Assembly: GCA_030149585.1 (NCBI GenBank)
Contig: JASFBJ010000001.1
Coordinates: 1 to 38,218 of the forward strand
From: Desulfobacterales bacterium
Lineage (GTDB): Bacteria > Desulfobacterota > Desulfobacteria > Desulfobacterales > JASFBJ01
Direction: 5' to 3'
DNA: 38,218 nt
The notes under the pieces are model-generated. The model had not been told where the DNA came from, did no database searches, and was given only the letters and a program-made list of their open reading frames with translations. Below, one piece after another: positions 1 to 38,218 of this stretch; positions within the stretch are counted from its first letter, which is position 1, and every line of letters starts with the position of its first letter. Position numbers and translations under genes: made by a program.

Positions 1-720
1 AATGGAAAAGCCGGATATTAAACGGGTCACGCCGCTTTGCAGAGAGGTTATGATTTGGGGCAGATCCCGATGCACCATGCGAGGGGCAATTAAACCAAGA
101 TACTGGTTTTTTCTTACTGCTTGCAGTATTTTATTAATAGCAAGGCTATAAGCGCTAACTGAGCGGTGAACAGTATGAATGCTTTTTTTGCTTTTTTCAG
201 CCTCGTGCATCAAGGCCAGAGCGCTGGATTTTAAGGTGGCGACCTCATCTGCAATTTTTTGACCCTCAACCAGCCTGTCAAAAACTGCCATTGAATAGAC
301 CCTGCCATTGATCTTGTCAAAATAGCGATCCTCGATCCTGGCGCCTTCAATCTCAATTTCAACCCGGGCAGCAGTACGTTCCCAAACATCCCGCTGATTA
401 AAAACTTTCTTTTGTGATGATGAAGAGGCTTCTCTCTCAAAGGTAGAGGAAAGCTGATTAATGGTTACCCTGATCTGTTTGGCAACTTGGGCAATTGCCT
501 TGGAATCCGCCTGAGCCTGGGAAGCTGCGGTATCATCTCGTTCCACGAGAGCGCTGCCGACTCCTGTAATAAAAAAATCAGATGGATACTGCTTGATTCC
601 CCCTGTATGAACCCATTGGGGCAGAGCAGAATCTGGAGACATGGTTTTTTTACCCGGCACACAGGCGAAAAGCAAAAACCAGACCGACCATATGGTAAAA
701 AATAATATCTTTTTTTTCAT
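1..720 (-). CDS. LPP20/FlgP-like lipoprotein, N-terminal 240 codons only (C-terminus lies beyond the left window edge)
   Basis: Hand translation of the minus strand from ATG (720-718) gives 240 sense codons with no stop down to base 1 (MKKKILFFTIWSVWFLLFACVPGKK...). It is absent from the ORF track because it has no stop inside the window. It has a signal peptide plus lipobox (LLFAC). The stretch FITGVGSA...AASQAQADSKAIAQVAKQIRVTI resembles LPP20-type lipoproteins and the product of 878..1438. Confidence 0.6.
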   Translation of the reverse strand, partial: MKKKILFFTIWSVWFLLFACVPGKKTMSPDSALPQWVHTGGIKQYPSDFFITGVGSALVERDDTAASQAQADSKAIAQVAKQIRVTINQLSSTFEREASSSSQKKVFNQRDVWERTAARVEIEIEGARIEDRYFDKINGRVYSMAVFDRLVEGQKIADEVATLKSSALALMHEAEKSKKSIHTVHRSVSAYSLAINKILQAVRKNQYLGLIAPRMVHRDLPQIITSLQSGVTRLISGFSI

Positions 721-807
721 AACGCCACCTATTCCGGGTAACCGCATTTTTAAATTATATTTACTAAAAACCTGGTCATTTAAAAGGGTTAAACTTATTA
801 TATCCAA

Positions 808-851
808 TCAAAAACCCAGAGACCACTGGGAATTTATCTCCCAATGGTCTC
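808..851 (-). terminator. Rho-independent terminator after the 878..1438 gene
   Basis: GAGACCACTGGGA (819-831) pairs with TCCCAATGGTCTC (839-851), 12 of 13 bp with a 7-nt loop. On the minus strand it is followed by GGGTTTTTGA. Confidence 0.55.
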
Positions 852-877
852 CTTGCTAAATACTAGTACAACTGCAA

Positions 878-1438
878 CTATTTATTTTCCAACTTTTCAA
901 GTTCGTTGTGCATTTTATCGGCATTAGATCTCACATAATCACGTACCTTGCTGTCCAGTTCCTTATAGCTATCCAGGGTATCTTTGAAAGCTTCCAGATC
1001 CAGTTTGCATAGTGCGAAAAGTGAGCCGTCTTGAGGATCAAGCCAGTGATCTACAATGGTTGCCCCGTGCAAGGTTGTCTTTGAAAAAGTTTTCAGAGCC
1101 TGTTCCACATGCTGCTCCTCAGAGGATGCAGACATATCTCCGGCAGTGGTGGAAGCCATATAATCCTTGGCCAGTACCGCCACGTAGCTCTCCAGAATCT
1201 TGGCTATTTCCGCCCTGGAACGATTATCAGCGGCGGTTCGCAAAAGAGCCCTGTTTTTTATGCCGGAGGCTACACCAACACCGTAAAAAACCTTTCCACC
1301 TGCATCATCAAAGGCGCCGCTGCCTTTCCAGACCCAATCCGGTCCTTTCATGTTTTTGGATTGTGATGCGCAGCTTGTAAACAGAAAAAGAGCTGCTATT
1401 ACCATTACCAACAAAACCATTAAACGATTGACTTTCAT
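878..1438 (-). CDS. LPP20-like exported lipoprotein
   Basis: 186-aa ORF with AAGGAGG 6 nt upstream of the ATG. Signal peptide with lipobox (LFTSC). Core GVGVASGIKNRALLRTAADNRSRAEIAKILESYV is typical of LPP20/FlgP-type lipoproteins. Confidence 0.6.
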   Translation of the reverse strand: MKVNRLMVLLVMVIAALFLFTSCASQSKNMKGPDWVWKGSGAFDDAGGKVFYGVGVASGIKNRALLRTAADNRSRAEIAKILESYVAVLAKDYMASTTAGDMSASSEEQHVEQALKTFSKTTLHGATIVDHWLDPQDGSLFALCKLDLEAFKDTLDSYKELDSKVRDYVRSNADKMHNELEKLENK

Positions 1439-1440
1439 TA

Positions 1441-2610
1441 CTACCTCCTTTTTTTACCTTTTTTAAAATCTTGAATCATATCGTGCATTTCTTCCATCAT
1501 ATCTTCCATCTCCTTCATTCCCTCGATCAATTCATCCATATCAAAAGGTTTTTTTTCTGTCAGAATTTGACCTTTGGCAGGCCCCTGGGCAATCACTTCA
1601 TCTTTGGGTAATGCAGGCGAAATTTTTTCAGATGGCGAAGGACCAGGCGGAACGGCCTTTGGGGGAGCAAGAGGAGTCGCTTTAGGGGGACGGCTTTCCT
1701 CTTTTTGGGGTAAAGGAGTTATAGCGGGTGTTTGTTCAGACTTTTGGATTACTGGTTTTTTCTCAGGTTGTACTGGTGTTGTTATAACCGGCTCAACTTT
1801 TTTAGGGGTTTTTGCTTTGGGAACCTGGGGTTCAACCTGAGCAGGTGCACTGGCAACCGGTTTTTTAGCTTTTATCTGATAGCCTTTCTCATTCAGCCAT
1901 TTAATAGCAACATTTGATTTAATGGAAAAATTGACATCTGTGATGGTCAATCCATCCGAGGCTTTGCGGGCAATCATGGAGTTGATTCCAATCATATCTC
2001 CATTTTCATCCAAAAGCGGGCCTCCGGAATTACCCCTGTTAATACTGGCATCTGTTTGAAAAAGATGCTTACCGGAAATACCGCCGTAATTACGCCAGTA
2101 GGCACTAACTACGCCGGTTGTTAAGCTCCAGAGACCGCCTTGTTCAGGATGACCGATAGCATAAACTTTTTCGCCGATTGAAACTGGTTCGGAATCAGCA
2201 AAACTAACCATCGCGAGATCCCCGGCAGGTTTTATAATTTTTATCAGGGCAAGATCCAGAGGAATATCATAGGCAATTATTTTGCCCCGATATCCTTTAG
2301 CCAGATCTTTTTTCATGTCTCCGGTAACTCTGGCCGGTTTCAGATAAATTGATATATCCGCCAGTAATTTAGACGAGTTTTTCTGGGTAAAAAGATGAGC
2401 ATTGGTTATAATCAGCCCATCTTTGCGAATAATTGATCCTGTGCCGCCACTGCCTGATTGGGAGCCTTCTGAAGCAAAAATAAACACAACTCCAGGGCCG
2501 GCACTTTTGTATATCATTTTTGGCGTCATTGCCATGGCCTGAACCGTAACCAAGAAAATCCCGGTTAGAAGCAGACTCAAAATTATTTTGGCCTGAACTC
2601 TTTTTTTCAT
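1441..2610 (-). CDS. Secreted trypsin-like (S1C/DegP-like, no PDZ seen) serine protease with Pro-rich linker and Met/acid-rich C-terminal tail
   Basis: Motifs IITNAHL (His), LDLALIK (Asp) and GNSGGPLL (Ser); N-terminal signal peptide. The ATG at 2610 is preferred over 2622 because GGAGGTG lies directly upstream of it. Confidence 0.8.
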   Translation of the reverse strand: MKKRVQAKIILSLLLTGIFLVTVQAMAMTPKMIYKSAGPGVVFIFASEGSQSGSGGTGSIIRKDGLIITNAHLFTQKNSSKLLADISIYLKPARVTGDMKKDLAKGYRGKIIAYDIPLDLALIKIIKPAGDLAMVSFADSEPVSIGEKVYAIGHPEQGGLWSLTTGVVSAYWRNYGGISGKHLFQTDASINRGNSGGPLLDENGDMIGINSMIARKASDGLTITDVNFSIKSNVAIKWLNEKGYQIKAKKPVASAPAQVEPQVPKAKTPKKVEPVITTPVQPEKKPVIQKSEQTPAITPLPQKEESRPPKATPLAPPKAVPPGPSPSEKISPALPKDEVIAQGPAKGQILTEKKPFDMDELIEGMKEMEDMMEEMHDMIQDFKKGKKRR

Positions 2611-2725
2611 ATTCACCTCCATTTAAATCTTATTATTTAAATCAATTAAATCGGGTTAATCTGAAAGCTTGCAGTTTTGATTCGGGTTTTATCTATTTTA
2701 TATCTCCGGTTTATATCTCCGGTTT

Positions 2726-4087
2726 TTATCTCTGATTTTTATCTCCAGCTAAGCGGGCACCTTCACTGGAAGGAGCGATAGACGATGCTTTTTGCCAGAA
2801 TTCATTAGCATTTGTTGAGTCACCGGCCAGTTCAGCGTAAACATTTCCGATTTTATAGTACATCATGGCTTTAAATTGAACATCCTGATTAATTCGGGCT
2901 GCCTCTTTATAGGCATCTGTTGCAATCAAGGATAATTTGTTTTTTTTCCGTTGAGACGCAAGTTTTTTGCCGAAAGCATAATTACTATCGCCTTTAAATA
3001 CCAGAGCCTCTACAAAATTTGGGTCATAATAAATTGCTTTGGCAATCATTTTATTTACTTTGCGAAGATTTTCAGCAATATTAAAAACTTTGGCATAATA
3101 AAAAAAGACATTGGGCGAGGTGGGATAACGGCCATAGATTATTTTAAGACGTCCCATGGTTTGCTTATATCGGGTTTTCCAAAGAGGCTGGCCACTCTCT
3201 TTTAATTGCCTTATATCTTCTATCATGGGATCAATTTCCGATAGTTGCATCTGAACGCCTCCAGCAGCAGGGCTACTGCCAGATGGCGGTGTATAACTGC
3301 TGCCAAAACTGCTGGTTGACAAAGCTTTGCGCGGTGTAACAAGACTTTTTACTAATTGCCCATAATGAATACCATTTGTTGCGTTTTCACTGATTATGTC
3401 GGCCTCCGCCATATTATCCCGAACCGATCTGATTTCAATCTTGCCTGTTTGAATTTTTTCAACATCAAGGACTTCGCCGGTTTTAGGGTGCTTAATAATC
3501 TTGCCTTCTTTATAAACGATAAATTGCATACCTTCTTTAACACCGGCTTTTCTGCCTAAATCAATGGATACTGAATTATCCTTTTTTAAAACAACATACC
3601 CTTCCAGAGGGAAATCCTTGATTATAATCTCGGCCATCTGTTTGACCAGGTCTTCAAGCCGGGTAGTGCTTGTACTTTTTACGCTCTCAGCTGTAATAAT
3701 GGAGGCGCTTTCCACATCAATAATTCTGGCGTTAACCTCGGTCATATTTTGAAATTTCATAACCGAGCCGGAGATGATTACCTTGACCCCCAGCAGTTTT
3801 CCAAGTTTGGTGGCGCTGGTCTCATTTACTACCCCGGTCATTACCAGCTTTTGTTCTCCCAGTATTTTTTTTAATAATCGCCGTTCAATTAAATCAAATC
3901 GGCCATCTTTAACAAGAGCCGTAATCAGCCATTCAGCAACAATTTTTCCCATATCAACGGTTTCATGGCCCTGGCCCTGAAGCTGAAAATCGAGTACTGC
4001 GATTTTAGTTCTTTGAAAGTCGGCAAATCCTGTTGCCGGCATAGCAAATATTATAAATATAGATAGAATAAGGATAAGTTGTTTCAT
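2726..4087 (-). CDS. Exported CsgG/FlgO/LpoB-fold domain protein with middle beta-barrel (FlgT_C-like) domain and C-terminal TPR repeats
   Basis: 453-aa ORF with AAGGAG RBS and a signal peptide. N-terminal pattern KIAVLDF...WLITALVKDGRFDLIERRLLKKILGEQKL...ATKLGKLLGVKVIISGSV matches the CsgG/FlgO/TolB_N-type fold. The C-terminal YYAKVF...YYDPNF...AYKEAARINQ...YYKIGNVYAEL looks like TPR. Confidence 0.55.
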   Translation of the reverse strand: MKQLILILSIFIIFAMPATGFADFQRTKIAVLDFQLQGQGHETVDMGKIVAEWLITALVKDGRFDLIERRLLKKILGEQKLVMTGVVNETSATKLGKLLGVKVIISGSVMKFQNMTEVNARIIDVESASIITAESVKSTSTTRLEDLVKQMAEIIIKDFPLEGYVVLKKDNSVSIDLGRKAGVKEGMQFIVYKEGKIIKHPKTGEVLDVEKIQTGKIEIRSVRDNMAEADIISENATNGIHYGQLVKSLVTPRKALSTSSFGSSYTPPSGSSPAAGGVQMQLSEIDPMIEDIRQLKESGQPLWKTRYKQTMGRLKIIYGRYPTSPNVFFYYAKVFNIAENLRKVNKMIAKAIYYDPNFVEALVFKGDSNYAFGKKLASQRKKNKLSLIATDAYKEAARINQDVQFKAMMYYKIGNVYAELAGDSTNANEFWQKASSIAPSSEGARLAGDKNQR

Positions 4088-4103
4088 GGAATATCTCCTT
4101 AAT

Positions 4104-5216
4104 TTATTTTAAATAAATAACCACGGAAGAGCCCTCAATTTCACTGACTGATAAAACTTTTTCTGAGATTATTTTACCATCAGCGGCCTCACTGAAACTA
4201 TCTGCATTGCCTTTATAAAGGACTGTCAATTTAAGACGGCCCTTGCTAAAACTGCGTTTAGTAACTGAAACCACTCTGTTAAGGCTTTTAATTATCCTGC
4301 GTACAGCCTTTTGTGTTTGAAAATCAGTAACATTTTTTATGGTGACATCAAGAGGTACGCCATTATTTATCATATCCTGAAAGGAGCTGATTGTTTTTTC
4401 AAATAGTCCCTGATCCATGAGTTTGATGGCGGCTTTTTCAGTTGCTTTGGTTTGAGCCATTGCCACTGAAGTATGAACAGCACCACTAACCGTGGTGAAA
4501 GTGGCAATGATTCTTGCGCTAGAGCAGTTGATTATTTTTGCCGAAATACTGGCCTGCCCTGATTTCAGGCCGGTTTCACTTAAAAAATCACTGGTTGAGG
4601 TGTCTTTGGTTACCTTGCCGATTATCATATAGTCGGCCCCATTGGAAGACCCAATGCGTGCGGCAGCTACTGGATCACCTGCCATGGCCTGCTGGATAAA
4701 TCCATCCCCTTTTTTCATCAGGGCTGCAACCGACGCTACATCAACAACAGTGAACTGTTTTTCTCTTAAATAATTAATAATTGTGTTTTCCCCGGTTTTG
4801 CCGTTTTTTTCAGCCACCATGACCATCATCCTGGGTCTATCCATGGATTCCAGTAAAATTTTCAGGGCAACAAGGTCGGATTTAATACTTGCCAGGGAAA
4901 CAATTGCATTAATTTTAACCAGATAGGAGCCATCTGCACGCTTGATCTTTTCCAAAATATCTACCTTTTTAACAGATCCCATGGCTCTGGAAAGGATAAT
5001 ATCTTTTTGAAGTTCAAAATTATTTATTTCAGTTTGAGAAATAATAAAAGTCCCGATTCCCTGTTCAACTGCATTTCGTTTGGCTGCCAAAAGGGCTGAA
5101 TTTTCCGTTGAACCGGTTCCCTGAGCCTGGACAGGAATGTCTTTGTTTTGATTTGCTGCAATGGCAAGAGAAATGGGAATAATAATCAGCATAAATAAAA
5201 GATATTTGATCTTCAC
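4104..5216 (-). CDS. Exported FlgT-like three-domain periplasmic protein
   Basis: 370-aa ORF with a GTG start preceded by GGGAGG, and a signal peptide. The N-terminal AQGTG...ALLAAKRNAVEQGIGTFI is LPP20/FlgT_N-like. The middle RPRMMVMVAEKNG...ADYMIIGKV is CsgG/TolB_N-like. Size and domain order resemble Vibrio FlgT. Assigned by eye only. Confidence 0.45.
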   Translation of the reverse strand: MKIKYLLFMLIIIPISLAIAANQNKDIPVQAQGTGSTENSALLAAKRNAVEQGIGTFIISQTEINNFELQKDIILSRAMGSVKKVDILEKIKRADGSYLVKINAIVSLASIKSDLVALKILLESMDRPRMMVMVAEKNGKTGENTIINYLREKQFTVVDVASVAALMKKGDGFIQQAMAGDPVAAARIGSSNGADYMIIGKVTKDTSTSDFLSETGLKSGQASISAKIINCSSARIIATFTTVSGAVHTSVAMAQTKATEKAAIKLMDQGLFEKTISSFQDMINNGVPLDVTIKNVTDFQTQKAVRRIIKSLNRVVSVTKRSFSKGRLKLTVLYKGNADSFSEAADGKIISEKVLSVSEIEGSSVVIYLK

Positions 5217-5658
5217 TTCCGACCTCCCAAAAAGGTTATTGCAAAATTAAATAAACATAAATTTATATCATAGTTTTTTTATTAAAATAATAATGCGGTG
5301 TTATAACCGTATAAACAGCATATAAGCCATAAAAAAATGGCCATGTCAAGCAGATGAGAAAAATCGTAATTTATGTCTTTCGAGGTATCTATCTTCTTAT
5401 TCCCAAGTTCCAGCTTAAAAACAAGAAGGAAAAATCCATAGCGGTTGCAAGTTTCGTGCTAAAATTATACATATTTAAAACATATAAAGAATTGGTTGTA
5501 AAATCAAACACTAAGATAAGTATGGCTATTTTATATATAATATGATTATGAATTTTTTTACATAAAAAATATGTAATTTATACACCAATTATGTAATAAA
5601 TTTCATATACGCCGCCAGATAGAACTCGTATATTTCCAAACATAAATATGCAATTTTA

Positions 5659-5684
5659 GGAAGTTATTTTGTCCTCGTTCCTTA
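5659..5684. repeat. Solo right arm of the 71-nt hairpin repeat family (see 32166..32236)
   Basis: ggaagttattttgtcctcgttcctta is 25/26 identical to 32212-32238. It lies immediately 3' of the FabZ-like stop codon. Confidence 0.7.
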
Positions 5685-5686
5685 GT

Positions 5687-6154
5687 TTATGGCGTTAAAG
5701 CCATGGCCAAAGACAGGGTTCCTTTGGCAATTATTTTTTCGGCAACCATGGCAAAGGTCTCAAACATAAATAAAGAGCCAATGTTTTTTAGCAGATTGGA
5801 ATGTAAAATCAGAGTATCTCCTGGACAGGCTGTTGTTAGATATTTCATGGATACTTTGCCAAGCACATATTGATCTTTTGGTTGTTTAAGCGCGGTTTTG
5901 CTTTGGGTTCGATTAAGCTCAAGCAATATCCCGCTGGTTTGGGCCAGGGCTTCTGTAATCAAAACCCCAGGCATTATGGGCCGCTTTGGAAAATGGCCTT
6001 TAAAAAACCAGGCATCTGCTGCAAGCTTTAGCGAAGCTGTAAGTTTTTCACCTGATTTAAATGTCAAAATTTGATCCACCAGCAGAAATGGTTCGCGGTG
6101 GGGCAGAATTTGTTTAATTAATTCAGGGTTATTAAATCGCGAATAAATAGTCAT
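5687..6154 (-). CDS. FabZ/FabA-like 3-hydroxyacyl-ACP dehydratase (hot-dog fold)
   Basis: HREPFLLVD...FFKGHFPKRPIMPGVLITEALAQTSG retains the catalytic His (GHFP) and Glu (TEALAQ). ATGA overlap with the upstream gene at 6151-6154. Confidence 0.8.
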   Translation of the reverse strand: MTIYSRFNNPELIKQILPHREPFLLVDQILTFKSGEKLTASLKLAADAWFFKGHFPKRPIMPGVLITEALAQTSGILLELNRTQSKTALKQPKDQYVLGKVSMKYLTTACPGDTLILHSNLLKNIGSLFMFETFAMVAEKIIAKGTLSLAMALTP

Positions 6155-7107
6155 GAAGATTCAAGGCCTTTTATTATTTTCACAGTATTTTGCAGCCTTT
6201 TCGCAGATGATGTATTCAAAATCGTTAAATTCCGATCTATCCAGCGTACAGTACCGCAAATTACAGCTCCCGGACCGACTTCAAGGAGCGTCCCTGGAAA
6301 TTGTTTTTTTATCATCTTAATCAGCTCAACCCACCTGACAGTACTGCTTAACTGGTCAGCCATAACCTTTATCAGCTTTTGCTGATTTTTAACAGGTGTT
6401 AAGGTGTGGTAGGAAATCAGGGGAATCATCGGGTTATTTAATGAAAAACCATCTGATTTTTTTAAAAAATGCCGTCCGGCCCCCAGCATAAAGGTCGAAT
6501 GATAAGCGCATTTGGCAGGCAGGAGATAAGCATCCAACGCGCCAATACCAATGGCTTTTTCCATAATTTGTTCAACAGAGGGCAACCGACCGGATATAAT
6601 TATTTGCCTTGGCGTATTAATAATAGCAATCGCAACATCTGATTTATTGGCGCAAAGGTCATTTAACTGCTCAATAGAGAGTCCAAATATAACGGCCATT
6701 GCCCCGTTTACAACTGAGCATTTTGCAATAAGGGCTTCACCGGCAATCTTTACGATTTTAAGCCCAAGGGAAAAATCAAAACAGCCTGCACAATAAGCAG
6801 CTCCATAAAAACCCGAACTGTAGCCGGCAGCGACCTGGGGTAAAATATTATGCTTTTTTAAAATATCGGTAAGGCAGCAGCTATTTACATAAACCGCCAG
6901 TTGAGCGTTTAGATCCTGATTCAGCTCTGTTTCCGGGCCATTAAAACAAAGTTTTTTTAAAGAAAAACCAAGAATTTTATCTGCCTTATTAAAAAGAATC
7001 CGAGCCTCAGGAAAGGCTTCATACAGGTCCGCTCCCATACCGACTTTTTGCGAGCCCTGACCAGGGTATAAAAAGGCAATATTATCGGCCATCGACTCCA
7101 ATCCCAT
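6151..7107 (-). CDS. FabD-like acyltransferase (malonyl-CoA:ACP transacylase superfamily, divergent active site)
   Basis: FLYPGQGSQKVGMG N-terminal motif; GYSSG nucleophile elbow encoded at 6811-6825; AYHS His motif. The start may be the second ATG at 7092 (MADNIAFLYPGQGSQ). Confidence 0.75.
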   Translation of the reverse strand: MGLESMADNIAFLYPGQGSQKVGMGADLYEAFPEARILFNKADKILGFSLKKLCFNGPETELNQDLNAQLAVYVNSCCLTDILKKHNILPQVAAGYSSGFYGAAYCAGCFDFSLGLKIVKIAGEALIAKCSVVNGAMAVIFGLSIEQLNDLCANKSDVAIAIINTPRQIIISGRLPSVEQIMEKAIGIGALDAYLLPAKCAYHSTFMLGAGRHFLKKSDGFSLNNPMIPLISYHTLTPVKNQQKLIKVMADQLSSTVRWVELIKMIKKQFPGTLLEVGPGAVICGTVRWIDRNLTILNTSSAKRLQNTVKIIKGLESS

Positions 7108-7798
7108 CTATTTCAATTTCTTTTACAGGCAGATTTATATCAAAAATTTTTTGAGGCAAATTTTCATTAATGGCCTCATATTGCAGTTGCAATTCAGTTG
7201 AATCCCCTTTTTTTTCCACAAAAAAAAGTTTTTCAGGTAACCAGAGGGATGTTTTTACTGTAATTTCAATCGTTTGTATAATTTTGCTCACAGACTTTTT
7301 TTTAGGATATAATTTAATGATATAACTGCCGGTCTGATCATCAGAGATCGCACTGATTTTATAGCGCTCTTTAAGCTGGGCAAGGGAAAGACCAAAACCA
7401 AAATATTTTTGCATAAAGGCATCTTTTGAACCAATATATTTTGTTTTTACTCTGTTGCCGACAGGGTCAAAAATAACCAGTTTTTTGTTGGCCAGCAGCA
7501 TTTCAAAGGGATCAGGATTTTGAACCTGAACTCGAATTTTTCCAGATCTTGAAAAAAAAATTTTCCCGGTTGAAATAAGTGGTTCGACTAATAATTCTGT
7601 TTTTTTTATCTGTTTAAAACCGGCAATAAAGGTTGTTAAACTGTTTTCCTGATTCTTGACGGCAATTAGAATCTCTTGCAGTTTAGCTTCTGAAATATTT
7701 AGAGCCAAAACCGGTCTAACTGGATAATAAACCAGTATTAATCCTATAACCAGCATTAGCGCAATTTGACCGGATATACCCTTGCAACAGGATTTCAT
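7082..7798 (-). CDS. LolA-like (outer-membrane lipoprotein carrier fold) periplasmic protein
   Basis: 238 aa with an N-terminal hydrophobic segment. The pattern F.Q...L....STGKIFFSRSGKIRVQVQNPDPFEMLLANKKLVIFDP is typical of the LolA family. There is a 1-nt gap to the upstream gene. Confidence 0.6.
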   Translation of the reverse strand: MKSCCKGISGQIALMLVIGLILVYYPVRPVLALNISEAKLQEILIAVKNQENSLTTFIAGFKQIKKTELLVEPLISTGKIFFSRSGKIRVQVQNPDPFEMLLANKKLVIFDPVGNRVKTKYIGSKDAFMQKYFGFGLSLAQLKERYKISAISDDQTGSYIIKLYPKKKSVSKIIQTIEITVKTSLWLPEKLFFVEKKGDSTELQLQYEAINENLPQKIFDINLPVKEIEIDGIGVDGR

Positions 7799-7799
7799 G

Positions 7800-9113
7800 T
7801 TATTTTTTCCCGGTTATATGCTGTTTGGTAATTGCAGATTGTTTAATTGTCTTTAGCCAGGCCATCCGGAAACCATAATTCTGGATGCCGAAAAACAAGC
7901 TGTTTTTGTTAAGCGGAAAAAGTCGTTTTATAATTGAAGGGATTCCATATAATTTTTCATAGGCCTTATAAAGGCCTTTTTGAAGCTGCTCCGGAGTCAT
8001 CCTGGCGGGTTTAAAAACCACATGATTCATATCATAAAGATCCCAATTAGTGTTTATTATCCTATTTTCACGTTTTAATCTATCATATATTCTGGTTCCT
8101 GGAAAAGGGGTTAACACTGAAAAGATAGCTGTCTCCAGATGGCTTTTTTCAACAAATCGAACAACATCTTCAAAAACTGTCTGGTCATCATGGTCATTGC
8201 CAAAAATAAACGACCCCTGAATACCAATACCATAATCATGGATTTGTTTAATGGCCTCACGAAATTTTTTGACCTGGTTAACTGATTTTCCCATGGCTTT
8301 CAGGTTTTCCTGAGAAAGAGATTCAAAGCCGATAAAAAGACCCTTGCAGCCACTTTTTTGAGCCAGCCTTAACAGCTGCCTATCCTGAGCGATACTTAAT
8401 GATGCCTGACTTAACCAGCGGATTTTAAGAGGTTCAATAGCCTTAAAAAGCTCTTTGGCATAAGATGGTTTGCCGACAATATTATCATCCACAAAAAAAA
8501 TGTGCCGGCCTGCCATGGGTTCAATTTCCCGGATAACCTCTGCAACCGGCCGGGTTCTATAAGTTCGGCCGTAAAAAGATGTTACTGAGCAAAAATCACA
8601 ATTAAAGGGGCACCCCCTGGTTGTTTGAACCGTATTTGTAAAAAAATAGGTTTTGGGCGGTAATATATCTCTTTTAGGGGGTTTCATATTAACAAGAGGA
8701 TGAAAGCCGGTAGGCCGATAAATCGTCTTAAGTTGATTATGTTTGAAATCATTAAGCAACTGGGGCCAGGTTGCCTCTGCCTCTCCTATTACCAGACTGT
8801 CGGCGTGGGCGGCTGCTTCACCGGGCATCATGGTAGGATGGATGCCGCCTAAAATAACAGTTACCCCTTTAGAGCGGTATTGGTCGGCAATTTTATACCC
8901 CCTGTTGGCCAGAGGGGTCATTAAAGAGATCGCCACCAGATCCGGCAGGTTTGAAAAATCAATTTTTTGACAGTTTTCATCTATAACGGCAACTTCCCAT
9001 TTATCATCCGTTAAAGCTGCCAGGCTTGTTAACGAGAGGTAGGGAAAACGAAAAACAATTTGTCCCCAGAGGCTGTGCTCTGGCCATTTTGGCGAAATAA
9101 TATTCAGCTTCAT
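7800..9113 (-). CDS. B12-binding-domain radical SAM enzyme
   Basis: CPFNCDFCS (CxxxCxxC) cluster motif. An N-terminal Rossmann-like cobalamin-binding-type domain precedes it (VAVIDE...DLVAISLMT...VILGGIHPT). ATGA overlap at 9110-9113. Confidence 0.8.
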   Translation of the reverse strand: MKLNIISPKWPEHSLWGQIVFRFPYLSLTSLAALTDDKWEVAVIDENCQKIDFSNLPDLVAISLMTPLANRGYKIADQYRSKGVTVILGGIHPTMMPGEAAAHADSLVIGEAEATWPQLLNDFKHNQLKTIYRPTGFHPLVNMKPPKRDILPPKTYFFTNTVQTTRGCPFNCDFCSVTSFYGRTYRTRPVAEVIREIEPMAGRHIFFVDDNIVGKPSYAKELFKAIEPLKIRWLSQASLSIAQDRQLLRLAQKSGCKGLFIGFESLSQENLKAMGKSVNQVKKFREAIKQIHDYGIGIQGSFIFGNDHDDQTVFEDVVRFVEKSHLETAIFSVLTPFPGTRIYDRLKRENRIINTNWDLYDMNHVVFKPARMTPEQLQKGLYKAYEKLYGIPSIIKRLFPLNKNSLFFGIQNYGFRMAWLKTIKQSAITKQHITGKK

Positions 9114-10027
9114 TGATGAAATCCGGTGCCGGCGGGCAGATTAATAGGATCCGGACAGTACCACTGATCAGGGTAGGAACGAATATAATGTTCAAAAATA
9201 CGGGCAATTTTATTTAAATTATGATCTAAATATTTGCTGCGGCTTTCGCGATGATTTATCCGGCCGGGCCAGATTGCCTCTTCCAGAATTCCAAAATAGC
9301 GGCCGTCTTTCTGGCGCAGTACAAAAGCTGGAATTATTGGAGCTCCGGAAGCCATGGAAAGCGCCAGGGGGCCCACTGGAAAATTAACCTGATTACCAAA
9401 AAAATGGATTGGACGGCCCCTGCCGAAAAAATCCTTATCTCCGCTCATGGCGATAATCTCATTTTTTCTCAACCGGTTTAAAATTTCAAGACCTGAAAAC
9501 GGAGATTGATTTACCTGCGTAATATTAATGCCTTTATTATTGCGCAATTGATTAACCAGAGTGTTTGAAGAATCGCTATTATGTCCCATCACAACAAGGG
9601 TTAAAGGATAATCCATGGCTCTTAGCATACTGCCGCCAATCTCCCAGTTTCCAAGATGAGCTGTCAGCAAAATAGCGCCTTTACCCTTAGCCAGGATTTG
9701 CTCTAATTGTTCTTTTCCCTTTAAATAAGAAAAAAATTTTTTTACCCGATTAGAAGAACATTGAGGAATGATAAAAAAATCAGCCATATATTGACCGTAA
9801 TTCATGAAAATCCGGCGAACGGTTTGGCGAATCAAGGGATCATTCACTGGCAGATTAAGCGCCTGGGAAAGGTTAAAGGCCAAACCTTGACGATCTTTTA
9901 GCGAAAAAACATAAACAAACGAAACAATAATTTTACCGATCAGGCGAGTGAGTCTTACCGGCAGATATTTGGCTATAAAAAAAATGCTGTAATAGGAGAT
10001 TGAGCTGTCAAGAAGATGTTTGCGCAT
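9110..10027 (-). CDS. LpxL/HtrB-family (lysophospholipid/lipid A-type) acyltransferase
   Basis: N-terminal membrane anchor; AILLTAHLGNWE (HX4-type acyltransferase region) and the overall pattern match the lauroyl/myristoyl acyltransferase family. The ATG at 10027 is preferred over the TTG at 10060 used in the track. Confidence 0.65.
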   Translation of the reverse strand: MRKHLLDSSISYYSIFFIAKYLPVRLTRLIGKIIVSFVYVFSLKDRQGLAFNLSQALNLPVNDPLIRQTVRRIFMNYGQYMADFFIIPQCSSNRVKKFFSYLKGKEQLEQILAKGKGAILLTAHLGNWEIGGSMLRAMDYPLTLVVMGHNSDSSNTLVNQLRNNKGINITQVNQSPFSGLEILNRLRKNEIIAMSGDKDFFGRGRPIHFFGNQVNFPVGPLALSMASGAPIIPAFVLRQKDGRYFGILEEAIWPGRINHRESRSKYLDHNLNKIARIFEHYIRSYPDQWYCPDPINLPAGTGFHQ

Positions 10028-10300
10028 TAATAGTTTACCTGCAAAAATATAACATCTCAATTAGTCTGGGATATTAAAAAATACTTGCACAATGCTAAAT
10101 CCCTGTACTTATTGAAAAATCATAGAAATAATTTATTTTTTTTTGATGAATTTTTTTCGCGTTTTGCAAAAAAACCCTTTACAGAGCAGTCGGGTTATAA
10201 TAGTGGACTGCCAGCATTATTATAAATGAGTTATCTTTATTACAAAATCTGAATAATTTGGTCAACTTATTTTCTGCTTTGTATGGCGGTGACAGATTAA

Positions 10301-10846
10301 ATGAATATTCATAAGATTTTCTATCTGTTTTTGATTTTTTTTCTTTTCTGGGGATGCTCTGCCCAATACCGGGTTAATTCTGAAAAATATACACCCTATC
10401 AAGGAGAGGTGAATCAGCATGCTCGCTTAATAATGGCCTTTCCTGATAAAATATTTAAGGCAATAACCAGTGCCGATGAACTTGAAAAAATATGCCCTGG
10501 GGGAACTCTGGTCAGCTTTGAAACACCCCCCCCCTATGGCCCTGGCACTATTGTGAAAACCAGAATTGAACATATTTTTAAACTGGGTTGGGAATCACGG
10601 GTGGAAGAGGTTGTCCAGGGGAAAAAAATCAGGCTGAAATTTATATCCGGTTTTTTTAATGGCGGAGTTGAACTGTGGGAATTTGAAAGCAGGGGCCTAT
10701 ACACTATGACAACTCACACCATTATTGTTGAGCCCCATGGAATTATCAAAAAACTGGCCTGGAACCTTAAAGTCCGCCGAAAACATAATAAGATGGTTGA
10801 GATTTTTCTTGATAATTTGAAATCACAGGTAGAAGCCTCGTTATAA
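10301..10846 (+). CDS. Lipoprotein with SRPBCC/START-like (polyketide-cyclase-type) ligand-binding fold
   Basis: Signal peptide plus lipobox (LFWGC). About 150 aa follow, with a beta-rich pattern and a terminal helix as in SRPBCC proteins. Fold call is by eye only. Confidence 0.45.
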   Translation: MNIHKIFYLFLIFFLFWGCSAQYRVNSEKYTPYQGEVNQHARLIMAFPDKIFKAITSADELEKICPGGTLVSFETPPPYGPGTIVKTRIEHIFKLGWESRVEEVVQGKKIRLKFISGFFNGGVELWEFESRGLYTMTTHTIIVEPHGIIKKLAWNLKVRRKHNKMVEIFLDNLKSQVEASL

Positions 10847-11709
10847 TGAAAAATCATGCTGCTATTTTTTTAAAATCTCAACCCTGTATTCTCTGCAAGT
10901 GTACTAATTTTCAGCAAATCCATCAGAAAGATAAATGGCGGTATCTGCGTTGTCGCAACTGCTCGCTGGTCTCTTTATACCCGCGCCCAACTGAACTTTC
11001 ACTTATTAATAACTATCAGGACTACCTGCCGGATCAGGTTTTATATATTTATAAGTGGCGCAAAATGATGCAGCCTTTAATTGATCATTCAGCTGATCTT
11101 ATTGAAAAAACGGTTTTTACAAAAAATAAAAATCTGCTGGATATTGGTTGTGGATTTGGTTTTTTCTTAAAGACTATGCAGGATCGTAACTGGCATGTAT
11201 CTGGAATTGAGATTGCGGATACCGGCAGACATTTTGCGCAAGAAAAGCTGGGTCTTAATGTTTATTCTCAGCCGCTGGCCGAACTTGATTTTAAAGCTCA
11301 CAGTTTTGATGTAGTGACTCTGTTTTATGTTATTGAACATGTGACTGATCCTCCGGCACTATTAAAACAGATTCATAAAATTCTTAAACCAGGGGGGCTG
11401 CTTTTATTACGCTGGCCTCACTCCACCCCGATTATAAAAATACTTGGGCCTTTTGCTGAAAATCTTGACCTTTATCACACCCCGTATCATTTATACGATT
11501 TTTCGCCGGCCACCATAAAATTCCTTTTAAACAACTGTGGCTTTTCGCAAATAAAAACCATTCCTGGGGGCTATACCTTGCCGGACGAAAGATTTAGGCG
11601 ATGGTCATCGATTATTTCAGGGTCTTGTGCAAATATGTTATTTAAAATAACAAAAGGGCGTTATTTGCTGCCCGGTACCAGCAAAACCACCCTTTCAATT
11701 AAGCCATAA
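10846..11709 (+). CDS. Class I SAM-dependent methyltransferase with N-terminal 4-Cys (zinc-ribbon-like) motif
   Basis: LLDIGCGFGFF motif I; VVTLFYVIEHV; LKPGGLLLL; N-terminal CILCKC...CRNC. TAATG overlap with the upstream lipoprotein gene. Confidence 0.8.
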   Translation: MKNHAAIFLKSQPCILCKCTNFQQIHQKDKWRYLRCRNCSLVSLYPRPTELSLINNYQDYLPDQVLYIYKWRKMMQPLIDHSADLIEKTVFTKNKNLLDIGCGFGFFLKTMQDRNWHVSGIEIADTGRHFAQEKLGLNVYSQPLAELDFKAHSFDVVTLFYVIEHVTDPPALLKQIHKILKPGGLLLLRWPHSTPIIKILGPFAENLDLYHTPYHLYDFSPATIKFLLNNCGFSQIKTIPGGYTLPDERFRRWSSIISGSCANMLFKITKGRYLLPGTSKTTLSIKP

Positions 11710-11725
11710 ATGTTTCAAGGGGCCC

Positions 11726-13711
11726 TCAGCATAAAAATACAGAAAGCAGGTCATCCCTGGCACTTGCATGCTGAATTTTAACCTGAACAAGCTCCTCTGG
11801 TTTCAAATTAATATTGCCAGATTTGCTCAAACGACATTCCATCATATATTCTTTGAGGAGAATGGTAAAATTATCACGATATTGATTTAATACCATGGCT
11901 TCTTTTTCTTTACCAATTTCATTTTCCAGATATTTCAGCAGCCAATAGCGGTGTCGTTTGAATTGAATTTTTGAAACCTGACTCATTGGTATACCAAGAT
12001 TTCGAATTATTTTTTTTATTTCCCTGGTTGAATAGGGCGCCTCCAGTCCCAGCACTGACCGCACCTGACGCTGGCTCACCAGATCAAAATATTTGCGAAT
12101 CGGGGAGGTCGCTGTGGTATAAGCATCCAGCCCCAAACCGCAATGGCGCTCTGGAGTTGTTCCCAATATAAACCTGCTTAAATGTTTGCGCTGCATCCAG
12201 TTTAAAAAAATTGAGCTTTCAACACCATTATAAAGGCGTTCCCTGGGGCCGGGTTGAGAACGAAAAACAGCAGGGACTTGATGTTTTTTTAAAAAGTCGG
12301 CAGTCAGCCAGTTAGCCATAATCATGATTTCAGATACAAGCATGCGGCCGGGGCTCTCTCGATTTGCTTGAGTCAGCATGGGAATTTGTTCATTATTAAG
12401 CCAGACATTGACTTCCGGCAAATTGATATGAACAGCCCCCTGCTTAACTCTTTTTTCCCTGAAATTTTTGGCGATCATGTATAAACCGGCTATGGTTGAA
12501 TTTTCATCCAGTATCAGATTGACATCAAAAAAAGTCAGCCGTTTTTTTACCTGGATTAAACTTGGAAAAATTTCATAATCTACAATATCAGCTGTGGGAG
12601 TGATTGTTATCATTGTGGATATGGCAGGGCGCAGTTCATTTTGTTTCAGGCTGCAAAGGTTTTCAGACAGCTTTTCAGGCACCATTGAAATTTTTTGATC
12701 CGGCATATAAATGGAGCTGGCTCTTTCTAAGGCTTCCTGATCTAAAATATCTCCCTTCTGGATATAATGACCTACATCCGCAATATGGATGCCCAAAATA
12801 TAATTTTCATTTTGCTTTTTAAGGCTTATTGCATCGTCAAAATCAAGGGTGAACTTGCCGTCAATAGTAATAATATCTAAATCACTAAGGTCTCGTCGTT
12901 TTTCACTGAAATTCGGTCTGCTGATTTGGCTGTTCAGACTATTTGCTCTTTCAATTGCTTTTGGGGAAAATAAAAGTGGTACATCGTATCTAAGAAGGTG
13001 AATATTCTCATTTTGATCCCATATTCCGAGCTTAACAAATAGGTTAAAAATAGCGGTTTTAGATTTTATACCTGCTTTTTTTAATATTGCCTGGGCCTGT
13101 TTATTATAGGGGCTATCCAGTTCATGCAAATAATATGATTTTAATATCTTTATAATTTCAGGGTCATTTTCAAAAGTTACGGGCTCCTTGGCAGCCAAAA
13201 CCATTTTGACCCAGTTTCCAGCAGTTTCTATTAAAAGATTCTGACGATCAGCCTCTTTGGCCTGAGCTTTAATTTGTTCAACTTTTTCAACTGAATAGGG
13301 AAAAAATGAATCTGTATTAAATTTAAAATAAAGCCGATTATTAAAAAATGCTCTTAAAACAGCTGATTGATAATCTTCATTTGGGTTTTCAGGAAAACAG
13401 AGTTCTGTCATGGTAACAAGATCAATCCACTCCTGTTCGCTGTTTAATACTTCCCAAAGTTCCTGAATATCCACTTTTTCAATTAAGGCCTTTCGGCGAT
13501 CGGCAATCCTTTTTAGGGCAGCGACCGTTTTTACCCTGCCAAGACCAAGATCAAGCTTGCTTTTACCGTTGCTAGCCAGCCGGTTGGCTGATAATTTAAC
13601 ATCACGGTTATATTCCGTCAGCAATTTCAGACGCAGTTTTTTAATTTCAATAATAACTGCGCAGATTATTTTTTGCTTATCTATAAATTCAACAATATTA
13701 CCTGTTTCCAT
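11726..13711 (-). CDS. RNase II/R-family 3'-5' exoribonuclease (RNB domain)
   Basis: RNB signatures ITIDGKFTLDFDDAISL, IHIADV, MVPEKLSENLCSL and YTTATSPIRKYFDLVSQRQV. The ATG at 13711 (METGNIVEF) is preferred over the upstream TTG at 13741. Confidence 0.85.
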   Translation of the reverse strand: METGNIVEFIDKQKIICAVIIEIKKLRLKLLTEYNRDVKLSANRLASNGKSKLDLGLGRVKTVAALKRIADRRKALIEKVDIQELWEVLNSEQEWIDLVTMTELCFPENPNEDYQSAVLRAFFNNRLYFKFNTDSFFPYSVEKVEQIKAQAKEADRQNLLIETAGNWVKMVLAAKEPVTFENDPEIIKILKSYYLHELDSPYNKQAQAILKKAGIKSKTAIFNLFVKLGIWDQNENIHLLRYDVPLLFSPKAIERANSLNSQISRPNFSEKRRDLSDLDIITIDGKFTLDFDDAISLKKQNENYILGIHIADVGHYIQKGDILDQEALERASSIYMPDQKISMVPEKLSENLCSLKQNELRPAISTMITITPTADIVDYEIFPSLIQVKKRLTFFDVNLILDENSTIAGLYMIAKNFREKRVKQGAVHINLPEVNVWLNNEQIPMLTQANRESPGRMLVSEIMIMANWLTADFLKKHQVPAVFRSQPGPRERLYNGVESSIFLNWMQRKHLSRFILGTTPERHCGLGLDAYTTATSPIRKYFDLVSQRQVRSVLGLEAPYSTREIKKIIRNLGIPMSQVSKIQFKRHRYWLLKYLENEIGKEKEAMVLNQYRDNFTILLKEYMMECRLSKSGNINLKPEELVQVKIQHASARDDLLSVFLC

Positions 13712-13977
13712 AATTATTAAAAATACCAATTCAAAGAGCAAAAGTCAATAATCATCAAAAAAGTACATATTTGTCGCAAAATGTTTTCAATAATATTTCA
13801 TTTTGGCAACCGCAAAAAAATAAAGGCCAAAAAATAAAATTTCTCAATATTTATATTGCAATATTTAGTATAAACGATAAGTTAAAAAATGATAATATAT
13901 GATTGATTATTAATTATCAAAATACACTTCATTGGCATGCACTTCAGCATACAGTTTTGACAAAAGGTGGTTTGAAG

Positions 13978-16509
13978 ATGAAGCAACTCATATTTGAATA
14001 TTTCATTAATAAAAAAATTGTAATTGTGGGTGGGGGAAATTTTTGTAAGGAATTATTAAATTTTTTTTTTGAAGCAGACCCGGCAAGCGATTTTCTCCAA
14101 ATATTAGGGGTGGCTGATATTGATACTAAAGCTGCAGGATTCCAATATGCAAAAGAAAAAAATATATATACAACAACCGATTATAAACAATTTTATAACA
14201 TACCGGATCTTGATATAATTTTCGAACTGACTCGGGATTCCAACCTCAATGAAATCATCAGAAATACCATTCCTGATAAAATTAAACTGATTGATCACCT
14301 GGAAGCCAGAGTTCTCTGGGATACTTTTAAAATTGAGCGGCAACGAATCAACACTATTAAAAATTTACAAAAGAGCACTGGTTGCTCAAAAGAGATAGAA
14401 GATCTCTTTAATCAATTTGCCGAATATGTTTCAGAAATCGTCAGAAAAAGGACCAATCGTTTCTACGAAATTGAAAAAGAGCTGGTGGACGGAGGTCGCA
14501 CTTTAACCCAAATTATTCAGGGCAGCACTATTCCGACTTTTGTTATTAACAAAGAACATATTATTACTCACTGGAATACAGCCTGCGAAAAACTAACCGG
14601 TTTTTCAGCAACCGAGCTTGTCGGCACCAATAATCAATGGGTACCATTTCGATCCGGTGAACGTCCGACCATGGCGGATATTATTATTAGTGATTTTGGA
14701 ACAAACGATTTAGTACGTTATTACGGTGCTAAATGGAAAAAATCTGATCTGATTAAAAATGCTTATGCAGCAGAAGAATTTTTTCCAAAGCTTGGAGAAA
14801 ACGGCAAATGGCTGTTTTTCACAGCAGCACCTATAAACGCGATTGATGGAACAATCGTTGGAGCCATTGAAACACTTTGGGATCGCACCGAAGAAAAACT
14901 TGCTGAACAGGAAAGGGACCAGCGCAACCAGGAGCTCTCCACTTTATGTTCCATATATTCCGCCCTAAGTACTTCCCTGGATTGGAATGATCGGCTGCAT
15001 ACGACATTTAAAGAGATTATTGACTATTTACCAGCAGATAAACTTTGTGTGTTTTTATTGAATGTTAAAGGAAATTTCAAGCTTTCATACTCCTATGGGA
15101 TTGAAAAGAATAAGAGGCAGACGATCAATAAACCGGATGATCAAAAAATAATCAACCAGGTAGCGCAAAAAAAAGAACTGACTATTATAGAAAATTTGTC
15201 AAAGGAAAATTTAATAAACGATGATTTTACAGGCAGCTCAAATTTTAAATCCATTATCTATCTGCCTTTGATGGCAAAAGAAAAAGAAGTTATAGGCGTT
15301 ATTAAAATAGGGAGCAAAACAGTTCAAAATTATTCTTCTGAAGTTAAAAATGTATTAGAATTGATCGGAAATAGAATTGGGGCTGCTATTGAAAATTATG
15401 AATTGCATGAGCAGTACCGTAAATCAGAAGAGAAATACAGGTCATTATTTGATAATGATCCAAATCCTATTTTTATTATTGATTATTCAACCCATAAAAT
15501 TATTGATGTCAATAAAAGGGCCCGGGATTGCTACGGCTATACCAATTACGAGTTTACAGGTATGCGCTTTGCTGATATCGGTGATGCAGAACATGCTGAA
15601 TTGATAGATGATTTAAAACAGATCCCGCAGAATCAGTCCGTCCTTTTTTCTAAAAAAAAACATTATCGCAAAGGAGAAAAACCCTTTTTCGTTAATGTTA
15701 ATATTTGTCATGCCAAATATGGCGAGAATGACGTGTTAATCGCTTCAACCACAGATATTACCGAAAGTGTTGAAAAAGAGGCACAGTTGATTCAGGCAAG
15801 CAAAATGACGACCCTGGGTACAATGGCGGCCGGCATAGCCCATGAAATTAATCAACCCTTAAACGTCATCCAGGTCTGTGTTGATTATTTTCTGAAAATG
15901 ATTAAAAAAGGAACACCAATTGCGAATGATGATCTTAAAACCATGTCCAATGATATCAGCAGCAACGTTCAACGGGCAGCGGAAATTATAAAGCATATGC
16001 GGGATTTTGCCAGGCAATCGGATGTTGTTACCCATAAAATAAATCTTAATGATCCAATTCAAGATGTCTTTGATCTTTTGGGACATCAGCTAACCGTGCA
16101 TCAAATAGAACTAAAGATTAATCTTGATCCACAACTTCCTGATATTCTTGCTGAACATAATCGCCTGGAACAGGTTTTTATCAACCTGGTGACAAATGCT
16201 GTGGATGCCATAGATGAAAAAGGAAAAATATTAAAAGGTCAATCTTTTCAGCGGATGATTGAAGTAAAAACTTTTTTGGATTTTGATCATGTTGTGGCAA
16301 TAGTTTCAGATACAGGCAATGGCATGCCAGGGGAAGTTATCGGAAAAATATTTGAGCCGTTTTTTACCACCAAGGACGTTGGCAAGGGGACTGGTTTGGG
16401 AGTTAGTATCAGTTATGGTATTATTAAAGATTATCATGGCACAATATCAATTCAAAGCAAAGTGGGCAACGGAACTTCCTTTGAATTACGATTCCCGGTA
16501 TGTTCATAA
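13978..16509 (+). CDS. Soluble sensor histidine kinase (Rossmann-like N-terminal domain - PAS - GAF-like - PAS - HisKA - HATPase)
   Basis: AAGGTGG RBS before the ATG at 13978. PAS-like IPTFVINKEHIITHWNTACEKLTGF and NPIFIIDYSTHKIIDVNKRARDCYGY. H-box GIAHEINQPLN. N/G boxes NLVTNAVDA, DTGNGMP and GTGLGVS. No transmembrane segment seen. Confidence 0.85.
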   Translation: MKQLIFEYFINKKIVIVGGGNFCKELLNFFFEADPASDFLQILGVADIDTKAAGFQYAKEKNIYTTTDYKQFYNIPDLDIIFELTRDSNLNEIIRNTIPDKIKLIDHLEARVLWDTFKIERQRINTIKNLQKSTGCSKEIEDLFNQFAEYVSEIVRKRTNRFYEIEKELVDGGRTLTQIIQGSTIPTFVINKEHIITHWNTACEKLTGFSATELVGTNNQWVPFRSGERPTMADIIISDFGTNDLVRYYGAKWKKSDLIKNAYAAEEFFPKLGENGKWLFFTAAPINAIDGTIVGAIETLWDRTEEKLAEQERDQRNQELSTLCSIYSALSTSLDWNDRLHTTFKEIIDYLPADKLCVFLLNVKGNFKLSYSYGIEKNKRQTINKPDDQKIINQVAQKKELTIIENLSKENLINDDFTGSSNFKSIIYLPLMAKEKEVIGVIKIGSKTVQNYSSEVKNVLELIGNRIGAAIENYELHEQYRKSEEKYRSLFDNDPNPIFIIDYSTHKIIDVNKRARDCYGYTNYEFTGMRFADIGDAEHAELIDDLKQIPQNQSVLFSKKKHYRKGEKPFFVNVNICHAKYGENDVLIASTTDITESVEKEAQLIQASKMTTLGTMAAGIAHEINQPLNVIQVCVDYFLKMIKKGTPIANDDLKTMSNDISSNVQRAAEIIKHMRDFARQSDVVTHKINLNDPIQDVFDLLGHQLTVHQIELKINLDPQLPDILAEHNRLEQVFINLVTNAVDAIDEKGKILKGQSFQRMIEVKTFLDFDHVVAIVSDTGNGMPGEVIGKIFEPFFTTKDVGKGTGLGVSISYGIIKDYHGTISIQSKVGNGTSFELRFPVCS

Positions 16510-16531
16510 TTAAAGGGAACTGAAAATCTTG

Positions 16532-18037
16532 ATGAAAAAACATAAACTACTCTTGATTGATGATGAAAAAGTAAATGTCAGGGTACTGGCTTTGTCGTTA
16601 AAAAGTGATGGCTATGATGTTATTACAGCTTATAATGGAAAACAGGGGCTTGAAAGTTTTATAAAAAATTCGCCGGCTATAATTATAACTGATATTAAAA
16701 TGCCTGGGATGGACGGCATTGAGCTGCTAAAAAATATTAAAGAGCATAATGCCGGAGCTGAAGTTATAATCATTACCGGGCATGGGGACATAGATTTGGC
16801 TATTAAAGCTTTGAAATATGGTGCCTCTGATTTTATTAATAAACCCATAAGAGATGAGGTACTGGCAGTAGCTCTGAAAAGAGCGGAAGATAAACTTGAT
16901 ATCCGGGAAAAACTCAAAGAATATACCAATAACCTGGAAAATATGGTTAAGATTGCAACTGAAGATGTTAGAAGAAAATCAAATTTTCAGGCCAAACTGA
17001 TTAAAAGCTCCAGTGAAGGTATTGTGGCCACCGACGATAAGTGGAAAGTTGTTATTTTCAATCCAGGAGCTGAAAAAATATTTGGTTATTCAAAATCAAA
17101 AATTGTCGGAAAAACAAATCTAAAAGATCTTTTGCCGGCGAATATCCGCCATTTTTTTGAACTTGAAAAAAAAGTTATCCGGCAGCAGAGTTTTATTATA
17201 AATAATAATGGCGAACAAGTCCCTGTCCGATTTTCAGGTACAATTCTTCAAGAAGCAGATAAAATGATGGGTTGCGTTGCCTTTTTCCAGGATTTAAGAG
17301 AGATTAAACAACTGGAAAAAGATCTGGTCCATTCTGAAAGGCTGGCGGCTGTCGGGCAGACTATGGCTGGCATGGCTCATTGCATAAAAAATATTTTACA
17401 TGGATTTAAAGGAGGAAGCTATCTGGTAAATATCGGACTTGACAAAAATAATCCGGATAAGTTAAAAAATGGTTGGCAGATGGTTCAGCGCAATATTGGA
17501 CGAATATCTGATCTTGTTCTGGATTTGCTTTCATATTCAAAAGACAGAACTCCCGAACCGCAAATTTGTTTTCCAAACAAAATTGCAGCAGATGCTTGTG
17601 AATTATTGCAGAATTCGGCAGAGGAGCAAGAGATCACCATTTTTCAGGACTATGATTCGTTGATTGGGGAAGGTCTTATAGATTCCCGCATGTTACAGCG
17701 AATTCTGTTGAATCTTATATCCAACGCAATTGATGCTTGTATTTTTGATGAAACCATTGGTAAGTCTTGGCAGGTTAGTGTAAAAACCACGCTTATTGAT
17801 CAGCAGATGATTATATTGGAAGTACAAGATAATGGTTGCGGCATGAGTGATGAAGTTAAAGCCAAGCTTTTTTCCTCTTTTTTCAGCACCAAGGGATCTC
17901 GTGGTACCGGGCTGGGACTGCTTGTGACTCGTAAGCTTATAAAAGAGAATAAAGGCAGCATTGAGGTGTCGTCCGTGGTTGGCAAAGGAACTGTTTTTAA
18001 GGTCAAGCTGCCTTTTAAAGCAGGTAATCAACTTTAA
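16532..18037 (+). CDS. Hybrid receiver-PAS-histidine kinase
   Basis: N-terminal REC (LLIDDE...IITDIKMPGMDG...DFINKP); PAS-like middle; H-box MAHCIKN; HATPase LISNAIDA, DNGCGMS and GTGLGL. ATG at 16532 (the track starts at the TTG at 16529). Confidence 0.85.
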   Translation: MKKHKLLLIDDEKVNVRVLALSLKSDGYDVITAYNGKQGLESFIKNSPAIIITDIKMPGMDGIELLKNIKEHNAGAEVIIITGHGDIDLAIKALKYGASDFINKPIRDEVLAVALKRAEDKLDIREKLKEYTNNLENMVKIATEDVRRKSNFQAKLIKSSSEGIVATDDKWKVVIFNPGAEKIFGYSKSKIVGKTNLKDLLPANIRHFFELEKKVIRQQSFIINNNGEQVPVRFSGTILQEADKMMGCVAFFQDLREIKQLEKDLVHSERLAAVGQTMAGMAHCIKNILHGFKGGSYLVNIGLDKNNPDKLKNGWQMVQRNIGRISDLVLDLLSYSKDRTPEPQICFPNKIAADACELLQNSAEEQEITIFQDYDSLIGEGLIDSRMLQRILLNLISNAIDACIFDETIGKSWQVSVKTTLIDQQMIILEVQDNGCGMSDEVKAKLFSSFFSTKGSRGTGLGLLVTRKLIKENKGSIEVSSVVGKGTVFKVKLPFKAGNQL

Positions 18038-18042
18038 TAATA

Positions 18043-18150
18043 TATAGACCGTCGCATAAATAATTTCACTGCGTTATCGGTCGGAGATATACTATTCGTA
18101 TTATCTCCTCTCTCTGGCCTTGTGAAATTTATTATGTGACAATTTATACA
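18043..18150 (+). repeat. Copy A of a ~108-nt long-hairpin repeat element (candidate structured RNA or MITE)
   Basis: About 93% identical to 34869..34976. Outer stem GTCGCATAAATAATTTCAC / GTGAAATTTATTATGTGAC. Inner stem GGAGATATAC / GTATTATCTCC. It lies in the 132-nt gap between the hybrid kinase and the receiver gene. Confidence 0.85.
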
Positions 18151-18169
18151 TAGGCCAGGAGGTTTTATA

Positions 18170-18562
18170 ATGGGGAAAAAGGTACTTGTTGTTGATGATG
18201 ATCCTGATGCAAGATTATTTAATATAACCGTCGTAGAAGAGTGTAATTATACTCCACTGGAAGCTGCTGACGGGGAGGAGGGCCTTAAACTTGTCAAACA
18301 GGAAAAACCGGATCTGGTCATTCTCGATGTTTTTATGCCTCGTCAAACAGGAATTAGATTATATCGTGAGCTAAAAACCGATAAAAGATTTAAGAATATT
18401 CACATTATTATGCTTTCCGGTATTCCAAAGAAAACCTTTTTACGCTCCCAAAAAGCTTTGACTGAATTTGGGGAGCAAGAAGTCCCAGAGCCAGAGGCTT
18501 ACCTGGAAAAACCGGTTGAACCTGGAGAGTTGATGCAAACCCTGAAACAGATACTTGAGTAG
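18170..18562 (+). CDS. Single-domain response regulator (CheY-like receiver)
   Basis: AGGAGG RBS; VLVVDDD, LVILDVFMP (phospho-acceptor Asp) and YLEKP (conserved Lys). Confidence 0.85.
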   Translation: MGKKVLVVDDDPDARLFNITVVEECNYTPLEAADGEEGLKLVKQEKPDLVILDVFMPRQTGIRLYRELKTDKRFKNIHIIMLSGIPKKTFLRSQKALTEFGEQEVPEPEAYLEKPVEPGELMQTLKQILE

Positions 18563-18589
18563 CAATAAATGTTCAGATAGGAGGATTTA

Positions 18590-19201
18590 ATGGCAGTAAT
18601 CACTATTTCCAGGCAATATGGGGCAGGTGGGAAAACTCTTGGCAAGATGCTTGCCAAAGAACTGGGGTATACTTTTGTTGATAGTAATATCATTAAGATG
18701 ATCGCTAAAGAGGCAAATGTATCTCCTGAATGGGTCAGAACCGTTGAAAAAGATGCCGGTACCAGATTTTCAAAAATAATCACGAGCATGATCGCAAAAC
18801 ATCTTGTAGATCAGGTTTTAAAAGGTGAAAAGGGTTATATTGATGATAAGATATATCTGGATTATCTGGTTCTTATTATTTCTAAAATTGCAGACGAAAA
18901 TAATGCTGTCATTCTGGGTAGAGGAAGCCAGTATATTTTAGATGATCATCCAGATGCCTTTCATATTTTTTTAATCCGGGAGCTTGAAAACAGGGTCAAA
19001 TTTATTAAAGAGAATTATAACCTGACCGATCAACAGACCAGGCAGGTTGTTAATAATGAAGATAAACGCAGATTAAACTATTTTAGCAGACTTGGTAAAA
19101 AAGATTTTGACAATCCTTCTCTTTATCATATGGTTCTGAATATGAATTATATTGATATTAATAAAGCCTTTCAACTTATCTGTACTTTGCTAAAGGATTA
19201 A
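18590..19201 (+). CDS. Cytidylate-kinase-like family P-loop protein (function unknown)
   Basis: AGGAGG RBS. ITISRQYGAGGKTLGKMLAKELGY is the characteristic N-terminus of the cytidylate kinase-like (Cytidylate_kin2-type) family. 203 aa. Confidence 0.7.
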   Translation: MAVITISRQYGAGGKTLGKMLAKELGYTFVDSNIIKMIAKEANVSPEWVRTVEKDAGTRFSKIITSMIAKHLVDQVLKGEKGYIDDKIYLDYLVLIISKIADENNAVILGRGSQYILDDHPDAFHIFLIRELENRVKFIKENYNLTDQQTRQVVNNEDKRRLNYFSRLGKKDFDNPSLYHMVLNMNYIDINKAFQLICTLLKD

Positions 19202-19229
19202 ACACATCTTAAATAGCGGTTTCTGCTTT

Positions 19230-19266
19230 ATTTTGGATCGCAATATCGGCAATCGCGATCCAAAAT
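19230..19266. terminator. Bidirectional hairpin terminator between convergent genes
   Basis: ATTTTGGATCGC (19230-19241) pairs perfectly with GCGATCCAAAAT (19255-19266). A/T runs form both flanks. Confidence 0.6.
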
Positions 19267-19304
19267 AATTTTCATGTTTTATTCTGTCCGTCATGGCATG
19301 TGGC

Positions 19305-19688
19305 TCATTGTTTTTTCCAGCGGCCTATTTTTTCAAAAGCCTCGGCAGCAGCATTAAACAGATCATCAAGTTTGGCTGGTTTGGTAAAATAATCATCAAA
19401 TCCAGCTTCACGGCAATCAGATAATTCAAAGAGTGACGCAAATCCGGTCAGAGCATAGATAATTGCCATTGGTTTATCCCTGCGAATTTGGCGACAAAGT
19501 TCAATACCATTCATTTCAGGCATGTTAAGATCTAAAAACATAACATTGACACTTTGATGTTTAAGAATTTTCAGTGCCTCTTTACCGCCTGCCGCAGACC
19601 AGACTTTATAGCCTTGTTTTGTAAATGCATCTGTTAACATCTCTCGAATAAGATTTTCATCATCTACCAGCAATATCTGTTTTTTCAT
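19305..19688 (-). CDS. Single-domain response regulator (CheY-like receiver)
   Basis: ILLVDDE, VMFLDLNMPEMNG and YFTKP; 127 aa. Confidence 0.85.
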   Translation of the reverse strand: MKKQILLVDDENLIREMLTDAFTKQGYKVWSAAGGKEALKILKHQSVNVMFLDLNMPEMNGIELCRQIRRDKPMAIIYALTGFASLFELSDCREAGFDDYFTKPAKLDDLFNAAAEAFEKIGRWKKQ

Positions 19689-20054
19689 TATTTATCCCTT
19701 TCTTCTTTTATTTTTCTTTGGCTTTAAGACAACTAACCCTGTTTTATCCGCGTACTTAAAACCTGTTAATATGATATAAAATTATCATGATATATTAAAT
19801 ATCGGCTGCTGGATTAATTTCTTTAGAATAAAATTTAGAAATACCGCGTGGAAAAAACAAAATCCCCTCCCTTTTTTTATCACACAAATCAAAATTAACT
19901 TGAATATTGATATAAGAGAGGATATTCTTTGTATGTTAAGAAATTATACCTGATATGAAGATTTTAAGGTCATAGTATGGGCTAAAAGGGATAATTCCTG
20001 TTTAATACTGGGAAAAATCAATAAGTTAAAGTCTAATAAAAAGGAGAAATTGAG

Positions 20055-20909
20055 ATGGAGATTAAAAATGTTTGTGTAGTAGGTGCAGGTCTTATGGGAA
20101 ACGGTATTGCTCAGGTTTGTGCCCAAGCCGGCTACCAGGTTGCGATGCAGGACATAGAACAGCGTTTTGTTGATGGCGGCATGCAGGCTATTCAAAAGAA
20201 TTTAAGCCGGAATGTTAAAAAAGGCAAGATTACACAGGATGCAATGGCTCAGATCCTGGCCAGGATCAAACCCACTATTGATTTAAAAGAAGCTGCCTCT
20301 ATTGCTGATGTTGTTATAGAAGTAATAATTGAAGTTCTGGATGTTAAAAAAGCCCTTTTTGGAAAACTGCAGAAAATTGTACCCTCCCATTGCCTGTTTT
20401 TCACCAATACATCCGGAATCAGTATTACTGAACTGGCTTCGTCCAGTGATAGACCGGAAAGATTTATTGGAACTCACTTTTTTAACCCTGTCCCGGTTAT
20501 GCGCCTTCTGGAACTTATCAAAGGTTATGAAACTTCTGATGAAACTCTTGAAATTGCAAAAAAATGGGGCCAAACCCTGGATAAGGAAGTGATTATTGTC
20601 AATGAAGCACCTGCCTTTGCAGTGAATCGGGTTTTATGTCCGATGATCAATGAAGCCTTTTTTGCTCTTGGCGAAGGAGTTGCCTCAGCTGAAGATATTG
20701 ATACTGGAATGCGTCTGGGTTGCAATCATCCCATAGGACCTTTGGCACTGGCCGATTTGGTGGGTCTTGATACTCTTTTGAGGGTGATGGAGGGGCTGCA
20801 ATCAGAGTTTGGCGATAAATATATACCAGCCACCATGATCCGTAAACTGGTAAGAGCCGGTCATCTTGGTCGTAAAACCGGAAAAGGGGTTTACGATTAT
20901 ACCAAATAA
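20055..20909 (+). CDS. hbd: 3-hydroxybutyryl-CoA (3-hydroxyacyl-CoA) dehydrogenase
   Basis: AAGGAG RBS; VCVVGAGLMGNGIAQV NAD-binding motif; HFFNPVPVMRLLE; LGRKTGKGVYDY C-terminus. Confidence 0.9.
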   Translation: MEIKNVCVVGAGLMGNGIAQVCAQAGYQVAMQDIEQRFVDGGMQAIQKNLSRNVKKGKITQDAMAQILARIKPTIDLKEAASIADVVIEVIIEVLDVKKALFGKLQKIVPSHCLFFTNTSGISITELASSSDRPERFIGTHFFNPVPVMRLLELIKGYETSDETLEIAKKWGQTLDKEVIIVNEAPAFAVNRVLCPMINEAFFALGEGVASAEDIDTGMRLGCNHPIGPLALADLVGLDTLLRVMEGLQSEFGDKYIPATMIRKLVRAGHLGRKTGKGVYDYTK

Positions 20910-20931
20910 AAATTAATTTATTATTAAATTT

Positions 20932-20996
20932 AAAAAGGGGTTTACCATTATTTAAGCAATAAAAACACTTAACGGTAAAACCCCTTTTTTATTTTT
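20932..20996. terminator. Bidirectional terminator between hbd and tRNA-Leu
   Basis: GGGGTTTACC (20937-20946) pairs with GGTAAAACCCC (20974-20984). An A-run lies on the left flank and a T-run on the right. Confidence 0.6.
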
Positions 20997-21084
20997 TGGT
21001 GCCGGAGGAGAGAATCGAACTCTCACGGGCGCAAGGCCCGGAGGATTTTGAGTCCTCTGCGTCTACCAATTTCACCACTCCGGC
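20997..21084 (-). tRNA. tRNA-Leu (anticodon CAA), class II with long variable arm, encoded CCA
   Basis: The minus strand reads GCCGGAG-TG-GTG-AAATTGGTAGA-CGC-A-GAGGA-CTCAAAA-TCCTC-CGGGCCTTGCGCCCGTG-GAGAG-TTCGATT-CTCTC-CTCCGGC-A-CCA. All four stems pair, and the anticodon loop is CT-CAA-AA. Confidence 0.9.
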
Positions 21085-21119
21085 AATTTCACCACTCCGA
21101 CAATTTCACCACTCCGGTA
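21069..21119 (-). repeat. Three tandem 17-bp copies of the tRNA-Leu 5' end (first copy is the real 5' end)
   Basis: atttcaccactccggca / atttcaccactccgaca / atttcaccactccggta at 21069-21085, 21086-21102 and 21103-21119. Confidence 0.9.
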
Positions 21120-21228
21120 AAAAAGATGCTCTGCTTATATTGTTCTTCTATTTAATTGTCAATATATTTAGCTGAATATTTAGAGATATTTAGTACTCGA
21201 ATAAAAATCAGCAGTTTTTGCTCAAGTA

Positions 21229-21924
21229 TTATTCAGGTTCATATTTTTTAAAAATTGCTGTGAGATGATCAAAGGGAACAGTTCCCTCTCTAATAATAAC
21301 AGCACGCTTACCGGAAATATCCAAAACAGTTGACCCTCTTCCTGAAATAAGGGGCCCGGCATCCAAAACAAGATCAATTAAACCAGCTAAATTATTATTC
21401 AAGGTACTAATCTGCCGACAACCGGGTTGCCCTGCAAAATTAGCGCTGGTTCCGGTAATAGGCCCTCCCACGGCTTTTATCAAGGCTATGGCTACTGGGT
21501 GCTGTGCCTGGCGGATCCCTATTTTTTCAGCCCTGCCGACAATACCTTTGGGCATATTACTTAATGAATTAAAGATTAAAGTAAGATTTCCAGGCCAGAA
21601 TTTTTTTATGAGGTATTGCCCCAAAGGAGAAATATTTTTAACCAGGCCCTTAAGCTGAAGCTGGTTTTCAATTAAAATAGGCAGAGGCTTTTTAATTGAT
21701 CTTTGCTTAATGCTAAAGATACGGTTTACAGCTTTTGTATCTTTTGCTATGGCAGCCAGACCGTATAAACAGTGTGTGGGAAAAGCAACAACCCCGCCAT
21801 GTAAAAGAAGATCAGCGGCTTCTTGCACAAGCTCTGTTTCAGGCTGCCGGCTGTGTATTTTTTTAATATTATCGGTAATCGGCAAATTTTTCCGCTTTTT
21901 TTTCAACCTGAAGAGCCAGTTCAT
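21229..21924 (-). CDS. tsaC: L-threonylcarbamoyladenylate synthase (YrdC/Sua5 family)
   Basis: GGVVAFPTHCLYGLAA, SIKQRSIKKPLPIL, TGTSANFAGQP and STVLD motifs. The start overlaps the end of purD-purE by 56 nt. Confidence 0.8.
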   Translation of the reverse strand: MNWLFRLKKKRKNLPITDNIKKIHSRQPETELVQEAADLLLHGGVVAFPTHCLYGLAAIAKDTKAVNRIFSIKQRSIKKPLPILIENQLQLKGLVKNISPLGQYLIKKFWPGNLTLIFNSLSNMPKGIVGRAEKIGIRQAQHPVAIALIKAVGGPITGTSANFAGQPGCRQISTLNNNLAGLIDLVLDAGPLISGRGSTVLDISGKRAVIIREGTVPFDHLTAIFKKYEPE

Positions 21925-23641
21925 TCTTATAATCTGCCAGGAGTTTTGTTAATTCAGGATTTTTCAAGGCCATCATTTGAACCGCGAGTATGCCGGCATT
22001 ATGTGCCCCTGGTTTGCCGAGCGCGACCGTAGCAACTGGAATTCCAGGCGGCATCTGAACGGTGGACAGCAATGCGTCAATACCAAAAAGACAGGATGAA
22101 TCAATGGGCACTCCAATAACCGGCAAGGTGGTATGTGCGGCCAGTACACCTGCTAAATGGGCTGCATGTCCGGCTCCTGCAATAATTACTTCAATTCCAC
22201 GTTTGGCTGCTGTTATCGCTATTTCAGCGGCCCGTTTTGGACTGCGATGGGCTGAAGCCACAGTTAGCTCAAAGGGAATGCCGAATTTTTTTAAAATTTT
22301 GATACTTCCCTGCATTATATTAATATCAGAATCACTGCCCATTATAATACTGACCTTAGGCGATTGTTGCAGCCGGATAAGAGCCTTTTTGCCAATATCT
22401 TTACGAAAATAAACGTTGGCCCAGTTAATTTTGGCCACAGCTCGATAGGCTTTGGTAATTGCCTTTTCAATATTTTCTCCCAGAGCTGTAACGCCCAAAA
22501 CTCTGCCCCCTGTTGTAATAATTTTGTTCTTTTGAGTTCCAGTGCCGGCATGAAAAACAACCACGTCTTTCATCCGTTTAACCGCGTCAAGGCCTTTAAC
22601 AGGTACCCCTTTTTTATATTTTTTGGGATAACCTCCTGCAGCCATTACAACACAAACCGAAGGTCTTGGATCAATATCCAGGCTGCACTGGTCAAGACGC
22701 TCATCAATAACCGCTTCCATGATGGGAATAATATCATTTTTCAGCCGGATTAAAAGCGGCTGAGCTTCAGGGTCACCAAATCGTCCGTTAAATTCAAGAA
22801 CTTTAATTTTATCCTTATCAATCATTAAACCAGCATAAAGAATGCCTTTATAAGGTTTGTTTTCAGCTGCCATGCCTTTAACAGTTGGGATCATGATTTC
22901 AGTCATAATTTTCTCATGCAGAAAAGTATCTATAACAGGCGCCGGGGAGTGGGCTCCCATCCCTCCGGTGTTTGGCCCTTTATCATCATCAAAGATTGGT
23001 TTATGATCCTGGGAAGATGGTAAGGGCAATACTGTTTTACCATCTGTAAATGCCAGAAAAGAGGCTTCCTCCCCAATCAGACATTCTTCAATTACGACCT
23101 TTTTACCAGCAACACCAAACTCTTGTTTAACCATGATCTGTTCTAAAGCAGCCAGGGCTTTTGGAAGTGTATTGCAAATTATAACTCCTTTGCCGGCAGC
23201 CAGGCCATCGGCTTTTACCACAATCGGAGCTCCCATCTTGTGAATATAGGCTTCAGCTTTTTTAAAATTGGTGAAAGCCTTGCCAAGAGCAGTGGGGATA
23301 TTATATTTATTCATAAGGGCTTTTGAAAAAGATTTACTGGATTCTATTTGAGCAGCCCGTTTAGACGCACCAAAGATCCTTAACCCCTCTTTTTCAAATT
23401 GGTCAACAATTCCTTGAGATAATGGTCCTTCCGGCCCAATGACGGTTAAATCAATACAGTTCTTTTTAGCAAATTCCAAAAGGCCTTTAATATCATCGGC
23501 ATCAAGTGGCACACACTCGGCCATTTGAGCAATACCCGAATTGCCGGGGGCGCAAAATATTTTTTTTATAATTGGACTTTGAGAAATTTTCCAAACCAGA
23601 GCATGTTCACGGCCTCCTCCACCAACAACTAGGACCTTCAT
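21869..23641 (-). CDS. purD/purE: Fusion protein: phosphoribosylamine-glycine ligase (PurD) + C-terminal N5-CAIR mutase (PurE)
   Basis: N-terminal MKVLVVGGGGREHALVWK and the ATP-grasp body are PurD (about 425 aa). The C-terminal VSIIMGSDSD...ASAHRSP...AGAGHAAHLAGVLAAHTTLPVIGVP is PurE. It is a single uninterrupted 590-aa frame. Confidence 0.85.
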   Translation of the reverse strand: MKVLVVGGGGREHALVWKISQSPIIKKIFCAPGNSGIAQMAECVPLDADDIKGLLEFAKKNCIDLTVIGPEGPLSQGIVDQFEKEGLRIFGASKRAAQIESSKSFSKALMNKYNIPTALGKAFTNFKKAEAYIHKMGAPIVVKADGLAAGKGVIICNTLPKALAALEQIMVKQEFGVAGKKVVIEECLIGEEASFLAFTDGKTVLPLPSSQDHKPIFDDDKGPNTGGMGAHSPAPVIDTFLHEKIMTEIMIPTVKGMAAENKPYKGILYAGLMIDKDKIKVLEFNGRFGDPEAQPLLIRLKNDIIPIMEAVIDERLDQCSLDIDPRPSVCVVMAAGGYPKKYKKGVPVKGLDAVKRMKDVVVFHAGTGTQKNKIITTGGRVLGVTALGENIEKAITKAYRAVAKINWANVYFRKDIGKKALIRLQQSPKVSIIMGSDSDINIMQGSIKILKKFGIPFELTVASAHRSPKRAAEIAITAAKRGIEVIIAGAGHAAHLAGVLAAHTTLPVIGVPIDSSCLFGIDALLSTVQMPPGIPVATVALGKPGAHNAGILAVQMMALKNPELTKLLADYKNELALQVEKKAEKFADYR

Positions 23642-24609
23642 ATTCCCTCCATTAACTTTAATTTATTATGCTGCTTATGAGCTTGAATCCCAAGCCTGAT
23701 CAATTCATCCAGCAACTCGCTAAATGAAAACCCGGCCTGCCTGGCAGCCTGTGGGAACAGGCTGGTTGGCGTCATTCCGGGAATGGTATTAGTTTCCAGT
23801 ACATATATCTGCTGATCAGCCAAAATCATATCTGTTCGGCTGTATCCTTTGCAAAAAAGGACTTTATGGGCTCTTATGGCATAGTCCTTTGCCTTTGCAG
23901 CAAGAACTTTATTAATTCGGGCAGGACAGATCTCCTTTGTCAAGCCGGCAGTATATTTTGCTTCATAATCAAAATAATCGTGATTTTTATCTGGAATTAT
24001 TTCAATGAGCGGCAAAGCTTTTAAGCTTTCATTACCTATAATTCCGCAGGTTAGTTCAATGCCGTCAATATACTTTTCACAAAGGACAGTGCTATCATAT
24101 TTAAAGGCTAAATTAATTGCCGCCTTGATTTCTTTTTTATGTTTTACAACAGACATTCCAACGCTTGAACCAGCTTCACCCGGTTTAACCACCATAGGAA
24201 ATCCCGGCAGTTTTTCCAGAGCCTTTATTTCTATTTTATCGGATGGTTTTAATACAAGATAGGGAGGCACGGGAATATCAGCTTTTTCATAAATCTGTTT
24301 GGTCGCCACTTTATTCATTGCAAGGGCACTGCCCAGTACGCCAGAGCCCTGATACGGAATATCCAGTAACTCAAGCAAACCCTGAACTGTACCATCTTCG
24401 CCAAAGGGGCCGTGCAAAATTATTAAAGCAGCGTCAATATGCGGCGCATCCGCCACTATGCGGGCAATATCGGTTTGAGAATCATAGCGGGTAATCTCGT
24501 ATCTATCTTTATTGAGGGCTTTAAAGACGTGATCAGCACTATTTAATGAGACTTGCCGTTCAGCCGAAATTCCGCCGGCAATAAGCGCTATATTCTGTTT
24601 ACGAGTCAT
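23638..24609 (-). CDS. ddl: D-alanine--D-alanine ligase
   Basis: IALIAGGISAEREVS-type start, HGPFGEDGTVQGLLELLDIPYQGSG and ETNTIPGMT. ATGA overlap with purD-purE. Confidence 0.9.
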   Translation of the reverse strand: MTRKQNIALIAGGISAERQVSLNSADHVFKALNKDRYEITRYDSQTDIARIVADAPHIDAALIILHGPFGEDGTVQGLLELLDIPYQGSGVLGSALAMNKVATKQIYEKADIPVPPYLVLKPSDKIEIKALEKLPGFPMVVKPGEAGSSVGMSVVKHKKEIKAAINLAFKYDSTVLCEKYIDGIELTCGIIGNESLKALPLIEIIPDKNHDYFDYEAKYTAGLTKEICPARINKVLAAKAKDYAIRAHKVLFCKGYSRTDMILADQQIYVLETNTIPGMTPTSLFPQAARQAGFSFSELLDELIRLGIQAHKQHNKLKLMEGI

Positions 24610-24674
24610 GACTCACTCTAATAAATGGTTTTATGAAAACCTGAAATTCTCTGGAAATACTGATGATTGCTTTA

Positions 24675-25176
24675 TCATTTTTTGAGTTTAAGTATTTGCT
24701 GTTTAGCGATTTTAAACTCATCAAGGGTGATAAGCTTATTCTCATATAAACGAGCCAGCTCAGATATTTCTTTAACTTGTGTAGAAGTATTATTTTCTAT
24801 CTGTGAAATTTTTCTGTGGCCGCTGCTATCCACGCTAAGAAGATGCTCCGGCTGAGTAATTTTAAAGGAAGCAAGACCACCAAGTATACTGACTTCCACT
24901 GCTCTGCCGTTGAAAAGCGGCAGGCTCAGCAGTTCTTTTAGCGTTTTGCCCTCTTTTTTCATGCGTTTATAAATATAGTAGCCTGAGAATATAATAAGAG
25001 ATAAACACCCAAGAAATATCCAGAACATATAATTAATAATCCCGGCAAAGAAAATAACCAATAATCCCAGCCCTGCAATTAAAATAATATGCAGAGCTAA
25101 TATAAAATATGCCAGCAGAATACTTTTAACATGGTTTTCCGGTTTGTTTTTAAATTTTGTCTTCATAATTTTTGGT
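24675..25176 (-). CDS. Small membrane protein with C-terminal SHOCT domain
   Basis: Two long hydrophobic segments. The C-terminal ELARLYENKLITLDEFKIAKQQIL matches the SHOCT short C-terminal domain. The ATG at 25176 is preferred over the TTG at 25226. Confidence 0.6.
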
Positions 25177-25424
25177 ATCTTCCAAAAATTTTCAGCAGGA
25201 CTGATTTTTGGAGCGGTTAAAAACAAAAAAGATCCTTTGGCTTTAAACCGAAAAGACCTTCCGAAATTTAATAATGATGGCGATGCAGTTTATTTGATTA
25301 CGGCTTGAAATGCTTTTAAAATAAGGATTTTCTATTTTGATTTTCAATAAATACCGTCATATTATTTATGCTGCACCCTAAAAATCCTTTTTATAAATTT
25401 TGAAATCTTTTTAACATAATATTT

Positions 25425-25739
25425 TTAGATGTTATTTATTTTTAAATTATAATATTTTTTTTTAAAAATCAAGACATCCTTTTTAATCTGCTGATCCAGG
25501 GTTCCTCGAATTTTTTGGGCATCAATCTGATAATTGAAGTTCTGCATTATGCCTCGATAGCGCACAGCTTCGATAAAGGCATTGGGCAGAAAGTGTTCCG
25601 GCTGCTCACAGCACAGTATTCCGGCCACGGATGCACGAAGGTTGCCGTTTTCCTCTTTGGACAATAGATTTCGCTTTAACAAAACGACTTCTGAAGGTTC
25701 CTGAGACCGGTAACAAACTGGTAATTTTAGCTCGAACAA
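25425..25739 (-). pseudogene. Internal fragment of an AlbA_2/divergent-AAA-type putative DNA-binding regulator gene (truncated remnant)
   Basis: SVAGILCCEQPEHFLPNAFIEAVRYRG...IDAQKIRGTLDQQIKK matches the linker region that follows the AlbA_2 domain in ~400-500 aa proteins. There are only 104 codons, a TTG pseudo-start and a degenerate AT-rich tail. The N-terminal AlbA_2 and C-terminal ATPase/HTH parts are absent. Confidence 0.5.
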
Positions 25740-25740
25740 A

Positions 25741-25797
25741 CCTAACCTAAATCTGTGCGCCTACTTGTGGATGTTATTTCGTCCACGTTCCTTAATA
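25741..25797. repeat. Truncated copy (loop + right arm) of the 71-nt hairpin repeat family
   Basis: 50/55 identical to 32185-32239. The left arm is missing, and the copy abuts the pseudogene fragment. Confidence 0.8.
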
Positions 25798-25801
25798 GAA
25801 A

Positions 25802-25853
25802 AAAATAGTTGACATAGGAAAATAGTTGACATAAAAAGAGGACGTCTTATTAT
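25802..25853 (+). promoter_or_regulatory. Candidate sigma70-type feo promoter with a duplicated -35-containing 15-bp unit
   Basis: aaaatagttgacata occurs at 25802-25816 and again at 25819-25833. The second TTGACA (25826-25831) is followed after 16 nt by TATTAT (25848-25853), about 80 nt upstream of feoA. Confidence 0.45.
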
Positions 25854-25932
25854 TTAGGCAGCACTAACAATATTGGGATACTTGCAGTTTATACAACTAC
25901 ACGAAATTTTTTGAAGGAATTAAATATTTCTT

Positions 25933-26187
25933 ATGAAAACAAACATCTCTTCGAATAATCATATTTTTCCCCTGCGTTTGGCCGGTAGAGGTGAAAAAGT
26001 TAAAGTTATTTCTTTAAATGGTGGGAAAGGCCTCAAAGCCAGGCTCAATTCCGTGGGGCTTAATATCGGCACTAATATTGAAATTCTTGAAAACCCTGGA
26101 AACGGTAAGATACTGCTGTCCAGCCAGGGAGGACGATTCTATCTTGGAGGTGGCATGGCCCATAAAATTCAGGTGGCCATTATCTGA
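25933..26187 (+). CDS. feoA: FeoA-family protein (copy 1)
   Basis: 84 aa. L..L..GEKVKVISL.GGKGLKARLNSVGLNIGTNIEILE is the FeoA SH3-like pattern. Confidence 0.8.
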   Translation: MKTNISSNNHIFPLRLAGRGEKVKVISLNGGKGLKARLNSVGLNIGTNIEILENPGNGKILLSSQGGRFYLGGGMAHKIQVAII

Positions 26188-26202
26188 TTTGTTAATAACA
26201 AT

Positions 26203-26373
26203 TTGGCATCCTTATTAATATCCAAAGATAGTTTACACTTTTGACGGTTCTCGTTTTTTCGTTCCCACGCTCCAGCGTGGGAATGCATACCACATAGGGT
26301 TCCCACGCTGAAGCGTGGGAACCAGGCAAGAAGCGACATCTAAAAAGTGTAAACTAAATTTGAAGGACGCCAA
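26203..26373. repeat. MITE-like element with nested terminal inverted repeats and two REP-type GC-rich hairpins
   Basis: Inverted repeats: TTGGCATCCTT (26203-13) with AAGGACGCCAA (26363-73), and TAGTTTACACTTTT (26229-42) with AAAAGTGTAAACTA (26343-56). Internal hairpins: TTCCCACGCT-cc-AGCGTGGGAA (26262-83) and GGTTCCCACGCT-ga-AGCGTGGGAACC (26298-323). Confidence 0.8.
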
Positions 26374-26417
26374 CAATTTTAATAAATATTTTTAACTTGC
26401 AAATATAAGAGGTGAAA

Positions 26418-26654
26418 ATGAGTTTATTATTAGGCGATTTAGAAGTTGGTTCTACTGCCAAAGTCGTTGGGTTTTCAAAAGGTGACAAAGCTTATCGTAA
26501 AAAAGTGCTTGCCATGGGACTCACCAAAGGCACTGTTTTTGAAGTTTTACGCGTGGCGCCTTTAGCTGATCCTGTTGAGATTAAATTAAGAGGCTTTAAC
26601 CTGAGTTTAAGAAAAGATGAAGCCGCGTCCGTCATAGTTGAAAAGGAGAACTAA
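26418..26654 (+). CDS. feoA: FeoA-family protein (copy 2)
   Basis: AAGAGGTG RBS before the ATG at 26418. LGDLEVGSTAKVVGF...LAMGLTKGTVFEVLRVAPLADPVEI is canonical FeoA. Confidence 0.85.
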   Translation: MSLLLGDLEVGSTAKVVGFSKGDKAYRKKVLAMGLTKGTVFEVLRVAPLADPVEIKLRGFNLSLRKDEAASVIVEKEN

Positions 26655-28981
26655 TGATGAATAAATTCATAATCGGAGTTGTCGGTAATCCAAACTGCGG
26701 CAAAACCACCCTTTTTAATGCATTAACAGGAGCCAGGCAAAGAATCGGCAACTGGCCGGGCGTTACAGTTGATCGCAAATCAGGCAATTATAACTATAAT
26801 GATCAACTCATTGAAGTAGTAGATCTTCCTGGGATTTACTCATTATCAGCGTCCTCGCTGGATGAGGAAGTAGCGCGGGATTATATTCTTTCTGGTGAGC
26901 CCGATCTGATCGTAAATATTATTGATGCTTCCAATCTGGATCGCAATTTATATTTAACTGTTCAGTTGCTTGAAATGAAAACGCCTTTGATTATAGCGCT
27001 TAATATGATGGATATTGCTCTTGATAATAAAATCAAGATAGATATAGCCGCTTTTGCAAAAAAGCTGGGTTGTCCTGTTGTGCCTCTTACAGCAACCAGG
27101 GGCAAGGGGGTTGAGGATTTAAAAGCTTCTGTTAACCAGGTAGCTGGAAATCCGGTTACCCCGCAAACCCGTATCATTTATCCAGCCGAAATTCAGGATG
27201 CTGTTAAAAAATTATCTCCGATTGTTAAAAAAGCTTTAACCGGCCAGAATATTGATACAAACTGGGCTGCCATTAAACTTTTGGAGGAAGAAGAGCTTAT
27301 CACTGATATGGTGGGTCCTGGCGTTGCTGATATCCTGGCCGCTGAAAACCAAAAAATTGAGGAAAAACTGGGGGATGAAGCCGATATTATTATTGCCGAC
27401 AGCCGTTATGAGATGATTTCCGGCATCACCGGCGATACAGTAAAAAAAGGTGACCGTCTGACCGGATCTATTACCGGCAAGATCGACAAAATTGTTTTAA
27501 ATCGGGCATTTGGTATTCCATTTTTTTTGGCTGCCATGTATCTTATGTTCATGATAACGATCAATCTGGGTGGCGCTTTTATTGATTTTTTTGATATTTT
27601 TACCGGTACTATTTTTGTAGACGGTTTTGGTGCCCTGCTCGCCTCTTTTGGCAGCCCCGAATGGTTAATCACCATCCTTGCCGGCGGTGTTGGAGGCGGC
27701 ATTCAGACCATTGCCACCTTTATCCCGCCAATCGGTTTTATGTTCCTTAGTCTTTCCTTTCTGGAAGATTCCGGCTATATGGCACGAGCCGCCTTTGTAA
27801 TGGATCGTTTTATGCGCCTTATCGGTCTTCCAGGCAAATCATTTGTTCCCATGCTGGTTGGGTTTGGCTGTAATGTTCCGGCAATCATGGCCACTCGCAC
27901 CCTGGAAAGTCCGCGTGACAGAATATTAACCATTATGATGAATCCTTTTATGTCCTGCGGAGCTCGCTTGCCTGTTTATGCCCTTTTTGCAGCTGCATTT
28001 TTCCCAAAAGGCGGCCAAAATCTGGTTTTCGGCCTCTATCTTGTGGGCATTGGTTTTGCCATGATAACCGGTCTGGCCTTAAAGAATTCCCTGTTACCAG
28101 GGGAAACCACTCCGTTTATTATGGAACTGCCGCCCTATCATATGCCTACTGTTAAAGGGGTTATTTTTCGAGCTGCTGACCGTTTAAAGACATTTATTAT
28201 ACGTGCTGGAATGATAATCATTCCAATAGTAGTTATCCTGAGTTTTCTAAACTCACTGGGAACAGATGGATCTTTTGGCAATGATGACAGCGACCGATCT
28301 GCCTTAAGCTATATCGGTAAATCAATTACCCCGGTTTTTAGTCCAATGGGAATAACTCAGGAAAACTGGCCGGCTACAGTTGGTATTTTTACTGGAATTT
28401 TTGCCAAGGAAGCTGTTGTCGGCACTCTGGATGCCATGTACTCCCAGCTGGATCAAAAAGCCTCCGGCAAAGATGAAGCAGAAGAAGAGTTCAGTTTCTG
28501 GGGAGGCATAAAAGAATCATTTATCACCATACCTGAAAATCTTGGCGGAGTTGCTGGCTCTCTGTTTGATCCTCTTGGATTATCAGTAGGGGATATAAGC
28601 ACTGTTGAAACAGCTGCACAAGAGCAGGAAGTAACCATGGTGACCTTTGGTTCCATGGTGAGACTGTTTGACGGCAAGATTGGAGCATTTGCCTATTTGC
28701 TTTTTATCCTGCTCTACTTTCCATGTGTTGCAGCCATTGCCGCAGTCTACCGGGAAACCAACATAAAATGGACCCTGTTTTCCGGCCTGTGGACCACTGG
28801 TCTGGCATATATGGCAGCCACTATTTTCTATCAAATAGCCACGATCAGCCGTCATCCTGTTACTTCTTTATTATGGACAGTTAGTATGGCCGGTCTTTTT
28901 TTGCTATCTATTATTTTAATGCGTTATCTTGGACAGACCAAAATTAAATCGAATCTTAACCTTTTAAATGCCCAGGTTTAA
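26654..28981 (+). CDS. feoB: Ferrous iron transporter FeoB
   Basis: N-terminal G-domain GNPNCGKTTLFNALTG, DLPGIYS and NMMD; a long polytopic membrane domain follows. 775 aa. TAATG overlap with feoA. Confidence 0.95.
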   Translation: MMNKFIIGVVGNPNCGKTTLFNALTGARQRIGNWPGVTVDRKSGNYNYNDQLIEVVDLPGIYSLSASSLDEEVARDYILSGEPDLIVNIIDASNLDRNLYLTVQLLEMKTPLIIALNMMDIALDNKIKIDIAAFAKKLGCPVVPLTATRGKGVEDLKASVNQVAGNPVTPQTRIIYPAEIQDAVKKLSPIVKKALTGQNIDTNWAAIKLLEEEELITDMVGPGVADILAAENQKIEEKLGDEADIIIADSRYEMISGITGDTVKKGDRLTGSITGKIDKIVLNRAFGIPFFLAAMYLMFMITINLGGAFIDFFDIFTGTIFVDGFGALLASFGSPEWLITILAGGVGGGIQTIATFIPPIGFMFLSLSFLEDSGYMARAAFVMDRFMRLIGLPGKSFVPMLVGFGCNVPAIMATRTLESPRDRILTIMMNPFMSCGARLPVYALFAAAFFPKGGQNLVFGLYLVGIGFAMITGLALKNSLLPGETTPFIMELPPYHMPTVKGVIFRAADRLKTFIIRAGMIIIPIVVILSFLNSLGTDGSFGNDDSDRSALSYIGKSITPVFSPMGITQENWPATVGIFTGIFAKEAVVGTLDAMYSQLDQKASGKDEAEEEFSFWGGIKESFITIPENLGGVAGSLFDPLGLSVGDISTVETAAQEQEVTMVTFGSMVRLFDGKIGAFAYLLFILLYFPCVAAIAAVYRETNIKWTLFSGLWTTGLAYMAATIFYQIATISRHPVTSLLWTVSMAGLFLLSIILMRYLGQTKIKSNLNLLNAQV

Positions 28982-29039
28982 ATTTCAAAACCGGTTTAGT
29001 AAAATTGGCGGTTCTTTTTTTATTGAAACAGGTGAAATA

Positions 29040-29264
29040 ATGATTCTGATAGATCTAAAACACTATCTTGAAAAAAACAGATGCCTTTCCATTAACGATC
29101 TGGCTTTGCATTTTGACCTGCCTTGTGATGCAATACGTGGAATGCTCGATCACTGGATTGCCAAGTCCAGGGTGAAAAAAATCCTGTGCCCGGGAGAGTG
29201 CGGCAAGGGTTGCTTTAGTTGCAACGAAAGCACAAAAATGGAGTTATATGAATGGGTAGCCTAA
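29040..29264 (+). CDS. feoC: FeoC-like winged-helix protein with C-terminal Cys cluster
   Basis: LIDLKHYLEKNRCLSINDLALHFDLPCDAIRGMLDHWIAKSRVKK followed by CPGECGKGCFSC. The ATG at 29040 is preferred; the track ORF starts upstream inside feoB. Confidence 0.65.
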   Translation: MILIDLKHYLEKNRCLSINDLALHFDLPCDAIRGMLDHWIAKSRVKKILCPGECGKGCFSCNESTKMELYEWVA

Positions 29265-29351
29265 AAAGATGAAAGGAATTTAAAAACAAATCACTATTTT
29301 TTGAGCAATGCCCGTTATTTTTTTCTTTACAAAAGAATCATTATCAGGATA

Positions 29352-29438
29352 AGAAAGGTTTAATTTTCAAACTGAAGTTTGAACCTTTCTTTTTTTTTGT
29401 CAAAATATCCCCTGAATCAAACTCGAAAGTTTGTTTTT
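29352..29438 (+). terminator. Tandem rho-independent terminators after the feo operon
   Basis: AGAAAGGTT (29352-60) pairs with AACCTTTCT (29382-90), followed by T8. A second small hairpin, CAAACT-cgaa-AGTTTG (29418-33), is followed by TTTTT. The two hairpin cores are similar to each other. Confidence 0.65.
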
Positions 29439-29784
29439 ACGACTGATATTAATGTTGGTGCATTGCAGCAGCGACAGGACAATCGGTTTCAACTGTTATT
29501 CTATGAATAACTATATTATCACGTCTGACAATTTTGTTGTTGATTTGGGCATAATATAACAAAATCGTAGATTATTATATGGGCGCACATAGTTTTGCAT
29601 CATAATTATTAATTGATATTTTAATATGTTAAAAGATAAAATAATATTTGAGCTTTCAGGCATATCAATTGCAATATCTAAAATATTCCTAAAACGTCCC
29701 TAAAATATTTCGGAGTTGGTTATTTATCAAAAATAAAAAATAAGATAAGATGGAATATATTTATAATAAATAAGGAGAAAAAAA

Positions 29785-30813
29785 ATGAAAAAAAAATTAG
29801 GTTATGGTTTACTACTGCTTATTTTTGGATTTAGCCTGACAACAATGGCCATTGCCGAAGAAACTCCGGCTAACTGGATTGAGTCGGTAACCATAAGCGG
29901 CTTAATTGAAGTAGAAGCTAGTTCTGAAAATGACTATGCTGATGAGGATTCAAGCGATATTGCCCTGGCTACGGCTGACATCAATGTTGATGCCGTGCTA
30001 AATGACTGGACAGCCGGTTTTGTCTGTTATTCCATGAATGATGATGGTGTAATGGAAGTTGATGAAGCAACCATCACCCTTGGAAATACTGAGAAAAATC
30101 CAATATTTTTTACAGGCGGCAAGATGTATGTGCCCTTTGGGGCTTTTGAAAGCAATATGCTTTCCGATCCTATTACGCTTGATTTAGGTGAGGTGCAAAA
30201 TGATGCCCTTTTAATAGGAGCTGAAATTTCAGGTTTTAATGCTGCTGTTTATTTATTTAATGGTGAGATTGATGAAGACGGCGAAGATGATACCAACAAC
30301 TGTTTTGGGGCCAGTGTTGGTTATGGTGCTGAAATTGATTCTTTAAGTTTTGCCGTTGGAGCTGATTTTATTAACAGTATTACTGAATCAGGCGGTCTTG
30401 GAGATATGATTGATGATAACGCCTTGTTGCTCGACACCTATACCGCAGGATATGCAGTGCACGGCAGTCTTATTTATGGCCCGGTCAATTTTTTTGCCGA
30501 ATACCTGGCAGCTGCCGATGACCTGGAGTTTACAACCGAAACAACCGACGCTCCCAGTGCAGTTGCTCTGGAAGCAGGCTATACTTTTGAAATCGCAGGC
30601 AAAGAATCAGTTATATCGGCTGGGTATCAGTTCTCTTCAGATGCTGGTGGAATCCTGCCGGAATCCAGAGTAATCGGAGCCTTTAGCATGGCTCTGGCAG
30701 ATGGGCTGGGAGTAACCCTGGAGTATAAACAGGATACTGATTATGATGTTGCAGATGGTGGAACCGACGAAGACGCCACAGCCATCACAGCTAATCTGGC
30801 TTTGGAATTCTAA
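29785..30813 (+). CDS. Acidic outer-membrane beta-barrel protein (possibly LbtU-like porin)
   Basis: AAGGAG RBS and a signal peptide (AIA-EE). Alternating amphipathic strands and a very acidic composition. The C-terminal ...ANLALEF ends in Phe, as in outer-membrane beta-barrels. The LbtU-like label is from memory of similar proteins and is unverified. Confidence 0.5.
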   Translation: MKKKLGYGLLLLIFGFSLTTMAIAEETPANWIESVTISGLIEVEASSENDYADEDSSDIALATADINVDAVLNDWTAGFVCYSMNDDGVMEVDEATITLGNTEKNPIFFTGGKMYVPFGAFESNMLSDPITLDLGEVQNDALLIGAEISGFNAAVYLFNGEIDEDGEDDTNNCFGASVGYGAEIDSLSFAVGADFINSITESGGLGDMIDDNALLLDTYTAGYAVHGSLIYGPVNFFAEYLAAADDLEFTTETTDAPSAVALEAGYTFEIAGKESVISAGYQFSSDAGGILPESRVIGAFSMALADGLGVTLEYKQDTDYDVADGGTDEDATAITANLALEF

Positions 30814-30832
30814 ATAAATCAGAACCGGTCTT

Positions 30833-30914
30833 TTAGGAATGGTTAATGATATTTTTTATTCCATCTCATCTTTTTTTTGCAAATTTTTGCAAAAAAAATT
30901 ATTAACCTATTCCT
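30833..30914. terminator. AT-rich inverted repeats between convergent genes (likely bidirectional terminator)
   Basis: AGGAATGGTTAAT (30834-46) versus ATTAACCTATTCCT (30900-13). The inner palindrome is TTTTTTTTGCAA-attt-TTGCAAAAAAAA (30872-99). Confidence 0.45.
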
Positions 30915-30924
30915 GCAAGATCGG

Positions 30925-31680
30925 TTAACTTAAAATTTCCAGTTCAACTTTGGCAGCATCATCATTTCTGACAAGCAAATGATAACCTCTGGTTTTAATT
31001 TTAACCTCCCGGTCATCAATTTGTTCCAGCTCAATAACACTGCCTGGATTAATTCCCAATTCGTCAAACTGTTTTTTAACCTCCCCGCGGCTTTTTATTT
31101 TCAGCAAAGTTCCGCGTTGTCCAAGTTTCATTTTTGCAAGAGAAAGCGAATTTGTTCCTTTGCTTTTAATATATTTTTCTCTCTCCTTCATATCTTCAAG
31201 GCATCGGGCTATAGAATTTCCACAGACTTCCAGCACACCGTTTTTCTGAAAATAATCACTAAAACCTTTAATCCACTGTTCCCCTCCCCGAGGACAAATC
31301 TGAATAAATTCAACAAACCGAATAATTCTGTCAAGAACCGTATGGGACACCCCATGCTCCATTTTACAGGCTGTTTCTTCTGCCTCTTCATTTTCCACTC
31401 CAAGAATTTTTGTGAAAAAATCACACAGAACTTCGTGTCTCCTCACAATATCCCGGGCCACGTCATTTCCTTTGGCAGTAAGAGTGATTACATCATAAGG
31501 CGCATAATTAATATATCCTTTTTGGCCCAAAAGACGCAGCGCTCCGGTAACGGAGGAATTTTTGACATTAAGCCGCATGGCAATATCTTTGCTCCGCGCA
31601 GCTTGTTTTTCAGCCACAATATTGAATATAGCTTCCAGATAATCTTCCATATTTGAACTTAATGCTTTAGTTTGAGTCAT
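30925..31680 (-). CDS. DtxR/IdeR-family metal-dependent transcriptional regulator with C-terminal FeoA/SH3-like domain
   Basis: MEDYLEAIF...KDIAMRLNVKNSSVTGALRLLGQKGYINYAPYDVITLTAKG...RRHEVLCDFF is the DtxR HTH + dimerisation pattern. The C-terminal LAKMKLGQRGTLLKI...LGINPGSVIELEQ is FeoA-like. Confidence 0.8.
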   Translation of the reverse strand: MTQTKALSSNMEDYLEAIFNIVAEKQAARSKDIAMRLNVKNSSVTGALRLLGQKGYINYAPYDVITLTAKGNDVARDIVRRHEVLCDFFTKILGVENEEAEETACKMEHGVSHTVLDRIIRFVEFIQICPRGGEQWIKGFSDYFQKNGVLEVCGNSIARCLEDMKEREKYIKSKGTNSLSLAKMKLGQRGTLLKIKSRGEVKKQFDELGINPGSVIELEQIDDREVKIKTRGYHLLVRNDDAAKVELEILS

Positions 31681-31690
31681 TGAATCCTGC

Positions 31691-31712
31691 TTTATTTTGT
31701 CCTTGTTCCTTA
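31691..31712. repeat. Degenerate solo right arm of the 71-nt hairpin repeat family
   Basis: tttattttgtccttgttcctta is 19/22 identical to gttatttcgtcctcgttcctta. It sits 11-32 nt upstream of the DtxR-family start codon (minus strand). Confidence 0.55.
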
Positions 31713-31737
31713 TATTTGAATAAAAATATTTATCCTG

Positions 31738-32124
31738 TTATCTACGGCCGATTTTTTTTAGATCAATATATTCAACCCGGCCTTTCTCACTAATAAAAGT
31801 GGTTAAAAGCCAGCTTACCAGGCTAATCATCAATGAGCCCCAGATAGCTGCCCATAATCCATGAATCCTGAATCCGGAGATAAGGCCGGAAACCATTAAT
31901 AATAAAATAGCATTAATTACCAGAGTAAACAAGCCAAAGCTCAAAATATTAATCGGCAGGGTGAGCAAAAGCAGAACTGGTCTGAAAAAAGCATTTAAAA
32001 TTCCAAGTATAGCAGCCCCAAAAAAAGCTGCGAAAAAACCACTGACCTGGATACCATCCATTAGATAAGATGTAATGATAATAGCACAGGTTAAAATAAT
32101 CCACCGAATAAAAATACCCGGCAT
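31738..32124 (-). CDS. Four-TM membrane protein of the phage-holin-4_2 (YvlD-like) family
   Basis: 128 aa with four hydrophobic helices. WIILTCAIIITSYLM.GI...AILGILNAFFRPVLLLLTLPINILSFGLFTLVINAILL is the typical pattern of that family. Confidence 0.55.
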   Translation of the reverse strand: MPGIFIRWIILTCAIIITSYLMDGIQVSGFFAAFFGAAILGILNAFFRPVLLLLTLPINILSFGLFTLVINAILLLMVSGLISGFRIHGLWAAIWGSLMISLVSWLLTTFISEKGRVEYIDLKKIGRR

Positions 32125-32165
32125 TTTTTTACTCCTTTCCTTTGAAAAAAAAACTGGAAAATATT

Positions 32166-32236
32166 AGGAACGGGGACGAATTAACCTGACCTAAATCTGT
32201 GCGCCCACTTGTGGAAGTTATTTCGTCCTCGTTCCT
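32166..32236. repeat. Complete copy of a 71-nt hairpin repeat (15-bp stem, 41-nt loop)
   Basis: AGGAACGGGGACGAA (32166-80) pairs with TTCGTCCTCGTTCCT (32222-36): 14 Watson-Crick pairs plus one G-T. Loop + right arm are repeated at 25741-97. The right arm alone occurs at 5659-84 and 31691-712. Confidence 0.8.
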
Positions 32237-34266
32237 TATTTATCATTTTTAATTTGTTGAATATATTCCAGAGCATCCTGACTTCCAGATTGAGCGGCAA
32301 TGTTGAAATCCTGCATGGCCTTGCTCTTTTCACCGGATAAAAGATAGACCCGGCCACGTCCGTAATAAAACTCGGCCTGAGACGGTTTCAGCTTTATGGC
32401 CTGATTTATAAATGAGAGAGCCTTGGAATAATCGCCCAGCTCCCCGTATGAGATTCCCATATTAAAAATTGCTGAAACATCCAGAGGATCGAGTTCAAGA
32501 GCCTTTTTATAATAAATAACAGCAGCCTTGTCATTCCCGTATGTAGAACATAATCTCCCCTGCTCTCGTAAAAAAATGGCTTCCTTTTTTTCAGGCGACG
32601 CATTGTTTTTTACACTTTTTTTTTCGTGCAACACATTTTTTTTTATCTTTTTTTTATCATTATCAATAAATTTATCAGCCAGTTTCAATCGCATCATATA
32701 ATCACTCAACTTTGCTATATCTTTTTTCTTCACGGTTATTGCCGCCTGTGAACGCCCCTTATTCATTTGGCTGGTAACCTTGATATTACCGACATCCGGC
32801 AAAGGAATCTTATTATAATCTTCTTTTTCAAAAAACTCTTGCATATTGGACAGATAGGCCGCCAGATCAATTTCCATGGCCGAAGTAAAGCCCTGAACTT
32901 TGTCCTCTTTAAGACTTTTGACGATTAAAATTAATTCTTTCATTCTTATATCGTTGGGAGCAATAATAAACAGGTTGTCGACTATGGCAAGCCGTGCCGA
33001 ATATTCAACCAGATGGTTATTAGCCGATTGTAAATTCGTTGGAACATCTTTGCCAACGGCTAAGAGCGGAAAACTGCTCTTAATTCCAACCACCTTATGC
33101 CCCAAAACATTGCTATCACTGGTGCGGGAAAAAGACTGAACTGTTTTTTTCTTAGATCCTTCCTGTTTTGCAAGGGGCCCGCCCATGGTATGACCATATT
33201 CCAGGAGCCAGGGTAGATAAGTTTTTTCAATAAAATTCGACTGGTCAACCTGCTTTTTTAAAACCGAAAGCATTTCAATAATCATCTGATGCTGCTTCTG
33301 ATAAGAGATGCCTCCAGCAAGTTCACCAGTAAAATTTTTACTGATTGATATCAAATCCTCAAAATCTACTCCTTCTTCCTCATAAAATTTGCCAAAACTT
33401 TTTCTAACCAGCGCTGTAACGGCTTTAATATCATAACTTCCGCACATGAAAGAAATGGCGCCTTCAGGTATGTATTTACTGAGAAGAAGCGATGTTTGTC
33501 CAGGTCTGAAAATATGATCCAGCTCGGTGCTCTTTTCTGCCAGGGCGTGGAGGCCAAGCTCAATATTTTCCGAATTAAAATCAAGGCTGAGTCCAAAAGA
33601 AGCCAGTTGCTCAAATATCTCCAGCAAACTATTTGCTGTTTGAACGAAATCCGGTTTTTTAAAAGTTGAGCCGTTTATTTGCTGATTATTTTTGGGCGGT
33701 TTAGCATTTTTAATAGCCTGATCAATTTTTGAGCGATGTTGTTTCAAAATCGCCTCAATTGAAATTTCGATCATTAAGGATTTTTCAGGCTTGGAGTTGG
33801 AAATTTTTCTCAGCGCTGTTTCAGAAGCTTTGGAAATTTGAATATCAGCTCCAGGAGGTAAGGGCAGGATATAATATCCTGGCCCTGTCTTGGCATTATA
33901 AGCTGCCCTGAAATTTTCGTTGGGTTCAATAAATGGAATAAACGCCATACTGACCGGCGGGGTATCCATTGAAAATTCAACAGGGTTCTCAAGACCTATA
34001 ACAATATGGCGAACCGGATCAATCCAGTCAGTGCCATGTAAAAACCCTTTTAGCATGCCTGTTGGCGAAATACCCTGTTTCTGGGATTTACCGGCCATGA
34101 GATCATCAATTTGAAAAAGAATATTTTCCAAATCATTAATTTTGATAATGGCAATAAATGGAGATGCCTGGTTTGGGCCGGCATGTACTGAGCAGACCCA
34201 TACGCAGATAATTAAAAAAAAGATGAGGGGCAGGGTGATTTTTAATGCAATATTATTTTGCTTCAT
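32236..34266 (-). CDS. Secreted 676-aa protein of unknown function with Lys-rich linker and C-terminal TPR repeats
   Basis: Signal peptide (VCSVHA-GP). About 530 aa have no motif I recognise. The C-terminus AVIYYKKALELDP...FNMGISYGELGDYSKALSFINQAIKLKP...YYGRGRVYLLSGEKSKAMQDF is TPR. Confidence 0.6.
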   Translation of the reverse strand: MKQNNIALKITLPLIFFLIICVWVCSVHAGPNQASPFIAIIKINDLENILFQIDDLMAGKSQKQGISPTGMLKGFLHGTDWIDPVRHIVIGLENPVEFSMDTPPVSMAFIPFIEPNENFRAAYNAKTGPGYYILPLPPGADIQISKASETALRKISNSKPEKSLMIEISIEAILKQHRSKIDQAIKNAKPPKNNQQINGSTFKKPDFVQTANSLLEIFEQLASFGLSLDFNSENIELGLHALAEKSTELDHIFRPGQTSLLLSKYIPEGAISFMCGSYDIKAVTALVRKSFGKFYEEEGVDFEDLISISKNFTGELAGGISYQKQHQMIIEMLSVLKKQVDQSNFIEKTYLPWLLEYGHTMGGPLAKQEGSKKKTVQSFSRTSDSNVLGHKVVGIKSSFPLLAVGKDVPTNLQSANNHLVEYSARLAIVDNLFIIAPNDIRMKELILIVKSLKEDKVQGFTSAMEIDLAAYLSNMQEFFEKEDYNKIPLPDVGNIKVTSQMNKGRSQAAITVKKKDIAKLSDYMMRLKLADKFIDNDKKKIKKNVLHEKKSVKNNASPEKKEAIFLREQGRLCSTYGNDKAAVIYYKKALELDPLDVSAIFNMGISYGELGDYSKALSFINQAIKLKPSQAEFYYGRGRVYLLSGEKSKAMQDFNIAAQSGSQDALEYIQQIKNDK

Positions 34267-34487
34267 TAGATTCTCCTATGCTTATGACTGTTGCTGTTCG
34301 TTTCTATGATCCATGCTCTGATTCCAAGCGTAAAAATTCAAAGAATAAAATCCAAAACATAAATATAGATGCAAAAAATGTTCCTGATCGATATTTTACA
34401 TTCAAAATACAGATTCTACAGCGCCAGCTCTGATTTTTCACTTACCCTGCGCGTTAAAAATAAATTTGTTAAGAAAATTCAAAGCCA

Positions 34488-34670
34488 TCAGGCTTTTTTA
34501 TCATCCTCCAGTTCATCTTTTTTTTTATTATCAGCTTCTGTGGAAGCATTTTTAAAATTTTTAATAGCTTTTCCCATACCACCCCCGATTTCCGGAAGTT
34601 TGCCAACTCCAAAAATGATAAGGATTATAACCAGAATGATTATTAATTCCGGCATGCCAATTCCAAACAT
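34488..34670 (-). CDS. tatA: Twin-arginine translocase subunit TatA/E
   Basis: [49 protein letters not shown] is canonical TatA. 60 aa. Confidence 0.9.
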
Positions 34671-34868
34671 AAGAACCTCCTGTTTTTTTTACACCCATTT
34701 TTTATATGATATTTTCGACATTATTCATTTAAAATCACAATTATTTTTAACTCATAGCAGTATGTAATGAAAGTGTCAATCTGAGACCAGGGTTAAAATC
34801 AAATCAATTTTTCAGGGCCAAGGCTTTGTGTATTCTGCTGAACTCTTGAACTTATCAGCCCGGCATGC

Positions 34869-34976
34869 TATAGACCGTCACATAAATAATTTCACTGCGT
34901 TATCGGTCGGAGATATATTATTAGTATTATCTTCTTTCTCTGGCCTTGTGAAATTTATTATGTGATAATCTATATA
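34869..34976 (+). repeat. Copy B of the ~108-nt long-hairpin repeat element
   Basis: About 93% identical to 18043..18150. It lies in the divergent tatA / 35059 intergenic region, about 85 nt upstream of the + strand start codon. Confidence 0.85.
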
Positions 34977-35058
34977 TTAATAAATAATTAACTGGTTGCA
35001 TTTTTTTTAACATTCTTGATATTTCAATAGACTAAATTAATTTAAGGAATATTATATC

Positions 35059-36141
35059 ATGCCACAAAAATTTCAAGCTGATTGTCTGCCGGTTTTAATC
35101 GGCAGTCTGCCTCTTTTGGATCATCTTGCAGCAGCAGAACTAATCATGAAAAGCACACCCCAAATTCCACTTTGGGCACAGCTCCCGAATCTCCCCGGCG
35201 AAGATATGCTGACTCAGTTTCTTGATGGTTTGCCAGGGCTTGAAATTAAACCAGGGCTTGAAATTAAAAATGATAAAGCCATAATCAATACCGGCATGGC
35301 TGATTTCGATAATCAATTGCTCGATTTTTATGAAAACTATATGGCTGTTATTGATGGGCAAAAAAATATTTTCAATTCCCGCTTTTCCTTGTCTTCCAAA
35401 ACAGCACCAGGCTTTTTTACACTACTTGATCAAATACCACAACTATCATCTTTAAAAGCGGTTAAAGGTCAAATTACAGGGCCTGTAACGTTTTGCACAG
35501 CTCTGACGGATCAGGATAAAAGAGCGGTTTTTTATAATGAACAGGTTCGGGATGCAGCAGTAAAAATGCTTGGATTAAAAGCTGCCTGGCAAATCAAGAA
35601 ACTTGCGGTTGCCGGCTGTCCTGTAATTATTTTTATTGATGAGCCTGCTCTGGCCGGCTTTGGTTCCTCTGAGTTTATCAGTATTACCAAAGAGGATATT
35701 TCAACCTGTTTAAATGAGGTAATTGAACAAATTCATCAGGCAGGAGGCCTTGCAGGAATACATGTATGCGCCAATACAGACTGGTCCCTGGTAATGGAGT
35801 CTGAGGCTGATATTATCAATTTTGATGCCTATAGTTATTTTGATAAATTCTACCTCTATCCAGACCAGATCAAAAATTTTATGGGAGCCGGCCGCATTCT
35901 GGCCTGGGGCATTGTGCCGACCTTAAGAGGGGAAGATATTGAAAAAGAGACAGTGGCTTCCCTGGAAGCTTCCTGGATAGATAAAGCATTACAAATCGAA
36001 AAGCTTGGAATTCCCATGAAAATTCTCAAATCTCAATCTTTAATTACTCCAAGTTGTGGAACAGGCTCTTTAAGCCTTGAACATGCAAAAAAAGTGCTTA
36101 TTTTAACAAATGAACTTTCTCAGAGGTTACAGGAAAGCTAA
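35059..36141 (+). CDS. MetE-C-terminal/UROD-like (TIM-barrel, putative Zn-dependent methyltransferase-like) protein
   Basis: VKGQITGPVTF, IIFIDEPALAG, GIHVCAN and LITPSCGTG resemble the IDEP / HxC / C motif spacing of cobalamin-independent methionine-synthase-like proteins. Called by eye only. Confidence 0.4.
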   Translation: MPQKFQADCLPVLIGSLPLLDHLAAAELIMKSTPQIPLWAQLPNLPGEDMLTQFLDGLPGLEIKPGLEIKNDKAIINTGMADFDNQLLDFYENYMAVIDGQKNIFNSRFSLSSKTAPGFFTLLDQIPQLSSLKAVKGQITGPVTFCTALTDQDKRAVFYNEQVRDAAVKMLGLKAAWQIKKLAVAGCPVIIFIDEPALAGFGSSEFISITKEDISTCLNEVIEQIHQAGGLAGIHVCANTDWSLVMESEADIINFDAYSYFDKFYLYPDQIKNFMGAGRILAWGIVPTLRGEDIEKETVASLEASWIDKALQIEKLGIPMKILKSQSLITPSCGTGSLSLEHAKKVLILTNELSQRLQES

Positions 36142-36195
36142 ACCGCCTTTTTTGCTTATTTATATTTCAAATAAAAATTTTTGCGAGGTTGCTTG

Positions 36196-37050
36196 ATGAC
36201 GGATATTCAGACTAACAAAAAATTTTCAGAAGCCAGGGACTATGTTTTGGACGACGAGCTGGCCAGGATTGTAAATATTTCCATGGCCCTTGAAATGCCG
36301 CTGCTGCTCAAAGGTGAACCCGGCACCGGCAAAACCATGCTGGCCCATGCCATTGCGGATAATCTTCAAATGCCGCTGATTGTCCTTAATGTTAAATCCA
36401 GTATGAAACTGATTGATGCCCTTTACCAGTATGACACTCTTACCCGGCTTAATGACAGCCGCTTTGCCGATTCAACCCGGGATGTCAGCAAGATCAAAGA
36501 TTATATAAAGATGGGGAAAATCGGCCAGGCCTTCAGGGCTGAGCAAAAAACCGTGCTCCTGATCGATGAGATTGATAAGGCGGATACTGATTTTCAGGAT
36601 GATATGCTTGATGTGCTGGACCAGATGGAATTTGACATTATTGAAATTGATAAAACCATTCAAGCTTTAAATCGGCCGGTCTTTATTATCACCTCCAACG
36701 CCAAAAAAGATCTTTCCGATCCCTTTTTAGGACGCTGCAATTTCCATCATATTGCATTCCCAGATCAGAAAATGATGCGCAAAATAATTAAGGTTCATTT
36801 CCCGGATATAAGTTCCGAGCTTTCCGATAACGCTATCTCAACTTTTTATAAACTCAGAGAGCTGGATTCCATTGAAAAACGACCCGCCACCCGGGAATTG
36901 ATCAACTGGATCAGAGCTCTTAATGTTGATTCGGATTTTAAACCCAAAAAACTGATCAAAGGTGATATTCCATTTTTAGGTGTTTTATTTAAAAAAAGTC
37001 TGGACTATCAAAAAGCTTCTACCTTTGTTAACCGCCGAAAATTATTTTAA
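36196..37050 (+). CDS. MoxR-type AAA+ ATPase (CoxD/AAA_5-like)
   Basis: Walker A LLLKGEPGTGKTMLA and Walker B VLLIDEIDKA. About 285 aa. The ATG at 36196 is preferred over the TTG at 36181. Confidence 0.8.
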   Translation: MTDIQTNKKFSEARDYVLDDELARIVNISMALEMPLLLKGEPGTGKTMLAHAIADNLQMPLIVLNVKSSMKLIDALYQYDTLTRLNDSRFADSTRDVSKIKDYIKMGKIGQAFRAEQKTVLLIDEIDKADTDFQDDMLDVLDQMEFDIIEIDKTIQALNRPVFIITSNAKKDLSDPFLGRCNFHHIAFPDQKMMRKIIKVHFPDISSELSDNAISTFYKLRELDSIEKRPATRELINWIRALNVDSDFKPKKLIKGDIPFLGVLFKKSLDYQKASTFVNRRKLF

Positions 37051-37058
37051 GATAAGCC

Positions 37059-38218
37059 ATGTTTATTAATTTTTTCTACCAGCTTAAAGAGGTCGGCATT
37101 CCAGTAAGCCCTACCTCCTTTTTAACTTTGCATAAAGCTCTGTCTATGGGGCTGGTCAATAGTATAGATGATTTTTATACGTCCGCCCGTTCCATTCTGG
37201 TCAAAAGTGAGCGCTATTTTGACCTGTTTGATCAAGTCTTTGCCCATCAAATGCATGGAGTTGAAATGCCGGATATAGAGGGCCTTGAACTGGATCAAAT
37301 TGCCAGGGCCATGCTCGATGAGTGGCTTAAAAATCCCAAAGAACTGGCCGAGGCTTTAGGGTTTGATGAAAAGCAGCTCAGCAAAATGACCCCTCAAGAG
37401 TTGATAGACTATTTTAAAGAAAGGCTCAAAGAACAAACCGAACGCCATGACGGCGGCAATAAATGGATTGGTACAGGTGGCACATCTCCGGTTGGTCATT
37501 CCGGCTTTCATCCAGGCGGCATGCGTGTTGGTGGTGTTTCCCGTAATAAATCAGCTGTTAAAGTAGCCATGGAAAGAAGATATAAGGACTATTCTTTACA
37601 TGGGCCATTAACCCAGGCAATGATAGGTGAAGCTCTAAAGCGACTGCGCAATCTGACCCCGTCAGGGCCCAAAGATGAGGTAAATATTGACGAGACCATC
37701 TATCAGACCATGAAAAACGCCGGTGAAATCGAAATTATGTTTGATCGGCGTTTAAAAGACCGTCTCAAGATCATTCTGGCCATTGATAATGGCGGATATT
37801 CCATGGATCCTTATATCTCAATTATTCAAACACTTTTTGATTATGCCGGTGCCCAGTTCAAGGAAATAAAAACCTTTTTTTTCCATAATACTGTTTATGA
37901 TACTATCTGGAAAGATCCTACCCGGCACAAACAACCCCAAAGGGTTAACGATTTTGTTAAATTTGATCCGGAAACCCGCTTTATTCTTGTGGGTGATGCC
38001 AGTATGGCACCCTACGAACTCATGTCACGGGACGGTTCCATCTATATGAATGAAAATAGCGGAAAACCCGGTATTGATTGTTTACGTCTTATCGCCGCAA
38101 CTTTCCCCCACTGCGTCTGGTTAAATCCAGTGCCGGCCCGCATGTGGGACTATACCCAAACCATTACAGCTATTCGCCATATTTTCCCAATGTTTGAGTT
38201 AACCATTGATGGTCTGGA
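37059..38218 (+). CDS. CoxE-type VWA-domain protein, partial (runs off the right window edge)
   Basis: Hand translation from the ATG at 37059 stays open to the window end (386 codons). MFINFFYQLKEVGIPVSPTSFLTLHKAL..., GGNKWIGTGGTSPVGHSGFHPGGMRVGG and a later ILAIDNGGYSM (MIDAS-like) pattern follow a MoxR ATPase. It is not in the ORF track because it has no stop in the window. Confidence 0.7.
   Translation, partial: MFINFFYQLKEVGIPVSPTSFLTLHKALSMGLVNSIDDFYTSARSILVKSERYFDLFDQVFAHQMHGVEMPDIEGLELDQIARAMLDEWLKNPKELAEALGFDEKQLSKMTPQELIDYFKERLKEQTERHDGGNKWIGTGGTSPVGHSGFHPGGMRVGGVSRNKSAVKVAMERRYKDYSLHGPLTQAMIGEALKRLRNLTPSGPKDEVNIDETIYQTMKNAGEIEIMFDRRLKDRLKIILAIDNGGYSMDPYISIIQTLFDYAGAQFKEIKTFFFHNTVYDTIWKDPTRHKQPQRVNDFVKFDPETRFILVGDASMAPYELMSRDGSIYMNENSGKPGIDCLRLIAATFPHCVWLNPVPARMWDYTQTITAIRHIFPMFELTIDGL

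Follow-up and report, generated by a model that had tools for sequence, protein, structure and literature searches.

The 38,218-nucleotide stretch of Desulfobacterales DNA analysed here (the window) raises the question of what a tightly packed set of lipid-type enzymes could make when the usual chain-building partners are not beside it. We propose, tentatively and with somewhat less than even confidence, that the cluster directs the synthesis and export of a specialised envelope lipid in metagenome-derived Deltaproteobacteria/Thermodesulfobacteriota, its chemistry being deduced from family membership. The locus comprises the following features:

9110-10027, minus strand: membrane acyltransferase (lipid-A-acyltransferase superfamily) that opens the operon (Pfam Lip_A_acyltrans, 1.4e-29)
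7800-9113, minus strand: cobalamin-type (class B) radical SAM enzyme (Pfam B12-binding, 3.5e-11; Radical_SAM, 8e-17; DUF4070)
7082-7798, minus strand: predicted LolA-like periplasmic carrier of hydrophobic cargo, with an N-terminal signal/anchor (Pfam LolA, 4.4e-13)
6151-7107, minus strand: FabD-like acyltransferase (Pfam Acyl_transf_1, 4.7e-23)
5687-6154, minus strand: FabZ-type 3-hydroxyacyl-ACP dehydratase, last of the five (Pfam FabA, 3e-23)
10028-10300, no strand: divergent AT-rich intergenic region, presumed shared promoter region (composition, divergent flanks)
10301-10846, plus strand: lipoprotein of Bet v 1/START (SRPBCC) fold (lipobox; Polyketide_cyc2, 8e-4; predicted structure)
10846-11709, plus strand: class I SAM-dependent methyltransferase with an N-terminal Cys4 ribbon (Methyltransf_23, 3.3e-23)
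4104-5216, minus strand: FlgT-like periplasmic/outer-membrane protein, possible accessory gene (predicted-structure match)

All seven open reading frames of the operon and the divergent pair lie at the coordinates given by an earlier sequence-only reading of this DNA, and its by-eye domain calls are supported by Pfam profile matches for six of the proteins and by the predicted fold for the lipoprotein. The five-gene minus-strand operon that it described held when the junctions were read directly, with ATGA overlaps at 9110-9113 and 6151-6154, a 1-nt gap at 7799 between the radical SAM and LolA-like genes, and an overlap of 26 or 11 nt between the LolA-like and FabD-like genes, depending on whether the latter starts at 7107 or 7092. 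We place the acyltransferase start at ATG 10027 because orthologues align from 'MRKH.LD', and an upstream TTG at 10060 was rejected on the same alignment. The AT-rich divergent spacer and the TAATG-coupled pair were verified as well: the spacer measures 273 bp at 28.6% GC (39.1% for the window), and the lipoprotein and methyltransferase genes are coupled at 10844-10848. Within 10028-10300, a promoter scan returned consensus-level matches only and a comparison with Rfam no family match. The lack of a ketosynthase (KS), ACP and ketoreductase (KR), already remarked in the earlier reading, was borne out over the entire window, whose six-frame translation gave no phmmer match to ACP, KS, KR, MMPL, thioesterase or acyl-ACP synthetase; the window likewise contains no PlsC-type acyltransferase and no lpx or kdo genes.

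Twenty-two independent loci, with radical SAM enzymes 64-69% identical, were compared as far as their contig flanks reach, and 20 of them keep every partner gene within reach. The exceptions are L007, which has the radical SAM gene alone, and L008, where the FabZ-like gene still adjoins it and the other partners are gone; their partner loss implies that the radical SAM enzyme can exist without the attachment and export genes. The divergent arrangement is kept at every locus with available flank, and the LolA-like gene is always present in the compared cluster loci. The five translationally coupled genes and the divergent pair are inherited together, and recurrence in about 20 independent loci makes the gene order more than chance. 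These relatives are metagenomic contigs or MAGs, the few named ones belonging to Deltaproteobacteria or Thermodesulfobacteriota. The earlier reading proposed to look for this gene order across Desulfobacterota and other phyla; synteny holds within these groups, and the seven-gene order, confined to one radical SAM clade, did not turn up in any other phylum. Since the named matches include no isolate genome, there is no lipid phenotype to which the cluster can be tied. The cluster is modular, some genomes adding a PlsC-type acyltransferase, a TPR protein, an MMPL transporter, a second B12-radical SAM enzyme or a phosphodiesterase; MMPL orthologues lie within a few kilobases of it in L005, L026, L166 and L168. 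The predicted catalytic residues are retained in all seven cluster proteins.

The first gene product had been taken for an LpxL/HtrB-type acyltransferase; the superfamily assignment stands, and LpxL/HtrB proper was rejected, as the protein gets 50 bits with TIGR02207, whose cut-off is 298. Against NCBIfam it scores best with the model for PIM acyltransferase (106.7 bits, cut-off 209) and weakly with several for lipid A lauroyl-acyltransferases, and its H-x4-E motif, HLGNWE, is invariant in orthologues. It is homologous to the C-terminal domain of ApeJ (residues 362-543; 24% identity, E 4e-11) from the aryl-polyene (APE) cluster apeA-apeR of E. coli CFT073 (L165:33728-48749), which served as our reference, and on these homologies it is ApeJ-C/PatA-like rather than a true LpxL. 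The LolA-like protein scores best with the flexirubin LolA2 model (72 bits, cut-off 125) and aligns to ApeL of the same strain (25% identity, E 4e-6), and the accessory PlsC-type acyltransferase, taken from L163, matches its ApeD at E 2e-12; the methyltransferase and lipoprotein have no sequence similarity to ApeB and ApeA. The aryl-polyene/flexirubin resemblance proposed in the sequence-only reading is real in these three proteins and distant only. Proposed roles of ApeJ, ApeL and ApeD have been described (PMC8253772).

The FabD-like protein scores 230 against TIGR00128 fabD, under the cut-off of 260.9, and alignment to PksC (5DZ6) shows GHSLGE replaced by GYSSGF and the malonyl-binding arginine by alanine, with the histidine kept. 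The GYS(S)GF motif, including its serine, the alanine and the histidine are invariant across 12 orthologues, in agreement with the altered specificity residues noted earlier. The FabZ-like protein passes NF000582 FabZ (119.5, cut-off 113) and falls below TIGR01750 (115.9, cut-off 155); because it passes one FabZ equivalog cut-off, a housekeeping role could apply. Its catalytic histidine and glutamate, described as intact from the window, are both invariant in orthologues. In one lineage, represented by L163 and L164 from independent JGI and ENA samples, the FabD-like and FabZ-like proteins are fused in a single open reading frame.

These enzymes could alternatively serve lipid A remodelling, a late (secondary) acyltransferase installing an unusual chain supplied by the FabZ-like, FabD-like and radical SAM enzymes. 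The rhizobial acpXL-fabZXL-fabF-lpxXL cluster, which directs very-long-chain lipid A acylation, is called to mind by a FabZ paralogue beside an LpxL-family gene, and the strong Lip_A_acyltrans match, the weak lauroyl-acyltransferase matches and the conserved H-x4-E agree with such a role. We nevertheless judge it unlikely, since the best model is a PIM acyltransferase with TIGR02207 far under its cut-off, the ApeJ C-terminal domain is the closest characterised relative found, lipid A is carried by the Lpt system whereas this operon contains a LolA-like gene, the PlsC-type and MMPL accessories suggest a glycerolipid-like product, and the window is without lpx or kdo genes.

The radical SAM enzyme combines a B12-binding domain, a radical SAM core with CPFNCDFC and DUF4070 (Pfam). 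Its best NCBIfam scores, BchE 110, HpnR 105, HpnJ 97 and TIGR04072 85 bits, lie far under the cut-offs of these models (360-650 bits; 360 for TIGR04072); it reaches no curated NCBIfam family cut-off, which places it outside the characterised families against which the earlier reading would have set it, and its closest PDB sequence match, QCMT (9CCB), scores only 62 bits. Across orthologues 173 of 437 residues are invariant. The enzyme has five cysteines in all, the invariant ones being those of the CX3CX2C motif and one other, and with so few it carries no auxiliary-cluster motif. Relatives of at least 64% identity are monophyletic, and by this phylogeny the enzyme is a separate clade of its own; those at 50% identity or below are solitary or within other clusters. 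The clade nests within a set of solitary relatives (43-50% identity) that occur across many anaerobic phyla and have no fixed partners.

That nesting is what one would expect of an enzyme with a universal substrate and would suit bulk membrane fatty-acid modification, in which the enzyme alters ordinary chains for homeostasis (mid-chain methyl branching, anaerobic desaturation) and its neighbours channel or redistribute them; its retention without export genes in L007 and L008 points the same way. We regard this as quite improbable. The L168 genome holds a second radical SAM gene of the 43-50% group, adjoining an MMPL gene, so this group is paralogous rather than orthologous to the cluster enzyme, whose own clade almost always sits among dedicated attachment and export genes, and a literature search tied no B12-radical SAM enzyme to bacterial mid-chain methyl fatty acids.

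The SRPBCC-like lipoprotein with a lipobox, proposed from the window, is upheld by its fold: the Polyketide_cyc2 match (8e-4) is under Pfam's cut-off, and an AlphaFold model (pLDDT 88.7) gave Foldseek matches to Bet v 1, PYR1, TTHA0849 and START structures (TM 0.6-0.79). Of 41 sequences, at least 90% carry the lipobox 'GC', making it nearly invariant. Only 54 relatives were detected in 5.8 billion proteins, 47-57% identical except for two near-identical and six partial sequences, and the cluster was present in all four of the neighbourhoods inspected. The methyltransferase, whose GCGFG motif is invariant in orthologues, reaches no NCBIfam cut-off (top, UbiG, 54.8 bits; cut-off 103). The FlgT-like gene, 470 bp downstream of the FabZ-like gene, has no Pfam match; its AlphaFold model (pLDDT 75) best matches Vibrio FlgT (3W1E and 8Z5N, E about 1e-9), with lesser matches to CsgG and LptE. 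It follows the cluster in the window and at eight other loci, two of which, L001 and L166, are outside the 22 counted for synteny; in L166 its start overlaps the FabZ stop by 4 nt.

A dedicated lipoprotein system, in which the acyltransferases and LolA-like carrier equip the Bet v 1-fold lipoprotein, itself the cargo, with a special lipid anchor and carry it to the outer membrane, echoes an alternative raised for ApeA in APE clusters (PMC8253772) and would accord with the near-invariant lipobox cysteine, the constant LolA-like gene and the cluster restriction of the lipoprotein in inspected neighbourhoods; it is very unlikely, as a ligand-binding fold fits a lipid receptor better than a cargo and the radical SAM, FabD-like, FabZ-like and methyltransferase proteins would be left without a role. 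Hardly to be expected at all is tail-to-tail fatty-acid coupling, as in membrane-spanning lipid synthesis by Mss (compared by description only) or Tes: an enzyme of the radical SAM type, found among lipid genes in anaerobes, would suit it, and Mss homologues are reported to be common in anaerobes (PMC11868695; PMC13159169), but Tes couples via auxiliary Fe-S clusters, as postulated also for Mss and Gms (PMC13459092), whereas the window enzyme has five cysteines and a B12-binding domain and its PDB search gave no match to solved Tes (GDGT-MAS) at E <= 1e-3.

The reading that we favour is a radical SAM/FabD-like/FabZ-like tailoring trio, probably fed by housekeeping acyl-ACP, combined with an APE-like module for attachment and export. 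With neither ACP nor ketosynthase encoded in the cluster, acyl intermediates would come from the housekeeping fatty-acid synthase. The arginine-less FabD-like enzyme may transfer a non-carboxylated acyl group to or from ACP, the FabZ-type dehydratase, FabD-fused in some genomes, would form a 2-enoyl intermediate, and the cobalamin enzyme would act at an unactivated or allylic carbon, with methylation or some other C-C bond formation as its most likely reaction. At the inner membrane, the ApeJ-like acyltransferase, joined in some genomes by the ApeD-like PlsC-type enzyme, would link the tailored chain to a membrane lipid by an ester bond. Transport across the periplasm would fall to the LolA-like carrier, in some genomes assisted by an MMPL pump; the Bet v 1-fold lipoprotein may receive the product and the methyltransferase may decorate it. 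Evidence for this reading includes gene packing, synteny in 20 of 22 loci, the FabD-FabZ fusion, invariant residues, APE homology, the MMPL neighbours, the cluster-restricted lipoprotein with its hydrophobic-ligand fold, and the recurrence of B12-radical SAM, LolA-like, arginine-less GYSxG FabD-like and hotdog dehydratase proteins in a large Bacteroidales cluster, there with KS and ACP. Counting against it are the absence of MMPL and PlsC-type genes from the window, partner loss in L007 and L008, the FabZ cut-off passed, the dissimilarity of the methyltransferase and lipoprotein to ApeB and ApeA, and named matches that include no isolate genome.

Ladderane-type clusters of FASII and radical SAM genes are described from anammox bacteria, Desulfotalea, Geobacter and Pelobacter (Rattray 2009, PMC2649909; NCBIfam TIGR04072). 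In both systems B12-binding radical SAM enzymes adjoin fatty-acid-synthase-like genes, the hosts are anaerobes, Desulfobacterota included, and the product is unassigned. The window enzyme, however, falls far short of TIGR04072 (85 against 360 bits), its cluster lacks a dedicated ACP, FabF paralogue, phytoene-desaturase-like gene and polysaccharide deacetylase, and neither a LolA-like gene nor an LpxL-family acyltransferase nor an SRPBCC lipoprotein figures in the ladderane-type descriptions consulted (PMC2649909; TIGR04072). Lipid-modifying B12 radical SAM enzymes (the hopanoid methylases HpnP/HpnR, HpnJ, BchE, GrsA/B, Gmm) act on hydrophobic substrates and share the domain order seen here, an N-terminal B12-binding Rossmann domain, a CX3CX2C core and a DUF4070-type C-terminus; the window enzyme belongs to none of them, given 85-110 bits against 360-650, GrsA/B and Gmm being compared by description only.

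An uncharacterised Bacteroidales/Prolixibacteraceae cluster found in this analysis (for example, L049:186-16926) shares a B12-radical SAM enzyme from the same broad family (33-40% identical), a LolA-like protein, an arginine-less GYSxG FabD-like protein and a hotdog dehydratase. It differs in having a full KS/CLF, KSIII, ACP, two enoyl-CoA hydratases, a 3-hydroxyacyl-CoA dehydrogenase, a deacetylase, a haem-binding protein and one or two further B12-radical SAM enzymes, one near the TIGR04072 cut-off (322 bits), in a LolA-like protein that passes the flexirubin LolA2 cut-off (226 against 125 bits), and in lacking the LpxL-family acyltransferase and the SRPBCC/methyltransferase pair. Compared with APE clusters, which have neither a radical SAM enzyme nor a FabD-like protein, the window cluster lacks KS/CLF, ACP, ketoreductase, aryl-acid activating enzyme, thioesterase and DUF3261, and its methyltransferase and lipoprotein share no homology with ApeB and ApeA. 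What the two have in common is a distantly homologous attachment and export half (the ApeJ C-terminal domain and ApeL, with ApeD and the MMPL protein ApeM in some genomes), hotdog dehydratases, and a lipoprotein and methyltransferase gene pair at one end of the cluster.

We tentatively read the cluster as one that could make and export a specialised envelope lipid, and the single chemical steps of this reading are less certain than the reading as a whole. The seven ORFs placed here by the sequence-only reading, five on the minus and two on the plus strand, were all recovered at their coordinates.

Genes of the cluster, from the ORF listing
5687-6154, minus strand, FabZ-like protein
6151-7107, minus strand, FabD-like protein (alternative start 7092)
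7082-7798, minus strand, LolA-like protein
7800-9113, minus strand, B12 radical SAM protein (rSAM)
9110-10027, minus strand, acyltransferase (start ATG 10027)
10301-10846, plus strand, lipoprotein
10846-11709, plus strand, methyltransferase

Direct reading of the junctions bore out the tight packing described earlier, with ATGA overlaps at 9110-9113 and 6151-6154, a 1-nt gap at 7799, TAATG coupling from the lipoprotein to the methyltransferase gene, and a LolA/FabD overlap, put at 11-26 nt, that is 26 nt if the FabD-like gene starts at 7107 and 11 nt if it starts at 7092. The acyltransferase start was set at ATG 10027 because orthologues align from 'MRKH.LD', and the AT-rich divergent spacer, estimated at ~270 bp, measures 273 bp (28.6% GC vs 39.1% for the window). 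A scan for promoters and terminators was uninformative, its counts lying near those expected from shuffled sequence, and a riboswitch was rejected as a candidate, with no Rfam family near the cluster and tRNA-Leu as the sole Rfam match in the window. Annotation of the whole 38-kb window shows the remainder to be housekeeping or signalling genes. Among them, a 590-residue ORF (21869-23641, minus strand) joins PurD (GARS N, A and C domains) to PurE (AIR carboxylase) as a purD-purE fusion, and a FeoB gene lies near the gene for a DtxR-family iron repressor with a C-terminal FeoA domain (26654-28981 and 30925-31680).

Loci of relatives were drawn from species-representative genomes, metagenomes and exact-protein look-ups, and 22 independent loci were counted in which the rSAM is at least 64% identical, the window's own species being left out. 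Every partner within flank reach (acyltransferase, rSAM, LolA-like, FabD-like, FabZ-like) is kept in 20 of the 22, and in these 20 the lipoprotein/methyltransferase pair stands divergent and upstream of the five-gene row as far as the flanks extend. The two exceptions are L007, with a solitary rSAM gene next to archease and RtcB, and L008, where rSAM and FabZ are followed by a distant MMPL gene. Conservation of gene order, a check proposed with the sequence-only reading, therefore holds at 20 of 22 loci and is confined to one rSAM clade, because the relatives at 43-50% identity are stand-alone and paralogous. In two loci (L163 and L164) the FabD-like and FabZ-like proteins are fused in one 440-residue ORF; the rSAM protein of this lineage occurs on four contigs, and both of the two shown (a JGI sample and an ENA sample) carry the fusion, which argues that the two proteins work on the same carrier-bound substrate. 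Synteny and fusion together exclude chance adjacency, and the operon is translationally coupled and co-inherited, with a divergent gene pair. A PlsC-type acyltransferase (PF01553; NHQSLFD, FPEGTR) sits directly upstream of the LpxL-family gene in L005, L026, L092, L094, L163 and L168, MMPL orthologues of 40-60% identity lie no more than a few kb from the cluster in L005, L026, L166 and L168, and accessories of some loci are a phosphodiesterase (PF01663) and a secreted TPR-like protein. Since fusion and accessory genes vary among loci, the cluster is modular around a seven-gene core. One 17-kb region appears twice, inverted, on a 79-kb contig (DSDU01000243.1; L005 at 50752-68023 reversed, L006 at 11198-28469) with identical match coordinates, probably as a palindromic assembly artefact.

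Downstream of the cluster lie four further minus-strand genes.

Genes downstream of the cluster
4104-5216, minus strand, FlgT-like protein (370 residues, no Pfam match; AlphaFold model pLDDT 75)
2726-4087, minus strand, CsgG/FlgO/FlgT_C-domain protein with a long C-terminal extension
1441-2622, minus strand, trypsin-like protease
878-1438, minus strand, LPP20 lipoprotein (weak match of 23.5 bits, below the Pfam cut-off of 25.9)

The model of the FlgT-like protein matches Vibrio FlgT best, then CsgG and LptE, and genes at 878-5216 resemble those of the Vibrio H-ring proteins FlgT, FlgO and FlgP, the LPP20 lipoprotein being the one we take to be FlgP-like; there are no flagellar genes near 878-5216. 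Many relatives also have genes for FlgT-like and CsgG/FlgO/FlgT_C proteins beside the lipid cluster. The FlgT-like gene is present downstream of the cluster in the window and in eight other loci, two of which (L001 and L166) are outside the 22, and L166 shows a 4-nt overlap between its start and the FabZ stop. Some genomes have unrelated genes in its place, and in the window it is separated from the FabZ-like gene by an AT-rich spacer of 470 bp (5217-5686, 27% GC) with no ORF of at least 80 aa and no Rfam match. It is possibly an accessory gene or merely a frequent neighbour.

Pfam and NCBIfam profiles confirmed every domain call made for the seven proteins. The acyltransferase resembles the late lipid A acyltransferases in its superfamily domain and H-x4-E motif only, the motif being invariant across orthologues, and it scores 50 bits with TIGR02207 and 30 bits with TIGR02208 against LpxL/LpxM/LpxP cut-offs of 298 and 336; late acylation of lipid A is an unlikely role for the cluster. 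The FabD-like protein scores 230 bits with TIGR00128, under the FabD cut-off of 260.9, and keeps the catalytic Ser and His in the orthologue alignment. Its specificity residues are altered as the sequence-only reading had supposed, with GYS(S)GF (here GYSSGF) in place of GHSLGE and Ala in place of the malonyl-carboxylate-binding Arg, both invariant across orthologues. Acyltransferase domains without that Arg typically handle monocarboxylic acyl groups, as in loading acyltransferases and acyl hydrolases, and its loss here would suggest monocarboxylic acyl substrates. The FabZ-like protein scores 119.5 bits with NF000582 (above the cut-off of 113) and 115.9 bits with TIGR01750 (below the cut-off of 155), and the His and Glu described as intact are invariant across orthologues. 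A role of the cluster in modifying bulk fatty acids is quite unlikely.

The methyltransferase has an invariant GCGFG motif across orthologues, and the lipobox Gly-Cys of the lipoprotein, shared by at least 90% of 41 sequences, is nearly so. The SRPBCC match of the lipoprotein (E 8e-4) is under the Pfam cut-off, and the assignment was therefore checked by structure: an AlphaFold model built with 41 homologues (pLDDT 88.7) found Bet v 1, PYR/PYL and bacterial START-like folds with Foldseek at TM up to 0.79, in agreement with the SRPBCC-like call. A dedicated lipoprotein-anchoring system, in which this protein would be central, is very unlikely. Catalytic residues are kept in all seven proteins, and a compartment logic follows from the sequences, with the rSAM, FabD-like and FabZ-like proteins predicted to be cytoplasmic, the acyltransferase membrane-anchored, the Bet v 1-fold protein a lipoprotein, and the LolA-like protein bearing a predicted signal or anchor sequence.

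The rSAM matches PF02310 (predicted B12-binding, 43.4 bits, cut-off 32.1) and PF04055 (62.4 bits, cut-off 29.5), its CPFNCDFC (CX3CX2C) motif is invariant across orthologues, and by sequence it classes as a class B (cobalamin-dependent) radical SAM enzyme, cobalamin binding being predicted. The tetraether synthase GDGT-MAS had a B12-binding annotation, but what it contains is Fe-S clusters. Comparison with known families, as the sequence-only reading had proposed, gave profile scores of 110 bits for BchE, 105 for HpnR and 97 for HpnJ (cut-offs 481-650) and 85 for the ladderane model TIGR04072 (rSAM_ladder_B12; cut-off 360), so that no NCBIfam cut-off was reached. A structural assignment was dropped, the best PDB sequence match being weak and limited to the core of the MCR glutamine C-methyltransferase (QCMT) 9CCB, and the solved Tes (GDGT-MAS) gave no PDB match at E <= 1e-3. 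The rSAM has neither the similarity nor the auxiliary Fe-S cysteine motifs of this tetraether synthase, the motifs being absent because its cysteines number just five, of which four are invariant. Such motifs are used by Tes for tail-to-tail coupling and are postulated for Gms and Mss (PMC13459092), and Mss/Tes-like coupling, judged by cysteine content, is very unlikely. For Mss, PMC13159169 applies a threshold of at least 30% identity and E <= 1e-50 to Tmari_0825 or WP_129545148.1.

More than 7,000 homologues of the rSAM were found at E <= 1e-20; among the matches listed, the 118 below two near-identical top ones are 64-70% identical and are named only as Deltaproteobacteria or Thermodesulfobacteriota MAGs. 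No isolate carrier of the cluster was identified, every named match being a MAG. Neighbour joining groups the cluster rSAMs, those of L007 and L008 among them, in one clade, adjoined by a broad stand-alone group with 43-50% identity from Omnitrophota, Nitrospirae, Methylomirabilota, Brocadiaceae, WOR-3, Geobacter and others. The stand-alone group is paralogous, because the genome of L168 has a second rSAM of that type. This additional B12-rSAM, which shares 45% identity with the cluster rSAM, lies with an MMPL transporter directly beside the lipid cluster (L168:10469-14282), a pairing which may hint that the stand-alone family is also lipid-related. Since relatives occur in MAGs of Methylomirabilota, Brocadiaceae and Nitrospirae, we considered whether the family tracks producers of 10-/11-methyl fatty acids; the idea was dropped, these relatives being paralogous stand-alone genes with no tie to the trait.

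Attachment and export can be compared with the aryl polyene (APE) cluster of E. coli CFT073 (L165), whose proteins ApeA-ApeR include ApeD and ApeJ, proposed to link the acyl product to a membrane lipid, and ApeL, ApeM and ApeN, proposed for its delivery to the outer membrane (PMC8253772). By BLASTP, the acyltransferase matches the C-terminal domain of ApeJ (24% identity, E 4e-11), the LolA-like protein matches ApeL (25%, E 4e-6), the accessory PlsC-type enzyme of related loci matches ApeD (26%, E 2e-12), and the FabZ-like protein weakly matches ApeI and ApeP (E 3e-3 and 3e-2); the methyltransferase had no match to ApeB and the lipoprotein none to ApeA. Of the attachment/export set, the window has distant homologues of ApeJ-C and ApeL, those of ApeD and ApeM occur in related loci only, and no ApeN homologue was found. 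In the six-frame window translation, phmmer found no KS, ACP or ketoreductase, as claimed, and likewise no thioesterase, acyl-ACP synthetase or MMPL; ApeC/O/R, ApeE/F, ApeQ, ApeH and E. coli AcpP had no match there at E <= 0.01. The dedicated KS/CLF, ACP(s), ketoreductase and aryl-starter activating enzyme that define an APE cluster are absent from the window. The supposed likeness to APE and flexirubin clusters is real but distant, as the ApeJ-C and ApeL homologies show. The best LolA model, flexirubin LolA2_flexi NF053544, scores 72.4 bits, under its cut-off of 125.

The earlier interpretation, by which the operon would modify an acyl chain, attach it and deliver it to the outer membrane, fits every computational test available. 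In such an envelope-lipid pathway, housekeeping fatty-acid synthesis would supply acyl intermediates, the FabD-like enzyme would move a non-malonyl acyl group onto or off ACP, the FabZ paralogue would generate a 2-enoyl intermediate, and the cobalamin rSAM would act on an allylic or unactivated carbon, by methylation or by forming another C-C bond there. Esterification of the chain to a membrane lipid would then fall to the ApeJ-like acyltransferase, joined in some loci by the ApeD-like enzyme, the lipoprotein and the LolA-like protein (plus MMPL in loci that have it) would carry the product to the outer membrane, and the methyltransferase would decorate it. More doubtful is the joint proposition that the rSAM clade performs a new cobalamin-dependent C-H/C-C modification on housekeeping acyl-ACP, with the Arg-less FabD-like transacylase and the FabZ paralogue, to give a new outer-membrane lipid class in uncultured sulfate-reducing Desulfobacterota, perhaps tied functionally to the adjacent FlgT/FlgO/FlgP-like proteins. 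As few lipid-modifying radical SAM enzymes are characterised (PMC13459092), the seven genes offer a compact test system that pairs a B12-rSAM clade outside the curated families with recognisable acyl-handling, attachment and export parts, and because they include no ketosynthase or ACP they should clone and express anaerobically with ease. The cluster could yield acyl-chain chemistry that is new among anaerobes, together with a lipid marker for the abundant sulfate reducers of sediments that are still uncultured, and may show the reuse of APE-type LolA/MMPL export modules for other lipids.

A large conserved cluster of Bacteroidales/Prolixibacteraceae (for example L049:186-16926, with ~40 similar loci, L038-L069 and L129-L160) encodes KS/CLF, a polysaccharide deacetylase, a flexirubin-type LolA2 above that model's cut-off, a hotdog dehydratase, a 4HBT thioesterase, two enoyl-CoA hydratases, KSIII, a B12-rSAM, a 3-hydroxyacyl-CoA dehydrogenase, a haem-binding protein, KS, ACP and an Arg-less FabD-like protein, as well as one or two further B12-rSAMs, one scoring near the TIGR04072 cut-off. 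It has in common with the window a B12-rSAM related at 33-40% identity, a LolA-like protein, a GYSxG FabD-like protein without the Arg, and a hotdog dehydratase, a module that therefore recurs in two phyla; the Bacteroidales form carries KS/CLF, KSIII and ACP, whereas the window version is without ketosynthase. Two other Bacteroidales MAG loci (L029:5029-10685 and L032:6611-10612) hold tandem arrays of three or four B12-rSAM paralogues with 38-40% identity to the window rSAM. These adjoin a small ACP-like gene and a family-2 glycosyltransferase, and the context looks polysaccharide-type. Ladderane-type FASII/rSAM clusters occur in anammox bacteria and some Desulfobacterota, where their products are likewise unknown (PMC2649909; PMC13459092). 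A review from 2026 on radical SAM enzymes that modify lipids covers only Tes, Mss, Gms, GrsA/B, Gmm, Cds, HpnH/J/P/R and Jaw5, describes the ladderane radical SAM enzyme as still unknown and includes nothing resembling this cluster (PMC13459092), and no account of it emerged from literature searches on the gene combination, on B12-rSAM with mid-chain methyl fatty acids, and on LpxL, rSAM and FabZ in sulfate reducers, a matching Pelobacter genome paper having no bearing on it. The cluster is akin to the known APE-, flexirubin- and ladderane-type lipid clusters and is centred on a B12-rSAM clade outside the curated families.

Follow-up and report, generated by a model that had tools for sequence, protein, structure and literature searches.

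A 106-bp palindromic repeat separating a hybrid histidine kinase gene from a receiver gene of a Desulfobacterales bacterium is most likely a TA-duplicating MITE

Bacterial MITEs are shorter than 200 bp, carry terminal inverted repeats (TIRs) and 5'-TA-3' termini, duplicate their target upon insertion and can form long stem-loops (Delihas, PMC2229807). Mutual nesting of such bacterial repeats has been described as well (PMC10969869). Judged by description, and with hosts that belong to a different phylum, the known elements closest to the one studied here appear to be Correia/NEMIS, RUP and ERIC, each of which shares a distinct set of traits with it. The Correia element of Neisseria (CREE/NEMIS) is likewise a non-coding palindrome (~105-155 bp) with TIRs of ~24-26 bp and 5'-TA-3' termini; it duplicates its target, is present in more than 100 mostly intergenic copies and is co-transcribed to yield a long RNA hairpin (PMC2229807, PMC2649163). 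RUP of the pneumococcus is alike in its length of 107 bp, its ~108 intergenic copies, its TA target, the absence of coding capacity in all frames and its insertion into other mobile elements (PMC2229807, PMC3049150). ERIC (IRU) of the enterobacteria is a comparable imperfect palindrome of ~127 bp with terminal TA, which varies from tens to hundreds of copies between taxa and is transcribed within operons, ERIC itself having orientation-dependent effects on mRNA decay (PMC10969869, PMC2229807). Once part of an mRNA, the hairpins of Correia and ERIC are cleaved by RNase III or influence RNase E-dependent decay (PMC2649163, PMC10969869). A further similarity exists to REPINs and other REP-RAYT repeats, which are hairpin-forming, intergenic, present in tens to hundreds of copies and accompanied by singlet remnants.

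The element occurs twice in the window, i.e. the complete 38,218-nt stretch of Desulfobacterales DNA that was analysed here. A first-pass annotation had recorded both hairpin copies as spans of 108 nt. Their location is correct, while the exact limits enclose 106 nt each, so that two flanking bases of either span are surplus. The parts of the better-scoring copy A and the limits of copy B are as follows.

18043..18148, + strand: MITE copy A, 106 nt long with both flanking TA dinucleotides counted (nhmmer score 110.8 over model positions 1-105)
18043..18044, no strand: left TA of copy A, putative target dinucleotide duplicated upon insertion, as judged from empty sites compared for other copies and not from the locus of copy A
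18045..18069, + strand: 5' terminal inverted-repeat arm TAGACCGTCGCATAAATAATTTCAC
18070..18078, + strand: asymmetric 9-nt bulge TGCGTTATC, which follows the family motif TGCGTYRTC and does not vary between genomes
18079..18119, + strand: interior module
18079-18082 with 18116-18119: interior pairing of GGTC with GGCC
18083-18108: inner hairpin, made up of GGAGATATAC (18083-18092), the loop TATTC (18093-18097) and GTATTATCTCC (18098-18108)
18109-18115: CT-rich tract
18122..18146, + strand: 3' terminal inverted-repeat arm GTGAAATTTATTATGTGACAATTTA
18147..18148, no strand: right TA of copy A, putative second copy of the duplicated target, again by analogy with other copies
34869..34974, + strand: MITE copy B, likewise 106 nt long (nhmmer score 107.9)

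Copy A lies between a REC-PAS-HATPase hybrid kinase gene, the stop codon of which is at 18037, and a stand-alone receiver gene that starts at 18170, as originally annotated. Within this gap of 132 nt it starts 5 nt past the stop codon of the kinase and extends to 8 nt ahead of the AGGAGG of the receiver gene, disrupting neither stop codon nor ribosome-binding site. Copy B is located between two + strand ORFs, one of 132 aa (34369-34767) and one of 360 aa (35059-36141). Around copy A (17850-18350), a terminator-like site is not predicted, and the promoter-like matches found there are weak consensus matches. Given the 132-nt gap without a terminator-like site, it is plausible that copy A is co-transcribed within a kinase-receiver operon. 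The interior of the element holds a sigma-70-like match (TTCACT-17-TATACT, 9 of 12 positions); we dropped its reading as a promoter, in which the conserved bulge would be the promoter spacer. The sole Rfam match in the window at gathering score is a tRNA gene at 21000-21084 on the minus strand (53.4 bits).

The whole-genome search proposed along with the first-pass annotation shows that copies A and B are two of ~50. In the corresponding metagenome-assembled genome (MAG; 3.72 Mb, 524 contigs, 40% G+C), 41 matches were obtained, which were resolved by BLAST and an nhmmer profile into four groups. These amount to ~26 full-length and ~25 truncated or partial copies, including ~13 internal fragments that keep the 5' arm only and ~10 copies that stop at a contig end, the assembly being broken by the repeat; a few variants possess a different core. 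Canonical copies measure 105-108 nt, and no ORF spans the element at copy A. All copies are strictly intergenic and adjoin housekeeping genes such as those for RNase Y, TyrRS, SHMT, RpiB, NrdR, SelB and aconitase, and many are found at contig ends of MAG assemblies.

Beyond this genome, an invariant 17-mer that contains the bulge (TTTCASTGCGTYRTCGG) was detected in 36 of 401 Desulfobacterales MAGs sampled. It is spread patchily over the families of this order, with 1-110 hits per genome compared to a single hit in total for a reversed-pattern control. Carrier genomes contain from 1 to ~135 copies of the element, the highest number being that of the closed two-contig genome G058 (270 arm hits). 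The exact 31-mer of the 5' arm was retrieved from seven named MAGs, all of them assigned to Desulfobacterales, Desulfobacteraceae or "Deltaproteobacteria", while a plasmid collection contained no similar sequence. As a literature search returned no description of a Desulfobacterales MITE, the family is apparently undescribed.

Two peculiarities of individual insertions were observed in the genome of the window. At five loci (C336:4071-4175, C15:20768-20862, C74:83-118, C320:8256-8310 and C220:3904-4007) the upstream ORF stops at the TAG of the TATAG terminus and thus overlaps the element by 4-5 nt, which implies that the insertion supplies or replaces the stop codon. Moreover, inverted pairs of copies on C73 (16684-18592) and C220 (2016-4007) bracket ~1.7-1.8 kb of housekeeping genes, namely RNase Y on C73 and SHMT together with a dCMP-deaminase-like gene on C220. 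This composite-transposon-like arrangement is probably coincidental.

The same genome holds an unusual abundance of small repeats, probably the reason for its fragmentation into 524 contigs. One of these, Rep2, is a second and more abundant palindromic repeat of ~190 nt (GGAACGAGGACGAAATAACTTCC...GGAAGTTAATTCGTCCTCGTTCC) that starts with GGAACGAGGACGAAATAAC. An internal 19-mer of Rep2 occurs 98 times in the genome; partial copies are present in the window at 25721-25791 and 32177-32235, and the reference copy (G000:C399:6567-6750) has TAA apparently on both sides. Rep2 is probably another MITE family. Further repeat families were encountered beside truncated copies of the element (C135:3681-3749, C318:7898-7938 and, downstream, C16:1815-1872), among them a repeat of ~200 nt that is 99% identical on C63, C351, C269 and C62, and one of ~75 nt with ~20 copies.

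The limits of the element are sharp. In every genome the flanks diverge immediately beyond TATAG...CTATA and the arms measure 25-27 nt, the termini TATAG...CTATA being constant in all genomes compared. To define the target we made use of insertions into other repeats. In 96 of 98 copies Rep2 reads CAGATT-TA-GGTCAGG, while the copy on C258 reads CAGATT-TA[TAGATCG...CAATCTA]AA-GGTCAGG; here, the element interrupts Rep2 at the TA, leaving a TA on the left and a TA that has diverged by one base (AA) on the right. Likewise, family members are nested in each other in genome G024 (L162, L169, two cases in L166, and also L186). At these nested sites the host consensus shows a single TA, and the filled site a TA on either side of TAG...CTA. 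We therefore infer that the element inserts at TA and duplicates it, with a paralogous repeat consensus rather than an orthologous empty site as reference. An equivalent comparison of orthologous sites, in which the flanks of copies from other MAGs were blasted against the window's genome, matched one locus only, and its two flanks were on different contigs.

Some derivatives deviate from the canonical structure. At L195 (G058:C1:107100-107330), a mini-derivative of ~38 nt that consists of the two terminal arms only (TATAGATGTTCACATAAAT/TATTTATGTGACGAGCTATA) abuts a full copy, with which it has the junction TATA in common. In subfamily-2 copies of G024 (L172, L173, L179, L183, L192) a different element with tandem TGTTGAATG units is inserted in the TA-rich apex, and this repeated insertion identifies the apex as an insertion hotspot.

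The dispersed, intergenic and multi-copy occurrence, the sharp ends and the TA on both sides of nested inserts lead us to conclude that the element is very probably a MITE, i.e. a non-coding, non-autonomous DNA transposon of 106 bp with TIRs of 25-27 bp that inserts at TA and duplicates it. A MITE family had been among the alternatives named at the outset, and it is this alternative that copy number, sharp ends and TA insertion support. Multi-copy dispersal, strictly intergenic location, sharp ends and TA insertion into other repeats are direct observations. Mechanistically, a transposase supplied in trans would bind both arms and cut and paste the element; lineages that spread would have to keep matching arms, the palindromic interior and the TGCGTYRTC bulge, whereas each inserted copy would decay neutrally. 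Copy A would be such an insertion, placed in the 132-nt gap between hybrid histidine kinase and receiver.

As for the mobiliser, TA duplication is a hallmark of transposases of the IS630/Tc1-mariner type (ISY100, PMC2170065; RUP with IS630-Spn1, PMC2229807). Together, TA duplication and sharp TIR ends would point to a DDE-type cut-and-paste mechanism. A search for IS630-type DDE_3 genes returned none in the window's own genome and none in the closed genome G058 with its ~135 copies. G024 contains one intact IS630-like element, which we rejected as parent since its ends (TAGTGTCGCGTTTTGAAAG) are unrelated to the family, and the IS630 match of genome G032 is a pseudogene that only by chance has a MITE close to it. 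Neither the neighbourhoods of solo arms nor the IS630-type loci yielded an autonomous element with the ends of the family, and no IS-sized pair of ends was present among the matches listed for G058. MAGs often lose IS copies. The solo 5' arms were also considered as ends of longer insertion sequences and discarded, as there is no 3'-arm partner on the same contigs and the neighbours are housekeeping genes.

These solo arms bear on a second mode of mobilisation, in which the element would resemble a REPIN, i.e. a REP doublet hairpin that a RAYT (Y1/HUH) transposase moves in the form of single-stranded DNA, with the solo 5' arms as REP singlets. The long-hairpin architecture, the excess of solo 5' arms in the window's genome (~13, compared to 1-2 solo 3' arms), the presence of Y1_Tnp genes in all five genomes tested and the GTAG...CTAC palindromes at the apex of some G058 copies are in line with such an origin. 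Nevertheless, neither element nor motif was found near any of the 12 Y1_Tnp loci fetched from the five genomes, TA-flanked ends with TA duplication are not produced by single-stranded Y1 transposition, and at least the solo arms on C16 and C78 are copies truncated by the insertion of other repeats. Hence, we regard a REPIN-like nature as extremely improbable. The apical modules just mentioned, which have the form GTAG-stem-loop-stem-CTAC (e.g. GTAGGGGTTCAAGATTTTGAACCCCTAC, GTAGAGACGCAAAATTTTGCGTCTCTAC), were seen in L066 and in L196, L198, L199 and L200, the latter four located in G058:C1 around 112.8, 150.3, 213.3 and 222.8 kb; they resemble the REP sequences recognised by RAYT transposases.

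The first-pass annotation had favoured another explanation, according to which the element encodes a structured RNA on the + strand (an intercistronic processing or stability element, an attenuator or an sRNA) whose pairing is kept by G.U-compatible substitutions. Taken by themselves, the two copies in the window agree with this view. Each can be folded into a long, nearly end-to-end hairpin, and the stems named initially are present in both. The eight differences between the copies were confirmed inside the 108-nt span; the four stem differences listed among them are all G.U-compatible on the + strand, and a fifth (18145 vs 34971), which is located in the terminal TATAG/CTATA stem, is a G.T compared to a G-C pair. 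Both copies are also more stable when folded as + strand RNA, with minimum free energies of -34.3 kcal/mol (+) and -31.2 kcal/mol (-) for copy A and -33.8 (+) and -25.8 (-) for copy B; the + strand fold of copy A has a z-score of -5.97, and none of 200 dinucleotide shuffles was as good. The position of copy A inside a probable operon without a terminator-like site fits equally well.

At the level of the family, the argument from + strand pairing breaks down. We analysed 82 copies that came from four sources and were grouped into five subfamily sets, restricted the analysis to positions that are Watson-Crick paired in the consensus of each set, and counted distinct variant states. The private stem states comprise 40 that are G.U on the + strand and 45 that are A.C on the + strand, i.e. 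G.U on the minus strand (binomial p = 0.66), in addition to 83 that are mismatched on both strands and 13 that are compensatory. A first count, confined to the solid stems of the window's own genome, had yielded 21 cells with G.U, 11 with A.C and 33 with a mismatch on either strand alike. In the consensus of that genome, the outer stem places CC opposite AA, a mismatch on the + strand but two G.U pairs on the minus strand. Furthermore, the minus strand is the stabler RNA in 69 of 86 canonical copies (by 4.5 kcal/mol on average), so that copies A and B belong to a + favouring minority. Family-wide, pairing thus favours neither RNA strand, and the + strand covariation between copies A and B is a sampling accident within a family of ~50 copies.

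The orientation of the copies relative to co-directional flanking genes leads to a similar picture. In the window's genome 11 copies have the same and 6 the opposite orientation. Pooled over all sources the ratio is 39:31 (p = 0.40), for G024, the sample of which was enlarged by 40 loci, it is 20:18, and for elements of the window's own type there is a weak lean of 24:13 (p = 0.10). Only own-type copies in gaps of up to 100 nt, taken from the window's genome and seven related MAGs, show a more pronounced ratio of 16 same to 5 opposite (p = 0.027, uncorrected), which speaks for a + strand RNA but is absent in G024 (4:7) and G032. This lean may reflect orientation-dependent tolerance inside operons, or chance. 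Comparison with Rfam, which had likewise been suggested, yielded no family that matches the element at either gathering or permissive thresholds, the best element matches having E > 1 and at most 17 bits compared to gathering scores of 40-100. The CU-rich tract, which resembles an anti-Shine-Dalgarno sequence, is not universal and gives way to CGCCGCC in one G024 subfamily. Copies in both orientations together with stem substitutions that break + strand pairing are the very outcome that the first-pass annotation had named as refuting its reading. As no segment is protected within genomes either (see below), a dedicated + strand RNA has to be considered very improbable.

What is conserved between genomes differs from what is conserved within them. 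Between genomes the arms differ at about one third of positions, with both sides changing together (GTCACATAAATAA/TTATTATGTGAC vs TTCAGATATTAAA/GTAATATCTGAAA), and the inner stem covaries as well (GGAGATATAC/GTATTATCTCC to CGGGATATAC/GTATTATCCCG). The bulge TGCGTYRTC remains unchanged, interior and bulge being better conserved than the arms, and the apex is swapped between subfamilies for unrelated, still palindromic sequences. RNAalifold returned no structure for a gappy alignment of 86 sequences; covariation was therefore evaluated on a cross-genome alignment of 42 sequences with the structure specified by hand. Hereby 17 of 37 pairs are changed on both sides (107 cells), a value reached in none of 500 shuffles, and the true structure pairs 88% of cells vs 32-46% in slid-partner controls. 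Helix 1, formed by the arms, accounts for 23 pairs, 9 of them changed on both sides across genomes, and is 91.8% paired over the 42 sequences, while in helix 3, the inner hairpin, 7 of 10 pairs are changed on both sides. Such covariation is expected for two transposon ends that are recognised by one protein, and template-switch correction of quasi-palindromes can produce it, too. Since it has sources other than RNA, it is by itself no indication of an RNA.

Copies within a genome show no trace of selection and decay evenly along the element. Among copies found by whole-element similarity, 5.1% of bulge positions and 6.1% of arm positions deviate from the consensus (p = 0.34). An earlier signal of bulge protection was rejected as an ascertainment artefact, because the copies in question had been found via the bulge motif. 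This pattern suggests that transposition, rather than a host RNA, is what is constrained, and in the simplest reading palindrome and bulge are needed for continued transposition, i.e. they are subject to selection among element lineages.

A transposase that merely binds the TIRs does not predict the better-conserved interior and bulge or the covarying inner stem, which argues against the simplest form of the transposition model. One could consider that hairpin and invariant TGCGTYRTC bulge are the substrate of a structure-recognising mobilisation machinery that is not of the IS630 type. This would explain why the palindrome of the whole element is kept by compensatory changes while the apex can be swapped, why the bulge is constant between genomes, and how G058 came to hold ~135 copies without an IS630-type transposase; all the same, we judge it unlikely. 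In a milder version, the bulge may be a site for a host factor on which active lineages depend.

Finally, the element may be a MITE whose hairpin has been co-opted at some loci, possibly including copy A, for mRNA processing or stability, or by way of outward promoters or stop codons, in an orientation-dependent manner. Many copies occupy gaps of less than 100 nt that separate co-directional genes, with which they are necessarily co-transcribed, their hairpins are very stable (-31 to -48 kcal/mol), the TATAG terminus provides the TAG stop of the upstream ORF in several copies, and the 16:5 lean of own-type copies in tight gaps would be accommodated. There are precedents in the cleavage of Correia TIRs by RNase III and in the effects that ERIC exerts via RNase E (PMC10969869, PMC2649163). 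Against this, no copy is conserved beyond neutral decay, and the orientation lean, the p value of which is uncorrected, is not seen in G024 or G032. Co-option at individual loci appears unlikely. For a MITE without such a role, copy A, if co-transcribed, would still give the mRNA a stable long hairpin, a side effect of its DNA being palindromic, whichever way it had inserted.

Compared to its closest counterparts, the Desulfobacterales family shows several differences. Its likeness to Correia, found in a different phylum, rests on size, TA ends and the TATAG terminus and not on sequence; Correia ends, too, reportedly begin with TATAG, and we know of no cognate transposase for them. An IHF site, outward promoters and RNase III cleavage have been demonstrated for Correia, while the invariant asymmetric 9-nt bulge and the exchangeable apical hairpins set the Desulfobacterales family apart. 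The TIRs of RUP match IS630-Spn1, its candidate mobiliser, whereas no matching IS630-type ends were found for the present element. ERIC differs by its contiguous TIRs of 7 bp and its ORF potential from an element with arms of 25-27 bp, and REP-RAYT systems by the Y1/RAYT association that the Desulfobacterales element lacks. The invariant bulge, the upkeep of the palindrome over the whole element and the missing IS630-type partner in a closed genome constitute its residual novelty.

In conclusion, reading copy A as a TA-duplicating MITE removes a false lead, leaving a kinase-receiver operon without a dedicated regulatory RNA gene. The Desulfobacterales harbour a widespread but patchily distributed family of such elements, characterised by TA target duplication, self-nesting and modular apical hairpins. 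Elements of this kind fragment MAG assemblies, and operon mRNAs can acquire stop codons or hairpins from them. They also mimic structured RNAs in covariation screens, where the inverted repeats of a transposon give rise to strong 'compensatory' signals without any RNA function.
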